Of a DNA stretch of 64,000 nucleotides, positions 1 to 64,000 are shown piece after piece (position 1 is the stretch's first letter; the number at the start of each line of letters is the position of its first letter). The notes under the pieces are model-generated. The model searched no databases. It was not told the DNA's origin and worked only from the letters and a program-made list of their open reading frames with translations. The stretch is from the IMG/VR virus record IMGVR_UViG_3300028025_003852, positions 8,815 to 72,814 of that record; one strand, written 5' to 3'. Made by a program: the position numbers and the translations under genes. Source of the DNA: a virus.

Positions 1-201
1 AACTCTCCATTGAGTTGCAGGAAAACTGTCAATAATTGTTGGTGAAGAAATTGCACTCAAGGTGTGCTCATTGTTACCAAATGATCCAAGATCTGTGCTC
101 TGCTGAATCAGGGTGTCAATCAAATCAACATAGTCTGCACCAGTAGGAATATCTCCAGTTTCAAACTTTGATTTTAGTGTATTGATATCAATTCTAGCCA
201 T
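1..201 (-). CDS. Partial virion structural protein (MARIDINTLKSKFETGDIPT...), runs off window
   Basis: ATG at 201 preceded by TATACT (leaderless); open to position 1; in tail gene block. Confidence 0.6.
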   Translation of the reverse strand, partial: MARIDINTLKSKFETGDIPTGADYVDLIDTLIQQSTDLGSFGNNEHTLSAISSPTIIDSFPATQWRV

Positions 202-218
202 AGTAAAAGTATATCAGA

Positions 219-530
219 TTATAAGATTAAGTTATTGTATCCGATAACTGCAATACCAATAGGTGCCGCCGATCCAGCTGGGAAATTAGAAAATCCCAAT
301 GTCGTAAACCTTATTCTGAATGGAGATATTTCTTCAACAGAAGATTTGTGAGAAAGATCAGAAAGATCAAGTATTGGATAGCTTGTTGCCCCTAAAACTT
401 TTGAGGTATTGACAATGTCTGAAACTTCTGCCTTAGCCTGCAAATTATCAAAAGAGGCCCTTGCATAATTGACAGACTTAGCTCTACGTGCTATGCCAGA
501 ACCAGTGTCTATTATCTTTACAGTAGACAT
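219..530 (-). CDS. Hypothetical structural protein
   Basis: 103 aa ORF, start overlaps stop of upstream gene. Confidence 0.6.
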   Translation of the reverse strand: MSTVKIIDTGSGIARRAKSVNYARASFDNLQAKAEVSDIVNTSKVLGATSYPILDLSDLSHKSSVEEISPFRIRFTTLGFSNFPAGSAAPIGIAVIGYNNLIL

Positions 531-940
531 TATGACACCACTGAGTTAGTAACATCCTCTAGAATGATCATGCTACCCTGGGCAACTGTCCACACCCTTG
601 TGGCATCTGAAAGCTCAATATCAAAGATGTCTCCAGTTTGAAGAACCGTAGATTGTTGTGGGGTAAGCTTTACTGTAAATTCTCCAGGACCGTCTGCAGC
701 TGTTGCCTGTGGGAACAATGTCATACGCAAACTGGCGTTGTCTGTAATTGTTGGAGTTGTCTGGGCAACTGTTGGTCTCTTAATTTCCATCTCAATAGCC
801 CAGTTGGCAATAGTTAAAGGAGCCTTTGCATCGTCTGTAACATACACTCTAAATGAAGCAGAGTCTCCACGAACAACTGTCCATGTGATAAATGGTGGGG
901 TATTGCCAATAGAATACCCAGACCCTCTAGTAGTAGCCAT
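530..940 (-). CDS. Putative tail/baseplate-associated beta-sandwich protein; paralogue of 3947-4324
   Basis: WTVVRGD motif shared with 3947-4324; TATAAT a few nt before ATG. Confidence 0.6.
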   Translation of the reverse strand: MATTRGSGYSIGNTPPFITWTVVRGDSASFRVYVTDDAKAPLTIANWAIEMEIKRPTVAQTTPTITDNASLRMTLFPQATAADGPGEFTVKLTPQQSTVLQTGDIFDIELSDATRVWTVAQGSMIILEDVTNSVVS

Positions 941-971
941 GATTAAATTATACCATAACTAATTAATTGTA

Positions 972-1847
972 TTATGTAGAATTAACCCCAGTTATATCAA
1001 TTGCTACCCAAGATGTTCCGTTCCATCTTCTAACTTGTGTAATGTTTTGCCAAGCTGATCCGTCATATTTTCTAAGTTTACTTAAAACTGTAAAGCTTGG
1101 CCCCACATATCTTGTGATAGCGGTAATGAATACTGCTGTTGATGTGGCAGCTGAGCCAAATCCTGCAGTATTAAAAGCAAACATTCTAAACTGATGATAA
1201 CGTCCTGGTGTTAAGTTTGTATAGGTGTGAGAAAGGGTTGTTGTTGCTAGAACCTCAGTGCCTCCCCAAGCTCCCCAGGTTGTTCCATCAGTAGACTCTC
1301 TTCTTTGAACTCTGTAGTTAGCGATGGCAGCACCACCATCAGCTGCAGAATTAGTTCTTGTTACTGTAACACTTGTACCGTTTAAAGTTCTAGAAATGCT
1401 AGCTGGTGCTGATGGAACGGTAGTCCAGACCCAACTTCCAGACAGTCGGCCGAGGAATGCACCATAATCACCACCAGTATAGCCATCGTACCTATAATGT
1501 ATTACAGCATTTGTTGATACGTTGTCTCTGCGAAAAGTGGTTTCTGTTCCACCAGTTTTTGTTACTCTAACGGCGCAAGTTGTTGCTGGGTTTGTTGAAG
1601 AAAGTATGATTGCGCCTTCTCCGTGCAGGACATTTGCATAAACAATAGCCTTACTATTCGTGCCAGTTAGCCTATCTGGGCTAATAGAGGCAACCCTTAT
1701 AGCATAGTTACCGTCAATATTTACTCTTGCACCAGCTGCTGCATTTGGAAAGCCAACAAGTTCTTGTTGAATGAAATCGTTTGTGTCGAGGAAGAAAGAT
1801 GGTCCGAAGTTTCCAATTGCTCCACCAGGAAAATCAATAGTTGGCAT
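972..1847 (-). CDS. Minor tail protein with fibronectin type III domain
   Basis: VPSAP...DGGAAIANYRVQ...LTPGRYHQFRMFAFNTAGFG FN3 signature. Confidence 0.75.
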   Translation of the reverse strand: MPTIDFPGGAIGNFGPSFFLDTNDFIQQELVGFPNAAAGARVNIDGNYAIRVASISPDRLTGTNSKAIVYANVLHGEGAIILSSTNPATTCAVRVTKTGGTETTFRRDNVSTNAVIHYRYDGYTGGDYGAFLGRLSGSWVWTTVPSAPASISRTLNGTSVTVTRTNSAADGGAAIANYRVQRRESTDGTTWGAWGGTEVLATTTLSHTYTNLTPGRYHQFRMFAFNTAGFGSAATSTAVFITAITRYVGPSFTVLSKLRKYDGSAWQNITQVRRWNGTSWVAIDITGVNST

Positions 1848-1850
1848 CTG

Positions 1851-2450
1851 CTACCACATCCAAATGTCGCCAGCCTGCAGTCCTGGAGCAGTTGGTTGGG
1901 TTGCACCAATAAAAATTCTTCTGTATCCATCAAGATTGGTAAAATCTCCACCAGCAGCTTTGTACAGTAAAGCACTTCTTGCTACCGCAGCCGTTCCATA
2001 CAAAATAGCATTATAAGAAGTTGAAGCTAGAGTGTTGCCAGCACCTGTTAAAAGTATTGCACTAGCATTTCCATTTTCAAGAACCTTTGTTGATCCATTT
2101 TCGGCAAGCATATCTGCATTGATACCATTTGATGCTGTCAAAGATCCAGTTACATTTACTGAAGAAGAAAATGTAACGCTACCACTAAAAGTTACGGTAG
2201 CTGAAGAAACGCCTACAGTAGCACCAGAAAGAGTTAGTGCACCAGAAAGAGTTAGTGCACTAGATATCGTTTGAGCTGTTGCAGTAGTTTTTTTAACTGA
2301 ATCATTAAGGTACCAGCTTACGCTTGTGTGGTAATCCTCAAATGCCTTAACAATATCTGCATCATCATCAAGGGACGGGTTTGTTACAGTAAAAAGCGGA
2401 GGTATCCCTGGTGCTGCACCTGGAATTGTTGGGGTAAAGGGTTGTGTCAT
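1851..2450 (-). CDS. Tail fibre-like minor tail protein
   Basis: S/T/G-rich beta repeats (ALTLSG x2) and C-terminal P..GDIW motif. Confidence 0.6.
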   Translation of the reverse strand: MTQPFTPTIPGAAPGIPPLFTVTNPSLDDDADIVKAFEDYHTSVSWYLNDSVKKTTATAQTISSALTLSGALTLSGATVGVSSATVTFSGSVTFSSSVNVTGSLTASNGINADMLAENGSTKVLENGNASAILLTGAGNTLASTSYNAILYGTAAVARSALLYKAAGGDFTNLDGYRRIFIGATQPTAPGLQAGDIWMW

Positions 2451-2478
2451 AGTATCACCATTATGATTATATCATAGC

Positions 2479-3231
2479 CTAAGCTACTCCAAATCTTCCC
2501 TTCGTAGCGTTAAAGTTTTCCTGTATTTCTGAACTGCTGAGTGCCTTATTATAAACGTACAAAGCACCAATTCTAGATATTGGCTCACGAGATCCTGGTG
2601 TTTGACCAGAATTAATCTTTAGTATTGAGTTATTTGTTCCTGTGCTTGTTTCTGTATTTGCAAGAGAAATATACTCTGTGTTGTTTACGTAAACTTTGCT
2701 TGATGTGGTGCTTCTTCCATTAAATGCAATCACTGATGTAACTAGAATCCAAGTATTTGTAGTAATTGAAGAAGTAGAAAGAACGTAGTAATCATTTGAT
2801 GTACCGTCCATTTGAAGGGCAAGCTGACCTTCATTGCGAAGCTGTAGAGAATATCCTGCACCAGATGTATATTTTTCAAATATTCTATCTTTATCATTAA
2901 ATGAAGATACGTCAATCCATAGTTGTAGTGTAAACACTGTGTTTGGCTCGCCCCTAGTTACCGTTGAGTCTGGGACAGAAATAAAATCGTCAACTCCATC
3001 TAGAACAAATACACCATTATTGAATAGGCTATAGTCTGTGCCATTTTGCAAAATTGCTGGCGAACTGTTTCCCTTTAGATCAAACCAGGATGTTCCAGTA
3101 CCTGGATATGAATCGGGGTAGCTAGACTCGAAATGCGAAACTAGTCCAGACTGAACAATGTTTGCAGTAAAAGGCTCAACAGTTCCAGATCGCTTACCTG
3201 CTTGAAATGATCCTGTAAATGAACTAAGCAT
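2479..3231 (-). CDS. LamG/concanavalin A-like lectin domain protein
   Basis: SYPGTGTSWFDL, LDGVDDF, YNKALSSSEIQENFNA motifs typical of phage LamG proteins. Confidence 0.75.
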   Translation of the reverse strand: MLSSFTGSFQAGKRSGTVEPFTANIVQSGLVSHFESSYPDSYPGTGTSWFDLKGNSSPAILQNGTDYSLFNNGVFVLDGVDDFISVPDSTVTRGEPNTVFTLQLWIDVSSFNDKDRIFEKYTSGAGYSLQLRNEGQLALQMDGTSNDYYVLSTSSITTNTWILVTSVIAFNGRSTTSSKVYVNNTEYISLANTETSTGTNNSILKINSGQTPGSREPISRIGALYVYNKALSSSEIQENFNATKGRFGVA

Positions 3232-3947
3232 TATCCAAACGACACTAGCTGACCAAAGACAGCGTATGCCCCTCCATTATTCAAAATACTAAAGCTGACA
3301 ATGTCCTTCTTGTTAGCATTTCCAGGTGGGACGCTACCTCCCTGCCAGTTAATTGTTTGTGCTACACCAGCAATCTGAACAGCGGTAGGAATTCTTGCAG
3401 TACCACCCTGATTTAGAATTAGTGTTACCGTGGTTGCTGAACCTGCATCAAGTGCTAGGTTTGTAAGATTGACCGTAAAGTTTGCTGAAAGATTTGTGTG
3501 ATTAAAAATATGCCCTAAAGAACAGTTATGCACAACCACACCAGTAGCTCCAGTTACGCTTGTAAATGTTTCTGAAACTTTTTTAATTTTGAGAATGCTT
3601 GGATCTATCCAGGTTACTGCATAATCTGTTGGAGACTCTTTCCCTAAGTAGAAACCAGTGGTTCCTCCTGCTGGAACACCACTTCCGCTTGCTGCAACCA
3701 ATTGCCATACGGCTGATCCAACTTGTGGAATTTGTCCAACTGTACCAGTTGCATTACGATACCATGTTGAACCATTGTATGTAACAACATTACCAATTGG
3801 ATATGTGGCTGAATTATTATAAGGACCAGAAAAAGACCAGAGTGCATTTTGTCCTGCTGGTCCTGTTGGTCCTTGAACTCCTTGTGGTCCTGCTGCACCT
3901 GTTTGTCCAGCGGAACCTGGGAATGGAACAATTTTAATTGTTGGCAT
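3231..3947 (-). CDS. Collagen-repeat tail fibre protein with carbohydrate-binding-like module
   Basis: G-X-Y repeats (GQTGAAGPQGVQGPTGPAGQ) then YNNSATYPIGNVVTYNGSTW; start chosen at MPTIK, coupled to upstream stop. Confidence 0.7.
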   Translation of the reverse strand: MPTIKIVPFPGSAGQTGAAGPQGVQGPTGPAGQNALWSFSGPYNNSATYPIGNVVTYNGSTWYRNATGTVGQIPQVGSAVWQLVAASGSGVPAGGTTGFYLGKESPTDYAVTWIDPSILKIKKVSETFTSVTGATGVVVHNCSLGHIFNHTNLSANFTVNLTNLALDAGSATTVTLILNQGGTARIPTAVQIAGVAQTINWQGGSVPPGNANKKDIVSFSILNNGGAYAVFGQLVSFG

Positions 3948-4324
3948 TATAAACTTCCTCCTGTTACGTCTCCGATAACAGTGATTGTACCAATGACAGG
4001 TGTCCAAACAGTATCATCAATAGTTACCTGGAGATCAAAAGCTAATTCTGCGACTACTGCCTTGTATCCGATTCCCCAAAATTTTGTAATTTCTGCAGGT
4101 GCCGTAATTTCTACGTATCCACTTCCTGCAGATGTTTCAAGTTCGTCTAGAACATCTCCCTTAAAATCATATGCGTATGAAGCATATTCCCAAGTTGATG
4201 TAGAATATTTTGTTACTTCGTCATCCTGTAAAAACTCTACACGAAGTACAGCGGTGTCGCCTCGAACGACAGTCCATTTCATGTTATATGGATTTGCACC
4301 AAAAATATCAGCGACGGTAGTCAT
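3947..4324 (-). CDS. Putative tail/baseplate-associated protein; paralogue of 530-940
   Basis: WTVVRGD motif; TATAAT just upstream of MTTVAD start. Confidence 0.6.
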   Translation of the reverse strand: MTTVADIFGANPYNMKWTVVRGDTAVLRVEFLQDDEVTKYSTSTWEYASYAYDFKGDVLDELETSAGSGYVEITAPAEITKFWGIGYKAVVAELAFDLQVTIDDTVWTPVIGTITVIGDVTGGSL

Positions 4325-4351
4325 AGTAATTCTATTATACACCACTAATAG

Positions 4352-4401
4352 GACTGGCACCCGAAAATAGTGGGTATGAGAGACGTTCGAGTGCCAGCCA
4401 T
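4352..4401 (-). ncRNA. Candidate hairpin antisense sRNA
   Basis: TGT-TATAAT promoter at 4414-4406; 14-bp stem with 20-nt loop complementary to the start region of ORF 53949-54155. Confidence 0.5.
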
Positions 4402-4415
4402 AATTATTATAACAT

Positions 4416-4506
4416 ATTGTAACAATTTGATAACAAAAAAATAAAAATCATTGATATATCAACACTGTTATATAATCGTTACAACATTGTTATAGAAACG
4501 TTACCA
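4416..4506. promoter_or_regulatory. Array of GTTAC/GTAAC-type half-sites at 11-bp spacing (OmpR-family MtrA/GlnR-like boxes)
   Basis: GTAAC-N6-ATAAC at 4419; GTTAC-N6-GTTAT-N6-GTTAC at 4478. Confidence 0.4.
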
Positions 4507-4619
4507 AATACATGCTCGGGGTATGCTATGGTATATAAAGATAATAGATACTAAGAAAACTCTCTCTTAGAGATAGCTTCTCAATAAAAGAAAAACAATC
4601 CGAAGGATTAAGGATAAGT

Positions 4620-4937
4620 CTATTCTTTATTAGACTTATTGTTAGATACATAGCTTATAAACATTTCTGTAAGCCTATCTATTTTTCCATCTATCTTTTC
4701 GTGGAACTGTTCTCCACGTTCATTCTGCTCTTTTAGATGAATCACATCTGTTTCAAGTCTAGTAACCTGATCCTTTATTGATGATCCACCATTTGGCTTA
4801 AGTTCATGTCTGATCTCTTCAAACTGTTCTTTGGCAAATGCCTTAATGTAGAATCTAAGAATAGCGAATAGAATTCCAGCTACTGCTGAAACGCCAATTA
4901 TGATTGCTATAATAGCTTGCCACTCTTCAATTGTCAT
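4620..4937 (-). CDS. Membrane protein with coiled coil (holin-like)
   Basis: N-terminal TM helix, PNGGSSIKDQVTRLE motif common in actinophage lysis-region proteins. Confidence 0.6.
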   Translation of the reverse strand: MTIEEWQAIIAIIIGVSAVAGILFAILRFYIKAFAKEQFEEIRHELKPNGGSSIKDQVTRLETDVIHLKEQNERGEQFHEKIDGKIDRLTEMFISYVSNNKSNKE

Positions 4938-5218
4938 GATATATTAATTATATCCTGAGTTTTTAATAAAATTACTACATGTTGTATGAAACATTCCCTG
5001 GATACACAATATACTTAATTAATCGCTCTTAAATCGCGGCGTAAAATTCGGCGGCGTATAGAGATACCAAACACATACCAAATACCACTATCTAAATATG
5101 TGTGATATCCTGGATATAACCCAGTCAAGTGCTTTCGGAAACCAGCGTAGTTGGTTCTTTAAACCAGCACAAATTTTCTCCTTATGCAGATAGGGAGATT
5201 TTTTGTTATACTATATAT

Positions 5219-5428
5219 ATGGGAAAAGTTGGAGATGATGTAAGCATATGGGATTTGCTTGATCCTAATATGCCGAGAAGTACAAGAGAACTTATGGAAT
5301 CAAGATTGGCTATTTGTTATGAATGCCCTTTCTTTTTAAAAGGATCAAAGCGATGCTCCAAATGTGGATGTTTTATGAAGCTTAAGGTTTCTCTTGAACA
5401 GGCTAAGTGTCCTATGCATAAATGGTAA
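5219..5428 (+). CDS. Small zinc-binding protein
   Basis: C..C, C..CGC, CP..KW pattern; TATACT-N6-ATG gives a leaderless start at 5219. Confidence 0.65.
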   Translation: MGKVGDDVSIWDLLDPNMPRSTRELMESRLAICYECPFFLKGSKRCSKCGCFMKLKVSLEQAKCPMHKW

Positions 5429-5488
5429 TATATCCCTTTCAGGAGCAACTGCGTTGCTAATACCTCCGAAATTTGATACAATAGATCT

Positions 5489-5668
5489 ATGACATATTAT
5501 TCAGAAATCATCAATAAAGAAATGCTTGAACAAAACTTTGTTACTCAAAGAAAGACATCAAGACAGATTGCTCGTGAGTTTCACATCTCAAGAAGAATGG
5601 TTAATAAGTATCTTCTTGACTATGGATTTATTAATGTAAAAGATTTAGAAGATAATGATCTTCCCTAG
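5489..5668 (+). CDS. Small HTH DNA-binding protein (59 aa, below ORF track cut-off)
   Basis: KTSRQIAREFHISRRMVNKYL HTH; TG-A-TACAAT-N6-ATG. Confidence 0.6.
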   Translation: MTYYSEIINKEMLEQNFVTQRKTSRQIAREFHISRRMVNKYLLDYGFINVKDLEDNDLP

Positions 5669-6079
5669 CTACCCTCTGAGATTTGTAAAATGCTAGGAGA
5701 TATCTTTGGTGGCCTTGTTGCTATAGTAGCTATCTTTGCTTTGATTGTTTATCTATCAGGATTGTACTGATCCATACCCTGGACCTTCTGAAAAATTATT
5801 GTTTTTCGATTTGGACATTTTCTGAATATTTTGTATTTGTGAACGATACACACTTTACAGTAACAATTCAAGTAAATTAGTCCGCACACTGGTATCCGCC
5901 CTGCCTCAAAAAATATTCTAATCTATTTTTAGACTTATCGGCGTGTCGCATTGTCATTGTCCGTGGTGCATGATAGGTTATAGATAACAACAAAGAATGG
6001 ATAACAAAATGGAAACAGGTTGCTACTCAGAGTGTGAGTATGTGTGTGAGTGTGTGCAGTATAAGGTAGGTGCAAGCAA

Positions 6080-6217
6080 ATGAAGTGTGAAGTGTGTGAC
6101 TACTTTGACGCTAATGAAGTCATGGTATACAAGACAGAGATACTTAACTTATCTATGGTAGTCATGTGTGACTATTGCTTTCACGAGATATTGGAGATGA
6201 AGAATGAAACGGTCTAA
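6080..6217 (+). CDS. Small CxxC..CxxC zinc-finger early protein
   Basis: MKCEVCD...MCDYCF; overlaps neighbouring mini-ORFs 6009-6083 and 6204-6335. Confidence 0.5.
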   Translation: MKCEVCDYFDANEVMVYKTEILNLSMVVMCDYCFHEILEMKNETV

Positions 6218-6380
6218 GGCGTACTATGTAACAAGGGGTATTGCTAGGGCATTGACTCTATTGGTCAAAGCATCTTTGGTTGTTGGTGTAGTGTATGTGT
6301 TTGTGTTGTTGTATTGGGGAGCATTCTATCCCTAACGGCGTGTCGCCTTGACATACCCCCAGATCCAGGGCCGGGCGGCC

Positions 6381-6389
6381 TGTGGATAA
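6381..6389 (-). promoter_or_regulatory. DnaA box
   Basis: TGTGGATAA, perfect TTATCCACA on minus strand, directly after a junction repeat. Confidence 0.55.
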
Positions 6390-6480
6390 CTATGTTACCA
6401 TTTCGTTATAAGAAACACCCTATATGGGCTTTACATTGTCCGTGGTCTGTGATAGTCTGAAGACATAAGATAAAGAAACA

Positions 6481-6538
6481 GAGAGAGTGAGCCTAGCAAA
6501 TAAGGTCGCAAGACATGAGCCTAGCAAATAAATCTCTC
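6481..6538 (+). ncRNA. Candidate structured 5' leader with symmetric internal repeat
   Basis: GAGAGA/TCTCTC outer stem, two copies of TGAGCCTAGCAAATAA, GTC-GCAA-GAC hairpin between them. Confidence 0.5.
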
Positions 6539-6560
6539 AATAAAGAATAGGAAATAGAAA

Positions 6561-6755
6561 ATGACATTAGCAGAAACAGGAATCAAGCAAGACTTGACTA
6601 TCGGTAACGTGGTTGCCATTAGCCGTAAAGGTGTAATTCGTGCAAGCGGAATCATCGAATCAGTAAAGCAAATTAACCAAGACCGCTTTGACGTAACTTT
6701 CACTAACGGAAAGACTGAGTCAATGGTATGGGGAAAGACGCTCACCGTAGTTTGA
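6561..6755 (+). CDS. Small early protein, SH3/KOW-like
   Basis: 64 aa ORF downstream of promoter 6437. Confidence 0.6.
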   Translation: MTLAETGIKQDLTIGNVVAISRKGVIRASGIIESVKQINQDRFDVTFTNGKTESMVWGKTLTVV

Positions 6756-6802
6756 GTGTCAGACCCTCATGTTAGAATAAAAACAACAAGAAAGGAAAAC
6801 TA

Positions 6803-6946
6803 ATGTATATTGTAGAAGTAATCAAGAAGGGAGTCGGAGTCGTTGAGACTTTCGGCTCACGGTCTAAGGCAGAAGCAGAAGCACAAAAGAACGCTTATGC
6901 TCTCATGTATCCTGACCATGTAGTAATGATTGAATGGAGTAACTAA
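6803..6946 (+). CDS. Small early hypothetical protein
   Basis: GAAAGGA RBS and own promoter at 6757. Confidence 0.6.
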   Translation: MYIVEVIKKGVGVVETFGSRSKAEAEAQKNAYALMYPDHVVMIEWSN

Positions 6947-7000
6947 CGGCGTGTCGGCTTGACATACCCTGGCAATCGGGGGCCGGGCGATCCGGCCGCC

Positions 7001-7009
7001 TGTGGATAA
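7001..7009 (-). promoter_or_regulatory. DnaA box
   Basis: TGTGGATAA in the same context as 6381. Confidence 0.55.
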
Positions 7010-7112
7010 CTATTTACGAGAATTATTCTACGAGGCGGAAAACTATGCCCTAAAAACTTTTCACTGTCCGTCGCCCATGTTAGAATGAAGACGTAAAGAA
7101 AGGTAAACTAAA

Positions 7113-7292
7113 ATGGAAATCAAAGAAATCAGAAAGAACGGAATCGGAAACGGTTTCTCAGTAATCAACCCTCAAGATGGGTTCCGCAAGGATAACACCA
7201 TCTGGAATGGCACTTGCTCAGAGTGTGGTGAACGAGTGTATAACTCAGTAATGACTAAGTATGAGTGGAAACACCAGACCAAGTGTGTTTGA
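7113..7292 (+). CDS. Small early protein, putative metal-binding (CxxC, H..C)
   Basis: GAAAGG RBS, promoter at 7065. Confidence 0.6.
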   Translation: MEIKEIRKNGIGNGFSVINPQDGFRKDNTIWNGTCSECGERVYNSVMTKYEWKHQTKCV

Positions 7293-7341
7293 CTGTCTGA
7301 GGCTACTGCTAAAATAAAGACATAAAGAAAGGATAACTAAA

Positions 7342-7464
7342 ATGAAAGAATGTTTCTTGTGTGATGAGGGCACTACTGCCACTACTGTATCACCATACAA
7401 CTACCCCGTTTGTGCTAGCCACTACAGCGAAGACATCCGTGAATTCGCTACCGACTACTCATAG
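7342..7464 (+). CDS. Small early protein, CxxC/CxxH
   Basis: GAAAGGA RBS, promoter at 7294. Confidence 0.55.
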   Translation: MKECFLCDEGTTATTVSPYNYPVCASHYSEDIREFATDYS

Positions 7465-7495
7465 ACAATAACCAACAACGAAAGGTAAAACTAAA

Positions 7496-7657
7496 ATGAC
7501 AAATCACGAACGTATCTCTGGAATCTTAGAGACAATTCGAATTGCAAAGGGTGCAGAGTCTCACTCTGACGTTATGCCCTATGTGATAGGCATGATGACC
7601 GCCGTCCTCAACGACTCACAGCTTGAGGCTATGGAAGAGGTAGCCAAGCAATACTAA
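7496..7657 (+). CDS. Small early hypothetical protein
   Basis: GAAAGG RBS; ends just before a junction repeat. Confidence 0.55.
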   Translation: MTNHERISGILETIRIAKGAESHSDVMPYVIGMMTAVLNDSQLEAMEEVAKQY

Positions 7658-7810
7658 CATATTCCAGAAATGGAATGTGGGGCCGGTTGATCCGGCCGCC
7701 CCTCTTCCTATTTACGAAGGCTATTAAAAACCCTGGACTTTTGACCGCTGGACTTTTCACTGTCCGACGTATCTGTTATTCTTGTATTACAAACAACGAA
7801 AGGATAACTA

Positions 7811-7999
7811 ATGCGATTCGACCCTATTTTTGGTGAGGCTAACGAGATTGTTGGCTACCTCGACGACATGGGCAACGAGTGGACTGTCGAGCAGGTCGAG
7901 GACTACTGGGATGTCTCGGGCAACGAGCCTGACGGCATGTGGCTTGATGAGGACGCTCTCAACTCTATCGGCTGGGGTAGCGACGAGGCTTACTTCTAA
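7811..7999 (+). CDS. Small, highly acidic early protein
   Basis: GAAAGGA RBS; D/E-rich with a single basic residue. Confidence 0.65.
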   Translation: MRFDPIFGEANEIVGYLDDMGNEWTVEQVEDYWDVSGNEPDGMWLDEDALNSIGWGSDEAYF

Positions 8000-8113
8000 A
8001 CTACCCAAAGGGGGGCCGGGGGCCGTTATCAAATCGTTACATTGGATTACGTACATTACGTTTTCACTGTCAGTCGCTCGTGTTATTCTTGTATTACAAC
8101 GAAAGGAAAACTA

Positions 8114-8281
8114 ATGGACAAGCAAATACTGGTATCGGTTTGGGTGCTCAATCAGTGGGCAGAAAACGCTCGTGTTGAGCAGGAGTACTGGATTGAGAAC
8201 AACAACGACGGATTGGCAGGCTACTTCGGTGGTCGGGCTGCTGCCTATGAGTTTTTACTCGCTGAGTATGCCAAAGACTAG
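8114..8281 (+). CDS. Small early hypothetical protein
   Basis: GAAAGGA RBS before MDKQ; promoter at 8068. Confidence 0.6.
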   Translation: MDKQILVSVWVLNQWAENARVEQEYWIENNNDGLAGYFGGRAAAYEFLLAEYAKD

Positions 8282-8335
8282 TGTCATAGGCTACTGCTAA
8301 ACTAAAACTAACAACAACGAAAAGGACACAATAAA

Positions 8336-8521
8336 ATGATGACACGCAAAGACTATGTTTCAACTGCTAAGATTCTCAATGACCTTTGGCTTGATTTGCC
8401 AATCAGTAACATTGACCTGTTTGAGGATACCGTTATGGCTTTCTCTAAAATGTTTGCAGAAGATAACGAACGATTCGACCACAAGATTTTTTATAACGCT
8501 TGTTTCAAGGAGGAATACTAA
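8336..8521 (+). CDS. Small conserved phage protein (MTRKDY...DNERFD..F..AC)
   Basis: RBS, promoter at 8282; motif familiar from phage early regions. Confidence 0.65.
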   Translation: MMTRKDYVSTAKILNDLWLDLPISNIDLFEDTVMAFSKMFAEDNERFDHKIFYNACFKEEY

Positions 8522-8737
8522 TGAACCTGGTACCATTGTTTGCTGTAATGTTTGGGCTACTCGTAATCAATACCGTGATTATTTTGTACCTGTTGGCTAA
8601 ATACAAAGAAGCCAAGCATGAGGCACAGATAAACCGACCACCCTTCTAGGAGGGCCGGACGATCTTCGTTATAAAGTTGTTACGAAGACCTTACGAAACG
8701 CCCTGGAAATGTCCGAGGTATCTGCTAAGATTAGTAT

Positions 8738-8905
8738 ATGAAGAAAAAGACCAAGCACAAAGCAACAGAAAACAAAGCCTACATCGAGGCTATGCGTGAG
8801 TTGCGTCGCTCCAATGCGGCTACTGCCCATGACAACCGACCTAACCGTCAACGCACTCGTGGTGCAGTCAAGGCTCATGCTATTGGAGAATACAAGGCTC
8901 TGTAA
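8738..8905 (+). CDS. Small basic protein (ELRRSNAA motif), leaderless, stop inside tRNA-Asp
   Basis: TAAGAT-N6-ATG; 55 aa. Confidence 0.6.
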   Translation: MKKKTKHKATENKAYIEAMRELRRSNAATAHDNRPNRQRTRGAVKAHAIGEYKAL

Positions 8906-8971
8906 CTCAGTGGTTAGAGTGCCACCCTGTCACGGTGGAAGTCGCCAGTTCAAGTCTGGTCAGAGTCGCCA
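8896..8971 (+). tRNA. tRNA-Asp(GTC)
   Basis: Cloverleaf GGCTCTG/CAGAGTC, anticodon loop CTGTCAC, TTCAAGT T-loop, encoded CCA. Confidence 0.92.
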
Positions 8972-8972
8972 A

Positions 8973-9047
8973 TCCCCTTTAGCTCAACGGCAGAGCAACG
9001 AGCTGTTAACTCGTAGGTTCTTGGTTCGAATCCAAGAGGGGGAGCCA
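8973..9047 (+). tRNA. tRNA-Asn(GTT)
   Basis: Cloverleaf TCCCCTT/AGGGGGA, anticodon loop CTGTTAA, GGTTCGAATCC, encoded CCA. Confidence 0.92.
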
Positions 9048-9118
9048 GGATCCGGCCCCACCTTTTCACTGTCAGTCGTAGGTGTTACGATAGTATTACA
9101 AACGAAAGGAAATTAGCC

Positions 9119-9298
9119 GTGGCTTATGTGTCTGAGTATGGTAACTATGGTGGTGAGGGAGTAATTGTATTCCCAGACTATCAACTTACCCCTGAACAAT
9201 GGGATGAATTAGATATTCTTCCAGACAACGACAAGATGTCGTATGTTAAGCGTATTTTTGATGAAAACGAGTTTGGATATATGGAGTTTAACGACTGA
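9119..9298 (+). CDS. Small acidic early protein (GTG start), first of an overlapping mini-ORF run to 9836
   Basis: GAAAGGA RBS, promoter at 9070; coupled ORFs at 9298-9477 and 9474-9617. Confidence 0.55.
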   Translation: MAYVSEYGNYGGEGVIVFPDYQLTPEQWDELDILPDNDKMSYVKRIFDENEFGYMEFND

Positions 9299-9626
9299 TG
9301 AAACGTGAATCATACATTCCACCCAAGGGAATCTCAGAAAAAGAGTTCCTCACAATAGTTGCAAATGACCTAGTAGATATGCTAGTCTTAAAAGAGGTAG
9401 ACTTTACCTATGTTCCAAGTGTTCGTGACTTCATTGTCAAGTATTCCAAATCCCGACACCGAAAGGGTAGAAAATGAGAAGCAATCCATTCCCCGAAGAT
9501 GAACAGGCTACCGAAATCATGGAAGCCCTAGACGACTACTATGCAAATCCTCAAGAGTATTCATTCCGTGACCTTGAGGAAATCTTCCAAGACCGTGACC
9601 CATTCGAGTTTCTCTAAGGAGTAGTA

Positions 9627-9836
9627 ATGCCCAAGTATCGCATAAAGGCGACGGTAACGGTAGAGATGAACCTACCTGACGACTTCGACCCCAATAGGGA
9701 TAACGAAGGAGACATTCTCTATTCCCTTGATGGATACATTCGTGAAGATGGTGTAGACGGTTGGAGACTGTGGAAGGCCGCATTGGCTGACAATGGTATG
9801 TGGCACAATGACGCAGACTATAAAATCGTAGAATGA
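9627..9836 (+). CDS. Small early hypothetical protein
   Basis: AAGGAG RBS; 69 aa. Confidence 0.6.
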   Translation: MPKYRIKATVTVEMNLPDDFDPNRDNEGDILYSLDGYIREDGVDGWRLWKAALADNGMWHNDADYKIVE

Positions 9837-10210
9837 ACATACCCCTAATTGTTATAACAGGGTTTGTATGCTTTGTGGTTTTCTTTCCGCTAATTGCTTA
9901 TATCTTTTATGCCGTCGAGGTTTTGAGTTATAAGTTTGGTAACAAGGTTGACGATACAGCAAATTTGGAGGACTAGGGGGGCCGGGCCGCTTTCACTGTC
10001 AGAGGTGCGTGTCATAATGGTATTACAACGAAAGGAAAAATTATGCCGAATATGAAACTCATCCCCACTCGTGCAGGATATGTCTATGAGTGTGTTGAGT
10101 GTGACTTTCAACTCACACCTGAGCAAGCAGACGAACACGAATGTATGACCGTCTTTAGTTTTTAGTGTCAGACGCTACTGTTAGAATAAGAGAAACGAAA
10201 GGAAAACGCA

Positions 10211-10705
10211 ATGGGCTTGGATATGTATTTAGAGGTTCGCAAGTTTGTCGAAACCCACGATTGGGTAAACGAGAATGGCGAGTTTGTTCGTAAGGAAACT
10301 CCAGGAGCAGAGGCTATCAAGGTTGCAGGTCTTGAGAACCTTACTTCTAAAGAGGCTGTTGGCATTACTGTTCAGACTACCGCTGTCTACTGGCGTAAGG
10401 TCAACGCTATCCACAACTGGTTTGTAAATGTCTGTGCTAATGGTGTAGACGAGTGTCAGCAGATTCCTGTAAAGCGTGAGAACCTGCAAGCCTTGCGTGA
10501 CCAAGTAGAATTGGTTGTTCGCAAAAAGAATCCAGCAGTTGCTCAAGAGTTTTTGCCAACCTCATCAGGTTTCTTCTTTGGCTCAACTGAGTATGACGAG
10601 TGGTATTGGTCAGATATGCAATTCACTCTTGATGAACTCAACCGTGTGTTGTCTGAGACGGTAGACGACTATGGGATTGACTTCTTCTATCAGGCTTCTT
10701 GGTAA
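10211..10705 (+). CDS. Conserved phage protein (MGLDMYL / YWRK.N.IH.WF / GFFFGS family)
   Basis: Recognisable motifs, RBS, promoter at 10166. Confidence 0.75.
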   Translation: MGLDMYLEVRKFVETHDWVNENGEFVRKETPGAEAIKVAGLENLTSKEAVGITVQTTAVYWRKVNAIHNWFVNVCANGVDECQQIPVKRENLQALRDQVELVVRKKNPAVAQEFLPTSSGFFFGSTEYDEWYWSDMQFTLDELNRVLSETVDDYGIDFFYQASW

Positions 10706-10710
10706 CAAGA

Positions 10711-10735
10711 CGAGGGGTGCGACTCGATAACGCAT
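10711..10735 (+). ncRNA. H-type pseudoknot (variant)
   Basis: S1 CGAG/CTCG, 8-nt loop, S2 GTGCG/CGCAT. Confidence 0.4.
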
Positions 10736-10804
10736 AACCCTTCGGGGGCCGGGCCGCTTGATCTTGCAACTTTCACTGTCCGTGGCTACTGTTAGTATAA
10801 GTAT

Positions 10805-11527
10805 ATGACAAAGTTGATTCGCTCAAAAGACCGTAAAGTAACCAACGCTGTAACGCCTAACGGCAAGCAAGCCTCTATCGCTAACACTTTTGGTTTGCCT
10901 TCTGGCACTGCCTTCTCATGTCCAGGTGCTACTAGCGTATGCGAGACTATCTGCTATGCTGGCAAGTTGGAAAAGGTATTCAAGGGTGTGCGTATCAACC
11001 TAGAGCACAACTGGGCATTGGTCAAAGACGCTGACTATCTTACTATCTACGACCTTCTCTATGAAATGATTAGCGATTTTGTTTCTGATTGCGAACGTCG
11101 TGGTGCAGAAAAGTTATTCCGCATTCACTGGGACGGTGACTTCTTTAATGAAGAATACACCTATGCATGGCGTGATGTGATTTGTGAGTTTGAGGATGTG
11201 CAATTCTGGGCATACACTCGTAGTGCTTTCGCTGTGCCTATCCTAATTGACATTCCTAACCTTGGCTTCTATTTCTCAACTGATAGTGCCAACAAGGATT
11301 TGGCTATCTCTCTCAAAGAGACTCACGGTATCAAGTTGGCATACCTTGCTCAGACGTTTGCTATTGGTAAGGCTGACATTCTTGAGATTACTGGGCAGAC
11401 TGCTATTCCATGCCCCGAAAATAACAAAAAGATTCCTATGATTAGCGAGAAGGGTAGTGCCTGTGTGACCTGTGGGCAATGTATCTTCCAACGCAATGAT
11501 ATCCTGTTTTCTGCTACAAAGAAGTAG
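10805..11527 (+). CDS. Gp88-like protein, radical-SAM-like Cys motif
   Basis: SCPGAT..C...CYA, FRIHWDGDFF, FWAYTRS, C-terminal CP..C..C..C; leaderless start. Confidence 0.7.
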   Translation: MTKLIRSKDRKVTNAVTPNGKQASIANTFGLPSGTAFSCPGATSVCETICYAGKLEKVFKGVRINLEHNWALVKDADYLTIYDLLYEMISDFVSDCERRGAEKLFRIHWDGDFFNEEYTYAWRDVICEFEDVQFWAYTRSAFAVPILIDIPNLGFYFSTDSANKDLAISLKETHGIKLAYLAQTFAIGKADILEITGQTAIPCPENNKKIPMISEKGSACVTCGQCIFQRNDILFSATKK

Positions 11528-11702
11528 CGGAGGGCAGGGCCGGGTGATCCGGCCGCCCACCCCCAATGTAACAATTAGGTTACGATAGGCTGAAAATAGC
11601 CCCTAGGACTTGATATTGTGTGTGTTTTCTGTCATACTTGATATATCAGCAAGACCGCTGGTAATTAGGTTGGCTGGCTCGCCAACAGAAATGAGGAAGC
11701 AA

Positions 11703-11849
11703 ATGGGTAACATCAACATTGGAGACACCTTCACCACGCAGAAGTCTGGCGTATCGGGAACGGTTCAGGAAATCATCAAGAACGCAAACGGTTCTACTCG
11801 TATTCGCCTGTCGGTGAACGGTGCAGACCGTTGGACTACGGTCAAGTAA
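11703..11849 (+). CDS. Small SH3-like early protein
   Basis: GAGG RBS; IGDTFTTQKSGVSGTVQEI. Confidence 0.6.
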   Translation: MGNINIGDTFTTQKSGVSGTVQEIIKNANGSTRIRLSVNGADRWTTVK

Positions 11850-11865
11850 GGTCAGACCCTAGTCT

Positions 11866-11894
11866 GTCTGCTGGGCATCAGATAAAACTGCCCA
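11866..11894 (+). ncRNA. H-type pseudoknot
   Basis: S1 GTCTG/CAGAT, loop CTGGGCAT, S2 TGGGCA/TGCCCA. Confidence 0.55.
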
Positions 11895-11928
11895 CTCAAA
11901 TCCAAAAGCCAAATGAAAGGAAAACATA

Positions 11929-12378
11929 ATGGCTCGTTCACTTGCTGTGAAGATTCCCACCGCTACACTTATTGCTGACATTGAGGCAAGCATCGCTGAC
12001 ATTGAGGCTAAGGTTGCTACATACCCTGCCGACATGGAAGCATACCGTAAGGCACAGAAGGCACACCAACAGACTGTTCTCAAGACTGTTATTGAGGCTC
12101 TCAAGAACCCCGACAACATTGGCGAAGAGTATGGCTCAATCGTTCGTGTTCAGCAAAACCGTTATGGTAATGGTAATGTAGAGATTTCGGTAAACACGGA
12201 ACTGCTCTCTGTCCCACAGCCTCCCGAGTGTCCCTCTAACCCAAATGCCAAAGAGTCGTTTGGTCGTGACTACACTAGCCGTCTTGAGTTGCTGAAGAAG
12301 AACCTGAAGGTTCTCAAGATGACAAACCAAGAGGAAGTCAACGCCTCCACCTACAACACGGTGATTGACCTCCTCTAG
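11929..12378 (+). CDS. Early hypothetical protein
   Basis: 149 aa, GAAAGGA RBS. Confidence 0.7.
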   Translation: MARSLAVKIPTATLIADIEASIADIEAKVATYPADMEAYRKAQKAHQQTVLKTVIEALKNPDNIGEEYGSIVRVQQNRYGNGNVEISVNTELLSVPQPPECPSNPNAKESFGRDYTSRLELLKKNLKVLKMTNQEEVNASTYNTVIDLL

Positions 12379-12412
12379 ACTCCATACGCCCCGAAAGGGA
12401 TATGTGGAAAAT

Positions 12413-12440
12413 GACCTGAGCAGGTCTATGTAAACTGCTC
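12413..12440 (+). ncRNA. H-type pseudoknot
   Basis: S1 GAC/GTC, loop CTGAGCAG, S2 GAGCA/TGCTC. Confidence 0.55.
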
Positions 12441-12599
12441 GCCCTCTCCCCTGTGAAGCGTCTGGATAGATTGCTGGTAAACAGGGGAGGGGAGCCGGGT
12501 AGATCAGATCCGGCCCCGAATATAACAAATTAGTTACGATGTTATAAAAAAATAGGCCTAAAACTTGATATTGTCAGAGGTATCTGCCATACTGGGAAT

Positions 12600-12815
12600 A
12601 TGGAAAAAGTAAAGGGAACGTATTTTGTTGTGACTGGTGAGTCTTACTATGTGAAGGCTGACTCTGAGGAAGAGGCTGAGGCTGTCTTCAATGTAGGTAT
12701 GGGATATATGGATGAGCATAACTATCCTGACTTTGATACCGCCGATGCTTTCAGCCGTATCGAGTATACCGATACCTACACTACCTATGAGCCTATCACT
12801 GATTTCAGTGTCTGA
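12600..12815 (+). CDS. Small acidic early protein, leaderless
   Basis: CATACT-N6-ATG; V.A.SEEEA motif. Confidence 0.6.
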   Translation: MEKVKGTYFVVTGESYYVKADSEEEAEAVFNVGMGYMDEHNYPDFDTADAFSRIEYTDTYTTYEPITDFSV

Positions 12816-12854
12816 GGCTACTGTTACACTAAAGATACAACGAAAGGGAAAAGA

Positions 12855-13112
12855 ATGATTGACAAAGCATTTGGTTTGCAGGAAGCGGCTCGTAAGTCTG
12901 CTTTCGCTCCGTCTGTAAAGTTGTCTGCTCTGATTATCCGTGATGGATACCAGAACATGACACAGCAAGAAATGGAAAAGGCTCTCATAGAACTTGTGTC
13001 TGAGGCTGTTGTCGTTTCTTCCTACCACACTACGATGGTTCTTCTTGATGAGGAAGACCAGAACACACTCGCAACAACGATTGACGAACTACAAGAAATG
13101 GGGAACAACTAA
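12855..13112 (+). CDS. Early hypothetical protein
   Basis: GAAAGGG RBS, promoter at 12809. Confidence 0.6.
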   Translation: MIDKAFGLQEAARKSAFAPSVKLSALIIRDGYQNMTQQEMEKALIELVSEAVVVSSYHTTMVLLDEEDQNTLATTIDELQEMGNN

Positions 13113-13600
13113 TGTTGGACTATGAGAACATTGAAGTAAAAGATTTGCCACCGTCGCCTATCGAGCAGGGTACCCTTATCGGTATCGCTGTCGATACTAA
13201 GATTGAGGAACTTCAGAAAGAACTTGAGGGTGTCAAGGCAGAACTGGATGCCTCTCGTGCAAACGCTGATGACTGGCGTAACCGTCAGACATCTATGTAT
13301 AACCAACTTGGTGAAATGCAGGACAGACTCAAGGGTATCCTGACTGAACTGGTCAACTCTGGTTCCATTGAAAAGGAATACGCAAAGACCATTGCAGACC
13401 ACTGTGGCATTGAGGTTACTCGTTACATTGGTGTGTCTGGAAATATCACATTCTCTGCAAATGTCGAGGTATCGGTATTCGATGAAGATGACTTGGATAC
13501 ACACAACTTCAGTGCAACATACCTGTGCCTTGAGTATCAGGGTGAAGATGTCATTGACTTGAACTATGACATTGAGAACGTTGAAGAGGACTACAGTTAG
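13112..13600 (+). CDS. Acidic coiled-coil early protein
   Basis: 162 aa, coupled to upstream gene. Confidence 0.65.
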   Translation: MLDYENIEVKDLPPSPIEQGTLIGIAVDTKIEELQKELEGVKAELDASRANADDWRNRQTSMYNQLGEMQDRLKGILTELVNSGSIEKEYAKTIADHCGIEVTRYIGVSGNITFSANVEVSVFDEDDLDTHNFSATYLCLEYQGEDVIDLNYDIENVEEDYS

Positions 13601-13657
13601 TAGGCCTAATAGCTAGGGTAGGGACTTGTTAATTCCTTTCTTAGCCTCTACCCTCAC

Positions 13658-13685
13658 GGACCTGAGCATGTCCTTAAAAGGCTCA
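13658..13685 (+). ncRNA. H-type pseudoknot
   Basis: S1 GGAC/GTCC, loop CTGAGCAT, S2 TGAGC/GCTCA. Confidence 0.55.
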
Positions 13686-13832
13686 TTCTCATACCCAGGG
13701 GGGCCGGGCCGATCCGGCCGCCATTGTAACAATTGGGTTACGAACACCTAAAAATACCACCTAGGACTTGTAATTATCTTGTATCTGTGTCATACTGATA
13801 TAAGTAAACAAACCTCTAACGAAAGGCAACAT

Positions 13833-14852
13833 ATGCACGAATTGGAACAGGGCAAGAACGGCGAGGTTGCTTTTGCATCTTTCCGTGAGCCTGCTTGGCA
13901 TGGTCTTGGGACTGTGTTCGAGGAAGAAGTAAAGACGGCAGATATGCTGAAGTTGGCACACCTTGATAATTGGAATGTTCGTCTTGAGGAGATTCCTATT
14001 CCCGAGGGATTTGTCTCTGACAAGACTAACTATTTTGTTGCTCGCACTAACCCCTTCAACTCTGAGCAGAACGACATTCTTGGAATCGTTGGGCAACGCT
14101 ACAATACGCTTCAGAACGAATCACTGTTTGAGTTTGGTGACAACCTGCTAGACGGTGGTGGTCGTTGGGAGACGGCTGGCTCTATCAAGGGTGGTCGTGT
14201 TGTGTTCGGTGCTTTGGCACTTGAGCGTGAAACGGTGCTTGACCCTAATGGTGTGGCTGACAAGGTAAACACTTACCTTCTTGTCAACACATCGCACGAT
14301 GGGTCGGTGTCCATTATGGCGAGCATCACGCCTGTGCGTGTCGTGTGTGCGAACACTCTGAACATGGCTATCGGTTCAGGCACAGGTCACTGGCGTAGTG
14401 CTAAGCAGTCGTTCAAGATTCGTCACACTCAGACAGCCGAGGGTCGTGTTCAGGCTGCTCGTGAGGCTTTGGGTCTTGCCAATGACTACATGGATGAGTT
14501 TGACAAGATGGCTCAGGCTATGATTGAGACAGAAATCACGAATGACCAATTCCAGGAGATTCTTCGTGCAGTCTACCCCATGCCCGAAAAGGATGCTAAG
14601 GGTGCTATGTCAAAGTGGCAGACAAAGTTGGAACTCATCGAGGACATCTACGGTGGACAGTTCAACGACACGATTGCTGGAACGGCTTGGGGTGCATTGA
14701 ACGGCATCACCGAACGTCTTGACTGGTATCGTGCAGGACGCAAGGGCAACAGCGAAAGCGTGTTGGCTTCTGCTTCTGGCTTCGACCCTGCTATCAACGC
14801 TGAGAAGAATCGTATTCTCAAGATTGTTCAGGAACTCACAATGGCTTCCTAG
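13833..14852 (+). CDS. DUF932 family phage/plasmid protein (TIGR03299-like)
   Basis: PAWHGLG, ETAGSIKGG, NTSHDGS, TPVRVVCANTL, GTAWGALN motifs; GAAAGG RBS before MHELE. Confidence 0.85.
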   Translation: MHELEQGKNGEVAFASFREPAWHGLGTVFEEEVKTADMLKLAHLDNWNVRLEEIPIPEGFVSDKTNYFVARTNPFNSEQNDILGIVGQRYNTLQNESLFEFGDNLLDGGGRWETAGSIKGGRVVFGALALERETVLDPNGVADKVNTYLLVNTSHDGSVSIMASITPVRVVCANTLNMAIGSGTGHWRSAKQSFKIRHTQTAEGRVQAAREALGLANDYMDEFDKMAQAMIETEITNDQFQEILRAVYPMPEKDAKGAMSKWQTKLELIEDIYGGQFNDTIAGTAWGALNGITERLDWYRAGRKGNSESVLASASGFDPAINAEKNRILKIVQELTMAS

Positions 14853-15421
14853 TCGGTGACTCCCTGCCCTCCCTTGTGGAGGGTGGGGGGCCGGGTGATC
14901 AGATCCGGACTCTACTTAGTATATACATTCATTATATTTGTATTACGATGAAGTAAAAAATACGCCAGATTACGAATAGGTAACAATCACCCTGAAAAGT
15001 TGCATGTCAACCATGTTTTCTGTCATACTGAATATATGAATGAATTTGAGATAGCGATGCAAGTTGTATTGTCAGAGGCTCTTGATAAACTAGAGTCTAT
15101 ACCAGATGAAGAAATCGAAAGGTTGTATATATCCTAATGGGAATTTACTATGTTAAGACTGTTGTAGAGTTTGGTGGAGAAGTTATGGCTGATACCGCCG
15201 AGGAAGCAGAGAAACTTGGATGGCACTGGGATACTGAATTGCAGTATGACGGAGTCTACTCAATCGATGTAGAAGTTGTTGACGAGGATAACGATGAGGA
15301 GGACACCGAATGATGAAGGTATCGGAAGTGGAGCGTCTTATCGGTAATGCGTTCCCCAACATGCATGTGTTTGTAGATAAGAACAACGAGATTATTGTTT
15401 GCACAGGAGAGGAAGCAATCG

Positions 15422-15583
15422 ATGAGTAAGTATTCAATTAAGGTAGAACAAATTGGACATACCGTTGTAGAGGTTGAGGCTGAAGATGAGTTTCAGGCTG
15501 AAGACATTGCAATGGAGATGTGGGGCAATGGTGAACTTGACCATCTCTTTATCTTTGATGTAGAACTAATTGTGGATAACTAA
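15422..15583 (+). CDS. Small acidic protein (VEVEAEDE..A motif)
   Basis: GAGG RBS before MSKYS. Confidence 0.5.
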   Translation: MSKYSIKVEQIGHTVVEVEAEDEFQAEDIAMEMWGNGELDHLFIFDVELIVDN

Positions 15584-15816
15584 TGCGTATGCCAAAGGTA
15601 GCCGACCAAACTTGGAGGCGAATCTACCATTCCAGGGTAGCAGAGGTATACGAATCAGATAACGAGAACGACTACTACAAGGTAGTACTAGAAGGTATGC
15701 GACCAAAGTATTTCTATGGTGAGTTAGGCTTTCAGAATTACCAACGCTATGTGTATGACTTTGAGATGGCTACCCTGTATTCACAGGACAACGCCATGAT
15801 GAAGAAGTATCGGTAG
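15583..15816 (+). CDS. Hypothetical protein
   Basis: 77 aa coupled ORF. Confidence 0.55.
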   Translation: MRMPKVADQTWRRIYHSRVAEVYESDNENDYYKVVLEGMRPKYFYGELGFQNYQRYVYDFEMATLYSQDNAMMKKYR

Positions 15817-15833
15817 GCGTGGTAAAATAGAAT

Positions 15834-16067
15834 ATGACACCAACTATTTATACTAAGCCTAACTGTGTACAGTGTGATGCAACCAAACGTTACTTTGATA
15901 ACAAAGGTGTGGCCTACACTACCGTCGATATTACACAGGATGCGGACGCACTCGATCTACTTATTGCCGAGGGATTCAAGTCAGCTCCTGTTGTTAATAT
16001 AGATACACACTGGTGGAGTGGATTCCAACCAGACTTAATAGATAAACACATCGCTAACTATTCTTAG
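15834..16067 (+). CDS. nrdH: NrdH glutaredoxin-like protein
   Basis: TIYTKPNCVQCDATKR...SAPVV...WSGFQPD. Confidence 0.92.
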   Translation: MTPTIYTKPNCVQCDATKRYFDNKGVAYTTVDITQDADALDLLIAEGFKSAPVVNIDTHWWSGFQPDLIDKHIANYS

Positions 16068-16095
16068 TGTCCGACGCTAATGGTAAGGTGGTAAC

Positions 16096-16482
16096 ATGAC
16101 AGCAACTATAGACCTTTCCTATGAGGAATGGATTGACAAGTACAAGCCAGAGTTAGATGCCGACGGTAGCCCACGAATGTATGAGACCTATGGCAAAGAC
16201 TACGAGTATGTTCAGAGTGTAGACACTGAGTATCTTTGGACATGGACCGATGGTGGTGACTACAGTGTTATCACTAATGGATTTAGTTTTGTTAATCGCT
16301 TAGGCTACTACGTTTGTACCGTGCCATGTAGCACAGACATTTCTGTTGAGGTAGATGTGTATGTGCCAACAGAGTGTGAAGAAACCAAGATTCATTATTG
16401 GACAGAGCATGAGCGTTATGACGGAACCATGACAACCATTTGCTCAGAATGCGAGGTAGACAAAAATGACATTGACAGCTGA
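16096..16482 (+). CDS. Conserved phage hypothetical protein
   Basis: YETYG..., G..FVNRLGYYV motifs; leaderless from promoter 16068. Confidence 0.65.
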   Translation: MTATIDLSYEEWIDKYKPELDADGSPRMYETYGKDYEYVQSVDTEYLWTWTDGGDYSVITNGFSFVNRLGYYVCTVPCSTDISVEVDVYVPTECEETKIHYWTEHERYDGTMTTICSECEVDKNDIDS

Positions 16483-16855
16483 GGAGGAAGCCTTGCTTGC
16501 TAATCTAAACTATGACCTTAACATTTGGGACGAGGGTATGCACATGACCTGTCACCTACCAAAAGAAGAGCAGTACTCACAATGGAAGATTTCAGTACAC
16601 AACGTACATGAACTACCAGATGGTTACATTCAGTGTGGTGATTGGATTGAGGATATCAATATCTATCTTACCGAAGATGAGGTGAAGGCCCTCACACTTG
16701 GATGGGCACCTGAGCTTGGTGGAGACTACACTGGTGACAGTGATTTCTTCCTTGACATCGATGGATTCTTTACTATCTATAAAGACATTCCCGAGAGGGT
16801 AAAGCAAGAACTACTATCACTACCGCCGATTGACATTCAGAAGGTTGAATGGTAG
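16466..16855 (+). CDS. Acidic hypothetical protein
   Basis: GAGG RBS; 129 aa. Confidence 0.6.
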   Translation: MTLTAEEEALLANLNYDLNIWDEGMHMTCHLPKEEQYSQWKISVHNVHELPDGYIQCGDWIEDINIYLTEDEVKALTLGWAPELGGDYTGDSDFFLDIDGFFTIYKDIPERVKQELLSLPPIDIQKVEW

Positions 16856-16867
16856 AATGGAGAGACA

Positions 16868-17092
16868 ATGCGAATTACACAAAATGAACGAGCAGCCCAA
16901 AAGATTCTAGATGCTGTAAACGATTACACCTTAGACACATACATGATTGGATTTCACATCTTCCAGTTTGCACCATTGGATTTGTATATGAAATTGGATG
17001 AAATCATGGAAGGTGTTGACATGGCAATCAAAGCAGAGAATGAGAGAGTAGAGAAGAAGAATGAGCAACGAAAGCAAAACGCCCCTTTCTAA
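16868..17092 (+). CDS. Hypothetical protein
   Basis: 74 aa in operon. Confidence 0.55.
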   Translation: MRITQNERAAQKILDAVNDYTLDTYMIGFHIFQFAPLDLYMKLDEIMEGVDMAIKAENERVEKKNEQRKQNAPF

Positions 17093-17408
17093 CAAGTGTG
17101 ACATCTTGGCTGAGTTGTGGATTCAGTATAAGGGCGATGAGAACTTTGCAGACTTCATGCAATACAATGACTTGGGCTTGCCCCTTGCTTATGCAATATC
17201 AAATGACATTATCAAAGCAAGCGAACGAGCAACATTGTTTGTAGAAGAAACCTTTGCAACTCTCATGTATGCTCTTGCTGATGATTCAGAAGATAACATC
17301 ACTTGGACTGATGATGAAGGCAACGATGAACCAGAAGCATGGATGGCTCAAGAGTTTGAGACTCTAGAAGATGTATTCTTGTTCTTTGGAACTGACAGGG
17401 CAAAGTAG
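17061..17408 (+). CDS. Acidic hypothetical protein (F..YNDLGLPLAY motif)
   Basis: 115 aa, last substantial gene of the plus-strand island. Confidence 0.65.
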   Translation: MSNESKTPLSNKCDILAELWIQYKGDENFADFMQYNDLGLPLAYAISNDIIKASERATLFVEETFATLMYALADDSEDNITWTDDEGNDEPEAWMAQEFETLEDVFLFFGTDRAK

Positions 17409-17962
17409 CTGGTACCCTGCCTCCCTTCGGGGAGGTGGGGCCGGGCCTCCCAAACCACCAAAACACCTATATCCCAAAATACCTTTACGATCCGATCAAA
17501 AAATACGCCTGAAAGTTATTACGAAGAATCAAAAAATACGCCTGAATAGAAAGGAGCATCAAATGGAAATACCAATTGTAATATTTGTTATTACTATAGC
17601 AATTGCTATTACTGTTATTAATGTATGGTTCAAGAGACATTAGATCTACCCCCGGTTTTTGGGGGTCCGCAGGGTATTACGAAGAATCCAAAATTATCCC
17701 TGAAAAATACAAATTATCCCTATATATATAAACAAAATACATCATTTATCCTATATATACAAACACTTATTTGGTCATATTTGGATAGCCAGATAGCCCA
17801 ATTTGGATATTTGGGGGGTATGGGATACAGGGTTTGGGGTTTGGTGGATACTAGATGTAGTGGTTTGGCATTACGATGGCCCCATATATAGGGCTATAAT
17901 TACTCAAACAAATATCAAACCAATCAATTACAGTCAGATAATAAATCAAACAGTAAGATGTA

Positions 17963-18027
17963 TGTGCATAAAATGTGGATAAAATGTGCATAAGTTGTTC
18001 ACAATATGTGCATATCCCTGTGCATAA
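17963..18027. promoter_or_regulatory. Cluster of six DnaA-box-like 9-mers (origin-like or datA-like)
   Basis: TGTGCATAA 17963, TGTGGATAA 17974, TGTGCATAA 17985, TTGTTCACA 17995, TGTGCATAT 18007, TGTGCATAA 18019. Confidence 0.65.
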
Positions 18028-18475
18028 CTTAGCATATTGGGACAAAAAAGGATTAAGAACGACCTATTTTTTACGCCTGAAAGTCTATTGTATTATCACT
18101 AGGATTGGTTTTATATATAGGTATTATGATGGCTTTGTTTTATACCCCGAAAAATTACTGAGTTACTGATCCATGTGCCCTAGGCTTATAAGCATTGATA
18201 CTTCTATAACATTTAGCATGTACTGTCATATCTGTTCTATACTTAGGCTTACGATGCTTGCGTCTATAGGTTTTAGTCTTATCGTCTTTGTGTATTAGTT
18301 GATTGCAATACCAGCACATTTATTGCTCTTTTTCTCGAAGATCAGCCAATGCTCTCTCATACCCAATCTTCATTGCCACTACTTCTTCCCTATATGGATC
18401 ACGACCAGAGTTACTTTGAGTAAATATCTTTAGTGACTCATATGCTTTTTCCATTTGTTTTGTGCTTGGTGTCAT

Positions 18476-18691
18476 TTATAGTTCCTTGATTTGTTTCAAC
18501 AATACCGCCACTTGTCGTGGCGTAAGATTACCAATCACATCATCTGTAACTGGAGACTCATAATAGATACGATCATTCTGTAGCACAGCTAATTCGTATA
18601 GTCCCTGGTCGTATCCAATGCTTGCAGTGTTACGAATAACTGAAGCACCGTAACCATTCTCAAAGTACCATCTACGTTTGTAGTCTTTCAT
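18476..18691 (-). CDS. Conserved small phage protein (FENGYGASVI family)
   Basis: NGYGASVI...GLYELAVL...DDVIGNLT motif. Confidence 0.7.
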   Translation of the reverse strand: MKDYKRRWYFENGYGASVIRNTASIGYDQGLYELAVLQNDRIYYESPVTDDVIGNLTPRQVAVLLKQIKEL

Positions 18692-18791
18692 TTTCCTATA
18701 ATTCCTAACAGTTCGTTTATTCTTTTAATCTCTGCATCACGAGCTTCAATTCTTTCAAGTTCTGCAATCATAGCTTCACATGCATCACACA

Positions 18792-18995
18792 TTAGTCCCA
18801 GCCCTTGTATGTGCTTGTGGTTTGATTGTTTTGGTTGAAGTCAACCCCATTAACAAGATCAATAACCTCTGTTGGAGAATAGTCCTTGTGTGGATACTTC
18901 TTCATCATCTCTATGACTATAAAAATGATACGTTTGCGTTCCCACAAAATACCAGCCTCGTGTCCTTCAGGATATTCGTCTTTAAACTCACTCAT
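18792..18995 (-). CDS. Hypothetical protein
   Basis: 67 aa with GGAG RBS. Confidence 0.5.
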   Translation of the reverse strand: MSEFKDEYPEGHEAGILWERKRIIFIVIEMMKKYPHKDYSPTEVIDLVNGVDFNQNNQTTSTYKGWD

Positions 18996-19151
18996 TTGCT
19001 CTCCTTATCAAGGATACGTTCATGTCTAATAAGATCAATCAAATCATTAAAGCTTGGCTTACCCTCAAAGACCCAGTCTTCTAGTAATGCCAGGATACGC
19101 TCACGTTCACGTATCTTTCCTAGTTCAATGTAGTATAGATTGTTTAGTGAT

Positions 19152-19346
19152 CTAACCATATGTTTCTCCTATGTATTTATCTATTGCTTCAAGTGTCTTC
19201 CTAGATACCCCAGGAATTTCTTGCAAGTGCTCATACAAACGTAATGCACCGTTGTACATCATAATGTTTAATGCTAATTCCATTTCATCACTTGCTGGAG
19301 CAAGGATAAATTCGTTTTCTGCCAATGGCTTGTCTGTTAATGACAT
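19152..19346 (-). CDS. Hypothetical protein
   Basis: GAAGG RBS before MSLTD. Confidence 0.5.
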   Translation of the reverse strand: MSLTDKPLAENEFILAPASDEMELALNIMMYNGALRLYEHLQEIPGVSRKTLEAIDKYIGETYG

Positions 19347-19638
19347 GTACACACACACCTTCCAAATGTAAAATCGACAGGGCATTCAATGTGGTAGCCT
19401 GTCATACACCACCCACTAGGGAGTCTTTCACTTTTTCTTGCCATAATCAATTATACAATATGCAGATGGTGTTGTCAATATGTACTGCGTGTCGCAGTTG
19501 GTGTCTCTACATACCGCCGAGCTATCGCCGTGCGAACTTGCGTGTGCTAAAATTATTATATGGTATGTAATAGATGTAAGGACAAGGTCGAAGAGTTATG
19601 GATCGATCTTTGCGAACAATGTGTTAAGGATGTACAAG

Positions 19639-19893
19639 ATGATTGACAAAGACAAGACAAACAAAATAATTGATAGCTACGCTCTTAGATTTTTAGACGA
19701 CTATGTCGGAACATACGGAGTTCTTCCAGATGCAAACCTTGTAGAGGTTTGGAGAATGGGATTCATTGATGGATGCCAAGCAGTTTCAGATGCTATTACA
19801 GGCAACAGCTTAATCAGAGCGTATGAATCAATACGAAGCAGTTGCGAAGATTGTGAGGGCCAGTGTGCGGTTTGCGATTCAAATAAAGAATAA
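19639..19893 (+). CDS. Hypothetical protein with Cys-rich tail; start uncertain
   Basis: 3' part of 137 aa ORF; AAGGA upstream. Confidence 0.4.
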   Translation: MIDKDKTNKIIDSYALRFLDDYVGTYGVLPDANLVEVWRMGFIDGCQAVSDAITGNSLIRAYESIRSSCEDCEGQCAVCDSNKE

Positions 19894-19895
19894 AG

Positions 19896-20165
19896 TTAGC
19901 TGGCTATTTTTCTAATAAGCTCTTGCTCTCTTTCGTATGTTCTTATTTTGTGACAGTTTGAACAAACTACGTCACACTTAGCAACTTCGTCCCACGCTTT
20001 GTCTGGACCGTACCTCTTGAGTACACGATAGACGTTGCCAACCTTTCTATGTCCTGGTCTGTGATCAAACTCTAATACATAGTGTGGGTAAAATACACCG
20101 CAGTCAACACAGCCAGACTCTTCTTTGTACTGCTGTAGGTCTGGAAGATACTGTGTAATTGTCAT
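19896..20165 (-). CDS. HNH-type nuclease domain protein
   Basis: C.DCG...LEFDH...KCDVVCSNCHKIRT. Confidence 0.75.
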   Translation of the reverse strand: MTITQYLPDLQQYKEESGCVDCGVFYPHYVLEFDHRPGHRKVGNVYRVLKRYGPDKAWDEVAKCDVVCSNCHKIRTYEREQELIRKIAS

Positions 20166-20215
20166 CCTACATCAATTATATCAGCATAATGTATACTTGT
20201 TATTGGAGATAAAAA

Positions 20216-20911
20216 ATGGATTATGTTTATGTATGTCGTGATGGCGACAATGAAGAGCTAAGGTATTCAATTAGATCGGTTGAAAGGAATATGCCACCTG
20301 GAAATATTTGGGTTGTCGGTGGCAAACCTGATTGGTACACAGGAAACTTTTTGCCTGTCGAACAAACAAACAAAGCATACAACAATGTTCGTGAACAGAT
20401 TAGGGTTGCGTGTTCTAATGAAGAAGTTAGCGATGACTTTGTTTTAATGAACGATGACTTTTTTGTTATTAATCCTGTAAAAGAAATACCAACGTGGTAT
20501 ACAGGAACACTAGCAGATAGAATAGTTGGCTTGCAACAGATGAGATCTCATAACTCTGGCTACCTAAGACTTTTAATAGTAACTAACAATGTAATCAAAA
20601 GAAGTGGTGTTGCAGATCCACTTGACTATGAAGTTCATGTACCAATGATTATGAATAAAGAAAAGGCTTTGGCTATTTTACGCTCAAATGCACTGTGGCG
20701 ATCATACTATGGAAACAAATACAATGTTGGAGGGATAAGGCATGACGATGTAAAAATTCATAGCAACACTCTTCTTGAGGACAGAGGCAGAAATTTGATC
20801 GACGTGTCTACTGAGCCATACATATCTGGCAGCGATTACAATTTTGATTTTTTGAAAGATGCTATATTGGATAAGTTATTTCCTGATGCATCTATTTGTG
20901 AGTCCCCCTAG
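20216..20911 (+). CDS. Stealth-like sugar-phosphotransferase/glycosyltransferase
   Basis: DYVY...EELRYSIRSVERN...SDDFVLMNDDFF matches Stealth CR1/CR2-type motifs. Confidence 0.65.
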   Translation: MDYVYVCRDGDNEELRYSIRSVERNMPPGNIWVVGGKPDWYTGNFLPVEQTNKAYNNVREQIRVACSNEEVSDDFVLMNDDFFVINPVKEIPTWYTGTLADRIVGLQQMRSHNSGYLRLLIVTNNVIKRSGVADPLDYEVHVPMIMNKEKALAILRSNALWRSYYGNKYNVGGIRHDDVKIHSNTLLEDRGRNLIDVSTEPYISGSDYNFDFLKDAILDKLFPDASICESP

Positions 20912-20974
20912 AGAGATTCGAACTCCCGACCTGTAGGGTAGAAACCTATTGCTCTTCCGCTGAGCTATAGAGGG
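20903..20974 (-). tRNA. tRNA-Arg(TCT)
   Basis: CCCTCTA/TAGGGGG acceptor, loop TTTCTAC, GTTCGAATC; no encoded CCA. Confidence 0.85.
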
Positions 20975-21010
20975 AAAATTGCTAGAGACTAATTGTCTTA
21001 GCAAAATTAT

Positions 21011-21907
21011 TTATATAGCTTGTCTAAACGTTGCATATTGTATAAATTCTTTTGCAACATTCTTGTCACAAAACTTTTCAAATCCTTCAAAGCCTGGTGC
21101 AGAGTTTACTTCACAAACCTTATATCCGTCTTTGTCAATCAAAACATCTACCCCAGCAATCTCTAAGTTCAAAACTTTTGCAGCATTTAAAGATAGATAC
21201 GAAAGCTCTTCGTCTATTTCAAAAACAGATCCAGTTCCTCCACGAGAAATGTTTGCCCTGAAGTCTCCATCAGTGCTCGACCTTTTCATTGCTCCAACTA
21301 TTTTTCCTCCAATTACTAAAACCCTAACATCTGTCCCTGGGTGTTCGCTAACATATTCTTGTATTAAAATGTTTAGGGGAGAATTAAGGCTACTAACAAA
21401 TTCCATTAACTCTTTGAGTGACTTGGCATCTTGAACTAGGTGAACGCCATTGCCATAGCTTCCACTTAAAATTTTTATAACACAGGGAAATCCAATTTGT
21501 TTTTCTACCAATGAGGCATCAACTGGAAATCTAACCAACATTGTTTTAGGCACTGGAATGTTATGCTGTGCCAAAATTTGAGTTGAATACATTTTGTCCT
21601 GTGCGGCATCAATGCTATCACTTGTATTTAAAACTGGAACATGCATTCTTTCCAAGTGTCTTAACACACTCATTGCATAGTAGCTTGTTCCACTACCAGT
21701 TCTTGGAATGACGACAGATGGAAGCTTTACTGTTTCATTGTTTAGTATAATGCTTCTTCTATCATTCCTTGTAACAATAAGATCAAAGTTGTCAACCTCT
21801 ACATGCTTTATTTCTAAATCACGAAGTGCTGCTTCTTCAAAGATACGATTAAGTTCATAGTCGTTTTTATTGTTTTTTGTAAGATACCAGATCATTCTTA
21901 TTTCCAT
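21011..21907 (-). CDS. rimK: RimK-family ATP-grasp alpha-L-glutamate ligase
   Basis: DKM..Q.L...IPVPKT, GSYGNGV, IQEYV, DVRVLVIG, FRANISRGG, EVNSAPGFEG. Confidence 0.9.
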   Translation of the reverse strand: MEIRMIWYLTKNNKNDYELNRIFEEAALRDLEIKHVEVDNFDLIVTRNDRRSIILNNETVKLPSVVIPRTGSGTSYYAMSVLRHLERMHVPVLNTSDSIDAAQDKMYSTQILAQHNIPVPKTMLVRFPVDASLVEKQIGFPCVIKILSGSYGNGVHLVQDAKSLKELMEFVSSLNSPLNILIQEYVSEHPGTDVRVLVIGGKIVGAMKRSSTDGDFRANISRGGTGSVFEIDEELSYLSLNAAKVLNLEIAGVDVLIDKDGYKVCEVNSAPGFEGFEKFCDKNVAKEFIQYATFRQAI

Positions 21908-21915
21908 TCACTGAG

Positions 21916-21989
21916 TAGGGCAGATGGGGCTTGAACCCACTATCGATACCTTATAAGAGTATTGCATTTACCAGTTATGCTACTGCCCC
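21916..21989 (-). tRNA. tRNA-Ile(TAT)
   Basis: GGGGCAG/CTGCCCT acceptor, ATACT-CTTATAA-GGTAT anticodon arm, GGTTCAAGCC. Confidence 0.85.
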
Positions 21990-22099
21990 GACTAATAACT
22001 ATTTCTTTTTTCTTGTATAGATTAGAATATTGACAACAGCATTTAACCATACCCCTACCAGTATAATAATCTCAACAATAAATATTGGATTATCTGCCA

Positions 22100-22726
22100 C
22101 TATAGTCTGATTGCCTTAGCAAATACAACACGAGATGCCATCTTCGATGCACTAATAATTGCAATAGGTGCAGAGATAGCAAGGACAACACCAGCCCACA
22201 TGCGAGGCTCAGACCAGTCCCATTCCCAAAAATCTAGGGTGTGGAATGCATTTGCAAGAACAGCAATAGCTGCAAAGCCAATCATACCTACAACAGCACC
22301 CATAGTCTTTTCTGGTTTACCATCTTCATCAAGACGAGAACCAAGGACTAGATAGGCAATAAGGAATAGCAGATACATTAGCTCAACAAAGAAGAAGAAC
22401 AATGCTGCCATCCATTCTGCTGACAGTCCTACAAATGCTGCAACAGATGTAATACCATTAAAAGAAACAATTGCAGATGAAACAAATGCAATACCAATTC
22501 CTGTTATCCATGTCCACAAAACAATACGTTGGTCGATCTGGATTTTAGGTGCTCGTTTAGCTTCCTGGTTTGCATACAGTTCGGCACGACGACGCTTAGT
22601 GTTACCAGTTAAACGACTCCTGGAGACTCGCTTTGCCTTTGGATTTTCTTCTGCTGTTGGGACCACAATCTCTACCCTTGGAGGAACCTCATCAAAGTAT
22701 GATCGGGGATAACTATTTTCACTCAT
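22100..22726 (-). CDS. Four-TM membrane protein (DUF2637-like)
   Basis: Basic N-terminus plus four hydrophobic helices, SF and AN..H motifs. Confidence 0.55.
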   Translation of the reverse strand: MSENSYPRSYFDEVPPRVEIVVPTAEENPKAKRVSRSRLTGNTKRRRAELYANQEAKRAPKIQIDQRIVLWTWITGIGIAFVSSAIVSFNGITSVAAFVGLSAEWMAALFFFFVELMYLLFLIAYLVLGSRLDEDGKPEKTMGAVVGMIGFAAIAVLANAFHTLDFWEWDWSEPRMWAGVVLAISAPIAIISASKMASRVVFAKAIRL

Positions 22727-22748
22727 ATTTTATTTTACCATCCTATTC

Positions 22749-23438
22749 TTAAATATGTAATGCTTTAAAGCTGTTTGGAAAATGCTTTGCTACAAAGTCT
22801 TTTACAGCAAATGCATATTGTTGAATTTCTACCTGTGCATCATGCTCCATACGTTGTTCAAGGAATGTCATTACTCCTTGTAGAGATACCGTCCAACGCC
22901 AACGTACATACATTGCATACGCAGGAAGAAAAAGACGAGCAATCTCTGGTGCGACTCCCATATTAAGGGCACCACGATATAAACCTATAGACTCATAAAC
23001 AAGACGTTCTAGTCTTTTTGTCAGTATCTTGCCATCTTCATCATAAATAGGTTTGCCACTACCTTGCTTGCTATTGTCAGGCTTCCTTCGCCATTCATTT
23101 TCTGCTGGAATATAAAACTCTTCTTCCTCAGTAATGTAGCGACGTGATGATTCATTCCATCCATTCTGGTCATCGATATGACTAGATGCAACTGCATACT
23201 TCCACCACTGTCGTGCAACAAACAATGGTGCATAGACTTCAAAAGTCATAGCAGCGTGACGAAATGGTGATGTGTGGCCTTCACGAATTAGGAACTCAAG
23301 TAGTTTCTCATCTTTAGAATCAAACTGCTTGGACTCTTTGTCATATGATACACGAGCTGCATTTACAATTGACAGATCGCTACCCATAACATCTACAAGC
23401 TTTACATATCCATTATCAAGAACATCAATTTTGTCCAC
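22749..23438 (-). CDS. thyX: Flavin-dependent thymidylate synthase
   Basis: NAARVSY, GHTSPF, APLFVARQW, NESSRRY, PEIARLFLP, HDAQVEI. Confidence 0.9.
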   Translation of the reverse strand: MDKIDVLDNGYVKLVDVMGSDLSIVNAARVSYDKESKQFDSKDEKLLEFLIREGHTSPFRHAAMTFEVYAPLFVARQWWKYAVASSHIDDQNGWNESSRRYITEEEEFYIPAENEWRRKPDNSKQGSGKPIYDEDGKILTKRLERLVYESIGLYRGALNMGVAPEIARLFLPAYAMYVRWRWTVSLQGVMTFLEQRMEHDAQVEIQQYAFAVKDFVAKHFPNSFKALHI

Positions 23439-23733
23439 GTTCAATTGCCTCCAATTCAGCAATCTTCTTATTCGAATACTCTTCGTCAATAATCATATAG
23501 TAATCTCCATACTTTTTATTTTGACGAATATAGAATCCAGCAAGGTCAGCACAGATGCCTCCCCACCAACGCTTAAAAGGATTCCTGGTTCGCTTAATGC
23601 GAACGGTATCGTAGCCAAACTCATACTCAGTATCATAAACCTCACCAGTCATTTGAGCAGCAAGATCTATAAGTTCCTCATCAGTATAAGGAATAGAGTA
23701 TGTGGCATTGCTATTATCAATAAGCCTTACCAT
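23425..23733 (-). CDS. Hypothetical protein
   Basis: 102 aa coupled ORF. Confidence 0.55.
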   Translation of the reverse strand: MVRLIDNSNATYSIPYTDEELIDLAAQMTGEVYDTEYEFGYDTVRIKRTRNPFKRWWGGICADLAGFYIRQNKKYGDYYMIIDEEYSNKKIAELEAIERGQN

Positions 23734-23954
23734 TATTGCACCTTCTTTAGTGAGATTTGTGGGACATGGTCTTCGTCTTCTCGTGTAGAAAAGTTGTCAT
23801 ATGCCACACCAAATAGTTCTCCATCAACCTCAACAATAATGTTGTTTTCTTTTAGAACAGAGAGAAGCTTAGCTCTCTCCTCTACAATGACCTTTGACAA
23901 AAAGTCTTCTACGTTGATGTGGTAATGGTTCTCAACCTTGATTGGATTTTCCAT
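23733..23954 (-). CDS. Hypothetical protein
   Basis: AAGGAG RBS, TATAAT upstream. Confidence 0.6.
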   Translation of the reverse strand: MENPIKVENHYHINVEDFLSKVIVEERAKLLSVLKENNIIVEVDGELFGVAYDNFSTREDEDHVPQISLKKVQ

Positions 23955-24025
23955 CTTACTCCTTGCGTCTAATTATAAATTACAGCTATTCTATAATTTT
24001 ATAGCATATAGCACACAATGTCAAG

Positions 24026-25150
24026 TTATGAAGATCTTAGGGTGTTCATTCGGTGTGCAACAACTGTATCAGTTGGCTTACCGTCACGGTATAGTCTAAT
24101 AACTGCAGCTGGGTTATCTGGTGTTCCATTTACCGAAACATCTGTTCCTGGAACATTGTATGTACCATTACGAATTATTCTAGTAATCTTACCGCTTGCC
24201 CTACCGCCAGAAGAATTCCAGCTAACCATTGATCCAACACCAATGGCCTTAATCATAACCTTCTTAGACTTAGTGAAGTCCTTACCAAAATCAGCAAACA
24301 GTGCCTTGTCTCTCATGCGTTCTACGATTCCTCGTGACCAAGAGAATCCTGCATCTCCGCCCCATGCATCCCACATGATACGACCATTGCTAGGATTAGC
24401 AGTGTTGTTAAAATCTTTGCCCTTCTTGTCTACCTCGTGACGAGAGAAGAATGAATACATACGTCTAACTACACTGAGAGACATTGCTCTTCCTGCTACG
24501 ATATCTGATGCTCTGCCCCAGCCAACTGGAGTTCCTGCACCTGTAGCTTTACCATCCTGCTTCCACTTAAGAGCACGACGTGCAGCTGACTTCATTCCTG
24601 CTGTTGGGCTAAATGTCTCTGCTTTAAACATCATTTCCATGTCCTGATCTTCTTGGCTCATGGAGTGTCCTTGCAGTTCGTCAAGTCGTGTGGCATCCTG
24701 ATACATCATACCAATACTGTATGGTGTCTCTTCCCACATTCCATCTTCCTCTTCTTCGAAAACTCTGACAGACATTGCTGGATTTTCTGGTGGCATGGAC
24801 TGTATGGCATACTCTGTTCCTGGTTCTCCAAGAGTTCCGCCTTCCCACATTATGTGTTCGACACGTCCGTGGACCACACCTTCTGTGGTCATTCCCATTA
24901 CGTAGTCACCCTCTGTGATATCAGCTTTAGACATTTCGTTACGACGACGACCCATGCGTTCGTCCTCTTCATCGTCCATTCCAGAGTGGCCTGACTTTGC
25001 GTCAATATTGCCCTCACTAACATTGATGGCATAAATTTGATTAGCTGCTTCTTCAGCTGTATTGTGGCAACCCATTACTGTGCCATCATCTTTAACGGCT
25101 GGGTAGCCTGAGCAACCGTAAGATCCTTTAGCACCAACTTTATAAGGCAT
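24026..25150 (-). CDS. Multi-module probable head-associated protein with C-terminal Tudor/DUF2945-like domain
   Basis: Leaderless MPYK start; modules GCH..AANQI.AI, RRALKW..GTPVGWGRA..SFFSRH..AWGGDAG, VSWNSSGG..GKI. Confidence 0.6.
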   Translation of the reverse strand: MPYKVGAKGSYGCSGYPAVKDDGTVMGCHNTAEEAANQIYAINVSEGNIDAKSGHSGMDDEEDERMGRRRNEMSKADITEGDYVMGMTTEGVVHGRVEHIMWEGGTLGEPGTEYAIQSMPPENPAMSVRVFEEEEDGMWEETPYSIGMMYQDATRLDELQGHSMSQEDQDMEMMFKAETFSPTAGMKSAARRALKWKQDGKATGAGTPVGWGRASDIVAGRAMSLSVVRRMYSFFSRHEVDKKGKDFNNTANPSNGRIMWDAWGGDAGFSWSRGIVERMRDKALFADFGKDFTKSKKVMIKAIGVGSMVSWNSSGGRASGKITRIIRNGTYNVPGTDVSVNGTPDNPAAVIRLYRDGKPTDTVVAHRMNTLRSS

Positions 25151-25169
25151 ACGAATATTATACCACGAA

Positions 25170-25262
25170 AAATCCCCCACACAAGATTCTACCTGCAGGA
25201 GGCCACGGTCTTAAATAATAGGGTAACTAATCCATCCTAAGAGCGATGCCTGCGTGGGGGAC
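25170..25262 (-). ncRNA. Candidate ~90-nt small RNA
   Basis: TG-A-TATAAT promoter at 25277-25269; ends pair TCCCCCACGCAGG/CTTGTGTGGGGGA, followed by T-run. Confidence 0.55.
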
Positions 25263-25323
25263 AATTACATTATATCACTAAATATTATTATGGTAAAATT
25301 AGGGTATATAGAATTGGAGCAAC

Positions 25324-26277
25324 ATGGCAAGAATTGCCTTCTTGGGAAACTTTAGAGTTAACTATTCCACAGAGACCCATCATACAGAAACGTTAGAGTC
25401 TATGGGACACGATGTCCACAGATTGCAAGAAACTGAAGCCAACTCAGAAAAGATATACAGAGTGGCCTCTACCTGTGACTTATTCGTTTGGGTGCACACT
25501 CATGGATGGGATACCCCTGGAAGACTAGGAATGGAGCACGTACTTCAAAAACTAAAAGCTCTTGGCATACCAACAATGACATATCATTTAGATCTATGGT
25601 TTGGTCTTAAGCGTCAGGATGATCTTGAGAATGATCCGTTCTATAAAAATATTGGTCACTTCTTTGCTACAGATAAGCTAATGGCTAACTGGTTTAATGA
25701 GAATACAGAGGTCAATGGACACTTTCTTCCTGCTGCTGTCTTCGCTCCTGAATGCTATGTTCATCCAGCTTACGATGGGACTTTTGATTACGATGTTATT
25801 TTTGTTGGCAGTAGAAGATATCACCCAGAATACCCATACCGTCCTCAGCTAATAGACTTCTTGCGTAATACTTATGGCGAGAGATTCTTACATGTTGGTG
25901 GAGATGGAGATACAGGTGTTGTGAGAGGTGACGATCTTAATCGAATGTATGCTCGTAGCAAAATTGCAATTGGAGACACTCTCAATATCAACTTTACGTA
26001 TCCATACTATTCTTCAGACAGATTGTTTGAATCTACTGGTAGAGGTGGCTTCACAATCTACCCCAACATTTTTGGGTTAACAGAGTACTTTAATGATAAA
26101 GAAGAGATTGTTTTTTATGAGCATGGAGATCTTCAAGATCTTAAGACTAAGATCGATTACTATCTTGAGAATTTTTATGAACGTGAGATCATTCGCATGG
26201 CTGGATTCAAAAGAACAAAGTCTGATCACACATACACCAATAGATGGGAAACAATCATTAAGGAGCTTGGCCTATGA
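25324..26277 (+). CDS. Glycosyltransferase, CgeB/YkvP-like GT-B
   Basis: DVIFVGS, YARSKIAIG, SDRLFESTGRGGF, HTYTNRW. Confidence 0.8.
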   Translation: MARIAFLGNFRVNYSTETHHTETLESMGHDVHRLQETEANSEKIYRVASTCDLFVWVHTHGWDTPGRLGMEHVLQKLKALGIPTMTYHLDLWFGLKRQDDLENDPFYKNIGHFFATDKLMANWFNENTEVNGHFLPAAVFAPECYVHPAYDGTFDYDVIFVGSRRYHPEYPYRPQLIDFLRNTYGERFLHVGGDGDTGVVRGDDLNRMYARSKIAIGDTLNINFTYPYYSSDRLFESTGRGGFTIYPNIFGLTEYFNDKEEIVFYEHGDLQDLKTKIDYYLENFYEREIIRMAGFKRTKSDHTYTNRWETIIKELGL

Positions 26278-26960
26278 AGTATTTAGTCTCTCTTCCATAT
26301 ACAAGTGAAGAATATAAGAATGATTTTTTAAAAACATGTAAGCTAGATAACGTATGTTTAATTGATAATACATCTATCAATATAGGATTTCCTGCAAGCA
26401 CAAATACTAACATGAAAAAATTTATTGAGCTTGGATATGATTGGTTTATTATTTGCGGAACCTCTATTAGATTTGGAGAAAGCGGAGGTCTAGACTTTAT
26501 TGAAGCTTTAGAAAAATCTAACAACTTGGTTGTTGAAGCTCAGGTAGTATACGGATGGCACTTGATTGCATTCCATCGTACGATTATTGAAAATGTCGGA
26601 CTCTGGGATGAAAACTTTGTACCTTATGGCTATGATGATCTAGATTATAGCCTGAGAATTCATAAAACTTTTAGTGATCCAAAAACCAGGGATAAAAAAT
26701 TTGACAATATAGCTGAGCTATGGACAAAAGTTTCAATAGATGTTAACGATATCGGAATGGGCCAGAGTGTAAAGACTGGAAAGGTTGATTTTAGACCAGA
26801 GCTTAATGAGGAAACTCGTGAGTACTACAAGCGTAAGTGGGGAATGTATCCAGGTAGCGGAGAGACCATCCTAAACACATATCAGTTTCCATTTAACAAC
26901 AAAGACAATGATGTAAAATATTTTCCAGCAAGAGATAGGTATGAATATCATGTCGTATAA
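26274..26960 (+). CDS. GT2-like glycosyltransferase
   Basis: NIGF..S.N, VGLWDENF.PYGYDDLDYSLRI. Confidence 0.75.
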   Translation: MKYLVSLPYTSEEYKNDFLKTCKLDNVCLIDNTSINIGFPASTNTNMKKFIELGYDWFIICGTSIRFGESGGLDFIEALEKSNNLVVEAQVVYGWHLIAFHRTIIENVGLWDENFVPYGYDDLDYSLRIHKTFSDPKTRDKKFDNIAELWTKVSIDVNDIGMGQSVKTGKVDFRPELNEETREYYKRKWGMYPGSGETILNTYQFPFNNKDNDVKYFPARDRYEYHVV

Positions 26961-27801
26961 AGCATACTCAATATCGCATGGGCAGCATGGATTTGCTGAC
27001 GACAAATGGGATTTCGGTTTTATTAAAGAAGCGTTTGACAGAAACAATGTGTTAGTAAAACAAGTTAAGTCTCTTCCCAAAGTAAAGAAAGCTTTTGTAG
27101 TTGCACCTGGATTTGAGTGGACAGGATCAGAAGAAGAGCTAAATAAAAACCTAAATAATATTGAAAAGGTTGTTCTATTCATAACTTCAGATGAGCTTGG
27201 AGTTTTTGACATAGAAAAGATTAGTCATCCTAATATAAAGATATGGGTTCAGTATCCGTATGAAAAGCATCAAGATTATTACAAGATGCCTCTTGGATCA
27301 CCTAGTAGGATTGTTGACTTTATTCCCGAATACCCTGAAAAAAAATACGACACATTCTTTTCTGGTCAGATAACCCATAGCAGAAGAAAAGAACTTGCAG
27401 AGGTTATGCCTAATCTAAAAAATTCTTTATTCAATCCTACAGAAGGCTTTACTCAGGGGTATGAGCCAACTGAATACTACAAGTTTTTATCTCAGTCTAG
27501 AATAGCTCCTTGTCCTGCTGGCGTAGCATCCATTGATTCATTTAGATTCTTTGAATCAATAGAGATGATGGCTATACCTATTGGTGATACAAAAAGCTCA
27601 TCTGACGAACCCTTTGATTTCTGGACCTTTGTTTTTGGAGAAAACGAAATTATAAAAACAGACAATTGGAAGATGTTACCCAAAATAGTAAGAAAAACTT
27701 TAGCAAACTATCCAGCAAATCTTCATCAAACTGTTTCCTGGTGGATCAGATATAAGAGGGACTTTGCAAACAAAATTATGGAGCAGATAAATGAAGATTG
27801 A
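26941..27801 (+). CDS. Exostosin/GT47-like glycosyltransferase
   Basis: FFSGQ..HSRR, Y...LSQSRIAPCPAG, SFRFFESIE..AIPI. Confidence 0.7.
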   Translation: MNIMSYKAYSISHGQHGFADDKWDFGFIKEAFDRNNVLVKQVKSLPKVKKAFVVAPGFEWTGSEEELNKNLNNIEKVVLFITSDELGVFDIEKISHPNIKIWVQYPYEKHQDYYKMPLGSPSRIVDFIPEYPEKKYDTFFSGQITHSRRKELAEVMPNLKNSLFNPTEGFTQGYEPTEYYKFLSQSRIAPCPAGVASIDSFRFFESIEMMAIPIGDTKSSSDEPFDFWTFVFGENEIIKTDNWKMLPKIVRKTLANYPANLHQTVSWWIRYKRDFANKIMEQINED

Positions 27802-28549
27802 AGACGTAACAATAGTTATCCCAACATCTGTTAGTCCTATACATCCTAGTACTGAAATTATTGATGCCGTGATATCTGGTGCTAGACAATACTTTCCAAA
27901 CAACGAAATCATATTACAAATAGATGGTCTTAGAGAAGAGCAGGCACATCGTAAAGATCAGTACGATGAATATAAAAGTCGTGTACTATGGAAATGTTTG
28001 CATGAATGGAAGAATGTTGTTCCTATAGTCTTTGATCATCACGAGCATCAGTCTAACATGATGTGGAAGACTATCGATCTTATCAGAACACCACTAATGT
28101 TTTATAATGAAGGAGACATCGCACTCCAGGATGATCTAGATGTAGACTGGCAAGAGGTCGTTAGCATGTTCAATAATGATAAAGCATATACCGTTCGATT
28201 CTATTCGTATCATTATCAAATAGAGGAGGCCCACCAACACCTAATGCTTGAGCAAAAGGGAAACTATGTTAGAAGCTTTCAGTGGAGCCAGCAGCCACAC
28301 ATATCTCGTGTAGACTATTACAGAAATGTAGTTCTTCCAAACACTACCCCCAACCTATTCATTGAAGATAAGTTTTATGGAAAGATATTTGCAGATTGTC
28401 ACGAGACTTTGGAAAGATGGAGAGAGCACAGACTTTGGTTATACAACCCACCAGGAAAAGATATTAGGATAGTTAACAACTTAGATGGAAGAAAAGGTCT
28501 TAGAAAGTTTACAAGTGATGACGAAGCCTGGGGACTGACAGAAGCATGA
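27791..28549 (+). CDS. GT-A fold glycosyltransferase-like protein
   Basis: VTIVIPT, TPLMFYNEGD, WSQQPHI; operon context. Confidence 0.6.
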   Translation: MKIEDVTIVIPTSVSPIHPSTEIIDAVISGARQYFPNNEIILQIDGLREEQAHRKDQYDEYKSRVLWKCLHEWKNVVPIVFDHHEHQSNMMWKTIDLIRTPLMFYNEGDIALQDDLDVDWQEVVSMFNNDKAYTVRFYSYHYQIEEAHQHLMLEQKGNYVRSFQWSQQPHISRVDYYRNVVLPNTTPNLFIEDKFYGKIFADCHETLERWREHRLWLYNPPGKDIRIVNNLDGRKGLRKFTSDDEAWGLTEA

Positions 28550-29589
28550 GAATAGGAATAATTGCTAGATGTGACAACACTGGTCTTGGAAACCAGACAC
28601 GAGAGCTTGTAAGTATGTTGAACCCTAGCAAGGTAATGGTTATAGATTTTTCAGGGTATAATCCAATTAAACAAGATCCCTCAATATATAACGGATACAA
28701 TACTTACAACATAGGTGCAGCACCAAGTGACAATCAGGTGAAGGAGTTTTTGAAAGACTTAGATGTAGTCATAAGCTGTGAGACATTCTACAACAACAGC
28801 ATACCAGACATAGCAAGATCTATGAATGTTAAAACATATCTTCAGTATAACTATGAGCTGTTTGGATACTTGGCTGATAGAAAGATGCCTCTTGCAGATG
28901 TCTTGTTGTCTCCAAGCACATGGTACTTTCAAAAAACAAAACAAAAGCTTGGCAATGTAGTTGAAGGTTTTTATCACATTCCTCCTCCAACTACCCCAGA
29001 ACTATTTACTGAAGCTAAGAATATTAATCTATCAAAAGATCACAAAAGGATTTTGCACATAGCTGGAAAGCCTGCAGCCAAGGATCGCAACGGAACAATG
29101 GATGTCGTAGAGATGCTGAGGTACTCTAAGGCCGATTATGAATTAGTGGTGCATACACAAGTACCCCTAGAAATAACTCAACATGATAGTAGATTAACAA
29201 TCATTGCTGACAACATTGAGGACCGACAGGACATGTATTCTGGCTACGACGCAATGGTTCTTCCTAGAAGATATGCTGGATTGTGTCTACCAATGAATGA
29301 AGCTTTGCTTAGCGGCCTTCCAGTATTCATGACAGATATATCACCAAACAATTCTATACTGCCAAAAGAATGGTTGATCCCCTCACACGAATATGGATAC
29401 ATAAAAACCAAGGCTCGTGTATTGATGTTCCAGGTTAACATTAAAGAGCTTGCTGGCAGTATCGATGAGTATATAAATAGCAATGGTAAGCTCCAACAAA
29501 AAGAAAGAGCTTACCAAATTGGCTATGAGAACTTCTCTCCAGATGTCCTCAGAAATAGGTATGAAGTTATTTTTAATCGTTACCGTTAG
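28546..29589 (+). CDS. GT4-family glycosyltransferase
   Basis: DAMVLPRRYAGLCLPMNEALLSGLPV. Confidence 0.8.
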   Translation: MRIGIIARCDNTGLGNQTRELVSMLNPSKVMVIDFSGYNPIKQDPSIYNGYNTYNIGAAPSDNQVKEFLKDLDVVISCETFYNNSIPDIARSMNVKTYLQYNYELFGYLADRKMPLADVLLSPSTWYFQKTKQKLGNVVEGFYHIPPPTTPELFTEAKNINLSKDHKRILHIAGKPAAKDRNGTMDVVEMLRYSKADYELVVHTQVPLEITQHDSRLTIIADNIEDRQDMYSGYDAMVLPRRYAGLCLPMNEALLSGLPVFMTDISPNNSILPKEWLIPSHEYGYIKTKARVLMFQVNIKELAGSIDEYINSNGKLQQKERAYQIGYENFSPDVLRNRYEVIFNRYR

Positions 29590-29968
29590 CTGGTACTGGC
29601 AAAAGATCTATTAGCTTTGAGTAAGCTTCCTTGTAAGCTTTTGACATTTCTTTTGGTGTTGACCTTGCTACTGGCATCTTATCTGCCACGACAATGAACT
29701 CTAGAATAGTCTGCTGAGCATTTTCAATATACTCAAAAGCAGAGCCTCTGGAATCTGTTAGAAACTTTACGAAAGAATCGTTGGTGTCACCAAATGCACT
29801 TTTGGTAAGCTCAGTACCTAGTTGATCGAGTAGCAAGAGCTTGTCTGATAGTGCTTGTGTCAAGGCTGACTCAGACCTTTTCAATTCTTTATACAATACC
29901 ATAGCATAGGCAATGCCAGCTAGTAGTAGAAAGGATAAGATTATTACAACTATGTTATCTATTGTCAC
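29573..29968 (-). CDS. Membrane-anchored hypothetical protein
   Basis: GAAAAGG then GTG start; N-terminal TM; FVKFLTDSR..AFEYIE. Confidence 0.55.
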   Translation of the reverse strand: MTIDNIVVIILSFLLLAGIAYAMVLYKELKRSESALTQALSDKLLLLDQLGTELTKSAFGDTNDSFVKFLTDSRGSAFEYIENAQQTILEFIVVADKMPVARSTPKEMSKAYKEAYSKLIDLLPVPANGND

Positions 29969-30459
29969 TGTGTTACCTTTTCTCGATAGTAGTGTGCAAC
30001 CCAAAAATATTTGCAATCTGGGCAGCATGGCTGATTGTATTTGTCAGTTACAGAATCACGAAATTGTGAATACAATACCTGGTCCTTAATAAATAGGTTT
30101 GCCTTGTGTGTTGTAGTCACATACTTCATAAGTGTTTTGTCAGACATCCACTTTGGATTACGAAGGCCCCATTTTTTACCCTTAACATCACGCAGTTCAA
30201 TCAAGTTGTTAAGGTTTTTATCAGTCTTAATGTTTCTGGTGTTAGCCTCAACAATCATTGCCTGAACATATTTCCATAGTGCGAACTCGTGACTCTTCCA
30301 CATTTTAACAGCAGGGTGATTACGCCATGCCGCCTTGGGGTCATCGCTAGACAGTACTTTTAGAATCTGATAACATTCAAGAATTTGTTTATTCAGTCGC
30401 TTAGAGTCCAATTCTTTTGCAGACTTGGTAAAGCTTTTGTATGGAAGAAAAGTTTGCAA
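29965..30459 (-). CDS. Pyrimidine-dimer DNA glycosylase family protein (MSMEG_6728-like)
   Basis: QTFLPY..F..SA..LD.KRL.KQ..E..QIL, WRNHPAVKMW; TTG start. Confidence 0.8.
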   Translation of the reverse strand: MQTFLPYKSFTKSAKELDSKRLNKQILECYQILKVLSSDDPKAAWRNHPAVKMWKSHEFALWKYVQAMIVEANTRNIKTDKNLNNLIELRDVKGKKWGLRNPKWMSDKTLMKYVTTTHKANLFIKDQVLYSQFRDSVTDKYNQPCCPDCKYFWVAHYYREKVTQ

Positions 30460-30460
30460 T

Positions 30461-30721
30461 TTAATCAATTGCCTTTCTGGTAATTTGTACAACAGCACCA
30501 TTATCTTCTAGTGCATGTTTTACTTTGAATAGGTATCTTACTGCTTCGATCTTGCCATCGTAGTCCAGTCGCATAAACGCCTGCTCGTCAGCAATAATCT
30601 CTAAGAACAATAATACACCATTATCACTGTGTTCCGCAATAGCTACCCCAAAATTTTTTGGAGGATGAATTGAGTGAACCGCCCTACGCATTTCATTTGT
30701 GTAAAAACTAATCTCAGTCAT
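30461..30721 (-). CDS. Hypothetical protein
   Basis: 86 aa in operon. Confidence 0.6.
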   Translation of the reverse strand: MTEISFYTNEMRRAVHSIHPPKNFGVAIAEHSDNGVLLFLEIIADEQAFMRLDYDGKIEAVRYLFKVKHALEDNGAVVQITRKAID

Positions 30722-30998
30722 TTGTCAGATTCCTCCACGTTTCTGCCCAATCCTGTTTCGATCTATGAGAGTTAAACTCTTTTGATATTTTTCCATTTTC
30801 TAGGTATACCCCACCCCAGACACCCCACTCTTTATTTGAGACACCTGTGGCAAAACACATTCTGCGTACTGGGCATTCTGAACAAACCTTATCTACTGCA
30901 AGTCTAAAACTTTCATTCTCTTCATACTTATCAAAGAATATGTTAGTGTCATAGCCTAGGCATTTAGCGTTGTCTCTCCAAGTGTGGTCACTTTGCAT
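30714..30998 (-). CDS. whiB: WhiB-family Fe-S transcription factor
   Basis: W...AKC...FF...CSECPVRRMC...GVWGG. Confidence 0.9.
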   Translation of the reverse strand: MQSDHTWRDNAKCLGYDTNIFFDKYEENESFRLAVDKVCSECPVRRMCFATGVSNKEWGVWGGVYLENGKISKEFNSHRSKQDWAETWRNLTND

Positions 30999-31209
30999 CG
31001 TCTCTCACCAACTTGGCAGGAATGTCCCAGCCTTTTTCGGTAATTGGGTAGGTATTCACGATACCCCATTTGCCATTACGATATGCACCGTTTGGCTTTG
31101 TCCAGCCAGTTTGAGACTCTGTGTAGTGGATGATATCCCATCCATTCCAGTATAGTGAGTCATTGTTTTCTACAACTGACTCTGCAACTTCTAGAGAATT
31201 AATCTTCAT
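30988..31209 (-). CDS. Conserved small phage protein
   Basis: L.WNGWDI...G.YRNGKWG. Confidence 0.6.
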   Translation of the reverse strand: MKINSLEVAESVVENNDSLYWNGWDIIHYTESQTGWTKPNGAYRNGKWGIVNTYPITEKGWDIPAKLVRDDAK

Positions 31210-31582
31210 CGCTAGACTCGCTTTCTGTGTATATTACTTTTTTAATTTGTGTTTCTTCAATCAGGACCTGGCATCGATCGCATGGCTTGCTATTTCTATC
31301 TTCGCCACTGCGACTAACTCTTGCAACATAAAGGACAGCACCCTTTACATTCCATCCAGCATCTCTAACAGCCTCTGCTTCTGCATGTACAGAGCAATGC
31401 TTTTTGATGTGCTCTGGTGATACAATGTATGGGCTATTTCTATCTTTGTTAAAGCCAGTTCCAATTACTCTACCGCCTTTAACAATTACCGCACCGTGCA
31501 TTCTACGAGATTTTGATTTAGCAGCAAAATATCTTGCAACAGATAGGTAAGCATTTTCACTATTACTCAGGTCATACTCCAT
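31199..31582 (-). CDS. Cytidine/dCMP deaminase family protein
   Basis: HGAVIV, HAE, KPCDRC. Confidence 0.85.
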   Translation of the reverse strand: MEYDLSNSENAYLSVARYFAAKSKSRRMHGAVIVKGGRVIGTGFNKDRNSPYIVSPEHIKKHCSVHAEAEAVRDAGWNVKGAVLYVARVSRSGEDRNSKPCDRCQVLIEETQIKKVIYTESESSDED

Positions 31583-31935
31583 TAGAATCTGTAAATTCCA
31601 ACTTCTACATCAAGAGCTTCTGCGTCGTCCACTAGAAGCCCTTTGCCCTCATTCTCACGACAAAAAAAGGCTAGGTAATCCATATCACCAATAGAGTTTT
31701 GAATGTCAGAGAACGGCCTGTTATTTATACGAACACGGATGCCCATAGACTTCATGCTGCGTTCTGTAATGTTAAAAAACTCTCTTGCAAATGCATTTAC
31801 ATTTGCTGGTCCAGCTGAATAAATTTCAAGATCAGTGTCCTGGTTCTTGTTCATCTCAGAAAGAACTACACGCATAGCTCGAAGAAACGCATCGTAGTTA
31901 CTGAAACCTTTAGTTCCACTGACTGCTATCTTCAT
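31582..31935 (-). CDS. SLOG/YspA-like hypothetical protein
   Basis: KIAVSGTKGFSNY N-terminal motif. Confidence 0.5.
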   Translation of the reverse strand: MKIAVSGTKGFSNYDAFLRAMRVVLSEMNKNQDTDLEIYSAGPANVNAFAREFFNITERSMKSMGIRVRINNRPFSDIQNSIGDMDYLAFFCRENEGKGLLVDDAEALDVEVGIYRF

Positions 31936-31938
31936 TAC

Positions 31939-32325
31939 CTAATCCTTTGTTAGTTGCTCAACTATAAACATGAGCTTTTTTAATTCTACATCATTCATAG
32001 ACGTTGTGTCAAGTTGAACTGCATTGTCTGTGTCAAGGACCTCGTCATTAAAGCTTGCGTAGTAGACAGCGTTATTCGATATCCAATATCCACCATCTTC
32101 TAGTATTAGAATTGTTGGGTTCATCTTATCGAAGAACTTTGTTGCCTGTGTTTTTTTTGATTTACTAGTTTTTTCTGGAATAGAATATAGCTTTAGAGCC
32201 ATTGCTATTGCTCTTGACTGTGACATCACTGGTAACTTCTTAACAGAAATTTTTCTTCCAATATTTATCATTCTATATATTACAAATATAGGAATGACTA
32301 GCAAGATTAAAAGTAAATATTCCAT
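31939..32325 (-). CDS. Membrane-anchored hypothetical protein
   Basis: N-terminal TM helix. Confidence 0.55.
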   Translation of the reverse strand: MEYLLLILLVIPIFVIYRMINIGRKISVKKLPVMSQSRAIAMALKLYSIPEKTSKSKKTQATKFFDKMNPTILILEDGGYWISNNAVYYASFNDEVLDTDNAVQLDTTSMNDVELKKLMFIVEQLTKD

Positions 32326-32341
32326 AGTTATCTTTTAGTAA

Positions 32342-32686
32342 TTATGCCTGGTCCTGCTTAAAATGCTCAATCATATTTTTCAGTACCATACCTTCGAAAT
32401 CTGGCAGCACAGAGATTGCGAAATCGTCGTTACATCTTTCTGTCAAGAAAATAAGTGGATCTTCACTATCATTTTCATACTTTAGTTCAATGAAGCCTTT
32501 GCTCCACAAGTTCATAGTGGTAGCGGCAAACTTATCTTCGACAAGCTTTGCAAGATTGGGAGAAATTTCTTTAAGATTTTTATTAAAACTAAATAGCATC
32601 TCTCCAGTATCTGAATCCATTCCAGCAGGCTCTACAGCCCCCTTAAGAATAAGACGTTCAAACATTTCATTATTGCGATCGATCAT
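32342..32686 (-). CDS. Hypothetical protein
   Basis: 114 aa coupled ORF. Confidence 0.6.
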   Translation of the reverse strand: MIDRNNEMFERLILKGAVEPAGMDSDTGEMLFSFNKNLKEISPNLAKLVEDKFAATTMNLWSKGFIELKYENDSEDPLIFLTERCNDDFAISVLPDFEGMVLKNMIEHFKQDQA

Positions 32687-32943
32687 TACAGATCTCCTTT
32701 AAGTCGGTTTTCATTTGTTAGGAAAGGACGCTCATCAACTATTTCAGTGGCAAACGATTTCATCTTTTCATTGGCTGCTGCATTGTTTTCAATTTTACTA
32801 TAGTGGTGTCCACAAAAGAATAGATTACCAGTTGCTCCAGTAACTTTGACATATGCTCCAGCACCGCAAGAGTCACACCTATCTATAAGTGTAAGCTGGC
32901 GTTCTTGACTTTCTTCTACCGCTGTTTCTTCCATTACTACCAT
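32686..32943 (-). CDS. Actinobacterial-type small Zn-binding protein (DRCD.CGA...FCGHH)
   Basis: Motif recognised. Confidence 0.7.
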   Translation of the reverse strand: MVVMEETAVEESQERQLTLIDRCDSCGAGAYVKVTGATGNLFFCGHHYSKIENNAAANEKMKSFATEIVDERPFLTNENRLKGDL

Positions 32944-32953
32944 TTTACACCTC

Positions 32954-33130
32954 TTACTTGTCTGTTGAATAGAATCCGCTACCCTTGAAGGAAACGCCTA
33001 TATTAGAGTATAGCCGTTTTCTGGCAGTATTGCAAGTCTGACACATAGATTCTTGATCTCTTTTGTCAAAGCCTCTAGCTTCAACTATAATTTCATCACA
33101 TGTCTTACACAAAAATTCGTACAGTGGCAT
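32954..33130 (-). CDS. FmdB-family zinc-ribbon protein
   Basis: [11 protein letters not shown]...CQTC...[10 protein letters not shown]. Confidence 0.85.
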
Positions 33131-34121
33131 TAGTTTTTTCCTTATAAATCTTATCTGAGTAAACACGAGCAGCATCTCTAACCCATGCACCATCTTCGTG
33201 AGCTTCTTTGCGTCGTGCAAGACGAATTGTGTTAGCTGCACCATGACCAGCCAGGACTTGATGAAACTCTGTCCAGTCTAACTCTCCAAAATCAAAGTGT
33301 CCTCGTTCTTCATTCCACTTAATGTCAGGGTCAGGCAAGGTGACACCTAGTATCTTAGCTTGCGGAACGAGCATGTCTACAAAACGTTGACGAAGTTCGT
33401 CATTACTAAAACGTTTTATTTTCCAGTCCATGCTTTGTTGAGAATTAGGAGAGTTGTCGTCTGGTGGTCCGAACATCATGAGTGCAGGAGCGTACCAACG
33501 ATTTACTGATTCTTGTGCCATTTTTTTCTGTGCATCTGTGCCTCGCATAAGGTGCAGTAATATCTCAAACCCTTGACGCTGATGGAACGACTCTTCTTTA
33601 CAGATACGAACCATTGCTCGTCCGTATGGACCATATGATGCACGACACAGCGGCACTTGATTGCAAATAGCAGCACCATCAACCAGCCAGCCGATGGATC
33701 CCATATCTGCCCAGGTCGGGGTGGGGTAGTTGAAGATTGATGAGTATTTAGCTGTTCCAGTAATAAGCTGATCAAACATTGTTTCCCGATCAGTACCTAG
33801 AGTCTGTGCTGCGGAGTATAAGTAAAGACCGTGACCTGCTTCATCCTGAACCTTAGCCATTAAAATTGCTTTGCGTTTTAAGCTAGGTGCTCTGCTAATC
33901 CAGTTTGCCTCTGGTTGCATACCAATAATCTCGGAGTGCGCGTGCTGAGAAATCTGACGAATGAGCGTCTTTCGATACCCCTCGGGCATCCAGTCTGTCG
34001 GCTCGACCCGCTGTTCGTTAGCTAGTAACTTATCAAAAAACTTTACATTACAATTTTGACAAACAGATTCTTGATCAGTTGTTTCATTGCAAGTCTTGCA
34101 TATAAACTCAGATGTCATCAT
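33105..34121 (-). CDS. paaA: 1,2-phenylacetyl-CoA epoxidase subunit A
   Basis: [58 protein letters not shown] match PaaA. Confidence 0.93.
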
Positions 34122-34302
34122 TGTCTTTTTCCTTTTGTCTTTCAAATATAACTATTTTTCCTGGGGCAACGTCATCATAAAGATGTCTCCATTGCGATAT
34201 GTCCCAGCGTTGTTTTGTTGCATAATTTGCAGCCATAGCATAGTCATTGCAATAGATAATGTATCTTGCTCTTGTATCTTCACCGTGATATGTTTTAGCC
34301 AT
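34108..34302 (-). CDS. Hypothetical protein
   Basis: TATAAT-N5-ATG leaderless start. Confidence 0.55.
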
Positions 34303-34308
34303 ACCTAA

Positions 34309-35091
34309 TTATACCGTATAGAGCCTAGCAAAATCAAGTGTGTTCTTTAGAAGTTTATTTCTTTTCTTCTTTCTCTTTGTCTTTGTATTAATTTCTGCAA
34401 CAACATATCCATCAAAGCCAATGTCTCTAAGATATTCTAAAGTTTCTTTTACTGGCTGTGTTCCTTTTCCTGGTACCAGGTGTTCATCAAATATGTGAAA
34501 CTTATCTTTTTGACTATGACCATCACAAAGATGAACGTGCTTTAGAGAATTACCCCAAGACTTTGCCAGATCAAGAGCATTGGATCCCTGTGAAGCTGAA
34601 TGAGAAAAATCTAATGTTCTTGATCTAATGTTTTCAGACTCTGGGTTCCACGATGGATAGAAAACATCAAACTCTTTTCCACGAATATTCCAGCCAAACA
34701 TATTCTCAACAGCAACAATAAGGCCATAGGTGTCTTCTATTGACTCTATAATCTTTTTAAAGTTGTTTCTGTAAACTACCTGCCACTTGTATGGTGGGTG
34801 AACAACTATCGTAGTTGCCCCAACTGCATTTGCCAGCTCTGCTGTTTTAGTTAGCTTATCTTGCGGAAGTCTTCCAAATACTTTTGAGGTCATTATTAGT
34901 ACTGGAGAGTGTATGGATAAAACTGGATGATTGTATTTCTTAATTAATTTATTTATTGTGTCAGCATTCTGAGTATCTTTATCTGCTGTCACCATAACCT
35001 CAACTCCATCAAATCCAAGTTCAGAACCTAATTTGAAAGCTGATTCTAGTCCTAGCGGATAAACGCTAGTTGAGCTTAAGCCAATCTTCAT
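34309..35091 (-). CDS. Sugar-phosphate isomerase/AP-endonuclease-2 TIM barrel (actinobacterial type)
   Basis: GFDGVEVMV, SIHSP, VVHPP, AVENM, LDFSH, HVHLCDG, DEHLVPG.G. Confidence 0.85.
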   Translation of the reverse strand: MKIGLSSTSVYPLGLESAFKLGSELGFDGVEVMVTADKDTQNADTINKLIKKYNHPVLSIHSPVLIMTSKVFGRLPQDKLTKTAELANAVGATTIVVHPPYKWQVVYRNNFKKIIESIEDTYGLIVAVENMFGWNIRGKEFDVFYPSWNPESENIRSRTLDFSHSASQGSNALDLAKSWGNSLKHVHLCDGHSQKDKFHIFDEHLVPGKGTQPVKETLEYLRDIGFDGYVVAEINTKTKRKKKRNKLLKNTLDFARLYTV

Positions 35092-35106
35092 ATCAATACT
35101 ATTATA

Positions 35107-36116
35107 TCAGGTCGTTGTCCTAGTTAAATTTTCTATAAATATTTTTGCTACGTTTTTCCAGGGTATTTTTTGACAGAGTCTGAAACCTTTGCACGATTTA
35201 ATCTAGAAGCTTTTCTGATTGCCTTATCTATTTCGTCTTCAGACTTTATTAAATACCCATTAACATTATTTTCGATAATTGTCTTTGGTCCAGTAACATT
35301 GTATGCAACAACTGGGGTTCCACATGCCATGCTTTCAATCATCACAATTCCGAAGGTATCGAAAAGACTTGGGAAAAAGAATACGTCTGCTGAGGCATAC
35401 CAAGATCTTAGTTTGCTGTTTTCTACTTTGCCAACAAACCTTACCCCTGGATATTTGATTTTAAGTTTTTCTAAGTAAGGACCATCACCAATTAATACAC
35501 ACTCATATCTTTCATCTAAAGAAAGTTTACAAAACTGTTTTAAGTTTTTTTCTTTGCTTACTCTGCTTACACATAGAAGAACTGTTTTTTCAGACCTGGT
35601 CTTCTTCTCTTTAAAAAAGAATTTAGAGCTGTCTATTCCTCTAGACCAAACAACAAGCTTATTTTTAAACCTTTTATTTTTTAGGGTATCCCTTACATCT
35701 TTGTTTGTTACCAAAATTTTTTCACTCGATTCGTGAAACCATCTCATTGTTTCCCATGTAATGTCTTCTGGAATATAGAAGAGATCTTTCATCATGTGCG
35801 GAAAGTTTGTATGAAAACTTGTATTGTGCTTTTTCTTTTTTATTTGACAATAATTTTTGCCAGCTAGACCGATTGGGCCTTCAGTGGCAATGTGAATATA
35901 ATCAGGACCATAATCGTCGATCATCTTAAAGATACTTATTGGTATAGCCAACGATATATCTTTATAAAAAGAAAGGTTGATGCTCTTGAATAGTCCTGGA
36001 TGTATTACATATACATCGTATTTCTTTTCAAGTTGTTTTATTAAATTTTTTAGTGTTGTAACTACCCCGTTTGTTTGAGGCGACCATGCATCTGTTAATA
36101 TTAAAATTTTTTCCAT
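35107..36116 (-). CDS. GT4 glycosyltransferase with apparent 1-nt frameshift near the C-terminus (in-frame stop at 35148)
   Basis: TDAWSPQTNGVV, HIATEGPIG, FPS.FDTFGIVMIESMACGTPV; expected W..VA..F helix lies in another frame. Confidence 0.8.
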
Positions 36117-36131
36117 AGTTAATTGTATCAT

Positions 36132-36205
36132 TGGAGGGAATGGAGAGAATCGAACTCTCACCTTCAGTTTGGAAGACTGAGGCACTACCACTATGCAACA
36201 TTCCC
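36132..36205 (-). tRNA. tRNA-Gly(TCC)
   Basis: GGGAATG/CATTCCC acceptor, TCAGT-CTTCCAA-ACTGA, GTTCGATTC, encoded CCA. Confidence 0.9.
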
Positions 36206-36262
36206 AGACCCTGTCCCAGTGAATGGTTCTTATGGGTCATGCTAGGGACAGGGAGCCTTTTA

Positions 36263-36433
36263 TTAAATCAGAATTTTAAATACAGGGCAACATGGATCTC
36301 CGCCCTCTTCCCAATCCTGCATCTCATCATCTGTCATATATGGATCACCGTCATGAGTATGACAAAATCCTTCGCTAATCCATCCCTGGTCAATACCAAT
36401 TTGTGCCCAGTCGTTGAATTCCATTTTAGCCAT
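36263..36433 (-). CDS. Small conserved phage protein (C.THDG...EEGGDPC)
   Basis: GAAAGG RBS; motif. Confidence 0.6.
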   Translation of the reverse strand: MAKMEFNDWAQIGIDQGWISEGFCHTHDGDPYMTDDEMQDWEEGGDPCCPVFKILI

Positions 36434-36950
36434 TCTTATACCTTTCAAGTATTTCTTTTGCCCAGTTTACCAGATCTTCAACTCTTTGTCCAGATGGCTG
36501 GCTAGAAACCCATAGCTCAAGGTTTTCTATTCTATTGTCATTGCGAACACCATTGATATGATGAACATTTTCTCCTGGAAACAGTGCTCTTCCTAAATAT
36601 TCTTCCATAATAAATCTGTGTTGAGACTGCATTTCGTATTTTCCATTTACTCTGCGAGTTCTACGAATATACCCAGACTCGTGCTTAAACCAGTCGTTCC
36701 ACTCCCCTGGACGCTGATATTTAATTGGCTGAAGCTTACCAAACTTTTTCATTTGATAGTTGTGTCCAGAACAAAGATTGTTTCCTTTATGTGGTTTGTG
36801 GCAACCTTCAAAGGTACATGTATCCAGTCTTGCACCTTCTCTAGGACGCAATTTGCGAAGGTTTTCTCCACGAAGACTCATTTTATAATGAGATTGGCAA
36901 AGATCCTTTGCGTAAGGCTTTCTGATACATTCACTAAAAGAGCACTTCAT
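36426..36950 (-). CDS. HNH homing endonuclease with Cys/His repeats
   Basis: QHRFIME..LGR.L...ENVHHINGVRNDNRIENLELW. Confidence 0.9.
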   Translation of the reverse strand: MKCSFSECIRKPYAKDLCQSHYKMSLRGENLRKLRPREGARLDTCTFEGCHKPHKGNNLCSGHNYQMKKFGKLQPIKYQRPGEWNDWFKHESGYIRRTRRVNGKYEMQSQHRFIMEEYLGRALFPGENVHHINGVRNDNRIENLELWVSSQPSGQRVEDLVNWAKEILERYKNG

Positions 36951-36983
36951 TTATTTAGTATAGCATATTTTCTATGTTATTGG

Positions 36984-40045
<3,062 letters not shown>

Positions 40046-40059
<14 letters not shown>

Positions 40060-40432
40060 TAAAAATCTCCAACCTTTCACGAATTGTTTCTACATCTTCT
40101 GGTGTTCCAAATATTTCTATCATGCCAAGAATTGGAACATCTGTTTTCTTAGCAATCAGTTTGGCAGCCTTGCAGTAGTCTTTGCCAAAATTAGTATTGC
40201 CAAATCCAACGACTGCCTTTAGCAATTCTCTATTTGTTTTAATATTTAGAAAGGTTGCTACTGGTCTTGGGATGGCATAATCATTTTTACCACCGCCATA
40301 GGTTGGTACAAAAAGAACGTACTCACGAGTAGCAAATGGAAGCTCCTCAACTGAGTACGATCTATCATACCCTAACTTTTCAACAAAACGTTTGGTGTTG
40401 CCAGAACGGTTTGAGAAGTATACTATATCCAT
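40046..40432 (-). CDS. nrdI: NrdI flavodoxin
   Basis: [26 protein letters not shown]. Confidence 0.95.
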
Positions 40433-40441
40433 TATACCAAC

Positions 40442-42226
40442 CTAAATTAAATCAAAATTTTCCAAATAGCTTTTAACTTTATCTGGCATAGGTTTATATT
40501 GTATCACGTTGTCTGCCTGTTCGTCAACTTTGGATTTTGGTCTATCCTTGAATGTATGAATCTCAACTACCTGGTTTGTCAGTCGTGGCGTGTGAGAGAT
40601 TGCCCCATAGATAGCACCACAGACAGCATCTGCAAGGTCCTTAGAAGACTTTCTGGGGTGGTCAACTTTGTTGCCCCTCATAATCTTTAGCTCTGTAAGC
40701 TCTTCAAACAATAGATCAATTGCTGGCATTGCTAGCCTGTCTTCATAGATAAGCATAGCCATATCCTCGTAGTGCTTCTTGGCAACAGATACTGTTTCAG
40801 TTCTCATACCGACCTGCTTCAACTCATTCTGAATATCAAATGACTGCCAGCGGTCAAAGCTAACCATACCAATATCAAAGCCTAGACGACGAAGGTTCTG
40901 AATCCACTGCTTTACCTCTGAAAGGTTGACTGGCCCCTCCACCTTTGGCTCCCACCATGCCACAGCGTCTACCACTACAATTGGTGCCACCTGCTGATAG
41001 TCCTTGATTACTTGAATGTTTACCCATTTATCCACATGTGCAATTGCCACGGCACACTTGTCATGTTTCTGTGCAAGGTCAGCATGTACAAAATACTTCT
41101 TGTCTGGATCTGGAACAAAGGTTGAATCAAATCTTCTATACGTATCAAGAGGGTTTCGTAGAGACATGGCAGACCTAACCTTTTCTGTCTGCTTAAAGAA
41201 TCTATCCGAAGAGAATGTAGGGATGCAGGCAAATCGCATCATAGCATCCCCCAAGTCAGTGTAGAATGCTAGCTTAAAGTCATCAATCTTTCTTGTTGGA
41301 TTTACTGCCCATGTAGGTCTCTTCAATGCAAAGACTCCTGGGTACTTATAGCTAATAATGTTATCTTCTTCCCATTCGATCTCTAGACTATTACCCTCGG
41401 CATTTTCTGGAAGATCTGGATTCATAATAAACTTATGAGTCTTTAGGATAGCCTCTTTTTCAGCGATAACATCATCGTATCTTTGAGAGATAAAGTCTCC
41501 TGGATATCGTGGAAATGATAGCAGTGCAACCTTTCCAAGATCTGGGAAACGAGAATCTACTGATGCACGAAACGCCTTGTAAATATTGTCAGCAGTTTTA
41601 CCTTGGTCATTTCCAGTTGCAACCTCCTGAGCAAAGCCAGAAATCTCGTCAAGAACAGCTAGAAGAAGGTTTAGTCCTTCATGGCTCTCTCGTTCTGAGT
41701 GACCAGAGTAAACCGTAATGGCATGATCAAACTCAATCGAGTCTGCCTTAGCATAGAAGCGACCAGCAAACCAGGGAGAACGCTCAATCTTATTCTTGAA
41801 TCCCTTAAAGAATACGTTCTTAGCCTGCTGTGCGTTGATCGCTACGTTAATAATATCAATAGCATCGCCAGAAGGCTTGCCAAAGTATCTTGCTGGATCT
41901 TTCAAACATAAAAGCTTATACACAATGTACGCACAAGCTACTGTTGATGTGAAGTCTTTTCCACTACCCTTTCCGAGCTGTAGAATTACCTCGTTCTTTG
42001 TGTACTTCTTGTAATACCTTGTTCCTTTTTCAGCACCGAGCAGCTCTACTAAATCTTCAAGCTTATAGATTTGGCTCATGGCCTCAACGATGTCATACTG
42101 AGTTTCAGAAAGTGGTGGCTGACCAAGAAAGTCTTCGCCTTCTACAAATGTCTTGGCGTCTACTGGAGTTTCGATAAAGTTATCTGCCTTTAGAACTTCA
42201 AGGAACTCACTAAACATCTCTGACAA
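40442..42226 (-). CDS. Terminase large subunit
   Basis: GKGSGKD Walker A, AVLDEI Walker B, HADLA/FDRWQS/KDLADA nuclease motifs. Confidence 0.9.
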   Translation of the reverse strand: MSEMFSEFLEVLKADNFIETPVDAKTFVEGEDFLGQPPLSETQYDIVEAMSQIYKLEDLVELLGAEKGTRYYKKYTKNEVILQLGKGSGKDFTSTVACAYIVYKLLCLKDPARYFGKPSGDAIDIINVAINAQQAKNVFFKGFKNKIERSPWFAGRFYAKADSIEFDHAITVYSGHSERESHEGLNLLLAVLDEISGFAQEVATGNDQGKTADNIYKAFRASVDSRFPDLGKVALLSFPRYPGDFISQRYDDVIAEKEAILKTHKFIMNPDLPENAEGNSLEIEWEEDNIISYKYPGVFALKRPTWAVNPTRKIDDFKLAFYTDLGDAMMRFACIPTFSSDRFFKQTEKVRSAMSLRNPLDTYRRFDSTFVPDPDKKYFVHADLAQKHDKCAVAIAHVDKWVNIQVIKDYQQVAPIVVVDAVAWWEPKVEGPVNLSEVKQWIQNLRRLGFDIGMVSFDRWQSFDIQNELKQVGMRTETVSVAKKHYEDMAMLIYEDRLAMPAIDLLFEELTELKIMRGNKVDHPRKSSKDLADAVCGAIYGAISHTPRLTNQVVEIHTFKDRPKSKVDEQADNVIQYKPMPDKVKSYLENFDLI

Positions 42227-42743
42227 CTGTAATTACCTCACTCTCTTTTGCCACATTAGAAAGTCTACGCATAATCTCGTCACGTACCTGTGGATATTCA
42301 GAGGCAATGTCTTTTAGAATATTAACAAGAACCTCTTGCTTTCTTTCGATCTCTAGCATTTCCTCAGCAAGCTCCTTGTTTTCAAGCAGTCCTGCCTTCT
42401 GTAGCATTTCAATACGTCTAGACTCGATGTCCAGCACCAACTTGATTCCTGCGTTTTTTGCACTAAGATTAGCAGTTGTGGTTGCGTCGTCAATAACCTC
42501 ATATGCTTTTTGAATTAGCTTAGTATAGTGTGTGTCTGCAGCAACAAGTGCTTCTTTTGCACGAGCACGAATAGCTGCATTATCTGCAGCCATGTACTGC
42601 CACTCTTTAATATGTGCAACAACCTTTTGCCTTGGAATTGAAAGCTCTTTAGAGATTTGAGTGGGGTCGTTACCCTCTAGGTACTTGCCCACAACCTTGT
42701 TTACTTCATCAAGGTGTTCAACTATCTTCTGTTCGTCTGACAC
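42210..42743 (-). CDS. HTH/helical protein, probable terminase small subunit
   Basis: N-terminal HTH; immediately upstream of terL. Confidence 0.55.
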   Translation of the reverse strand: MSDEQKIVEHLDEVNKVVGKYLEGNDPTQISKELSIPRQKVVAHIKEWQYMAADNAAIRARAKEALVAADTHYTKLIQKAYEVIDDATTTANLSAKNAGIKLVLDIESRRIEMLQKAGLLENKELAEEMLEIERKQEVLVNILKDIASEYPQVRDEIMRRLSNVAKESEVITVVRDV

Positions 42744-43029
42744 GCTTCTTCCTCCTTACAGGGAGCTTTTTGACACGATCAATATAGAAGGCACGGAACG
42801 CACCAATTTGACCCTTGTTCATTTCTCTACACTCAATCCAGGAAACGCCAGTCTCGACATTTGTTGTGAGAGAGGTAAACGTAAAGGTGGTTCCATACTC
42901 ACCCATAATCTTAATAAGTTCACCAGCAATAATTGTTTTACCATTTGGCAATACCGCTTCATATTCACGGCTAAACTCAATTGGAGGCTTGGTTGGCTTT
43001 CCATAAATAACCTTGCGAGGACGACCCAT
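42718..43029 (-). CDS. Hypothetical protein
   Basis: GGAG RBS; 103 aa. Confidence 0.6.
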   Translation of the reverse strand: MGRPRKVIYGKPTKPPIEFSREYEAVLPNGKTIIAGELIKIMGEYGTTFTFTSLTTNVETGVSWIECREMNKGQIGAFRAFYIDRVKKLPVRRKKRVRRTEDS

Positions 43030-43322
43030 TATTCTCCTGCCAATCTTTTAATTTCATCGTTAATGTAGAATACTGCTTTTTGTAAATCTTCAACTTGCTT
43101 TGTCTTAATGCTTTTATTTGAATCTTCTTTTAGTCCTGCTCGCCAAAGGTATTTAATGGCATTGCCAACATTAAAGTTACGATGACGTGTAATATCTATA
43201 CACTCTACACCAGAGGGGTCAGAGGTATAGTGATCTGGGTGATTGACCATGTCAATCTCGTGATTGAAAGCATTGGCCATATCATAGTATTGTACGAAAC
43301 GTTCTTCGTTTGAAACTGTCAT
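43029..43322 (-). CDS. DUF3310 family protein (T7 gp1.7-like)
   Basis: DMVNHPDHY..GVECID...GNAIKYLWRAG.K...EDLQKA.FY. Confidence 0.85.
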   Translation of the reverse strand: MTVSNEERFVQYYDMANAFNHEIDMVNHPDHYTSDPSGVECIDITRHRNFNVGNAIKYLWRAGLKEDSNKSIKTKQVEDLQKAVFYINDEIKRLAGE

Positions 43323-43477
43323 TATCGTTTTGATTTCCTTAATCCAAATTTAGCAAGGTAGACATAGATTGTTTCAACAGATACACCGCACTCTTTAGCA
43401 ATGTCTACTGGTGCTTTACGATCTACGTGGAAGCGTTTACGCAACCAATTCTCATTCATATACAGTTTACTAGCCAT
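43322..43477 (-). CDS. Small HTH protein (51 aa, below ORF track cut-off)
   Basis: WLRKRF..DIAKECGVSVETIYVYLAKFGL. Confidence 0.65.
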   Translation of the reverse strand: MASKLYMNENWLRKRFHVDRKAPVDIAKECGVSVETIYVYLAKFGLRKSKR

Positions 43478-44063
43478 TAGCAGTTTTGTCAACCTTCTCC
43501 CAATTATTAATAGCCCAATGACCTATGGCAATTGCATCAGCAACATCATCATCATTAACAGATTTGTCATAATAGGCATTAACAAAGTTGATTGTTTTTT
43601 GTTTTCTAAACTCTCTTTCACGAGCCTTGTACCATGCAACAGACTTTCCTGGATTGACATCTGCCATTTCCTTCTTTTCAATTTTGCTAAGAATTTTGTT
43701 TCCAATAAAACTTTGCCATGTTATAGGATTTACCGATCCAGCAACAGGAATTTTATTTATTCCAGCTGCACCCAGGATTGCTCCTTGCACTAGTGCTAGA
43801 TCAGCCACTGTCTTTGGACTGTTCATGAAGACTGTATGCTCAATTACGATTGTGCTACCGCCTACCTTTTCAAGAAAAACAGATAGCTTTCTAGATGCAT
43901 CCTGAACCTTTTGATAAACAGTTTTGCCTTCAAAGTTTATCTTGCCATGCATAATAAGTTTCTTATCTTCAAACACTGCAAAGGCTATGCTATTTGTACT
44001 TGCATCAATAGACAAAATCTTTTTAGGTGGTTGATTAATCAAGCTCAAGTTTACCATTCGCAA
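43470..44063 (-). CDS. RuvC-like Holliday junction resolvase
   Basis: ILSIDAST, IVIE, DDVADAIAI. Confidence 0.8.
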   Translation of the reverse strand: MRMVNLSLINQPPKKILSIDASTNSIAFAVFEDKKLIMHGKINFEGKTVYQKVQDASRKLSVFLEKVGGSTIVIEHTVFMNSPKTVADLALVQGAILGAAGINKIPVAGSVNPITWQSFIGNKILSKIEKKEMADVNPGKSVAWYKAREREFRKQKTINFVNAYYDKSVNDDDVADAIAIGHWAINNWEKVDKTANG

Positions 44064-44328
44064 TGCCCTTCATCTGTTTTAAGATCTTGCCAACTTCTTT
44101 TTCGTCAACACTACACTTAGAACAAATCTTGTTTTCATTATACATTGAAAGATTTCCACCACAGGAAGAACACTTCCTTGGCTTCTTGGCTCTTGCCTCA
44201 ACCTTTTTCTTTTGATATCTTATTGCAATATTATGCTTAGTTGCAGCGTCTCTGCAAGTATCTGAACAATAAATCTTGTATGATATTTTTGTTTCAAACT
44301 GTGCGTCACACCATTGACAATGTTTCAT
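44035..44328 (-). CDS. Zinc-finger protein
   Basis: CQWC, YCSDTC, CSSC, CSKC. Confidence 0.65.
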   Translation of the reverse strand: MKHCQWCDAQFETKISYKIYCSDTCRDAATKHNIAIRYQKKKVEARAKKPRKCSSCGGNLSMYNENKICSKCSVDEKEVGKILKQMKGIANGKLELD

Positions 44329-45115
44329 CGATAAGCTCCAAAGAAGATATTTTTACGTCTCCCTTGCCAGCATCTGCACAAACCTTTGACAGAGGACAGC
44401 TCTTGCAAATCCTTGAGTTGGACCGATAGTTCTTTTCAGGCAGAGTCTTGTTTTCCCATGCCTTACGAACATTACGCATCCACTCAAATGTATTATTCAC
44501 CCACTGAATATAGTAATCATTTACCTCAACAGGAATTACCAATAGTTCATGGTTGTTCTTGTTTTCATAAATAAGTACCGCCTTTTGCTTTTTGAGAATC
44601 TTCATATAAATAAGAAGCTGAATCAAGTGTCCTGGCTTTGGCTTTCTATTTAGCTTGCGATACTCAAATCCTTCGTTCATCATTGTCTTGATTTCACCAA
44701 GAAGTTCTTCTCCTTGCCAATCAAGCATTACGTCACCGTATCCGAAGATTGGTGGATCATTGTTTACGATCTTGAACTCTGAATCAATTAGGAAGCCTGC
44801 GTCCTCCATTGCCTTTTGAATACGCTCATGGCTCTTAGTACCATTAGTCATATTAGCACCTGCAAATGCGTCTGCATTGTCTTCGAATGTACCGCCCTCA
44901 AATGCAAGATACCAGTAGCGAGCACACTCACCATGCCCATATGCAATTGTTGATGGTGCGAATGTCTTCTTCTGCTGGTGTCGTGGTCCACGGTTAGCGG
45001 TATATCCAGACTTAATCTTTTCAATCAACTCGTCTGGATTAATGCCAGAGCCGTCAACAATCTTGGTGTCTGGTGGTGTTTCCATGACCTGGTTTAGTAA
45101 GTTTTTCATAATCAT
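44306..45115 (-). CDS. Cas4-like PD-(D/E)XK exonuclease
   Basis: ECAR, GT..HE, GD..EIKT, QL.IY, C..CP...C. Confidence 0.85.
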   Translation of the reverse strand: MIMKNLLNQVMETPPDTKIVDGSGINPDELIEKIKSGYTANRGPRHQQKKTFAPSTIAYGHGECARYWYLAFEGGTFEDNADAFAGANMTNGTKSHERIQKAMEDAGFLIDSEFKIVNNDPPIFGYGDVMLDWQGEELLGEIKTMMNEGFEYRKLNRKPKPGHLIQLLIYMKILKKQKAVLIYENKNNHELLVIPVEVNDYYIQWVNNTFEWMRNVRKAWENKTLPEKNYRSNSRICKSCPLSKVCADAGKGDVKISSLELIDETLSMV

Positions 45116-45117
45116 AC

Positions 45118-45420
45118 TTAGCGAGTAATATACTTCAGAGCTGCGACCAAATCATTGATTGCTGTTGCTGCTGTATAATAGATATTCTTCTTCGCTCTAT
45201 CTCCCTTGTCTACGTTGGTAAGCCAAGTTGCCTTGAATGACATCTTGGCAGCAATTGCTTGTAGTCGAACAATTTCGACTGTAGCAACTTGCAGAGGAAT
45301 ATCTGGTTTAATAATTAGTTTTGCGACCATAACAAGTGCCTCTGTGAGTTCATCGTCTTCCATAAAGTCAGAAATCTCACTTAGGCCGTTTACCATTTCT
45401 AGCGTTGTTTTTGTTTCCAT
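45118..45420 (-). CDS. Hypothetical helical protein
   Basis: 100 aa in recombination operon. Confidence 0.6.
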   Translation of the reverse strand: METKTTLEMVNGLSEISDFMEDDELTEALVMVAKLIIKPDIPLQVATVEIVRLQAIAAKMSFKATWLTNVDKGDRAKKNIYYTAATAINDLVAALKYITR

Positions 45421-45425
45421 TATAT

Positions 45426-45716
45426 CTAGTATACCTCATCCTCAACCATTTGTTCAAGCAGCGAAAGCTCTATTACTGCTAATCTAGTTTTTTGTTCACC
45501 ATCACCGATAACTACAATGATTGCTGGATCAAGCTTATTCTTGATTGCATCTGTTGTAGCCTTGGCCCACACCTCTTTGTTGAGTGTGAATGATTTGCCT
45601 ACCTCTTTAAAGTCTACGCAAAAGTTGTGCCATGTTGCATCACCTTTCTTTGTGTTCCTTCCCGAGTTTTTGTGCTGGCTTGCACCAATACGCTTACTCT
45701 CGTTCTTCTCGCTCAT
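45426..45716 (-). CDS. PD-(D/E)XK nuclease, Hjc-like resolvase
   Basis: E..E, NSGR..KGD, VDFKE. Confidence 0.6.
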   Translation of the reverse strand: MSEKNESKRIGASQHKNSGRNTKKGDATWHNFCVDFKEVGKSFTLNKEVWAKATTDAIKNKLDPAIIVVIGDGEQKTRLAVIELSLLEQMVEDEVY

Positions 45717-45879
45717 AATCTTTCTTATCCTTCTTTGTTTCGAGACTAAGCTCAGTGAGGTGTTTGTCTGGACACATCCAAGATAGCATACGCATTCCTG
45801 GGTAGCTGCGAATAGTTTTTGATTCTAGTCCGCATGTATGACAGGGAAAACTTCCTGGGTAGATATTGTACTTAGCCAT
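45694..45879 (-). CDS. Small Zn-binding protein
   Basis: MAKY start; CHTC...CPDKH. Confidence 0.5.
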   Translation of the reverse strand: MAKYNIYPGSFPCHTCGLESKTIRSYPGMRMLSWMCPDKHLTELSLETKKDKKDYEREERE

Positions 45880-46882
45880 TAAGCTGATCCTCAATAGACT
45901 TGCGGAAGTCATCATTCTCACGAACATATGTGATGAATGCGTCTCGACCCTGAACCTTTTTGTCTTCTGATACAACGTACCATGCACCTGTACGAGTTAC
46001 AATACCAGCAAGCTCTGCTGTATCCACAAGATCTCCAATTGCGTCTACCCCAACAAATGGTCCACGGAAATAGAAGTCGTACTCGCCAGACTGGAAGCCT
46101 GGAGATGTCTTGGAGAACTGAACTTCCCAACGAACCTTCCTGCCAATCTTCTCTTCAATGAGCTTGTCTCCTACTGGAATCTTACCCTTAATAGCTTGGT
46201 TATCTGACTCTGACGAGAAGAGCTTGATAACTGTAGAAGAGTAGAACTTCGTTGCCTGACCCCCCGTAGGCTGCTGTGAGGTGTACATAGCAGAGATATT
46301 ATTACGACTCTGACTAATTAGCACAAACAGTGTTGGCTTTGGCTTGTTGTTAGAATAGTTAATCATCTTCCATGCATTGCTAAAGTCTCGTGACTCAGCA
46401 CCGATTTGCTTAGTATTCTCAAGTTGCTTTAGCTCATCCGAATCTTTCTCAAAATAGATAGCAGGAAGCAATGATGTAATTGAATCAACAACTACTAGGT
46501 CTACACCTGCCTGCATTAGCTTTGTGCCAAGATCTACCATCTCATTGATGGTGCGACATTGTGAGACGATAAGCTTTGTTGTATCTACCCCGAGACGCTC
46601 AGCCCACTTTTTGTCGTACGACATCTCAGCATCAATCCATGCACAGACCTTTCCTTCCTTCTGTGCAAGACCAATCATCTGCAAACACATTGACGACTTT
46701 GCTGAAGATTTGCTTCCCCAAATAAGAATCTGTCTTCCATAGGGAAGGCCACCACCCAGGGCACGGTTAAGTCCGTAGCTTGCTGTAGGTTGCAAAATTG
46801 TTTCTGGCATTTCATCACCAACAAATAGCTGTTTGCGAATCTTGGGGTCAAGCTTTGCCATTACCTCTTCTACTGTCATCAT
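45872..46882 (-). CDS. recA: RecA-like recombinase
   Basis: LGGGLPYGR, GSKSSAKS, WIDAE, VVVDSITSL, TGG.A.KFYSS, GAWY. Confidence 0.88.
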   Translation of the reverse strand: MMTVEEVMAKLDPKIRKQLFVGDEMPETILQPTASYGLNRALGGGLPYGRQILIWGSKSSAKSSMCLQMIGLAQKEGKVCAWIDAEMSYDKKWAERLGVDTTKLIVSQCRTINEMVDLGTKLMQAGVDLVVVDSITSLLPAIYFEKDSDELKQLENTKQIGAESRDFSNAWKMINYSNNKPKPTLFVLISQSRNNISAMYTSQQPTGGQATKFYSSTVIKLFSSESDNQAIKGKIPVGDKLIEEKIGRKVRWEVQFSKTSPGFQSGEYDFYFRGPFVGVDAIGDLVDTAELAGIVTRTGAWYVVSEDKKVQGRDAFITYVRENDDFRKSIEDQLNG

Positions 46883-47214
46883 CAGAATCTTACACCATGC
46901 TTTTCTGGTCGTGACTTGTTAAGGTTAGTCTTGTTTTCAAAAGCGTGGTCCAAAGAAACGCGAGTGTACCCATGCTCAACCAAGCCTGCATAAAGATCTA
47001 GTGTTCGGATAAGGATATCTGCCATCTCATCTGAAATCTCATGCTCACCCTTATTTTTACGAATAGCCTCCATTACTTCTACAGCCTCAGAGACAATCAT
47101 CATAAGCTGTTTAGTAATAAAGATGTCATCTACATCTTCAGGCCAGAAGCCTTTTTCTACAGCGGTCTTGTGCAATTGCTCGCATAGATCGTCAAACTCA
47201 ATTTTGTCATTCAT
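46882..47214 (-). CDS. MazG-like NTP pyrophosphohydrolase
   Basis: SEAVEVMEAIRK...DEMADILIR. Confidence 0.8.
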   Translation of the reverse strand: MNDKIEFDDLCEQLHKTAVEKGFWPEDVDDIFITKQLMMIVSEAVEVMEAIRKNKGEHEISDEMADILIRTLDLYAGLVEHGYTRVSLDHAFENKTNLNKSRPEKHGVRF

Positions 47215-50200
47215 TATTTGATATCCTCCAATATAGTTGTTCCATCTTTTGTTTTTGCAAATGAAAAGTTATACACATTTCCTTCTTGTACTTTCATGTA
47301 GGCCTTTGGGAACTGTGTTGGGAAGACTGTAACAGAGTGTAATTCTCGTCCAGAGTCTGCCACAACCATGTATGCCATCTTCTTGCCTGCCTTAGTTACT
47401 CGTGGTTTAAACGATATCACCATCATCTCTTCTTCCTTATATGGAAGCATACGATAGTTCATATACTTAATCAGCGAAGAGTCAGACTCTTTAATATCAT
47501 CTACTGGTACAGCAAACGAGATTCGGTTATCACTGGCTAGAATCAGGTATGTTTTTCCTGCCTCAATTAGAGTGTCCTCATTGTCGAAGATTCCAGCAAC
47601 ACCAGTCTTATCTAGAATTTCTACTCTAGACCATCCCTTACCTCGCTTGATATTCTTCACTATACCCATCAGAACGAAGGAACCCTTCTCCTCGTACTCT
47701 TCTGTATCTGTAATATACGCATTGTAGTGTGATGGTACAGAGATGTTAAACTCTGGTAGGTTTAGGTACTCGTATAGATTTTGACGGATGTCTTCATCGT
47801 TTCGTGGGTTATCCTCAAATGTAGCTGCACCGATGAGTCGTAGTGCTGAAAGTGCACGAGAGTTTACTCCGTTACCCTTGCCAAATGTGAACTCTTCCAG
47901 CTCTTTGTATGAGCTAAATGGTCGTGCAGAGATATACTTCTGAGCAATATTGTCAGAGATATATTTGATTGCACTAAGTCCAAACCGAATACCCTTACCC
48001 TCGATCTTGAAGTCAATGTCAGAGTCATTGATGTGTGGCAACTTGATGGAGATACCCATACGCTTTGCCTCAATCAGGTATTCTGTACGAGCATCTTTGT
48101 CCTTCTCATTCTTAAGAAGAGCAAACATAAACTCAATTGGGTAGTGGTACTTTAGCCATGCAGTCCAGTATGAGACCGTAGAATAGGCTACAGCGTGACT
48201 CTTATTGAATGAGTAGCCAGCATGTGCCTCAAAGTCATGCCAAAGGTTTCTGGCACCCTCTTCTCCAAGATACTGTGTAGCACCCTGCACAAACTTGTCC
48301 TGGAACTGATCGAACTCCTTGGCATCCTTCTTCTTACCAATAATCTTACGAACCTTATCGGCTTCTGCCATTGACATACCGCCAAGTTCCACACAAGCCT
48401 GCATAACCTGTTCCTGATACAGAATACAGCCATACGTTTCTTGTGTAAATGTTTTCATAACTTGGTGATGATATGAGATATTCTGCTTGCCATGCTTACG
48501 AGCAATATAGTCTTTACCAATTGTATTCATAGCACCTGGACGCACCAAAGCATTTGATGCAGCAAGCTCTGAGAAGTTCTTTACCCCCATCTTTACGAGT
48601 AGGTTTGTATATGGGGTAGCCTCACACTGGAAGACACCTTTTGTAAAACCATCAGAGAGCATTCCGTACACGTTCTTATCTTGCATGTCAATGTCGTGAA
48701 GTTCAATCACGTCACCTGTACGCTCTTTGATAATTGCAATAGTGTCTTGAATAACAGATAGAGTCTTTAGACCAAGAGCATCAATCTTAATAAGACCAAT
48801 ACGCTCTGCCTCTTCCATGTCAACGGCAACGACAGGGATACGCTCCTTGCTTCCTGGCGATGTGCGTGTCTCTAGTGGTGCATACTTAAAGATAGGCTCT
48901 TTTGCAGTAACAACACCAGCAGCATGAATACCAGTACCACGAATTCGACCTCGAAGCTGTTCTCCATACATCTCTACCTCTGGGTACTTTTCACGGAACC
49001 ATTCAGTAGACTTTGAGTTGCAGTAGTCGTCCCAATCGTCAACAAGCTTTAGTACCTTGTTCACATCTGGCAAAGGGATCATAAGCACACGAGCAATGTC
49101 ACGCACCATACCCTTACCCTTGAACTGCAAGAATGTTGCAATAGATGCTACGTGTCGGTATTGACGAACAAGGTAGTCCTTGACTTCTTCACGACGTGAG
49201 TCCTGGATATCTGTATCAATATCTGGGAAGTCATTACGTTCTGGATTAATAAAACGGAAGAACAAGAGGCCATGCTCAATAGGATCAATGTCTGTGATGC
49301 CAAGTGCATAGCATAGAAGAGAACCAGCAGCAGATCCACGACCTGGACCTACCATGATGCCCTCCTTCTTTGCCCACGCAATCATAGAGCGTACAACCAA
49401 GAAGTATGGACCAAAGTTCTTGTCCTTAATTACCTGTAACTCTTCATCTAGACGATCTAGGTATTCCTGATTCTCTGCAAACCCAAGAGCAGTGAGACCC
49501 TCCATAGCAAGATTACGAAGCTCATCATTTGGCTTCTGATACTGCACTGGCAACAGGTCCATGTGGTCTTCGATATTGTAGTCTTCAATCTTATCTACAA
49601 TCTCAAGAGTATTCGAATAGATATCTTCACGGTCAATGCCCTGAGCAGTCATAGCCGAACGCATCTCTTCGTCAGACAAAAGATGAATCTCAAACTTGTT
49701 AAAAGTCATCTGTCGGTCTGCACCATAAAGGTAGTCAAGTCGATCCATAAGATTGTCATACTCACGAGACTTATCAAATGAAGCATTCTTATCAGTCTTA
49801 TTTGAGTATGAGTTTAGAATCAGTTTTAGCTCTTGAATCTCTTTCTGTCCTGGGTCTGAGTGATGACAGTCTGGTGTAGTAATTGGCTTAATGCCAAACT
49901 CATCAGCCAGCTCTAGGATAATCTTGTTAATCTCTGGTGGGTTGTGTGGCATTACCTCGATGTAGTAGTCGTCACCAAAGGTATCCTTAGCCCACTGAAG
50001 ATGAAACTTCGCTGCTGCTAGATTGTCTGCCTCAATAGCCTTTGCTAGATATCCACTTAGACATCCAGATGTAATTACTAGCCCCTCTTTATATTTCTCA
50101 AGAATAGACCAGTCCATTCGTGGCTTCTTGTAGAAACCCTCTGTCCATGCAATCTCGTTAAGTTTATTTAGGTTCTCTAGACCCTTTGCATTCTTAGCAA

Positions 50201-50486
50201 GAATGATAAGGTGATTATAGTTAAGGTCTAGAGGGTCGTTCTTGTCCTTCTTATCCTCATGGTCGTGGCGGTCTTTTGCAATATACCCCTCAATACCAAG
50301 GATAGGCTTAATTCCTGCTTCTTTAGCAGCACGATACATTTCACGGTGTCCAGATAGCGAACCATGATCGGTAATCGCAATAGCTGGCATTCCTAGTGCG
50401 ACGGCTCTGTCAACATATTCCTGTGGTGTAGCAATACCGTCAAATAGCGAGTAGTGGGTGTGAACGTGTAGTCCAGCGTAACTCAT
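47214..50486 (-). CDS. dnaE: DNA polymerase III alpha subunit
   Basis: HVHTHYSLFDG PHP domain, GRGSAAGSL, PDIDTD, HAAGVV, YSFNKSHA. Confidence 0.96.
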   Translation of the reverse strand: MSYAGLHVHTHYSLFDGIATPQEYVDRAVALGMPAIAITDHGSLSGHREMYRAAKEAGIKPILGIEGYIAKDRHDHEDKKDKNDPLDLNYNHLIILAKNAKGLENLNKLNEIAWTEGFYKKPRMDWSILEKYKEGLVITSGCLSGYLAKAIEADNLAAAKFHLQWAKDTFGDDYYIEVMPHNPPEINKIILELADEFGIKPITTPDCHHSDPGQKEIQELKLILNSYSNKTDKNASFDKSREYDNLMDRLDYLYGADRQMTFNKFEIHLLSDEEMRSAMTAQGIDREDIYSNTLEIVDKIEDYNIEDHMDLLPVQYQKPNDELRNLAMEGLTALGFAENQEYLDRLDEELQVIKDKNFGPYFLVVRSMIAWAKKEGIMVGPGRGSAAGSLLCYALGITDIDPIEHGLLFFRFINPERNDFPDIDTDIQDSRREEVKDYLVRQYRHVASIATFLQFKGKGMVRDIARVLMIPLPDVNKVLKLVDDWDDYCNSKSTEWFREKYPEVEMYGEQLRGRIRGTGIHAAGVVTAKEPIFKYAPLETRTSPGSKERIPVVAVDMEEAERIGLIKIDALGLKTLSVIQDTIAIIKERTGDVIELHDIDMQDKNVYGMLSDGFTKGVFQCEATPYTNLLVKMGVKNFSELAASNALVRPGAMNTIGKDYIARKHGKQNISYHHQVMKTFTQETYGCILYQEQVMQACVELGGMSMAEADKVRKIIGKKKDAKEFDQFQDKFVQGATQYLGEEGARNLWHDFEAHAGYSFNKSHAVAYSTVSYWTAWLKYHYPIEFMFALLKNEKDKDARTEYLIEAKRMGISIKLPHINDSDIDFKIEGKGIRFGLSAIKYISDNIAQKYISARPFSSYKELEEFTFGKGNGVNSRALSALRLIGAATFEDNPRNDEDIRQNLYEYLNLPEFNISVPSHYNAYITDTEEYEEKGSFVLMGIVKNIKRGKGWSRVEILDKTGVAGIFDNEDTLIEAGKTYLILASDNRISFAVPVDDIKESDSSLIKYMNYRMLPYKEEEMMVISFKPRVTKAGKKMAYMVVADSGRELHSVTVFPTQFPKAYMKVQEGNVYNFSFAKTKDGTTILEDIK

Positions 50487-50513
50487 TTAAAATCTTTCTG
50501 TTAGAAGTTGATA

Positions 50514-50543
50514 GGGGGGCAGCCTGTACTCAAGCCACCCCCC
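50514..50543 (-). terminator. GC-rich hairpin between SSB and dnaE
   Basis: GGGGGGTGGCT/GGCTGCCCCCC stem; weak U-tract. Confidence 0.45.
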
Positions 50544-50550
50544 AGATTGT

Positions 50551-51201
50551 TTACCAGTCAGTGTTCGTTGAAGAAGTTACTGATGGTGTGTCGAATCCAA
50601 AGTAGAAAGCCTCTTGCTCTGAATATGGGATTTCACGAAGGACAGCTTCCAAGTCGTTCATCTCAAGTGCAGACCAATCGAATGGCTCGGTGTCTGGACC
50701 CTTTGGAATAAGGGTGTAGTTTGTCTCAGTACCCTGACCGTTACGCTTGATCTTCCATGTCAGGTTAGAGATTCCATTGGTATCGCCATAGAACTCCATA
50801 AGAGTTGGCACAGCCGACTGCTTGCTAATGCCCTGTGACCAAACAGCTACGTATGGAGACTCAAGTCCGTCGTCAACGAGGACGTTGCAGTAGAAGCGAT
50901 TACGTGCTCGCCAGCCTGCCTTGGGGTCCTTACGAGCCATCTCACAGCCGTAGCAACGGCCCTCTGAGTCCATACTACAAGCAGCCTTACGCTTGTAGTC
51001 CTTTGGGTTAGTGTGTTCTGCATACACCACAGCAAGACCACGGTCTTCTGAGAAGTGTGCAGAGTCTGCGTCAAGCTCTTCTACAAAGCGGATAGTCGCA
51101 GATTGTCCATCAGCAAGCTTGAGCCAACGGACCTTAGTTCCTTCATATTTTGGTTTTTCGAGTAGGGCGTTGATATTCTTAATTCCCTTAATTGCACTCA
51201 T
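50551..51201 (-). CDS. Single-stranded DNA-binding protein (gp32-like)
   Basis: L.DG.S..IRF, C..C..C, IKRNGQGTETNY, acidic/aromatic tail; position next to dnaE. Confidence 0.7.
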   Translation of the reverse strand: MSAIKGIKNINALLEKPKYEGTKVRWLKLADGQSATIRFVEELDADSAHFSEDRGLAVVYAEHTNPKDYKRKAACSMDSEGRCYGCEMARKDPKAGWRARNRFYCNVLVDDGLESPYVAVWSQGISKQSAVPTLMEFYGDTNGISNLTWKIKRNGQGTETNYTLIPKGPDTEPFDWSALEMNDLEAVLREIPYSEQEAFYFGFDTPSVTSSTNTDW

Positions 51202-51225
51202 ACTTTCTCCTTATTGTTGAGGTTA

Positions 51226-52170
51226 TTAGTTTAGCATAGATATGATTGACTTGTCAAACGAGACTTCTAGTTTCGTCAGTTCTTCATCAGCCATATCTCC
51301 AATATCCTTGTATTTGTTATCTAGTTGTATTGTGTTTACACGAGATCCAAGCTTATCAATAATCTTAGATTTCATATTCCCTCCTGCATCATCATTATCT
51401 GCAATAACAATTACGTTATTGAAGTATTTTTTGAGCAGGTCAATTTGGTAGTTTGATACGTTGGCTCCCAATGTTGCTACCGCTGGAAGCCCTACCTGGT
51501 CAAGGCGTATAACATCGAATGATGATTCGACAATATAAACCCTGTCTGCTGTCTTTACCCTGTGGAGGTTAAACAGAAGTTTTGATTTAGGAAGTCCTGG
51601 AGTATTCTTAAACTCTTTTCCTTCTACAGATCTACCAACAAAGCCTACAGCCATGCCGTCTGGAGAATGGACAGGAATAGTCACCATGTCTTGCTTTTCA
51701 GAATATCCAAGAGCAAACTTGTTTACGGAATGTTCTGTAATAAAACGTCCTGAATAGTATCTCATTGCACGAGGTGATTCGATTGCCTGTTGGTTTAATC
51801 TTTTAACCATTAGCTCATCGAACTGTTTGTAGTCTGGCTTATCGATCAGACGCTTTCCGACCTCAGCTTCAAGATTGCTTTCTGTTCTTTTAGAGTTAAC
51901 AAAACGCACAGCTTCAAAGTATGTACGACCAGAAACATGCATCACAAGCTCTACTAGATTTGAGACGTGGTGACAAGAAAAACAAAAGAATATTCCAGAC
52001 TGCTTGTCTACTTCTCCAGCAGGTGTTCTATTGTTTGCGTGGAATGGGCAATAAATGATATAGTCAGAGTCAACCTCGGACTCAATGTCTACGCCTGTTC
52101 CTCGGAGTACTCTTGTAATTTGCTCTTCTGTAAAGGTATCGCTACCGTTCCGTCTATTCCCTCTATGCAT
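51226..52170 (-). CDS. dnaG: DNA primase (CHC2 zinc finger + TOPRIM)
   Basis: CPFH...CFSC, IVESSFD, ADNDDAG, KDIGD. Confidence 0.88.
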   Translation of the reverse strand: MHRGNRRNGSDTFTEEQITRVLRGTGVDIESEVDSDYIIYCPFHANNRTPAGEVDKQSGIFFCFSCHHVSNLVELVMHVSGRTYFEAVRFVNSKRTESNLEAEVGKRLIDKPDYKQFDELMVKRLNQQAIESPRAMRYYSGRFITEHSVNKFALGYSEKQDMVTIPVHSPDGMAVGFVGRSVEGKEFKNTPGLPKSKLLFNLHRVKTADRVYIVESSFDVIRLDQVGLPAVATLGANVSNYQIDLLKKYFNNVIVIADNDDAGGNMKSKIIDKLGSRVNTIQLDNKYKDIGDMADEELTKLEVSFDKSIISMLN

Positions 52171-52415
52171 TGTGATTGTTTTTTCCCTAAGTATGTCCCG
52201 TAAAGTGAGATCATGAATTCAAATACATCTTTTTTCTCATTATAGTATATCGTAAAATCTGTGTCAATGTCTAGTCTTGGTACATATCCTGTTAACACCA
52301 TTTCAGTTTTCAAAAGCCTGATGTATTCATCTTTGAGTCTAACTATAGATGAATCATCTTGGAAGATTCCGTCTAAGGTAAATCTTTTGATAGGTTTATG
52401 GTGAAAATTTTCCAT
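52089..52415 (-). CDS. Hypothetical protein
   Basis: Leaderless start after TATAAT. Confidence 0.6.
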   Translation of the reverse strand: MENFHHKPIKRFTLDGIFQDDSSIVRLKDEYIRLLKTEMVLTGYVPRLDIDTDFTIYYNEKKDVFEFMISLYGTYLGKKQSQCIEGIDGTVAIPLQKSKLQEYSEEQA

Positions 52416-52427
52416 ACTCCATTATAA

Positions 52428-53648
52428 CTAGTTATCTTCAAAGTCTTTGTACTTATATGTACCCTTGTCAAAATCAGCCTGCACCATGAATTCACCCATA
52501 AAACCATTACGATTCTTACGAAAAACACACTCTATAATGTCGGAGTTTGTACCACGACCAAGAGCCATAACCCAGTCAGCATCGTATGCAATCTGTCGTG
52601 ACCAAGCGGTCTGACCAAGTGTTGGAACAGTGTCTAGCTTAGTTACATCATCTGGTGTTGCTGATGAGATAGCAATAATGGGAACCTCTTCTGAAATAGC
52701 CATAAGCTTTAGTTCACGAGAAAGGTTTTTCATTCGAACAGTTTCGTTGTCTGACTTTTGGTTTGGCGACATAAGCTGCAAATAGTCTACAATAACAAAG
52801 TCTGGTTTGTACTGATCTATCTTACCACGCAATACTGAGGGCGTAATCTCTCCACCAGAATCATTTGAAATAATGTGAAACTCTGGCTTTCCTGCAAGAT
52901 TTTTCGTGTGCCAAGATTTTAGCATATCAAGCTCTACCTGACCAGCAGAAAGCTTTCTGTGTGACCAAAGGCCTTCCCCCATAATTGTAAAGACACGATT
53001 ACGAACCTCTGTCTCACTCATCTCAAGGCTAACAACCATTGGAGACTTGCCCTGCTTCCATGCCTGTACCGCAAAATAAAGCGATAGCCATGACTTTCCA
53101 ATACCTGGATAAGCAAGGAATACTCCAAGCTGTCCTGGCGTAATTCCAGCAGGAAGGTAGTTGTCGAAACCCGGAAGACCAGTCTTGATTCCTGTGAACC
53201 CTAGAGCAGCCTGCTCTTGAACATTTGTATAGTATGCAATCGCATCATCAATATCTGTAACATCAATATCACGGATTGCAGAAGTGTTCTTCTTTAGTTC
53301 TGATGTCATTGTAATCAATGACTCAAGTACCTCTACACCCTTACCACCTTGAATATCTGTAGCTGCTGTGCGAACAATGTCCTTTAGACTATCATTAAGG
53401 TACTCTGCCTGTAGTTCTTCTAGGTGGTGCTTTGTTGCCCCTACCCCAGAAACTGGCTCAAAGTCACGGAACTTCTCAACAACTAGTGCTGTTGGTGGAA
53501 CCGTGCCATTATGATCAAAGTAGTTACGAACAAACTGCCAGATATCATTATGAGTACGTAGCATGTTGTCTACGTTTGCCTGAAGCAAAACGTGGACCTG
53601 CTTATCCTCTAACACAGCAGAGATAAGCTTTGCCTCTGAATTACTCAT
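52428..53648 (-). CDS. dnaB: DnaB-like replicative helicase
   Basis: AYPGIGKS, SLEMS, IVDYLQLM, DADWV, KNRNG. Confidence 0.92.
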   Translation of the reverse strand: MSNSEAKLISAVLEDKQVHVLLQANVDNMLRTHNDIWQFVRNYFDHNGTVPPTALVVEKFRDFEPVSGVGATKHHLEELQAEYLNDSLKDIVRTAATDIQGGKGVEVLESLITMTSELKKNTSAIRDIDVTDIDDAIAYYTNVQEQAALGFTGIKTGLPGFDNYLPAGITPGQLGVFLAYPGIGKSWLSLYFAVQAWKQGKSPMVVSLEMSETEVRNRVFTIMGEGLWSHRKLSAGQVELDMLKSWHTKNLAGKPEFHIISNDSGGEITPSVLRGKIDQYKPDFVIVDYLQLMSPNQKSDNETVRMKNLSRELKLMAISEEVPIIAISSATPDDVTKLDTVPTLGQTAWSRQIAYDADWVMALGRGTNSDIIECVFRKNRNGFMGEFMVQADFDKGTYKYKDFEDN

Positions 53649-53949
53649 TTAACCATTCCTTTGCTCTAGCCCTACGCTCTTGTCGTTCTTTCTCGTCTAC
53701 CTTTTGTTGCCGAACAGCAGAAATAATACTGTCAGCATAGTTTGCAAAATACTTCCAACTTGGCGATGGAGCAACATCAAAGTAATACTCCAACAGGTCG
53801 TAGCATTGTGGCAAGCCGTATGATTCAATTAATGCATCTGCTGCCCATTGCTCAACATTCAAATTCAACAATGGCTTTTTCTCATGCTTTATAACATAAA
53901 GCTTGGAATACCTACTGAGCAAAGCCATACGATCTTTGCGTTCAGCCAT
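53641..53949 (-). CDS. Putative helicase loader/accessory protein
   Basis: Coupled directly upstream of dnaB; function inferred from position. Confidence 0.45.
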   Translation of the reverse strand: MAERKDRMALLSRYSKLYVIKHEKKPLLNLNVEQWAADALIESYGLPQCYDLLEYYFDVAPSPSWKYFANYADSIISAVRQQKVDEKERQERRARAKEWLNE

Positions 53950-54155
53950 TACTCTTTAATTTCAGACTTAGCTTCGTTAATCTTTTCAACAAGCTTTGAT
54001 TCAACGAATGCGTACACTCGCTCAAATGCTTCTGTGATGTTCTCTCCATCACGACGTGAGTCAACTACACCAAGATCGATTCGTAGTGACTGGAAGTTGC
54101 CAAGGTTAAGTGTGTAACCCAATGTAACATTTACCTTTGTTTCTTCGTTATTCAT
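53949..54155 (-). CDS. Small conserved protein (TLNLGNFQSLRID)
   Basis: Heads the coupled run into dnaB. Confidence 0.65.
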   Translation of the reverse strand: MNNEETKVNVTLGYTLNLGNFQSLRIDLGVVDSRRDGENITEAFERVYAFVESKLVEKINEAKSEIKE

Positions 54156-54177
54156 CTCTCATACCCCTTTCGAAGGC

Positions 54178-54714
54178 TTAAATACTTTCTGACCAAACAG
54201 GAATAAACCTGCCGTCTTCTGTTCTCGTATATGTCAGTATACCACTGCCTAAACGGCGTGTCAACTCTTGTCTAGTAGGAGTTATATCGTTTGTGATAAG
54301 CTTATCCTTTCTTGGTCTTCCCATGTGATAGGTAGAAAGTATATCACGAATTTCGTAAACCTGCGATTCTGAATAGTAGCACCTTATCTGCCACCCTCTT
54401 TCTCCGCCCTTGGATGCCCCCCTAGGCTCTGGAATGATCCCACGCTTCATGAGACTAGGCATATATTTTCTATGACGATTTACTAAGATAGCTACTTCTC
54501 CAACAGTATACGCTCGTTCTCTATTCTTCTTAAAGTCTCCTACTAGACAACTTTCAAGTTGATCCTTGTTCATATTGTAGACAGACATAATGCCGTTAGA
54601 TTTTCCTAAATGATGTACCCTGACCAAATCGCCATTAAGAAACCATACCTTTTTGCTACCAGGTATTACTGGTGCAGAGTTATAGGCCTGTCTGTCAAAT
54701 CCTGGGGATGGCAT
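54178..54714 (-). CDS. MerR-like HTH DNA-binding protein
   Basis: YTVGEVAILVNRH...GIIPEP...RCYYSE. Confidence 0.6.
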   Translation of the reverse strand: MPSPGFDRQAYNSAPVIPGSKKVWFLNGDLVRVHHLGKSNGIMSVYNMNKDQLESCLVGDFKKNRERAYTVGEVAILVNRHRKYMPSLMKRGIIPEPRGASKGGERGWQIRCYYSESQVYEIRDILSTYHMGRPRKDKLITNDITPTRQELTRRLGSGILTYTRTEDGRFIPVWSESI

Positions 54715-54724
54715 TTGTGCCAGC

Positions 54725-55168
54725 CTATACTGGAATGCCGATTGCAATAACGTTTACGCCGACGGTAAACTCACCACTAGTCTCAAACTTAACTGCACCT
54801 CTAACACTACTTGTTGTAACACTTGTTAGAATTACCGTTGCGTTTTTAGCTGCATTGCTAGCTGTGGCACGAAGAGAAATTGGGGTTGCCGTAACAACTG
54901 GGGGATACTTAAATGCAATATCAAAACGATATTCAAAATCTACATATTGATCAGCATTTGTTGTCTTTTCTGTATTGATCTTTACTTGACCACTAACAAA
55001 TTTAACCTCGCTAGACCTTACCTGCTTGCGTCCAGACAAAGTCCAAAGACTAGCATATGCAGAAATCTTAATAGCAACCTTGTCATATAGATCATTGACT
55101 GATCTAACAATGTCAGATATAAAAGTTACATCTAGGGGCTGTCCTCTTTGTGGAATTGGCAGTTTCAT
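54725..55168 (-). CDS. Minor tail protein (H-lectin/gp53-like C-terminus)
   Basis: F...FKYPPVVTAT...VNVIAIG. Confidence 0.6.
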   Translation of the reverse strand: MKLPIPQRGQPLDVTFISDIVRSVNDLYDKVAIKISAYASLWTLSGRKQVRSSEVKFVSGQVKINTEKTTNADQYVDFEYRFDIAFKYPPVVTATPISLRATASNAAKNATVILTSVTTSSVRGAVKFETSGEFTVGVNVIAIGIPV

Positions 55169-55204
55169 GTTTTTCTCCTTATAGTATTATATCAGAAAAA
55201 GTCT

Positions 55205-55993
55205 TTATGGTGTAGCCACATTGGCATATCCAACAGTAAGCAAACTGTTTGGTTTTTTATTAGATGATGCTACCTGGATCATAGCAAACATGTGAGTAGA
55301 GGTTGCAGATATTGTTGTCAAGTCATCACTGGTTTTAATTGTAAGCGGTTTTGACAAATTGTAAGATGTTCTGTCTGTTGTGTCTACATAAACATAATCA
55401 TTAATGGACAATGTTGAAAGTTGCGTTGTTGGGGCAGTAATACTAAACTCGTTTTGTGTTGTGCTCGCAGTACCAGTGCCTCCGACTGGGCTATACTTAA
55501 ATGTATATGGATCGACAACTTCTGTTACAGTTGTTCCTACACGATCATAATCAGTGGTAGTGCCTGATACTGTTATGGTCATTCCTACCTTTAACCCATG
55601 CTCTCTTTTTGTCCCTGTAGGAACATCGCCAGTAAAAAGTGTTACAGTTGCCACAGTTGCAGTTTTAGAAAAGAATCCACTTCCAAGGTCAGCATTAAGA
55701 ATAACAATATTTTGAAATCTATGGACAAAAACATCGTATAGGTTAGCGTTGTTTTCATCGTCCCAGGATAGCAACACTTTTTTGGTAGCTCCAGCTTTGT
55801 TAACCATCGTAGCAACGTTTCCAGAAATAACCGCTGGTCCAGCAATCTCATACACATTTGACCAAGTAGAAATCTTTGTGCCGTCTTCAGTCTTAACTCT
55901 AAACTGAATGGGAATTGTGTTTTGGGGTGAGACAGATATTTGAGATTTAAAAATTGGAATTTCCACCTTTTTTATATCTCTTTGAAGTGCCAT
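55205..55993 (-). CDS. Minor tail protein
   Basis: HGLKVGMTITVSG...TFKY repeat, Thr-rich. Confidence 0.6.
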   Translation of the reverse strand: MALQRDIKKVEIPIFKSQISVSPQNTIPIQFRVKTEDGTKISTWSNVYEIAGPAVISGNVATMVNKAGATKKVLLSWDDENNANLYDVFVHRFQNIVILNADLGSGFFSKTATVATVTLFTGDVPTGTKREHGLKVGMTITVSGTTTDYDRVGTTVTEVVDPYTFKYSPVGGTGTASTTQNEFSITAPTTQLSTLSINDYVYVDTTDRTSYNLSKPLTIKTSDDLTTISATSTHMFAMIQVASSNKKPNSLLTVGYANVATP

Positions 55994-57645
55994 TACCTAT
56001 CACCAACAATTATTGGAAACTTGTATTCAATCAAAGTGGAGTTATTAACATTTTTTTCAACTGGGACTATGTAATTTACTCCAGCAATTGTTTTTGTAGA
56101 TCCAACAGTAGAGTATGCCACAAGCCCGTATGAGGTATTCTGTTCTTCATCATAAACATTCTCAAAAGAAATTGCATCTAAAGCCAATGAGTATTCATCT
56201 GATAGGTTTGCTGCATTATATGGTGATGCTCCAAATGCAGAAAAGTGTATTTTAATTGTGTCTACCGCAGACCATGCAAAATTAGAAGAAACCTCTAAAT
56301 CAGACAGAGGAACACTTTCAGCAAAGTAGCGAGAGCCTGCTAGCTGAGTACTACTTTTATTAATTTTAAGTCTTGCATATTTTGGATTTTCCGTTGCTGT
56401 TTCTGAAGAAAATTCAATAATTATTCCAATATATGATGGGGCACTGTTTGGCGAAGTGCCGTCGGGTTGAGGAACAACCTTTTTATATAGAATAGAAAAA
56501 GCAACTTTTATCTTATCTGAAGATGAGTTTTCGTCAAAAGCATATGTTTGTCCAAGCAAATGCACATGCCTGCTATCTTCAATTCCAGCAGCAATATTCC
56601 CAGAACCAGTAGCTACAGCCATTGTTGTTAGATTGTCAACATTTTGAATATACGAAAGCTTTCCATTTAACACGAGGGTGCTATTGTACATGCGCGGTCT
56701 TTCTTGCTTAGATGTCCTCTCAGCGTTTTCAAAAATGGCCCTATCGGCACCAAAATATGTAGCAGGTGTTGCTAACGACAAACCAATTGTTGCACCATAG
56801 TCGGTGCTTAGTCCTGTAGGAAAATCAACAACAGCTTGTGTTGCCGTATTGTGCAGTTCCCAGTTTTCATAATTAGCAAACGTATGTAGGACACCACTTT
56901 GAGATCCTCTAACAAGATTGTTTGTTCCTGCAGAGTATATTCCTAATTCAGTAATTGATAATCTTTCTTGTGTTGGTGCCTCTGCTCCCAAAACCAGCAT
57001 ATCAACTCCATCTTCGGTTGCCAAGCCTCTTGAAATAATTGGCACTCTTAGCATCTCAAAATCAAGAGACGCTTTACCTGAATAGTCTAGCGATATTGTT
57101 GCTCCACTTTGAACAGTTGGTTTTATTGTTGATAACGTTCCAGCACTTGTTGTTCCAGTTCCAGCTTCTGCAATAAGAAAAACTGTGCTAGAAGGAACTG
57201 CATAAACAGCCACATCTGTATTATTAAAATCTGCATCTGTAAAACCAGTGGTAGTAATTAGGTCTCCCACAACAAGTCTATGGGCTGAAGCAGCAGTATA
57301 TTCTGCATAACCACTTCCAGGAAATACATCATTTACAGCAGTTAACGCTGGAATAGTATAGTTAGCAGGGAATGTTAGTTGAGTACTTGTTACAGTTGCA
57401 ATAGTTTTATCTCCATCAACTCTACCGTCGCTCATATCGACAATAATGTTGTCACCAACTTTAAATGTGTGTCCACCAGAAATAGTTACAGTTACTGTAG
57501 ATCCTGAAATTGAGTATGATGTTGGAGTCTTAGAAGTTGTTGTGCTTGGTGGTGCACCACAGCCTAACGCAAGGTATGAGCCATATGATGGAATCTGACC
57601 AAGCATATATTTTGCTACTAAAGATTTTCCTTTATTTGTTATCAA
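55993..57645 (-). CDS. Minor tail/baseplate protein
   Basis: MITNKGK..., ITELGIYSAG, two H.(F/L).VGD.I beta repeats. Confidence 0.6.
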   Translation of the reverse strand: MITNKGKSLVAKYMLGQIPSYGSYLALGCGAPPSTTTSKTPTSYSISGSTVTVTISGGHTFKVGDNIIVDMSDGRVDGDKTIATVTSTQLTFPANYTIPALTAVNDVFPGSGYAEYTAASAHRLVVGDLITTTGFTDADFNNTDVAVYAVPSSTVFLIAEAGTGTTSAGTLSTIKPTVQSGATISLDYSGKASLDFEMLRVPIISRGLATEDGVDMLVLGAEAPTQERLSITELGIYSAGTNNLVRGSQSGVLHTFANYENWELHNTATQAVVDFPTGLSTDYGATIGLSLATPATYFGADRAIFENAERTSKQERPRMYNSTLVLNGKLSYIQNVDNLTTMAVATGSGNIAAGIEDSRHVHLLGQTYAFDENSSSDKIKVAFSILYKKVVPQPDGTSPNSAPSYIGIIIEFSSETATENPKYARLKINKSSTQLAGSRYFAESVPLSDLEVSSNFAWSAVDTIKIHFSAFGASPYNAANLSDEYSLALDAISFENVYDEEQNTSYGLVAYSTVGSTKTIAGVNYIVPVEKNVNNSTLIEYKFPIIVGDR

Positions 57646-58124
57646 TTGTTTTCACTCCCTCTATTTATTATACCAAACTTCGTGTTAATACCAAAAAGAA
57701 TTTTTACTTCTACAACATACCCTGTTTTTAAATTTTCAAGCTCAATAACAATTGACTCTGTTTCTCCATTAAAATAAACAATTTCATTTGGAGTGTATCC
57801 AAATGGCAAAAAGTCATCTATATCAATTTGATAGTTCTCTAAGTTAGACTGCAGTGTACCAAATGGTATTTCAATGTCACTGGAAAAGAAAGATCCCGAA
57901 TCTTGAATAAAAAGGTTTGTTACGTTTAGTGGACTGTTAATTGTATCACTTCTTGCTGAAGACAGCAACTCCTGGCCACCGATCTGTTCAAACAAGTAGT
58001 CTGTCATTGACTCAATAGAGATATTCTCTTCATCTAAAATAATATCTGGAGAAGCAACTTTGGCTCCAGACTTCCTATATTGATAAATTGGTTTCGGTAG
58101 GAATGGGTCTACTGCATCAACCAT
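57642..58124 (-). CDS. Tail-region hypothetical protein
   Basis: 160 aa coupled ORF. Confidence 0.55.
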   Translation of the reverse strand: MVDAVDPFLPKPIYQYRKSGAKVASPDIILDEENISIESMTDYLFEQIGGQELLSSARSDTINSPLNVTNLFIQDSGSFFSSDIEIPFGTLQSNLENYQIDIDDFLPFGYTPNEIVYFNGETESIVIELENLKTGYVVEVKILFGINTKFGIINRGSENN

Positions 58125-61100
58125 TAGTCAATCACCTCACTTACATATATTGTACTCTTAATTCCGTCACCCTGGCGACTATGTGCAATACTATAGACGA
58201 CAAAACGTGTTGTACTATCAGCAATTATATCAGTTGTACCGTCTTGATAATCGAATGAAACGATGTCTCCCAACTGTAAATGCGGAACCCCAAAAACATC
58301 TAGACCTACAGCTTTTTTAGGAACTGTTACATTCTTAACTAAAAATTTCATTGTGTTTTCAGCAATAGATTTATTTTGAATATACATTGCATCTACCGAG
58401 AATTCTTTTTTGCCATATTTTGCAATGCTGTTTTTAATTCTTTGATAATTATTTTTATTAAGAATAATATTTCCAGATGCAGCACCATTCCAAAATTCTG
58501 GATCAGACAGGTTACTGTTTTCTGCAAAATATTCATCTAGTGTTAGGTCACGATCTGTTTGTTGTGTAAATGTAACCCCTAATATTCTTAGCCAGTTGCC
58601 AGAACTTTCATCAAGACTGATAGCCTTATCGGTTATATTGAAGACAAGGAATTCTGCACCGTATGCAGTTGGTGTAAATCCAGAAATGGCATACCCCTTG
58701 GTGCTATTAAATGTTGGAGCTATGTATGCAGATAAAGCAGGGTATGCTTTGTCATACCTAATATTAAAGTAGTCCATTTCACGCATAATGGTTCCAAACT
58801 CTTCAAACCACAATAATTGCTTTTTGGGTGCCACTGGAGATATACCAGTAAGATAGGTTGAAGATACCGCTTCTGGGAGGGCATATTTTCTAAACGACTC
58901 TTCAATCACTGTTTCTTTAGATAATGATGCAGCAGCAGATAAAGGGGTTTCTGATGAATTATAATAGTTTGCAGACTTATTATTTGAAAGAGCGTAGACA
59001 TTTTCAAACATTGCCCTTGTAGAACCCCTAACAAACAATGCCAGACTGTCGGATATGTTAATTGGGTTTTCTGTATCTGTTACTTTTCCAATTAGTTTAT
59101 TGTTTAGATATAAGTAAAATGTAATTCCAGCTGTTGGCACACCTGCACTGTTTGGCTCAATTGTTTGTGCGTACTCAATTGCTAGATCATATACTGTAGG
59201 GTTTTCCTCTGTAGCCATTCTGTATTGACCAACAAATTTGCCGTCGTCAACAAGAATGTTGGATCTTCCATACCATAGTGGTATTGGCGTTGCTCTTCCT
59301 TGTGAGTTTGCGTTTGCAGTATTTCTTGCTGTCTTGTAAAACATAAGATTGGACAACGACTCATCGTTTGGAGCGTAGGCTTCTATATTTAAAGACGACA
59401 AACCAGCAATTTCAAAAAAGTAGCCGATATTTTCTTTTGAACTCATGAGGGCTATTCCAGCAGAGTTAGCAGAAACTTTTACGTCTCCATATTGACCAGC
59501 AGAAAAAGATCCAGATGGTAATTGAGTCGAAGAGTCTGGAGAATTTTGACCAATTAGTCTAATTCTTGTTCCTACATGATTTGGATTTTGACCAACAAGA
59601 GTAGATAAACTATCCTTTTGCACATATGAAACGAAATCTCTTGGGGTTGATGAAATTGCTGGACCAGAAAAAACTAAAGCCGATGACTGTACGGTTGCTG
59701 TGGATTTTGCTTGTGGAGAGTCTGGATCGTCTTCAGCAAAATATGAACTACTAAGAAAGTTTCTAATCATTCCCGTTCTTGAAGATTTTTTAGCAGTATT
59801 AGTTGACGCAATTGAATCAAAGAAGGTTCCTGCAGAATTGTTAGATGTTGCTGGTATGCTTTTTGAAACATCAAACAATATTGAAGATTCCATAGAAATA
59901 CCCTTAATGTTTGATGTATTCATGGCCCAGTGTGAGTTATTGAGTCCAGCATTATGATAAACTATTCGAGTATTAAACTGACCCCTACCATGTCTGGCAA
60001 CTGCTCCTGGTTTTGGAGTGCTACCGTTTGCTAAATAGAATGGCTCTACAAATATTTTAACTCTGCCTGTTGGGAATATTTTTCCATTAAAGGCCATTTG
60101 AGCAAAGTATTCTGCATACTCTTCAGCAGAACTAATCCATACATTTCCTACACCCTGGACAGAATACTCAACAGCATCAAATCTTATGATTTCTCCATTT
60201 GCATAGAAGTATCCATTATATCGAGTAATCCAGTAGATGCCTTCGCCAAGATTCATAACATTGTTCTTGACCTGGTTGCTCTGATCAACAGATGGTATTT
60301 CCGATGTAAGGTCGGTATGCAAGGGAATTGCAGCCAAAGAATATGCAGACTGATTTTGTATTTCTCCATTTTCAGGCTTTGTCTGTTCTGTAGGGCTTAC
60401 CTCCCATAGCACAACTGGCTTATAGGTGAATACCCTATCGTTATCAAGTAGCGATGCTTGTCTGATCTCTCTTACAGTTCTCTGGATATATCTTTCTGTA
60501 TATGTAATCTTTCCACCGTTGTATATATCCTGGTCTTGACTTTGGATATCAATAATGTTTGCTAGTGCAGGTCCGTTGCTATTCCCTCGCAAAACAAGGT
60601 CTTCTGTATTTGTTGGTCTATCTCCAATTCCTGGAAGCATATAGCTTTTACTCATTAAGACTAGATTATTGTATTCGTCAAAAAACATTGCTGTTTGTGT
60701 AGATACCGCAAGGTCTTCTAAAACTTTTGCAACAGATGTATTTGGCTCAACAAAAAAGTCCTGGATAATAGGCTCATCGTCATTTGGAGATTTCTTGTAT
60801 ATGTAATTTGTAAAGCCAATAGAGTCTAAAACCATAGCAACTGCATAACTAAAAGATGCATTTCGCACAAACGTTTCTGGCATTGTCAAAGACTCAAACT
60901 GAACAAACAAGTCTCTAAGATCTAGGCTTACATTTCTTGTCTTGGCATCTACCATTGGGAAGATGTCTGCATACATTGTCTTAATCGGAATATAGACATC
61001 ACTCACACTTCCACCGCTAGAAACATTTTTAATAATTTCAAAAAATTTAAACTGCACATTTCTCTGTAATCTTTTAGCAATTACACTGTCTTCATTTTCA

Positions 61101-62302
61101 AGAGAGAATGCTAGGTCATAGTCTGCCAAGCTTATGTTTCCAGTTGATGCTAATAGTTCACCAACAGGCAGGTTGGTCTGCCCTAGATTTGCAGCAACCT
61201 TTTTAATTGAATAGCTTTTTGTCATATCAGTTAAATCGATAGCTAGCCTTGCAGAAAGCTCAATAAGCTCAAATGGGTAGTCTTTTCTACTAAGAGAGTT
61301 TACGATAACTCTTAAGCCTTTAACTGAAAGATACTCGGTACCGTCAAGACTGCTATCTGTAAAGTTAGACAGAACTGGGGTATCTGTAGTAATAGACTCT
61401 GCCCCAGTTTCCCAAACACCATTGTTTAGCTGAAGCTCAAAGTATCCATCACGACCAATTAGTGGAACATCTACAGCTTTATATGCGGAAGAAAAGTCTT
61501 TAAGCGTTTGCCAAGTATTTGTAGAATCAAGGTATTGTATTTCCCAATTTACTGGAACAACACGATTTACTACTTGATCTTCCTCTTCATAGAATGGATC
61601 ATCAATAAATTCACCGTCACTATTGTAGTATGTTGATAGATCATTTGTTACCGTGCCAACGTGAGTTTGCATTTTGATAACTACCCTGTTAATTGGCACT
61701 GCTTCCTTATAAACAATAAAAGGTGCGGCATCAGAAATTCGATATTCGTCTTCTAGTTGATTTGGTATAAGGGTTGTGGATATTCCTCTTGCCACCATTT
61801 GCTCTTCGCCATCATTTGTTATTGTTTGATATCTAAATGAAGACCAATACTTAAAAGTATCATTTTTGTCCAACATGTAGTATCTTGGTCTAGCCATCAT
61901 CGATGTAGAGTCGTTATGCAAAAAATGAGTGTTTTTTCTAGAATAAAATGCTGCCTTGTTGATTCCAGATCTTGGTCTAAACTGCTTAAAGCAATCTTCC
62001 AAAGAATAGTAAAGTTTTACCTTGTCTTGGGTAGAGGCAAACGCAATTGGAATATCGTTTTGATCATACCCACCATCTACAACAATATCCGAGTCAGTAT
62101 ATCCGTAATAATATGGAACAGCTGTTTGTGCTGTTTCTTCTGAAAAGTCATGACGAATTACTTCGTTATGTCTATTACGGTAATTTCCAATTTTTAAAAT
62201 ATTGTCTGGATCGTTCATGTTTATTTCAGCATAAACCAATGAAGATATTTCAATTGTTGGACTATTTTGAAGATGCGTTTTTAGTGATGCTGAGCCAAAC
62301 AT
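58124..62302 (-). CDS. Large minor tail (hub/central) protein
   Basis: 1392 aa; FFDEYNNL and PHLQLGDIV hub-type motifs; two genes after tape measure. Confidence 0.7.
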   Translation of the reverse strand: MFGSASLKTHLQNSPTIEISSLVYAEINMNDPDNILKIGNYRNRHNEVIRHDFSEETAQTAVPYYYGYTDSDIVVDGGYDQNDIPIAFASTQDKVKLYYSLEDCFKQFRPRSGINKAAFYSRKNTHFLHNDSTSMMARPRYYMLDKNDTFKYWSSFRYQTITNDGEEQMVARGISTTLIPNQLEDEYRISDAAPFIVYKEAVPINRVVIKMQTHVGTVTNDLSTYYNSDGEFIDDPFYEEEDQVVNRVVPVNWEIQYLDSTNTWQTLKDFSSAYKAVDVPLIGRDGYFELQLNNGVWETGAESITTDTPVLSNFTDSSLDGTEYLSVKGLRVIVNSLSRKDYPFELIELSARLAIDLTDMTKSYSIKKVAANLGQTNLPVGELLASTGNISLADYDLAFSLENEDSVIAKRLQRNVQFKFFEIIKNVSSGGSVSDVYIPIKTMYADIFPMVDAKTRNVSLDLRDLFVQFESLTMPETFVRNASFSYAVAMVLDSIGFTNYIYKKSPNDDEPIIQDFFVEPNTSVAKVLEDLAVSTQTAMFFDEYNNLVLMSKSYMLPGIGDRPTNTEDLVLRGNSNGPALANIIDIQSQDQDIYNGGKITYTERYIQRTVREIRQASLLDNDRVFTYKPVVLWEVSPTEQTKPENGEIQNQSAYSLAAIPLHTDLTSEIPSVDQSNQVKNNVMNLGEGIYWITRYNGYFYANGEIIRFDAVEYSVQGVGNVWISSAEEYAEYFAQMAFNGKIFPTGRVKIFVEPFYLANGSTPKPGAVARHGRGQFNTRIVYHNAGLNNSHWAMNTSNIKGISMESSILFDVSKSIPATSNNSAGTFFDSIASTNTAKKSSRTGMIRNFLSSSYFAEDDPDSPQAKSTATVQSSALVFSGPAISSTPRDFVSYVQKDSLSTLVGQNPNHVGTRIRLIGQNSPDSSTQLPSGSFSAGQYGDVKVSANSAGIALMSSKENIGYFFEIAGLSSLNIEAYAPNDESLSNLMFYKTARNTANANSQGRATPIPLWYGRSNILVDDGKFVGQYRMATEENPTVYDLAIEYAQTIEPNSAGVPTAGITFYLYLNNKLIGKVTDTENPINISDSLALFVRGSTRAMFENVYALSNNKSANYYNSSETPLSAAASLSKETVIEESFRKYALPEAVSSTYLTGISPVAPKKQLLWFEEFGTIMREMDYFNIRYDKAYPALSAYIAPTFNSTKGYAISGFTPTAYGAEFLVFNITDKAISLDESSGNWLRILGVTFTQQTDRDLTLDEYFAENSNLSDPEFWNGAASGNIILNKNNYQRIKNSIAKYGKKEFSVDAMYIQNKSIAENTMKFLVKNVTVPKKAVGLDVFGVPHLQLGDIVSFDYQDGTTDIIADSTTRFVVYSIAHSRQGDGIKSTIYVSEVID

Positions 62303-62303
62303 T

Positions 62304-62972
62304 CTATGCCTCTTCCAAGCTTATAGATACAGACCACAAGTCATGAGTAGTAGCACCTCTTTTGTCTACATTGAATGAAAAATCAGAGATGTACATTTCC
62401 AGGGCTTCCGTATACTCACCAAGTCTAGCATACTTTCCACCATTTGCCCCAGCTCTCTCCTGAAGATTGTCATATGCCAATAAAACATAAAATGATCCAA
62501 CATGCTGGTCATACCACTCTTTTATGTCTGCCCCACCTGCTCCACCATCTACGGTATACTCTTCTCTATCATTATAGAATGAAGACTTTCCAGCAAAAAT
62601 TGTTTGTGTTTCTCCATCAAAAACATCAGAGATTGCAAATTCTGGTGATACAGCATATGACCTTGATGGCAGATTTTGCCAAGAAAGCCTAATCATCTTT
62701 TTATCATCAATGTGGTATGAACGCATTCTGCCATTAATCATTCGTTCTCTGGTTTCAATACGCTTTGGAGAAATGTCGATAGCTCCTCTATTGTGATCTG
62801 ACAAAATTAGAAAGGTCTCTAGGTTGTCTGTTTGTGAAGAATTAACCTCAAAGCCAGCTGGAATCAATCCTGAGTCTGATTGGTTATATGCCTCAGTAAA
62901 TGCAATACCCTGCGGTCTTGCATACTTTTTACGACCAGCAACATAATTAATTTCTTGGGGGGTAGCAGTCAT
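62304..62972 (-). CDS. Distal-tail-like protein
   Basis: Directly after tape measure; RERMINGRMRSY...W.VSISLEE. Confidence 0.6.
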   Translation of the reverse strand: MTATPQEINYVAGRKKYARPQGIAFTEAYNQSDSGLIPAGFEVNSSQTDNLETFLILSDHNRGAIDISPKRIETRERMINGRMRSYHIDDKKMIRLSWQNLPSRSYAVSPEFAISDVFDGETQTIFAGKSSFYNDREEYTVDGGAGGADIKEWYDQHVGSFYVLLAYDNLQERAGANGGKYARLGEYTEALEMYISDFSFNVDKRGATTHDLWSVSISLEEA

Positions 62973-64000
62973 TATCTAGTCACACCTCTAACTCGTTGTC
63001 CTTCTACTTGTTTAATTCTAGACATAACTGCACTTGCAATCTGGTCTGGATTTGCATTTGTTTCTGCGTTAACAACTATACTATAATTATACACTGATCC
63101 GCTGGCTTCTTGTGTAGCTTCTCCCTTGTTGAAGGATGGTCCCTTTCCATTATACTTAATTCCTGGGATACCAATCTTTGTACCCTTAAGATCTGGAATT
63201 TCTCCATTATTAATAGCTTCCATAAATGGAAGACCAACTTTAGAAACAGAAGATGCACGAACAACATACTCTCCATTTGAAAGCATTCTTGGAATAGAGT
63301 CTGATGTCCCAGTTCCTGGACCAGTAATCAAACCACCTTCGGCATTTCCAGTAAGCCAATTGCCTAAATTAGTTAACCAACCAGTTACAACATCAAAAGG
63401 AGAGACACCCTTGTCGAACCCCTCACCAGCCTTCTTACCTAGACCACTAAAAGCAGCATATGTGTTTCCTTCTTGAGCACTAACTGTTCCAGGAATTCCG
63501 CCAATATTACTACTCCATGCACTGCTAACCTTTCCTGCCTCACCTGTTCCTGACATTCCAAAAGCTGAAAAGCCTGATGCAACAGCTGGAGCCTGAGCAT
63601 TAATTAGTGGTGGAATGCCAGCAAAAGAATTACCCCATGCGTCTTTTGTGCCATTCGCTTTCTTACCTGCATTTGTAAGAATATCTGTAAAAGAAGTGTT
63701 TGTTTTATTAGTCACTACTTGTAGATAGTTTGGCATTTTCTTTGTATAAAGATCTTGATACACTGCTCCAATTTGATTAGCGCTAGTTTGAGCATTAGCA
63801 ACTGTCATGCCCATAAACTGAGATGCTCCTGGAATAGCATTTGCACTGTAGGCACCAGTAGTTGGTAGAGTAACTGGAGGAGTCGTAACAGGAGGTGGTG
63901 TAGTTGTGGTTGTTGTAACACCACCGCCGCCGCCGAATCCGCCGCCTCCACCGCCGCCGCCTGTGGCCGACTCTTCTTTCTTGGGCATTCTGTATTCAAG
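62972..64000 (-). CDS. Tape measure protein, C-terminal part
   Basis: AEGGLITGPGTGTSDSIPRMLSNGEYVVRA motif; frame open beyond window. Confidence 0.8.
   Translation of the reverse strand, partial: LEYRMPKKEESATGGGGGGGGFGGGGGVTTTTTTPPPVTTPPVTLPTTGAYSANAIPGASQFMGMTVANAQTSANQIGAVYQDLYTKKMPNYLQVVTNKTNTSFTDILTNAGKKANGTKDAWGNSFAGIPPLINAQAPAVASGFSAFGMSGTGEAGKVSSAWSSNIGGIPGTVSAQEGNTYAAFSGLGKKAGEGFDKGVSPFDVVTGWLTNLGNWLTGNAEGGLITGPGTGTSDSIPRMLSNGEYVVRASSVSKVGLPFMEAINNGEIPDLKGTKIGIPGIKYNGKGPSFNKGEATQEASGSVYNYSIVVNAETNANPDQIASAVMSRIKQVEGQRVRGVTR

Follow-up and report, generated by a model that had tools for sequence, protein, structure and literature searches.

A conserved hairpin RNA of uncultured phages predicted to pair with the start region of a replication operon 50 kb away

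To our knowledge, a target has been defined for few of the small RNAs that phages encode. In phages P1 and P7, the c4 antisense RNA is reportedly excised from the very operon transcript it controls and serves lysogenic immunity; bases in its loop are said to pair with the ribosome-binding region of a small ORF that lies upstream and to which the downstream genes are coupled. Loop-driven antisense RNAs are also found on plasmids (CopA, Sok and RNA-OUT); these are cis-encoded and fully complementary to their targets, and their YUNR U-turn loops speed pairing. As set out in part of one review, the phage small RNAs described include host-directed molecules (PreS and DicF) and antisense RNAs of temperate phages (sar, OOP and aQ) (PMC12197685). 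According to the same part of that source, sar of P22 and OOP of lambda are ∼69–77 nt long, pair with phage mRNA and lower a regulatory protein; OOP is cis-encoded, overlapping its target gene with full complementarity, whilst sar, which pairs with ant mRNA, is classed as trans (PMC12197685). PreS (lambda) and DicF (prophage Qin) are described in excerpts of two sources as trans-acting RNAs that use a short seed on the host mRNAs dnaN and ftsZ (PMC12197685; 10.1101/2024.10.31.621285), and DicF, at 53 nt, as having a secondary structure that resembles a Rho-independent terminator (PMC12197685).

Here we describe a locus within a 64 000-nt stretch of viral DNA (hereafter the window; bases 8815–72814 of an IMG/VR viral record with an estimated completeness of 67 %) that, from comparison of related sequences, we consider likely to specify a trans-acting antisense RNA of ∼55 nt that keeps ribosomes from binding to the replication operon. 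By analogy, the closest system in mode of action would be the c4 RNA of phages P1 and P7, as both are phage-encoded, act or are predicted to act in trans on a phage mRNA, direct a loop against the ribosome-binding region of a small ORF and exert control through coupling. Unlike c4, however, the hairpin RNA has its own predicted promoter and terminator 50 kb from its target, this target is the replication operon, and there is no Rfam match. It resembles sar and OOP in being a short phage RNA predicted to pair with a phage mRNA and lower expression, but it is encoded 50 kb away and the seed shared with its target is only 6–12 nt; a cis-encoded, OOP-type antisense RNA does not fit, with the target 50 kb off, on the same strand and matched contiguously over 6–12 nt. 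With PreS and DicF it would share trans action through a short seed (and, with DicF, approximate size), whereas its conserved partner is the phage's own replication operon rather than host mRNAs. As in CopA, Sok and RNA-OUT, a long stem presents the pairing loop and, at the level of sequence, a YUNR-type tetranucleotide precedes the core in most loops; in contrast to these, the hairpin RNA is trans-encoded and its complementarity is partial. It would belong to no described family, but to a known kind, that of trans-encoded base-pairing small RNAs. A search of Rfam 15 over the window brought only five tRNAs to the gathering score and no RNA family for the hairpin, and at 4250–4550 the best match reached 18 bits against a cut-off of 70. 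The literature search returned nothing on this RNA among the matches listed, and the matches listed for 11-nt loop and target strings were unrelated.

The small-RNA unit consists of the following features.

4406–4433, minus strand: small-RNA promoter P1 (TTATCA at 4433–4428, 16-nt spacer, TG at 4414–4413, TATAAT at 4411–4406)
4352–4399, minus strand: small-RNA hairpin (5′ arm 4399–4386, loop 4385–4366, 3′ arm 4365–4352)
4340–4351, minus strand: 3′ tail of the hairpin, CUAUUAGUGGUG, weakly U-rich in the window and a U-run in most relatives
4322–4339, minus strand: second −10 (TATAAT, 4339–4334) and ATG (4324–4322) of a 125-aa gene, forming the downstream border of the small-RNA unit

An earlier note on this DNA had described the promoter, a 14-bp stem and a 14-nt pairing of the loop with positions 54166–54153, and on rereading the sequence we found this description correct in every detail. 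Promoter P1 (TTATCA-16-TGtTATAAT) is of sigma-70 type and scored 10/12 plus the TG extension in a consensus scan. Seven bases past its TATAAT the stem begins, with two G·U pairs among its 14 bp, enclosing a loop that in the window is 20 nt long (CGUCUCUCAUACCCACUAUU, 4385–4366, minus strand). The fold of 4330–4405 (minus strand) has an energy of −26.2 kcal/mol (z = −4.11), which 0/200 shuffles equalled. The first 9 nt past the stem contain four Ts in the window, compared with at least five in 30/33 hairpin loci, and because of this weak U-run termination at the window hairpin is doubtful. The terminator scan gave no call on the hairpin, and a plain intrinsic terminator does not fit, as the loop is 20 nt (15–24 nt in relatives) with an invariant core, as opposed to the 3–8 unconserved nucleotides expected.

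The hairpin is located between a 105-aa membrane-protein gene, which ends in its own short hairpin and T-run (judged by eye), and tail-fibre-like genes, one collagen-like and one lectin-like. The earlier assignment of the RNA to the structural region thus holds for its position, but not as a guide to timing. Downstream, the 125-aa gene has its TATAAT 9 nt ahead of the ATG and lacks a Shine–Dalgarno sequence; in relatives this spacing is 6 nt in 18 cases, 7 in 1, 9 in 10 and 10 in 1. The 105-aa gene likewise has a TATAAT 9 nt ahead of its ATG (4934–4952, minus strand) and no Shine–Dalgarno sequence, an arrangement that suggests leaderless mRNAs for both genes. Separately, TTGTAACAATT-type repeats occur at 4417–4427, 4474–4484, 11566–11576 and 13724–13734, around the −35 of P1 and before two plus-strand promoters; they look like operators, and the seven matches found against 3.13 expected are, taken alone, not significant.

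In order to establish whether the hairpin is conserved we turned to viral contigs, where relatives of the 125-aa neighbour share the order extended −10, hairpin, T-run, second −10 and ATG. A pattern scan for further hairpins, which required ATACCCAC and both −10 boxes, gave 119 matches that were examined; 36 passed a loose fold filter and 17 distinct loci passed a stricter one (energy < −15 kcal/mol) and entered the alignment. Within this alignment (A1, 29 distinct hairpins) we observed changes on both sides in 14/14 stem pairs. Paired cells made up 95.1 %, compared with 34.7–46.3 % when the partner was slid by 1–3 columns, and the covariation score of 0.820 (0.420 ± 0.025 in shuffles) was reached by 0/500 of these. 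Moreover, there were 54 G·U cells against 4 A·C cells, and a covariance model, R1, scored the window locus at 63.1 bits on the minus strand and 18.1 bits on the plus strand; both observations indicate that the structure belongs to an RNA read from P1. By these comparative measures, the hairpin is a conserved RNA structure. In a scan with R1 it was single-copy in the window.

As ATACCCAC and both −10 boxes were preconditions of the pattern scan, a further sample was taken on protein grounds only, comprising 80 loci picked solely by homology to the 125-aa neighbour (protein alignment). An R1 match of 36.8–75.1 bits was present in 72 of these, just upstream of the 125-aa gene and on its strand, and UACCCAC occurred in all loops among the R1 matches listed from these 72. 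The remaining eight comprised three loci cut off upstream, two with a variant hairpin (L354 and L356; loop CUCUCUACCCACCCCCCAC, behind a TGTTAGAAT promoter) and three that have lost the hairpin whilst keeping both promoters (L313, L319 and L357). A TGnTAYMMT element ends no more than 12 nt from the stem in 31/33 hairpin loci; the extended −10 was imposed by the search pattern for 17 of the 33 and not for the others, and it was present in all 12 distinct protein-neighbour loci and four model-found loci, for which no promoter had been required. Across relatives the loop varies from 15 to 24 nt around a conserved core with the consensus GUCUCUCAUACCCAC, and in most loops a YUNR-type tetranucleotide (CUCA, UUCA, CUUA or CUCG) directly precedes AUACCC or UACCC. 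In total, the hairpin RNA was found on at least 100 metagenomic phage contigs, and is thus common to many uncultured phages of fresh water. In low-GC relatives (L008–L027, L225 and L235) TTATCCACA, which we take to be the DnaA-box consensus, lies 25–45 nt upstream of the small-RNA −10, with two copies upstream of P1 in L225; the window does not carry it.

We consider it very improbable that the element acts as DNA, signalling replication or packaging through a cruciform or a hairpin in single-stranded DNA, or that it is simply the terminator of the upstream gene. The long and perfect stem, together with TTATCCACA upstream of P1 in some relatives, would agree with a DNA element, but the excess of G·U over A·C cells and the strong strand difference under R1 argue against one, whilst loops of 15–24 nt far exceed those of terminators and the upstream gene appears, by eye, to have a terminator-like hairpin of its own.

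The predicted target of the RNA lies within the following features.

54236–54264, minus strand: target-operon promoter (TTGACA-17-TGgTATACT), within the 3′ end of a 189-aa gene
54153–54166, minus strand: predicted target site GGGUAUGAGAGAUG, ribosome-binding region and AUG of the 68-aa gene
53949–54155, minus strand: 68-aa gene (phrog_5189), first gene of the replication operon
53641–53949, minus strand: 102-aa gene, overlapping the 68-aa gene by stop and start codons
52428–53648, minus strand: DnaB-like helicase, overlapping the 102-aa gene by stop and start codons

As the earlier note had it, the site covers the ribosome-binding region and ATG of the ORF heading a coupled run of 68-aa, 102-aa and DnaB genes with overlapping stop and start codons: the stop of the 68-aa gene and the start of the 102-aa gene share TAATG, and the stop of the latter overlaps the DnaB start as ATGAGTAA. 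About 80 nt upstream of the 68-aa gene is a near-consensus sigma-70 promoter (11/12 plus TG in the scan), which is kept in 68/71 distinct relatives, including at synonymous positions. Judged by this conservation, the 68-aa gene is the head of a true transcription unit. Minus-strand tail genes (tape-measure-like, a minor tail protein and others) run from 64000 down to 54178, and the scan gave no terminator-like site between them and the 68-aa gene. Beyond the latter, the replication module includes DnaB, a primase, SSB, Pol III alpha and a RecA/UvsX-like protein. The leader of the target is predicted to be unstructured (fold z = +1.08), so that the site should be open. The 68-aa protein has a mean identity of 86 % (28 sequences) in phages with a GC content of 0.319 to 0.432, compared with only 46–89 % identity for the 125-aa protein across the same phage records. 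It has no Pfam family; its AlphaFold2 model (pLDDT 80.9) contains two strands and a helix, and a Foldseek search of the PDB with this model found nothing at E ≤ 0.001.

Within the window, the loop pairs with 54166–54153 through 12 Watson–Crick pairs, a G·U and a C–G, 14 nt in all, ending on the ATG at 54155–54153. At −26.6 kcal/mol this is the best trans site in the record. The 12-mer GGGTATGAGAGA is found exactly at 54155–54166 and 18353–18364 (both minus strand) and at 4372–4383 (plus strand), the last being the loop's own antisense; with a single mismatch there is one copy, at 40361–40372 (minus strand), making four matches in total against 0.30 expected. The earlier expectation of 0.008 is right for one given 12-mer but not for the loop, whose 20 nt hold nine 12-mers. 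We therefore turned to controls over the 72.8-kb record, in which at least one complementary site of ≥ 12 nt was found for 321/5000 shuffled loops and 797/5000 random genomic 20-mers; with 6–16 % of control 20-mers having one, a single 12-mer match is not significant. With its own antisense left aside, the real loop has three sites of ≥ 12 nt, a number reached by 2/5000 shuffles and 63/5000 genomic 20-mers, and this count is suggestive of more than chance. The second of these sites, whose presence the earlier note had also recorded, is:

18353–18365, minus strand: second complementary site, 13 nt matching the complement of the loop, inside a 51-aa ORF

This site may be a secondary target or a chance match. 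The 51-aa ORF has no relatives in viral contigs or in seven other whole records. It sits among tightly packed small minus-strand ORFs (71, 51, 54 and 67 aa; 18155–18995) within a plus-strand early region, and the ORFs of this island have no relative in seven related records. The third site (L366, 2836–2847, minus strand) falls in the initial 8.8 kb of the record, outside the window, where a perfect 12-nt complement (AAUAGUGGGUAU) of the 3′ half of the loop immediately precedes a 348-aa glycosyltransferase-like gene that starts with GTG. Eighty relatives of this gene were collected, six of which hold the hairpin on the same locus; the nearest (L370) has the same loop and only five matching bases, and the glycosyltransferase-like start was rejected as a conserved target. 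One other record (G016) has a 9-nt loop match at the ATG of its glycosyltransferase-like gene.

To compare the 68-aa start region with other candidate targets we used eight whole records, in which 35 ORF families are conserved (found in no fewer than five of the other seven records), and scored every start region in a family against the 14-nt loop core that its own record carries. Of the 35 families, the 68-aa start region came top, with a mean of −14.5 kcal/mol and −11.3 in the weakest genome; the next family reached −9.0. For decoys, one column permutation was applied to the cores of all records, and across 400 such permuted cores the mean of the best family was −9.21 ± 0.81 (minimum −12.1), with 0/400 reaching the real value. 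Leaving out the window's own record gave −13.4 against −8.8, and again 0/400 decoys reached it. This ranking and its decoys, together with the operon-head promoter kept in 68/71 relatives, lend support to the earlier proposal of a trans-acting RNA directed at the replication genes.

Both elements were found on at least 30 records, and in 30/30 of them loop and 68-aa start region are complementary. The longest Watson–Crick run is 6 nt in 1 record, 7 in 4, 8 in 15, 9 in 4, 10 in 5 and 12 in 1; the last seven of the 30, examined after the prediction was made, all conform. Own partners pair better than swapped ones (−16.47 versus −15.08 ± 0.35 kcal/mol), with 2/50000 permutations reaching the own-pair mean, although such permutation counts overstate independence since the records are related. 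In several lineages, changes in the target are matched in the loop, as listed here (target, then loop).

GGGUAUGAGAGA with UCUCUCAUACCC (G000)
GGGUAUGAAA with UUUCAUACCC (G026 and G027)
GGGUAUGAAG with CUUCAUACCC (G041)
GGGUAUAA with UUAUACCC (G039 and G040)

A further record (G016) has lost the GGGU part, and its target AUGAGAGAGA pairs with UCUCUCUCAU, in the 5′ part of the loop. The independent divergence of loop and target in relatives, which the earlier note had proposed to look for, was thus not seen. Furthermore, the GGGUAUG motif persists in relatives that use its AUG as start codon, in those where this AUG precedes the start codon out of frame and in those where it closely follows the start; retention in all three placements argues for a role besides initiation.

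These results bear on a second reading, in which the hairpin is a cis-acting element of the tail-fibre cluster: transcripts from P1 would stop unless a phage protein recognizes the loop, or the loop would itself be a protein-binding site, and the 68-aa match would be incidental. A hairpin and U-run between a promoter and late-type genes is what such an element would look like, operator-like repeats are found upstream, and the UACCCAC of all loops listed is stricter than the target requires, its last two bases pairing with the target in some records only. We nevertheless regard this reading as unlikely. The second −10 sits 6–10 nt before the downstream ATG in 30/33 loci, so that the 125-aa gene, having its own −10, would be independent of read-through; moreover, a cis element leaves unexplained a start-region match that none of 400 decoys attains, that recurs in all 30 records and that is partly compensatory.

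We consider it quite unlikely, too, that the hairpin specifies a real small RNA whose main targets lie elsewhere, in host or other phage mRNAs, the 68-aa start being paired by accident or as a side target. A loop core that does not vary suggests a partner that does not vary either, such as a host sequence, and the record holds the two additional sites of ≥ 12 nt described above (18353–18365 and the glycosyltransferase-like start region). Set against this, the latter site is missing in the nearest relative with the same loop, the former lies in an ORF without relatives, and the 68-aa start region alone is complementary in all 30 records. A related observation is that AUACCCAC is conserved beyond the need of target pairing, with its last two bases pairing in some records only; such over-strict conservation hints at a further constraint on the loop, be it a protein, a second target or loop geometry.

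The pairing with the 68-aa start region is not uniformly strong. The shared core is short, at 6–8 nt in 20/30 records, and in one (G042) it is just GAGAGA, at −9.1 kcal/mol. When trans sites were ranked by energy alone across each genome, the 68-aa start region came first in G000 only and fell outside the best 12 in G001 and G004. GGGTAT is absent from 45/71 distinct 68-aa start regions; no hairpin was found on those contigs, all of which are fragments. Start regions of a GGGUGGG(G)UA type occur in L063, L068, L085 and L088. One-sided records numbered 31, with 16 carrying the hairpin without the 68-aa gene and 15 the 68-aa gene without a convincing R1 match, and all are fragments with an estimated completeness of 12–74 %. 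The one complete genome without the hairpin (G058, which holds L313) reads AGGCAUCAA where sister types read GGGUAUGAA. This points to a decayed target site, in a single case whose start region overall has a normal energy against 27 loops (−13.0, inside the −22.1 to −9.7 range of real start regions).

Taken together, we favour the trans-acting antisense RNA, which would probably turn down translation of the replication operon. Host RNA polymerase would start at P1, a few bases before the stem, and transcribe a small-RNA gene spanning 4340–4433 (minus strand); the transcript would be approximately one long hairpin with a U-rich tail, resembling an intrinsic terminator in most relatives. Its loop of 15–24 nt would present GUCUCUCAUACCCAC as a single-stranded seed. 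Base pairing of this seed at the 68-aa gene, 50 kb away, would extend over the start codon and the ribosome-binding region and so hide the Shine–Dalgarno sequence and AUG from the 30S subunit. Through coupling, this would lower the 102-aa protein, DnaB and the downstream replication proteins, to which decay of the untranslated mRNA might possibly add. From the sequence we infer that the RNA is made, that its effect is repression, that this spreads to DnaB and when in infection it would act. Helices between a closed loop and a long mRNA are topologically strained beyond approximately one turn, and for this reason the full 14-nt pairing seen in the window may not form. As both promoters look like host sigma-70 promoters, the RNA might act in late shut-off, or it might damp a dose-sensitive 68-aa protein constantly.

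Should this reading hold, the target of the small RNA would be a specific one within the replication module of the phage itself, and one backed by sequence comparison. The reading would also explain the persistence of GGGUAUG at the start of the almost invariant 68-aa gene, and would thereby mark this gene as a control point of replication. More tentatively, and with distinctly less confidence, we propose that a clade of uncultured freshwater tailed phages of ∼100 kb uses the hairpin RNA as a dedicated brake on replication, that loop and start region have co-evolved over a GC range of 32–43 % with the paired sub-segments differing by lineage, and that the lineage of the window has gained partners (three sites of ≥ 12 nt). 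If true, a brake of this breadth would amount to a self-targeting small-RNA regulon in a phage whose ORFs, as annotated here, include no lysogeny genes.

With respect to its source, blastn of 3900–5000 against the phage collection gave no match and no cultured relative, and the best identity of the DnaB protein was 41 %, to Streptomyces phage proteins. Contigs carrying the 68-aa gene (L447–L455) also turned up in metagenome-assembled genomes that bear the labels of eight unrelated taxa; they are probably misbinned phage contigs, and as such no host can be read from them. Elsewhere in the window, repeated promoter-like units of 45–58 nt (TTTCACTGTC...TGTTAGAAT...GAAAGG) precede small plus-strand genes between 6751 and 15108, and a GC-rich, terminator-like repeat (GGGCCGG..GATCCGGCCGCC) is present in four copies at 6974, 7674, 11531 and 13696. 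On the minus strand (36429–40432) a flavodoxin-like gene and the large and small subunits of ribonucleotide reductase lie in a row, adjoined by an HNH endonuclease gene. Lastly, five tRNA genes (Asp, Asn, Arg, Ile and Gly) are located at 8896, 8973, 20902, 21915 and 36132.

What the first reader, a model, noticed from the sequence alone, without database searches (positions are those of the whole stretch)
5939..17447. Modular early island: restriction-type palindromes confined to junctions in front of DNA-damage-type promoters (candidate cut-and-fire anti-defence system)
Seen: about 13 modules with a shared grammar: gene(s), often a hairpin, a GGGGCCGG(n)GATCCGGCC junction, GTTAC-type boxes, a promoter (mostly TGTCnG-N10-TAnnnT), then the next tiny genes. 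Between 5775 and 15950 my manual scan found 12 GATC sites (6362, 6989, 7689, 8661, 9049, 10760, 11546, 12502, 12507, 13711, 14897, 14902). All are in junctions and none is in a gene, whereas GATC is common elsewhere (five in the first 400 bp). CCGG is almost absent from the rest of the window. Known: GATC, CCGG, GGCC, GGNCC and CCNGG are common Type II R-M targets; mycobacterial PafBC is activated by ssDNA and drives TGTCGG-N10-TAnnnT promoters. Inference: the first-injected DNA may offer bait sites so that restriction cuts fall only between intact expression units, and the resulting damage switches those units on. Alternatives are methylation read-out, methyltransferase/REase decoys, or shuffling hot-spots.
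Basis: partly seen in the sequence, partly recalled or inferred. Interest (0 to 1): 0.92.

Follow-up and report, generated by a model that had tools for sequence, protein, structure and literature searches.

The report
Restriction words kept at phage cassette joints
In the early-gene block of an uncultured lake phage of Actinobacteria, the short DNA words that restriction enzymes cut have been purged from the genes and survive only inside a repeated GC-rich "border word" between gene cassettes, most likely because that inherited control element is kept for its own job, not as planned cutting points.

Summary
Observation confirmed. In 5939-17447, 19 of 19 CCGG, 12 of 13 GATC and 25 of 28 GGCC lie outside genes (20% of the stretch); the genes hold 1 GATC where 29-34 are expected and 0 CCGG. 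The words sit in a border word, GGGCCGG (11 copies, plus 2 variants), often paired as GGGGCCGG-NNGAT-CCGGCCGCC, 3-101 nt after a gene end and ahead of promoters that match the PafBC motif tGTCgg-N10-tAnnnT (14 strict copies, one strand).

This is the early arm of a WhiB-encoding phage family (at least 597 IMG/VR relatives). Its homologue lies in the roughly 12-kb terminal repeat of cultured Streptomyces BE-cluster phages. Early genes are purged of 4-bp palindromes family-wide.

"Cut-and-fire" is not supported. The nearest relatives use GGCGCC and have almost no CCGG. Sister lineages disarm the site by one letter (CCGA/TCGG). Streptomyces phage Genie2 has a CCGG word plus AAAAGATC in its linkers without any site avoidance, so the element looks inherited.

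One puzzle remains. Two complete relatives keep all 9 of their CCGG at these borders while CCGG stays purged elsewhere, so border sites seem protected or harmless when cut. The scan had noted the same pattern in other genomes of this family.

The parts
5939..17447 (+). Early-gene island: about 37 small + strand ORFs and 2 tRNAs, arranged as cassettes. GC is 44-46%, against 35-41% in the flanks.
5958..16089 (+). Span of 14 strict PafBC-type promoters (TGTCNG-N10-TANNNT) starting at 5958, 6437, 6757, 7065, 7294, 7761, 8068, 8710, 9070, 10166, 10777, 12809, 15070 and 16068. Near-variants start at 8282 and about 9996. An ATG lies 6 nt after the -10 at 8738, 10805 and 16096 (leaderless-type starts).
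11610..15029 (+). Span of four second-class promoters (TTGnnn-N16-18-CATACT) at 11610-11638, 12565-12593, 13768-13796 and 15000-15029. Three are preceded by a GTAAC-N6-GTTAC-type inverted repeat (about 11568-11583, 12522-12537, 13726-13741). ATG lies 6 nt after the -10 at 12600 and 15036.
   Evidence: (D5, D7, D8)
6362..6380 (+). Junction 1 border element: GATC 6362, GGGCCGG 6368, GGCC 6377. Its fold is no better than shuffles.
6978..7000 (+). Junction 2: the full inverted pair GGGGGCCGG-GCGAT-CCGGCCGCC (GATC 6989), -18.4 kcal/mol.
   Evidence: (D9)
7658..7702 (+). Junction 3: an upstream hairpin followed by GGGGCCGG-TTGAT-CCGGCCGCCCC (GATC 7689), -24.7 kcal/mol, z -4.2.
8010..8025 (+). Junction 4: border word only (GGGGGGCCGGGGGCCG), no stable hairpin.
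8649..8664 (+). Junction 5: GGAGGGCCGGACGATC (GATC 8661), no stable hairpin.
8896..9062 (+). tRNA-Asp (8896-8971) and tRNA-Asn (8973-9047). The 3' end of tRNA-Asn serves as the left arm of junction 6 (GGGGGAGCCA-GGATCC-GGCCCC; GATC 9049, CCGG 9052).
9976..9990 (+). Junction 7: border word GGGGGGCCGGGCCGC directly after a stop codon, no stable hairpin.
   Evidence: (D19)
10738..10763 (+). Junction 8 (upstream of the Gp88-like gene): CCCTTCGGGG, then GCCGGGCCGC, then TTGATC (GATC 10760). In L022 and L023 the orthologous place reads TCGGCGCCGATCC and GGCGCCGATC.
11510..11563 (+). Junction 9: a hairpin followed by GGGCCGG-GTGAT-CCGGCCGCCC (GATC 11546), -31.5 kcal/mol, z -5.7.
12484..12517 (+). Junction 10: GGGGAGGGGAGCCGG-GTAGATCAGAT-CCGGCCCC (GATC 12502 and 12507).
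13698..13722 (+). Junction 11: GGGGGGCCGG-GCCGAT-CCGGCCGCC (GATC 13711).
14862..14910 (+). Junction 12: a hairpin followed by GGGGGGCCGG-GTGATCAGAT-CCGGAC (GATC 14897 and 14902), -31.6 kcal/mol.
17415..17498 (+). Junction 13: a hairpin with a TTCG loop, then GGGGCCGGGCC (17437-17447), then GATCCGATC (17489 and 17494).
5940..6969 (+). GGCGTGTC boxes at 5940, 6337 and 6948 (as ACGGCGTGTCGnCTTGACATACCC at the latter two), and DnaA-box-like TGTGGATAA at 6381-6389 and 7001-7009. These are operator-like boxes between border word and promoter.
   Evidence: (D14)
10805..11527 (+). Gp88-family gene (PF17338). It served as the anchor for finding relatives.
13833..14852 (+). DUF932-family gene.

Best explanation
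The stretch is the early arm of a WhiB-encoding phage of low-GC freshwater Actinobacteria, probably of the first-entering, terminal-repeat type. It is built of small cassettes. Each long junction is a terminator-to-promoter linker with, in order: an optional stem-loop after the gene; a conserved GC-rich border word (GGGGCCGG, in 8 of 13 junctions paired or extended into a stable hairpin, in the full copies around NNGAT); operator-like boxes (GGCGTGTC, TGTGGATAA, GTTAY/TTACGA); and a promoter of the PafBC (-26 element plus -10) type, often with a leaderless start.

Restriction pressure has purged 4-bp palindromes from the early genes, and has purged CCGG, CGCG and GCGC from the whole genome. 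GATC, CCGG and GGCC survive at the junctions because they are letters of an inherited cis-element that is kept for its own function. That function is most likely a DNA-level protein-binding or insulating site, which can also fold as an RNA 3' hairpin. They were not installed as cutting points.

Shown here: the distribution, the depletion, the family-wide conservation of the architecture, and the replaceability of the words. Inferred: early or first entry, use of host PafBC, and protein binding at the border word.
For: Distribution and depletion.

Family: at least 597 IMG/VR relatives of the Gp88-like gene. 79 of 80 fetched loci carry 4-22 promoter motifs on the gene strand. In complete relatives the motifs cluster in one roughly 10-kb island.

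Host: WhiB is present in 4 of 5 records, then in 2 of 5 more, and in all 5 records that are at least 99% complete. No WYL protein was found in 5 records. Two small Actinomycetota MAGs that hold related contigs have RecA and WYL proteins, one with tandem WYL ORFs. One recA is preceded by TGTCAGTGGCATTTGCTATCTT followed by a LexA-like box.

Early genes are purged most strongly. Pooled GATC observed/expected is 0.40 in island genes, 0.79 outside and 1.01 in junctions. 63 of 68 loci with distinct Gp88 have a lower GATC density in island genes than outside.

The words are replaceable. 66 of 80 loci have no CCGG. G4, the nearest relative's record, has GGCGCC 15 of 16 and GCGC 15 of 22 in the island and 1 CCGG. 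Orthologous junctions differ: GGGCCGGGCGGCC against GGGCGCCGCC, and GGGGGCCGGGCC against TCGGCGCCGA. CCGG is replaced by CCGA or TCGG at all 4 L078/L086 borders that could be aligned, of L078's 8.

The element is older than the avoidance. Genie2 has CCGCCCCGG in 14 linkers in one orientation and 3 in the other, followed by AAAAGATCTT, while its terminal-repeat genes hold GATC 68 (55.8 expected) and CCGG 43 (51.7 expected).

The word matters more than the fold: 5 of 13 junction elements fold no better than shuffles yet keep GGGCCGG. Occurrence in both orientations (Genie2) and as an inverted pair (this phage) points to a DNA-level site.

Terminal-repeat location in cultured relatives.
Against: No binding protein was found. 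30 island proteins gave only Gp88, DUF932 and glutaredoxin above Pfam thresholds.

If the border word were only an ordinary site, restriction pressure should disarm it everywhere, yet G7 and G8 keep 9 of 9 CCGG at borders. G8 and L066 share 8 orthologous border CCGG across a p-distance of 0.186, while G8 has 0 CCGG outside the island despite 2172 one-letter neighbours. With 9-20 border sites present, continued purging from genes implies that border sites are protected or that cuts there do little harm.

Physical ends, the terminal repeat and the injection order of this contig are unknown (linear, about 67% complete). PafBC dependence is untested, and many promoters here also have a -35-like TTGAC or TTTCAC.
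Confidence: 0.55

Rival explanations
1. Cut-tolerant or cut-and-fire architecture. Sites are tolerated, or even useful, at borders because a cut there leaves each promoter-gene unit intact. The resulting ends are processed to single-stranded DNA, which activates host PafBC and fires the promoters.
For: The promoters match the PafBC motif, and PafBC is activated by ssDNA, gaps included (passages of PMC11804915). GATC is at neutral frequency in junctions (obs/exp 1.01) but 0.40 in early genes family-wide. In G1, 13 of 14 island GATC are non-coding by a crude ORF mask. Otherwise-avoided GC palindromes are restricted to the island in 4 of 7 genomes, with two different words: CCGG in G0, G7 and G8, and GGCGCC in G4. 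CCGG is still being purged elsewhere while border sites are kept. In cultured relatives the array lies in a terminal repeat, so two copies exist.
Against: 3 of 7 genomes (G1, G2, G3) and 66 of 80 loci have no such sites. Single-letter disarmed variants keep the element. Genie2 has the same words without any avoidance. AGCT, GTAC and CGCG stay depleted in junctions (0.39, 0.47, 0.04). Junction GATC contexts are heterogeneous. No ATP-dependent ligase or Ku was found in 5 records. No data on cutting exist: the public runs are kept as contigs only.
Confidence: 0.1
2. PeSL-like recombination joints. The repeated terminator/border-word/promoter cassettes are mainly crossover points for cassette shuffling and are homogenised within a genome by gene conversion. 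The restriction words are incidental letters.
For: The border palindrome is uniform within a genome and differs between genomes. Against L022, 9 of 10 internal ends of homology blocks fall within 20 nt of a gene end, promoter or border word (coordinates, compared by eye). Contigs of public runs join across junctions, for example 6421 to 8091 and 17438 to 14920 (weak evidence at 88% likeness). PeSL precedent: abstracts of PMC4122927 and PMC2839356 (listing).
Against: This does not explain why border CCGG is conserved at orthologous places over 19% divergence, nor why a specific word persists from Streptomyces phages to lake phages. It is compatible with the best explanation rather than exclusive of it.
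Confidence: 0.2
3. Pure RNA elements: the GC hairpins are transcription terminators or 3' stabilisers, and the words are stem letters.
For: They lie 3-101 nt after gene ends. 8 of 13 form stable structures, three with z of -2.8 or lower. Upstream hairpins with TTCG loops occur here and in Genie2.
Against: None of the 13 was reported by the hairpin-plus-T-run scan. 5 of 13 do not fold better than shuffles but keep the word. In G7 and G8 the CCGG often stands alone in AT-rich DNA. Both orientations occur in Genie2.
Confidence: 0.1
4. The border word is a stop or nick signal for a nuclease: a Chi-like attenuator of end-resecting enzymes, or the site of a phage nickase as in T5-type phages.
For: The G-rich word is strongly oriented: GGGCCGG 11 times on the + strand against CCGGCCC twice. 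It sits at every cassette border of a probable leading end. T5/BF23-type phages carry specific nicks and a terminal-repeat pre-early region (abstract start of PMC10644984 in the listing).
Against: There is no direct evidence. Genie2 has both orientations, and the letters of the word vary between lineages.
Confidence: 0.05

Closest known systems
Terminal-repeat early linkers of Streptomyces BE-cluster phages (Stanwilliamsviridae, e.g. Genie2, MK359332.1)
   Same: An array of about 26 small co-directional genes, including the Gp88 homologue. Each roughly 100-nt linker has a TTCG-loop hairpin, a GC-rich word containing CCGG (CCGCCCCGG), AAAAGATC, and then a promoter. The DnaE polymerase is 54-55% identical.
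   Different: The Genie2 promoters look like ordinary TTGCAT...TAGACT promoters, and the strict PafBC-type motif scores 0 there. Its genes do not avoid GATC or CCGG. For this contig the terminal repeat is not shown.
PeSL (promoter-early stem-loop) cassettes of T4-type phages (PMC2839356, PMC4122927)
   Same: Composite terminator/promoter repeats lie between small, variable early ORFs. Differences between relatives begin and end at them.
   Different: The phage group, host and promoter type are all different. There is an extra border word and operator boxes. No link to restriction words has been described for PeSLs (abstracts only seen).
First-step-transfer / left-terminal-repeat pre-early region of phage T5, and leading regions of Autographiviridae
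   Same: The early-entering DNA is the part where restriction sites matter. Sites elsewhere are tolerated (10.1101/866236 passages; PMC12455610 abstract). Here GATC, AGCT and GTAC are depleted in island genes but not in the rest of the contig. A DnaA-box cluster lies at the island's end, as in the T5 injection-stop region.
   Different: Two-step injection and the physical ends are unknown here. CCGG shows the reverse pattern: absent elsewhere, present at island borders.
PafBC-dependent (RecA-NDp) promoters of Actinobacteria (PMC8635444)
   Same: TGTCNG-N10-TANNNT with the GTC triplet at the same spacing. Relatives read TGTC(G/A)GTGG. A candidate host-group MAG has the same motif at recA.
   Different: They are found on a phage in arrays of 4-22. 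Position 5 is variable and many copies here also have a -35-like hexamer. Dependence on PafBC is untested. My searches listed no paper that ties PafBC promoters to phage early genes.

Membership tests
PafBC-dependent promoter (RecA-NDp) | A -26 element tGTCgg with an invariant GTC triplet | tested here: met
   14 strict TGTCNG sites, all on the + strand within 5958-16068. Motif taken from PMC8635444.
PafBC-dependent promoter (RecA-NDp) | Exactly 10 nt between the -26 element and a tAnnnT -10 | tested here: met
   The spacing is built into the pattern. There are 14 hits on the + strand, all in the island, and 1 on the - strand, in 72.8 kb. ATG lies 6 nt after the -10 at five promoters.
PafBC-dependent promoter (RecA-NDp) | No -35 element | tested here: inconclusive
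   Many copies here read TTTCAC, TTTGAC or TTTGAG just upstream. Relatives mostly read AAAA before TGTC.
PafBC-dependent promoter (RecA-NDp) | Transcription depends on PafBC bound to ssDNA | not testable with these tools
   No WYL protein was found in 5 phage records. Candidate host-group MAGs have WYL ORFs.
PeSL cassettes | A composite stem-loop plus early promoter repeated between small ORFs | tested here: met
   13 junctions and 18-20 promoters.
PeSL cassettes | Indels and replacements between close relatives begin and end at the cassettes | tested here: inconclusive
   9 of 10 block ends against L022 lie within 20 nt of a gene end, promoter or border word (compared by eye). No control against ordinary gene boundaries was run.
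PeSL cassettes | T4-type phage with a sigma-70 early promoter consensus | tested here: not met
   The closest cultured relatives are Streptomyces siphophages, and the promoter motif is different.
T5-type first-step-transfer region | Lies in a long direct terminal repeat at the leading end | tested here: inconclusive
   The contig is linear and about 67% complete. In cultured relatives the homologous array lies in the terminal repeat.
T5-type first-step-transfer region | Restriction sites are counter-selected in this region but tolerated elsewhere | tested here: met
   Island CDS hold GATC 1 vs 29-34 expected and AGCT 4 vs 32-34. The rest of the contig holds GATC 213 vs 220 and AGCT 294 vs 220-316.
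Intrinsic (hairpin plus U-tract) terminator | A GC-rich stem-loop followed by a T-run | tested here: not met
   None of the 13 junction elements is among the 10 terminator-like sites reported for 5000-19000.

The most novel reading that the evidence does not exclude
Border sites are deliberately survivable break points. A restriction enzyme (or another end-making attack) that hits the first-entering DNA can cut only between intact promoter-gene units. The ends are resected to ssDNA, host PafBC is switched on, and the PafBC-type promoters fire. In this way the defence itself boosts expression of the phage's early, presumably anti-defence, genes. The second copy in the terminal repeat, or re-ligation of the cohesive ends, restores the genome.
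Probability: 0.1. Interest if true: 0.9.

Novelty: new variant of a known kind. Interest (0 to 1): 0.6.

Why it matters
The stretch shows three layers of the phage-host arms race in one place. First, a phage family purges restriction words to zero: relative G3 has no AGCT, CCGG, CGCG, GCGC or GGCC in 107 kb. Second, the purge is graded by position, and is strongest in the early arm. Third, one cis-element resists the purge.

The surviving border sites give a concrete, testable question: are they protected, or harmless when cut? The same element exists in cultured Streptomyces phages, so it can be tested at the bench.

Separately, arrays of PafBC-type promoters on a phage would mean that early transcription is wired to the host's ssDNA-sensing damage activator. 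My literature searches found no paper describing this.

Tried and rejected
A near-identity DNA search of the island against cultured phages found nothing. An exact-pattern scan of IMG/VR for the full hairpin gave 18 loci, of which only L019 is a relative; the others are high-GC chance matches. Rfam gave only tRNAs.

Relaxed selection (the host lacks a CCGG enzyme) is rejected for the G8 lineage. There are 8 orthologous border CCGG and a p-distance of 0.186 to L066, yet 0 CCGG outside the island despite 2172 one-letter neighbours. My estimate of 20 or more expected neutral gains is an inference.

Deamination of methylated CCGG as the cause of depletion: no specific excess of CCAG or CTGG (1.0-1.25); all neighbours are mildly raised.

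A single function for GATC at junctions: the contexts of 361 junction GATC are heterogeneous.

A tRNA-like T-arm reading of the hairpin was rejected by inspection. A G-quadruplex reading was considered and not tested.

MAG names of related contigs are mixed (Bifidobacterium, Bacteroidetes, cyanobacterium, Actinomycetota and others), so binning does not name a host. WhiB is the better host marker.

No N6/N4 methyltransferase, WYL protein, ATP-dependent ligase or Ku was found in 5 records each; other methylase families were not searched. Pfam and PHROGs name no regulator among 30 island proteins.

Sequencing runs: no RNA holder was listed and all 24 runs are kept as contigs, so termini, depth and methylation could not be read. 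The recA upstream region of MAG G005 has no strict PafBC motif.

Supplementary files of papers were not opened. The supplements of PMC8635444 and its predecessor may list PafBC sites that bear on the motif comparison.

Full report
WHAT IS THERE. The window is bases 8815-72814 of a 72.8-kb linear IMG/VR virus contig, about 67% complete and 40.5% GC. Its DnaE-type polymerase is 54-55% identical to those of Streptomyces BE-cluster phages. The contig carries a WhiB gene, the usual marker of phages of Actinobacteria (PMC10914622 passages). Positions 5939-17447 form a + strand island of about 37 small ORFs and two tRNAs, with higher GC than its flanks.

A 13th, at 15954, lies in a glutaredoxin-like gene. 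All 19 CCGG of the island and 25 of 28 GGCC are non-coding, although non-coding DNA is only 20% of the island. The whole contig has 21 CCGG.

Island coding DNA (9067 nt) holds far fewer sites than expected:
- GATC: 1, against 29-34 expected.
- CCGG: 0, against 11-22.
- AGCT: 4, against 32-34.
- GTAC: 12, against 34-40.

The rest of the contig does not avoid GATC (213 against 220) or AGCT. It does avoid CCGG, CGCG and GCGC (2, 4 and 6, against 101 each by composition).

The junction sites are copies of one cassette. GGGCCGG occurs 11 times, only in the island. It lies 3-101 nt after a gene end and 17-112 nt before the next promoter. In the fullest copies it is paired as GGGGCCGG-NNGAT-CCGGCCGCC (D9). 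Eight of 13 junction elements fold stably. Five fold no better than shuffles but still keep the word. None was reported by the hairpin-plus-T-run scan.

PROMOTERS. The motif TGTCNG-N10-TANNNT occurs 14 times on the + strand, all at 5958-16068, and once on the other strand elsewhere. This is the published PafBC motif tGTCgg(N10)tA(N3)T, with the GTC triplet and the same spacing (PMC8635444 passages). An ATG lies 6 nt after the -10 at five promoters, which fits leaderless starts (my reading from general knowledge of Actinobacteria). Four further promoters belong to a second class, three of them preceded by a GTAAC-N6-GTTAC repeat.

No WYL-domain protein is encoded in 5 related records, 3 of them complete. 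Two small Actinomycetota MAGs that hold related contigs have RecA and WYL ORFs. One recA is preceded by TGTCAGTGGCATTTGCTATCTT followed by a LexA-like box. Binning does not prove that these are hosts.

THE FAMILY. The Gp88-like gene has at least 597 relatives in IMG/VR. Of 80 fetched loci, 79 carry 4-22 promoter motifs on the gene strand. In complete relatives the motifs form one island of about 10 kb.

Pooled over 81 loci, the nine most depleted of all 256 4-mers in island genes are palindromes: CGCG 0.02, CCGG 0.15, AGCT 0.28, GATC 0.40, ACGT 0.42, GCGC 0.43, GGCC 0.45, GTAC 0.49 and TCGA 0.50. Outside the island the depletion is weaker (GATC 0.79). In junctions GATC stands at 1.01.

The pattern holds in 60 of 68 loci (junction above gene density) and 63 of 68 loci (gene below outside density) among those with distinct Gp88 sequences. 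Complete relatives show total purges. G1 has no CCGG, CGCG or GCGC in 117 kb. G3 has no AGCT, CCGG, CGCG, GCGC or GGCC in 107 kb. This graded purge resembles what is reported for T5 first-step-transfer DNA and for leading regions of Autographiviridae.

ARE THE WORDS THE POINT? Mostly not.
- 66 of 80 loci have no CCGG at all.
- The nearest relatives (Gp88 94-95% identical) have GGCGCC-type palindromes at orthologous junctions. In their record, GGCGCC is 15 of 16 and GCGC 15 of 22 inside the island, with a single CCGG.
- Other lineages have GGGGGCCCCC, GGGGCTCGGGCCCC or GGGCCCGGGCCC.
- Between L078 and L086, all 4 orthologous borders that could be aligned (of L078's 8 CCGG sites) read CCGG in one and CCGA or TCGG in the other.
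- The cultured Streptomyces phage Genie2 has the same linker plan: a TTCG-loop hairpin, then CCGCCCCGG (14 copies in one orientation and 3 in the other), then AAAAGATCTT, then a promoter. Its terminal-repeat genes do not avoid GATC (68 against 56 expected) or CCGG (43 against 52).

So the element, with CCGG and GATC in it, appears to be older than the avoidance. Its occurrence in both orientations, and here as an inverted pair, suggests a DNA-level binding site.

WHAT STAYS UNEXPLAINED. In complete relatives G7 (100 kb) and G8 (102 kb), all 9 CCGG lie at island borders. They often stand alone in AT-rich DNA, between the upstream hairpin and the operator boxes. G8 and L066 differ by a p-distance of 0.186 yet share 8 orthologous border CCGG. 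G8 has 2172 one-letter neighbours of CCGG and not one CCGG outside the island. There is no deamination signature.

So CCGG is still being removed elsewhere while border copies persist. On the Gp88 tree such lineages are scattered. If 9-20 border sites were cut lethally, one more site in a gene would cost almost nothing, and the purge would lapse (inference). Border sites therefore seem either protected or tolerable when cut. It is why I keep that rival at 0.1 rather than near zero.

Against it: three of seven genomes lack such sites. AGCT, GTAC and CGCG stay depleted in junctions. No ATP-dependent ligase or Ku was found.

POSITION IN THE GENOME. In Genie2 the array of about 26 small co-directional genes, with the Gp88 homologue, lies in a direct terminal repeat of about 12 kb. 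The same genes are annotated at both ends of the record. Eight Streptomyces phage records in the spread listing show the Gp88 homologue at two places per record. For this contig the ends are unknown. A cluster of DnaA-box-like sites (17963-18027) closes the island, recalling the DnaA boxes of the T5 injection-stop region.

SHUFFLING. Against L022, 9 of 10 internal ends of homology blocks fall within 20 nt of a gene end, promoter or border word (compared by eye). Contigs of four public runs show joints at junctions (weak, at 88% likeness). This is PeSL-like behaviour, but I ran no control against ordinary gene boundaries.

VERDICT. The structure is a new variant of known kinds: terminator-promoter cassettes in a restriction-proofed early arm. 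It has two unusual traits, PafBC-type promoters and a border word that keeps otherwise purged restriction words. Earlier notes of this scan describe the same pattern in other genomes of the family and reached the same main reading.

Noticed in passing
window 17963-18027: A cluster of DnaA-box-like sites (four within 65 bp at 1 mismatch or fewer, all on the - strand) in roughly 700 bp of repeat-rich non-coding DNA, where the island ends and - strand genes begin. It could be a replication origin or an injection-stop-like site.
   Followed up: partly
window 5940, 6337, 6948, 54255; L134 position 1264: The box (A)ACGGCGTGTCG of the phage junctions also stands just upstream of the LexA-like box before recA in a small Actinomycetota MAG (13 identical letters). 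Family-wide, GGCGTGTC is 3.5-5.6-fold enriched in junctions.
   Followed up: partly
G3 (L115-L120), G1 (L109-L114), G7, G8: Complete relatives have absolute zeros for several 4-bp palindromes: G3 has none of AGCT, CCGG, CGCG, GCGC or GGCC in 107 kb, and G8 has none of AGCT, CGCG or GGCC. The set differs between phages.
   Followed up: partly
window 8738, 10805, 12600, 15036, 16096: Start codons lie exactly 6 nt after the -10 hexamer, which suggests leaderless mRNAs.
   Followed up: no
window 8973-9062: The 3' end of tRNA-Asn doubles as the left arm of a border element (GGGGGAGCCA-GGATCC-GGCCCC). Two tRNAs sit inside the early array.
   Followed up: no
window 5997-6083 and 7342-7464: Tiny cysteine-rich ORFs (24-40 aa) among the first cassettes. 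No family match was found for 7342-7464; 5997-6083 was not searched.
   Followed up: no
L163 (Genie2 1-13000): CTAG is absent from the terminal-repeat genes (0 against 7.3 expected) but occurs 26 times in the linkers, mostly inside the -10-like TAGACT.
   Followed up: no
window 30807-30980 (- strand): A WhiB-family gene, also present in all 5 near-complete or complete relatives searched.
   Followed up: partly
L065 5413-5426: A distant relative has CCGG-TGATCT-CCGG, the same inverted CCGG pair around GATC as in this window.
   Followed up: no

Follow-up and report, generated by a model that had tools for sequence, protein, structure and literature searches.

A promoter array in an uncultured actinobacterial phage that probably borrows the host PafBC switch

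Could a phage place a whole block of its genes behind a stress activator of its host? Mycobacterial PafBC is activated by single-stranded DNA and is positioned between the promoter and sigma domain 4; to our knowledge, PafBC-type promoters have been described to date solely for host DNA-repair genes. In the window, the 64-kb stretch of phage DNA that was analyzed here, a sequence-only reading had counted sixteen promoters with the motif TGTC(C/A/T)G (once TGTCAT), 10 nt and then TAnnnT or CAnnnT, and had assigned them to PafBC. In the published PafBC promoter, tGTCgg(N10)tA(N3)T, the box occupies -23 to -28; its GTC triplet is strictly conserved in actinobacteria and read via two guanines, while the published logo gives the letters 3' of GTC at most 50% conservation (PMC8635444). 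The related RecA-NDp motif is tTGTCRgtg-8nt-TannnT (PMC5656591), and the use of such promoters in Mycobacterium and other actinobacteria is termed "sigma adaptation" (PMC8635444, PMC5656591, PMC11804915).

Searching for TGTC-N9-TG-N-YANNNT returned 19 matches in the window, 17 of them + strand matches within 5958-16089 (Table 1). Dinucleotide-preserving shuffles gave a mean of 1.77 and a maximum of 8, and 0 of 100 reached 19, so the geometry first described is confirmed, far above shuffles. All sixteen promoters were present, but the count is 17, with site 15070 missing from the earlier tally; this match may be an internal promoter or a chance fit of coding sequence. Scanning the entire 72.8-kb contig added nothing beyond the window (still 17 forward, 2 reverse). 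The 6-nt box lies exactly 10 nt from YAnnnT at every site (TAnnnT at 15, CAnnnT at 2). TGn is present at 17/17, as the search pattern requires; a search that dropped the TG gained just two island sites, both within genes. Was the placement of TGTC a product of the pattern? The island has 48 TGNYANNNT sites on its + strand; at 17 of them TGTC begins 13 nt 5' of the TG, and every other offset from 4 to 39 yielded at most one site. At that same 13-nt offset, TGTC was found at 0/198 sites on the remaining + strand and at 2/236 on the entire - strand. The sites cluster in the island, as had been noticed by eye.

Table 1. Predicted promoters and neighboring features of the phage DNA
Feature	Position	Strand	Description
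Promoter with box	5958..5979	+	TGTCCG, N7, TGa, TAGGTT; TTGTCA one base 5'; first in island
Promoter with box	6437..6458	+	TGTCCG...TGaTAGTCT; TTTACA 5'; after hairpin 6353-6391
Promoter with box	6757..6778	+	TGTCAGACCC...TGtTAGAAT; leader 18 nt, ATG 6803
Promoter with box	7065..7086	+	TTTTCAc TGTCCG...TGtTAGAAT; leader 20 nt, ATG 7113
Promoter with box	7294..7315	+	TGTCTG...TGcTAAAAT; leader, ATG 7342
Promoter with box	7761..7782	+	TTTTCAc TGTCCG...TGtTATTCT; leader, ATG 7811
Promoter with box	8068..8089	+	TTTTCAc TGTCAG...TGtTATTCT; leader, ATG 8114
Promoter with box	8282..8303	+	TGTCAT...TGcTAAACT; leader, ATG 8336
Promoter with box	8710..8731	+	TGTCCG...TGcTAAGAT; leaderless, ATG 8738
Promoter with box	9070..9091	+	TTTTCAc TGTCAG...TGtTACGAT; directly 3' of two tRNA genes; leader, GTG 9119
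Promoter with box	9997..10018	+	TGTCAG...TGtCATAAT; leader, ATG 10043
Promoter with box	10166..10187	+	TGTCAG...TGtTAGAAT; leader, ATG 10211 (164 aa)
Promoter with box	10777..10798	+	TGTCCGTGGC...TGtTAGTAT; leaderless, ATG 10805; GP88-family protein, 240 aa
Promoter with box	12572..12593	+	TTGATAt TGTCAG...TGcCATACT; good -35; leaderless, ATG 12600
Promoter with box	12809..12830	+	TGTCTG...TGtTACACT; leader, ATG 12855
Pattern match	15070..15091	+	Within small conserved ORF 15036-15137
Promoter with box	16068..16089	+	TGTCCG...TGgTAAGGT; leaderless, ATG 16096, first of a + strand gene run to about 18.2 kb
Box-less promoter	11610..11638	+	TTGATA, 17 nt, CATACT; TGTGTG at box position; G002 counterpart TGTCGGTGG
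Box-less promoter	13768..13796	+	TTGTAA, 17 nt, CATACT; TATCTT at box position; G002 counterpart TGTCGGTGG; sits 5' of a DUF932 gene
Promoter, no correctly placed box	15000..15029	+	TTGCAT, 18 nt, CATACT; leaderless, ATG 15036; G002 counterpart TGTCAGTGG
GC-rich hairpin, probable terminator	6353..6391	+	No T tract; overlaps - strand TTATCCACA box
GC-rich hairpin, probable terminator	6965..7016	+	Overlaps - strand TTATCCACA box
GC-rich hairpin	7665..7716	+	Next promoter 45 nt 3'
GC-rich hairpin	11522..11573	+	-22 kcal/mol; precedes promoter 11610
GC-rich hairpin	13686..13738	+	-23 kcal/mol; precedes promoter 13768
tRNA-Asp(GTC) + tRNA-Asn(GTT)	8896..9047	+	In island, 3' of promoter 8710
WhiB-family gene	30714..30998	-	Outside island; marker of actinobacterial host

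How closely does the box resemble that of PafBC? With the transcript start taken 7 nt after the -10, it spans -28 to -23, and the geometry of the window sites is that of the published -26 element. The GTC triplet occupies this box at 17/17 sites; the pattern forces TGTC, and the offset control shows that its placement is not chance. The fifth letter is C at 7 sites, A at 8, T at 2 and never G, which bears out the observation that none uses TGTCGG; TGTCAT occurs once, at 8282. Several positions that the pattern left free are conserved as well (T of TGTC = 0): T at -6 (16/17) and A at -2 (17/17) on the 5' side, then G at +5 (16/17), A/T at +6 and G/C at +7 (both 17/17), G at +8 (16/17) and C/T at +9 (17/17). 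Compared with the PafBC consensus, the box has C/A/T as its fifth letter and W-S-G after the G instead of T-G, and the full RecA-NDp 8-mer TGTC[AG]GTG occurs at 0/17 sites. The box in the window is a relaxed variant of the PafBC box.

An extended -10 can make a -35 or an activator dispensable, and all 17 sites have one, so the promoters may be active independently of the box. What of the -35? The upstream hexamers were as listed in the sequence-only reading, one base 5' of the box (TTTTCA four times, TTGTCA, TTTACA, TTGATA and others), but to call them canonical was an overstatement: they are mostly TTTTCA and agree with TTGACA at a mean of 3.29 of 6 positions (background, 1.55). A TTG start at 17-nt spacing is found at only 2/17 sites, and a generic sigma-70 scan detects only 2/17. 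Perfect TTGACA-17-TATAAT promoters occur elsewhere in the phage; the island design is therefore a distinct class. Judging from the GC-rich hairpins that precede them and from four ATGs that sit 7 nt past the -10, the box sites are real promoters. This exact spacing is seen at 8710, 10777, 12572 and 16068, where the mRNA would therefore be leaderless, and also at promoter 15000. The remaining sites have leaders of 17-26 nt with a GAAAGGA ribosome site, except 5958 and 6437 (leaders near 95 nt, counted to the first ORF of at least 30 aa) and 15070 (39 nt, in which no ribosome site was found).

The source is an uncultured freshwater phage of actinobacteria. Its genes, among them one for a WhiB-family protein, relate it to Streptomyces phages of the Stanwilliamsviridae, and it looks lytic. 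Its DnaE is 53-55% identical to that of Streptomyces phages and its GP88 55% identical to that of Mycobacterium phages; in a control for Pfam Whib, one of 14 control genomes matched, Corynebacterium glutamicum. Related contigs carry the pattern on the forward strand as well (forward/reverse: G001, 17/1; G002, 20/0; G003, 19/0), against 1-3 sites in two unrelated contigs. In two cultured relatives the pattern was not enriched (BillNye, 0 forward and 2 reverse; Annadreamy, 0 forward and 3 reverse).

G002 is a close relative, with a DnaE 83% identical to that of the window phage. The full 8-mer is present at 15/20 of its sites, compared with 1/16 in G001, and its -35-like hexamers are weaker than those of the window (mean TTGACA match, 2.70 versus 3.29). 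The G002 sites thus appear to have the published architecture, a box and a -10 with no -35. Box type varies among close phages, TGTC-H-G-W-S-G in the window versus TGTC-R-G-T-G-G in G002, and further relatives carry TGTCAGACCCC, TGTCAGCCC or TGTCGGTAGG. Matching promoters of three phages differ within the box at the fifth letter only (C, A or G); promoter 10777 has counterparts with TGTCAG in one relative and TGTCGG in another. Promoters 11610, 13768 and 15000 have lost the box. All three have a TTGnnn -35, and their G002 counterparts retain TGTCRGTGG. Box and -35 appear to behave as interchangeable parts.

Does the box mark PafBC on the host side? Among 50 sampled actinobacterial genomes, TGTC-N12-YAnnnT lies 5' of recA in 20/26 with a strong PafC match versus 0/24 without one, so the proposed comparison with recA promoters shows that the box tracks PafC. 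The recA boxes TGTCAGTGGC and TGTCGGTGGC are identical to G002 phage boxes. Across the phylum, 73 of 121 sampled genomes (5 flagged unpublished) have a strong PafC match and 48 have none. In four small, low-GC genomes (G014, G116, G073 and G028), neither PafC, Pup ligase or WYL matches nor a recA box turned up; should the host be of this kind, the PafBC reading fails. On the PafBC reading, the host would encode pafBC.

We favor, by a modest degree, the reading that host RNA polymerase reads the island promoters and PafBC binds the box. Because the box lies at exactly the right distance, the phage probably borrows the host switch. The geometry, the actinobacterial phage, the relative and the recA survey support this part of the earlier proposal. 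The relaxed box, the extended -10s, the PafC-negative genomes of the phylum and the unenriched cultured relatives count against it, and the -35 is noncanonical. From 5958 to about 16.1 kb, some 20 short transcription units would be arrayed in the island, each a promoter, a short leader or none, and one to a few small genes, most of them ended by a GC-rich hairpin. The design apparently shared by the 17 promoters is a weak, TTTTCA-type -35-like hexamer, one base, the box (TGTC-H-G-W-S-G-Y, at -28 to -19), TGn and TAnnnT. Host polymerase with the housekeeping sigma factor would read these promoters, with the box as a docking site for PafBC. Given their extended -10 and partial -35, the promoters probably fire somewhat without PafBC and harder with it; the basal and induced modes proposed earlier are suggested solely by the co-occurrence of weak -35, extended -10 and box. 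The island genes are presumably early, and the single-stranded DNA could come from the entry or replication of phage DNA or from attack by host nucleases.

Perhaps a different protein reads the box? A phage protein, early or virion-carried, that activates or later shuts off the promoters, or another host regulator, seems to us a minority possibility, though the most serious one. The box differs among close phages, as a regulator co-evolving with each phage would produce; the contig is 67% of the genome, and the other third could encode such a regulator; and Streptomyces phage Paradiddles has a related spacer element, present in reverse complement after its terminators, that looks phage-specific. 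However, at 15 of 20 G002 sites the box is identical to that of host recA, searches for WYL-domain genes in the four contigs G000-G003 and for DNA-binding families among the island ORFs came back empty, and a phage-made activator, unless injected, cannot start the first genes.

Might the box instead be unread? The sites could be plain extended -10 promoters of the housekeeping sigma factor, the box being kept by descent, in copied promoter-leader cassettes, or as a good spacer. Promoter and leader are indeed conserved together over about 60 nt, the ribosome site included, TGn is at all sites, and the three box-less promoters presumably function. Yet neighbors of the box vary freely while TGTC, G at +5 and G at +8 hold in 16-17 of 17 sites, only the fifth letter changes at the matching promoters, and relatives with a diverged -35 region still have the box. 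We regard this alternative as improbable. Least plausible of all, and very improbable in our estimate, is an array that chiefly soaks up PafBC, blunting the damage response or PafBC-controlled defenses, with transcription secondary. About 20 sites per genome copy would suit such a sponge, and pafBC has reportedly been linked to mycobacteriophage resistance (Rafique et al. 2025, as cited in PMC12848934). But each box keeps the exact spacing to a -10 that a promoter requires and sits 5' of a gene or leaderless ATG, which is needless for a pure decoy.

If phages start their first genes from PafBC-type promoters, phage gene expression would be triggered by a stress activator of the host, which would connect the sensing of DNA damage with nuclease attack on phages and with takeover of actinobacteria by phages. 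About 20 natural variants per phage, and hundreds family-wide, could then define what a PafBC promoter needs. A literature search found no paper on phage promoters bearing a PafBC box. More speculatively, and we hold this as a tentative idea that is rather doubtful, the phage family uses the host single-stranded-DNA alarm as an infection sensor, with PafBC firing the whole block of takeover genes and the promoter series showing box and -35 to be interchangeable. That series would run from pure PafBC-type promoters (box, no -35) through the hybrids of the window to ordinary -35 promoters. In it, the -26 box and -35 hexamer would be interchangeable recruitment routes for one polymerase. The box could also aid host prediction, because phages with it should infect PafBC-positive lineages.

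Like PafBC-dependent host promoters, the window sites have a nonpalindromic, single-copy GTC box at -28 to -23, 10 nt before TAnnnT, and the full TGTCRGTG is present in relative G002. They differ in being on a phage and arrayed, about 20 together; published host promoters are described without a -35, whereas the window sites all have an extended -10 and most a partial -35. The SPO1 host-takeover block and the T5 pre-early region also gather many small genes, each behind its own strong early promoter, but of the ordinary housekeeping-sigma type with no host stress activator known to be involved. T4 middle promoters, with a MotA box near -30 and AsiA, work by "sigma appropriation." As in the present proposal, they have a box in place of the -35, and an adaptor protein connects the DNA to sigma domain 4. 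T4 uses its own adaptors, for middle genes, whereas no phage adaptor was found in the window phage, in which the box would be the site of a host activator. The T4 promoters are named as a related case in PMC8635444. Paradiddles-type Streptomyces phages (cluster BE, Stanwilliamsviridae), with early arrays in their terminal repeats, are related to the window phage by DnaE and replication gene order. They have proper TTGnnn -35s and a spacer element TG(T/C)CC(T/C), not TGTCRG, but share the block of small genes, a promoter per gene after a GC-rich hairpin, the TGn and a TAGACT-type -10.

The pattern TGTC-N9-TG-N-YANNNT occurs 19 times in the window, with 17 of the matches falling within 5958-16089 on the + strand. 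In 100 dinucleotide-preserving shuffles, the average was 1.77 matches and the maximum 8; the 8.8 kb of contig beyond the window held no further match. As a control independent of the spacing chosen in the sequence-only reading, we measured the offset of TGTC from TGNYANNNT sites. The island's + strand has 48 such sites; TGTC began 13 nt 5' of the TG at 17 of them, and every other offset from 4 to 39 occurred at most once. Outside the island, the 13-nt offset was found at 0/198 sites on the rest of the + strand and 2/236 on the - strand. Conservation extended to positions that the pattern does not force: with the T of TGTC as 0, we observed T at -6 (16/17), A at -2 (17/17), G at +5 (16/17), A or T at +6 and G or C at +7 (17/17 each), G at +8 (16/17) and C or T at +9 (17/17). 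At its fifth letter, the box had C, A or T, and G at none of the sites. Hence, the motif first described by eye (TGTCNG, 10 nt ending in TGn, then YAnnnT) is real and far above the shuffled expectation. All 16 sites counted then are present, and a 17th, at 15070, had been passed over. A small ORF, kept as coding sequence in relatives, encloses this additional site, which may be a coincidence.

A GC-rich hairpin without a T tract stands 25-50 nt 5' of most box sites. At 12 of the 17, an ATG or GTG comes after a leader of 17-26 nt that contains a GAAAGGA ribosome site. At four box sites and one box-less promoter, the ATG falls exactly 7 nt past the -10 (see the table), which implies leaderless mRNAs; further such ATGs are present in G002, a related viral contig. 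Leaderless starts are common in actinobacteria. Because these ATGs fix the transcript start, the earlier expectation that transcripts begin about 7 nt after the -10 holds as far as sequence can show, and we read the box sites as promoters.

Many of these promoters had also been credited with a canonical -35. A -35-like hexamer, usually TTTTCA, does match TTGACA above background (mean 3.29/6 against 1.55), but "canonical" is too strong, because a generic sigma-70 scan recovers only 2/17 box promoters; a TTG start at the 17-nt spacing is likewise found in only 2/17. Across the island, the scan returned 12 promoter-like sites versus 17.6 in shuffles, i.e., no excess. Three promoters outside the island carry a perfect TTGACA. 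The island design therefore stands apart as a class of its own, and the phage has at least two promoter classes. It also follows that the island genes, which by analogy may be early, need not be the first expressed.

Other repeated words occur in the window. Two copies of TTATCCACA, which we take to be the DnaA-box consensus, directly follow the island's first two terminator hairpins. An 18-nt repeat, GGCGTGTCG(C/G)(C/A)TTG(A/T)CAT, has two copies between a stop codon and a hairpin and a third that abuts the first promoter; the relatives G001 and G002 keep GGCGTGTCG ahead of their own first promoters. Within the repeat, the 4-letter core of the promoter box occurs as an inverted pair, TGTC-N5-GACA. 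The palindrome GTAACAATT(A/G)GGTTAC, together with GTTAC/TTACGA-like words found 35-70 nt 5' of many island promoters in both the window and G002, may mark sites for another regulator.

Promoters, translation starts, repeated words and selected genes in the window
Feature	Position	Strand	Detail
Leaderless-type ATG	8738		7 nt after -10 hexamer; box site 8710
Leaderless-type ATG	10805		7 nt after -10 hexamer; box site 10777
Leaderless-type ATG	12600		7 nt after -10 hexamer; box site 12572
Leaderless-type ATG	15036		7 nt after -10 hexamer; box-less promoter 15000
Leaderless-type ATG	16096		7 nt after -10 hexamer; box site 16068
Box-less island promoters	11610, 13768, 15000		TTGATA, TTGTAA or TTGCAT; 17-18 nt; CATACT
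Promoter outside island	19450-19478	-	Perfect TTGACA, 17-nt spacer, TATAAT
Promoter outside island	23996-24024	-	Perfect TTGACA, 17-nt spacer, TAAAAT
Promoter outside island	52239-52267	-	Perfect TTGACA, 17-nt spacer, TATAAT; before primase(-SSB-DnaE) genes
TTATCCACA	6381-6389	-	Perfect word
TTATCCACA	7001-7009	-	Perfect word
TTATCCACA	15571-15579	-	Perfect word
TTATCCACA	17974-17982	-	Perfect word
TTATCCACA	41028-41036	+	Perfect word
GGCGTGTCG repeat	5940-5957	+	18 nt
GGCGTGTCG repeat	6337-6354	+	18 nt
GGCGTGTCG repeat	6948-6965	+	18 nt
GTAACAATT palindrome	11568-11583		Between hairpin and promoter of a box-less unit
GTAACAATT palindrome	13726-13741		Between hairpin and promoter of a box-less unit
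PaaA/PaaC-family di-iron oxygenase-like gene	33105-34145	-	Pfam E 6e-93
Glycosyltransferase genes, three to five	25.3-29.6 kb, 35.1-36.2 kb		Around PaaA/PaaC-like gene

The window belongs to a viral contig of 72.8 kb (completeness rating, 67%), whose genes include DnaE, primase, DnaB, SSB, RecA, class I ribonucleotide reductase, ThyX, tail proteins and a WhiB-family protein. Among 14 control genomes, the Pfam WhiB model matched that of Corynebacterium glutamicum alone. The phage DnaE is 53-55% identical to that of Streptomyces phages of the Stanwilliamsviridae, which share the gene order primase-SSB-DnaE-pyrophosphatase-RecA, and an island GP88-family protein is 55% identical to the versions in L5-like Mycobacterium phages. 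Given the WhiB gene and these likenesses to Streptomyces and Mycobacterium phages, the host is very probably an actinobacterium. Nucleotide searches against cultured phages gave no matches in near mode and only the GP88 gene and tRNAs in distant mode. A run search found parts of the island in 24 DNA runs, whose labels were freshwater, aquatic, subsurface or plain metagenome; it listed no RNA runs that contain them. The PaaA/PaaC-like gene and its neighboring glycosyltransferase genes might serve DNA or cell-surface modification.

Several leads to a narrower host were rejected. Relatives of the 1392-aa tail protein sit on contigs in bins titled Methylococcus, Acidimicrobiaceae (2 contigs), Chitinophagaceae and Acetobacteraceae, and two WhiB genes in the Acidimicrobiaceae bin share 65-67% identity with that of the phage. 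We treated this as mis-binning: DNA of the Acidimicrobiaceae bin is 69-72% GC, versus 33-35% in the phage-like contigs. Related-phage contigs (records L051-L055; contigs C69 and C75 of the actinobacterial bin G006) turned up in bins of four unrelated bacterial groups, and one bin has at least four of them at 33-35% GC versus ~70% for its own DNA. We conclude that these metagenome bins are contaminated with phage contigs. Likeness of WhiB did not help, with bacterial matches at most 45% identical, nor did atlas look-alikes of the PaaA-like protein (score 0.86, phyla mixed).

Does the box accompany PafC, a subunit of the host DNA-damage activator PafBC? We surveyed 121 genomes from the phylum of G006; tallies over this set, including one of 19/121, take in genomes flagged as unpublished (G010, G027, G057, G091, G097 and G129). 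RecA was present in 119/121, and a strong PafC match (Pfam HTH_PafC, E <=1e-10) in 73/121, one per genome; at that threshold, only C. glutamicum matched among the 14 controls. DNA upstream of recA was taken from 50 genomes, none flagged unpublished (400 nt before the RecA domain for 30, an 801-nt stretch around the gene start for 20). TGTC-N12-YAnnnT was found there in 20 of 26 genomes with PafC versus 0 of 24 without it (Fisher 5e-9, relatedness ignored). The recA boxes of high-GC genomes read TGTCAGTGGC or TGTCGGTGGC, the same words as in the G002 phage, and those of other lineages TGTCAC... or TGTCGC.... Hence, the box tracks PafC, and the letters flanking it differ between lineages, among hosts as among phages. 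In four small genomes (1.3-1.6 Mb; 0.43-0.48 GC at recA), the box was absent and neither PafC, Pup ligase nor WYL gave a match; all three matches were present in a 7.5-Mb control genome. A reading by PafBC would fail if the host were of this streamlined kind. The sample also holds small genomes that are PafC positive (G013, G029 and G055; 1.5-1.8 Mb).

Relatives were found by searching viral contigs for the promoter word of this phage, and the general pattern was then counted over each whole record. The related contigs G001, G002 and G003 gave 17, 20 and 19 forward matches and 1, 0 and 0 reverse; the unrelated contigs G004 and G005 gave 1 and 2 forward and 3 and 0 reverse. G002 DnaE is 83% identical to that of this phage, and G003 WhiB is 64% identical. 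At matching promoters, the fifth box letter is C in the window, A in G001 and G in G002, and the remainder of the box is unchanged. In G002, TGTC[AG]GTG is found at 15/20 sites, and the -35-like hexamers are weaker (mean 2.70; e.g., CCTCAA, ATCTCG, CCTAGA). All three box-less promoters of the window have a TTGnnn -35 and their G002 counterparts carry the box; thus, box and -35 trade off within one phage group.

A second scan, for TGTCAGTGG-N4-TGNTANNNT, hit at least 164 stretches, many contigs having 2-7 copies among the matches listed. From these listed matches we took 34 contigs, 17 multi-copy and 17 single-copy. Nine were at least 60% complete; WhiB was present in seven of the nine, including all three that were at least 90% complete. 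In five large relatives, of 97-112 kb, the forward sites number 9-14 each and lie mainly in one block, with the box variants TGTCAGTGG, TGTCAGACCCC, TGTCAGCCC and TGTCGGTAGG. One of these, G147 (112 kb), has box promoters at both record ends (175-8501 and 110498-112347), and its island may span the assembly break point or sit in a terminal repeat. Two cultured relatives showed no enrichment (BillNye, 0 forward and 2 reverse; Annadreamy, 0 forward and 3 reverse).

How might the island promoters be read? We lean, with some reserve, toward host polymerase with the housekeeping sigma factor, on whose promoters PafBC, once bound to single-stranded DNA, would dock at the box and strengthen or gate initiation; the extended -10 and partial -35 would allow some activity without PafBC. 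That another protein of phage or host reads the box is a weaker proposal, which we consider unlikely. WhiA is out, as the G needed for GTGTC is present in only 5/17 sites, and phage WhiB was set aside, since no member of the WhiB family is known to us to make contact with DNA at -26. A WYL-protein gene was not found in the four phage contigs (this phage's contig being 67% complete), and no DNA-binding family was recognized among 38 ORFs in and beside the island, on a contig from which a third of the genome is missing.

Two further proposals dispense with a reader or make transcription secondary. One is that the boxes are passed on by cassette descent and read by nothing; at matching promoters in three phages, however, the fifth letter changes and the remainder of the box does not, and we regard this explanation as improbable. 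Least credible of all, to our minds, is that the island boxes are a sponge for PafBC; they stand at a fixed distance from an extended -10, ahead of leaders and starts. Reading by PafBC remains our preferred account.

PafBC is switched on by single-stranded DNA (PMC11804915). In PMC8635444, the in vivo motif is tGTCgg(N10)tA(N3)T, with lower-case letters at most 50% conserved, the 5' part at -23 to -28 and no -35 consensus; the GTC triplet is read via two guanines and is strictly conserved among actinobacteria. An older RecA-NDp consensus is tTGTCRgtg-8nt-TannnT (PMC5656591). A start 7 nt after the -10 puts the phage box at -28 to -23; hence, the geometry is identical, and the proposed match to the host motif stands in this respect. 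It does not extend to the full word: the window boxes keep TGTC and the following G but differ in the fifth letter and the "tg" after the G, and TGTC[AG]GTG is found in 0/17.

Within the literature on PafBC or RecA-NDp with phages, mycobacteriophages or actinophages, as partially available to us, we found no paper on phage promoters of the PafBC type. Work by Rafique et al. in 2025 reportedly concerns pafBC and mycobacteriophage resistance and may bear on this novelty. What the window adds is a hybrid promoter form, in which the box is relaxed and the -35 partial, and the trade-off between the two across close relatives. In the terminal repeat of Streptomyces phage Paradiddles, a cultured relative, nearly every terminator has CGGACA (TGTCCG in reverse complement) after it, ~60 nt upstream. 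The promoters of that repeat (1-10 kb) have proper TTGnnn -35s, a different spacer element, TG(T/C)CC(T/C), TGn and TAGACT. The G002 promoters have the published PafBC architecture, and those of the window occupy the hybrid end of the range between box and -35.
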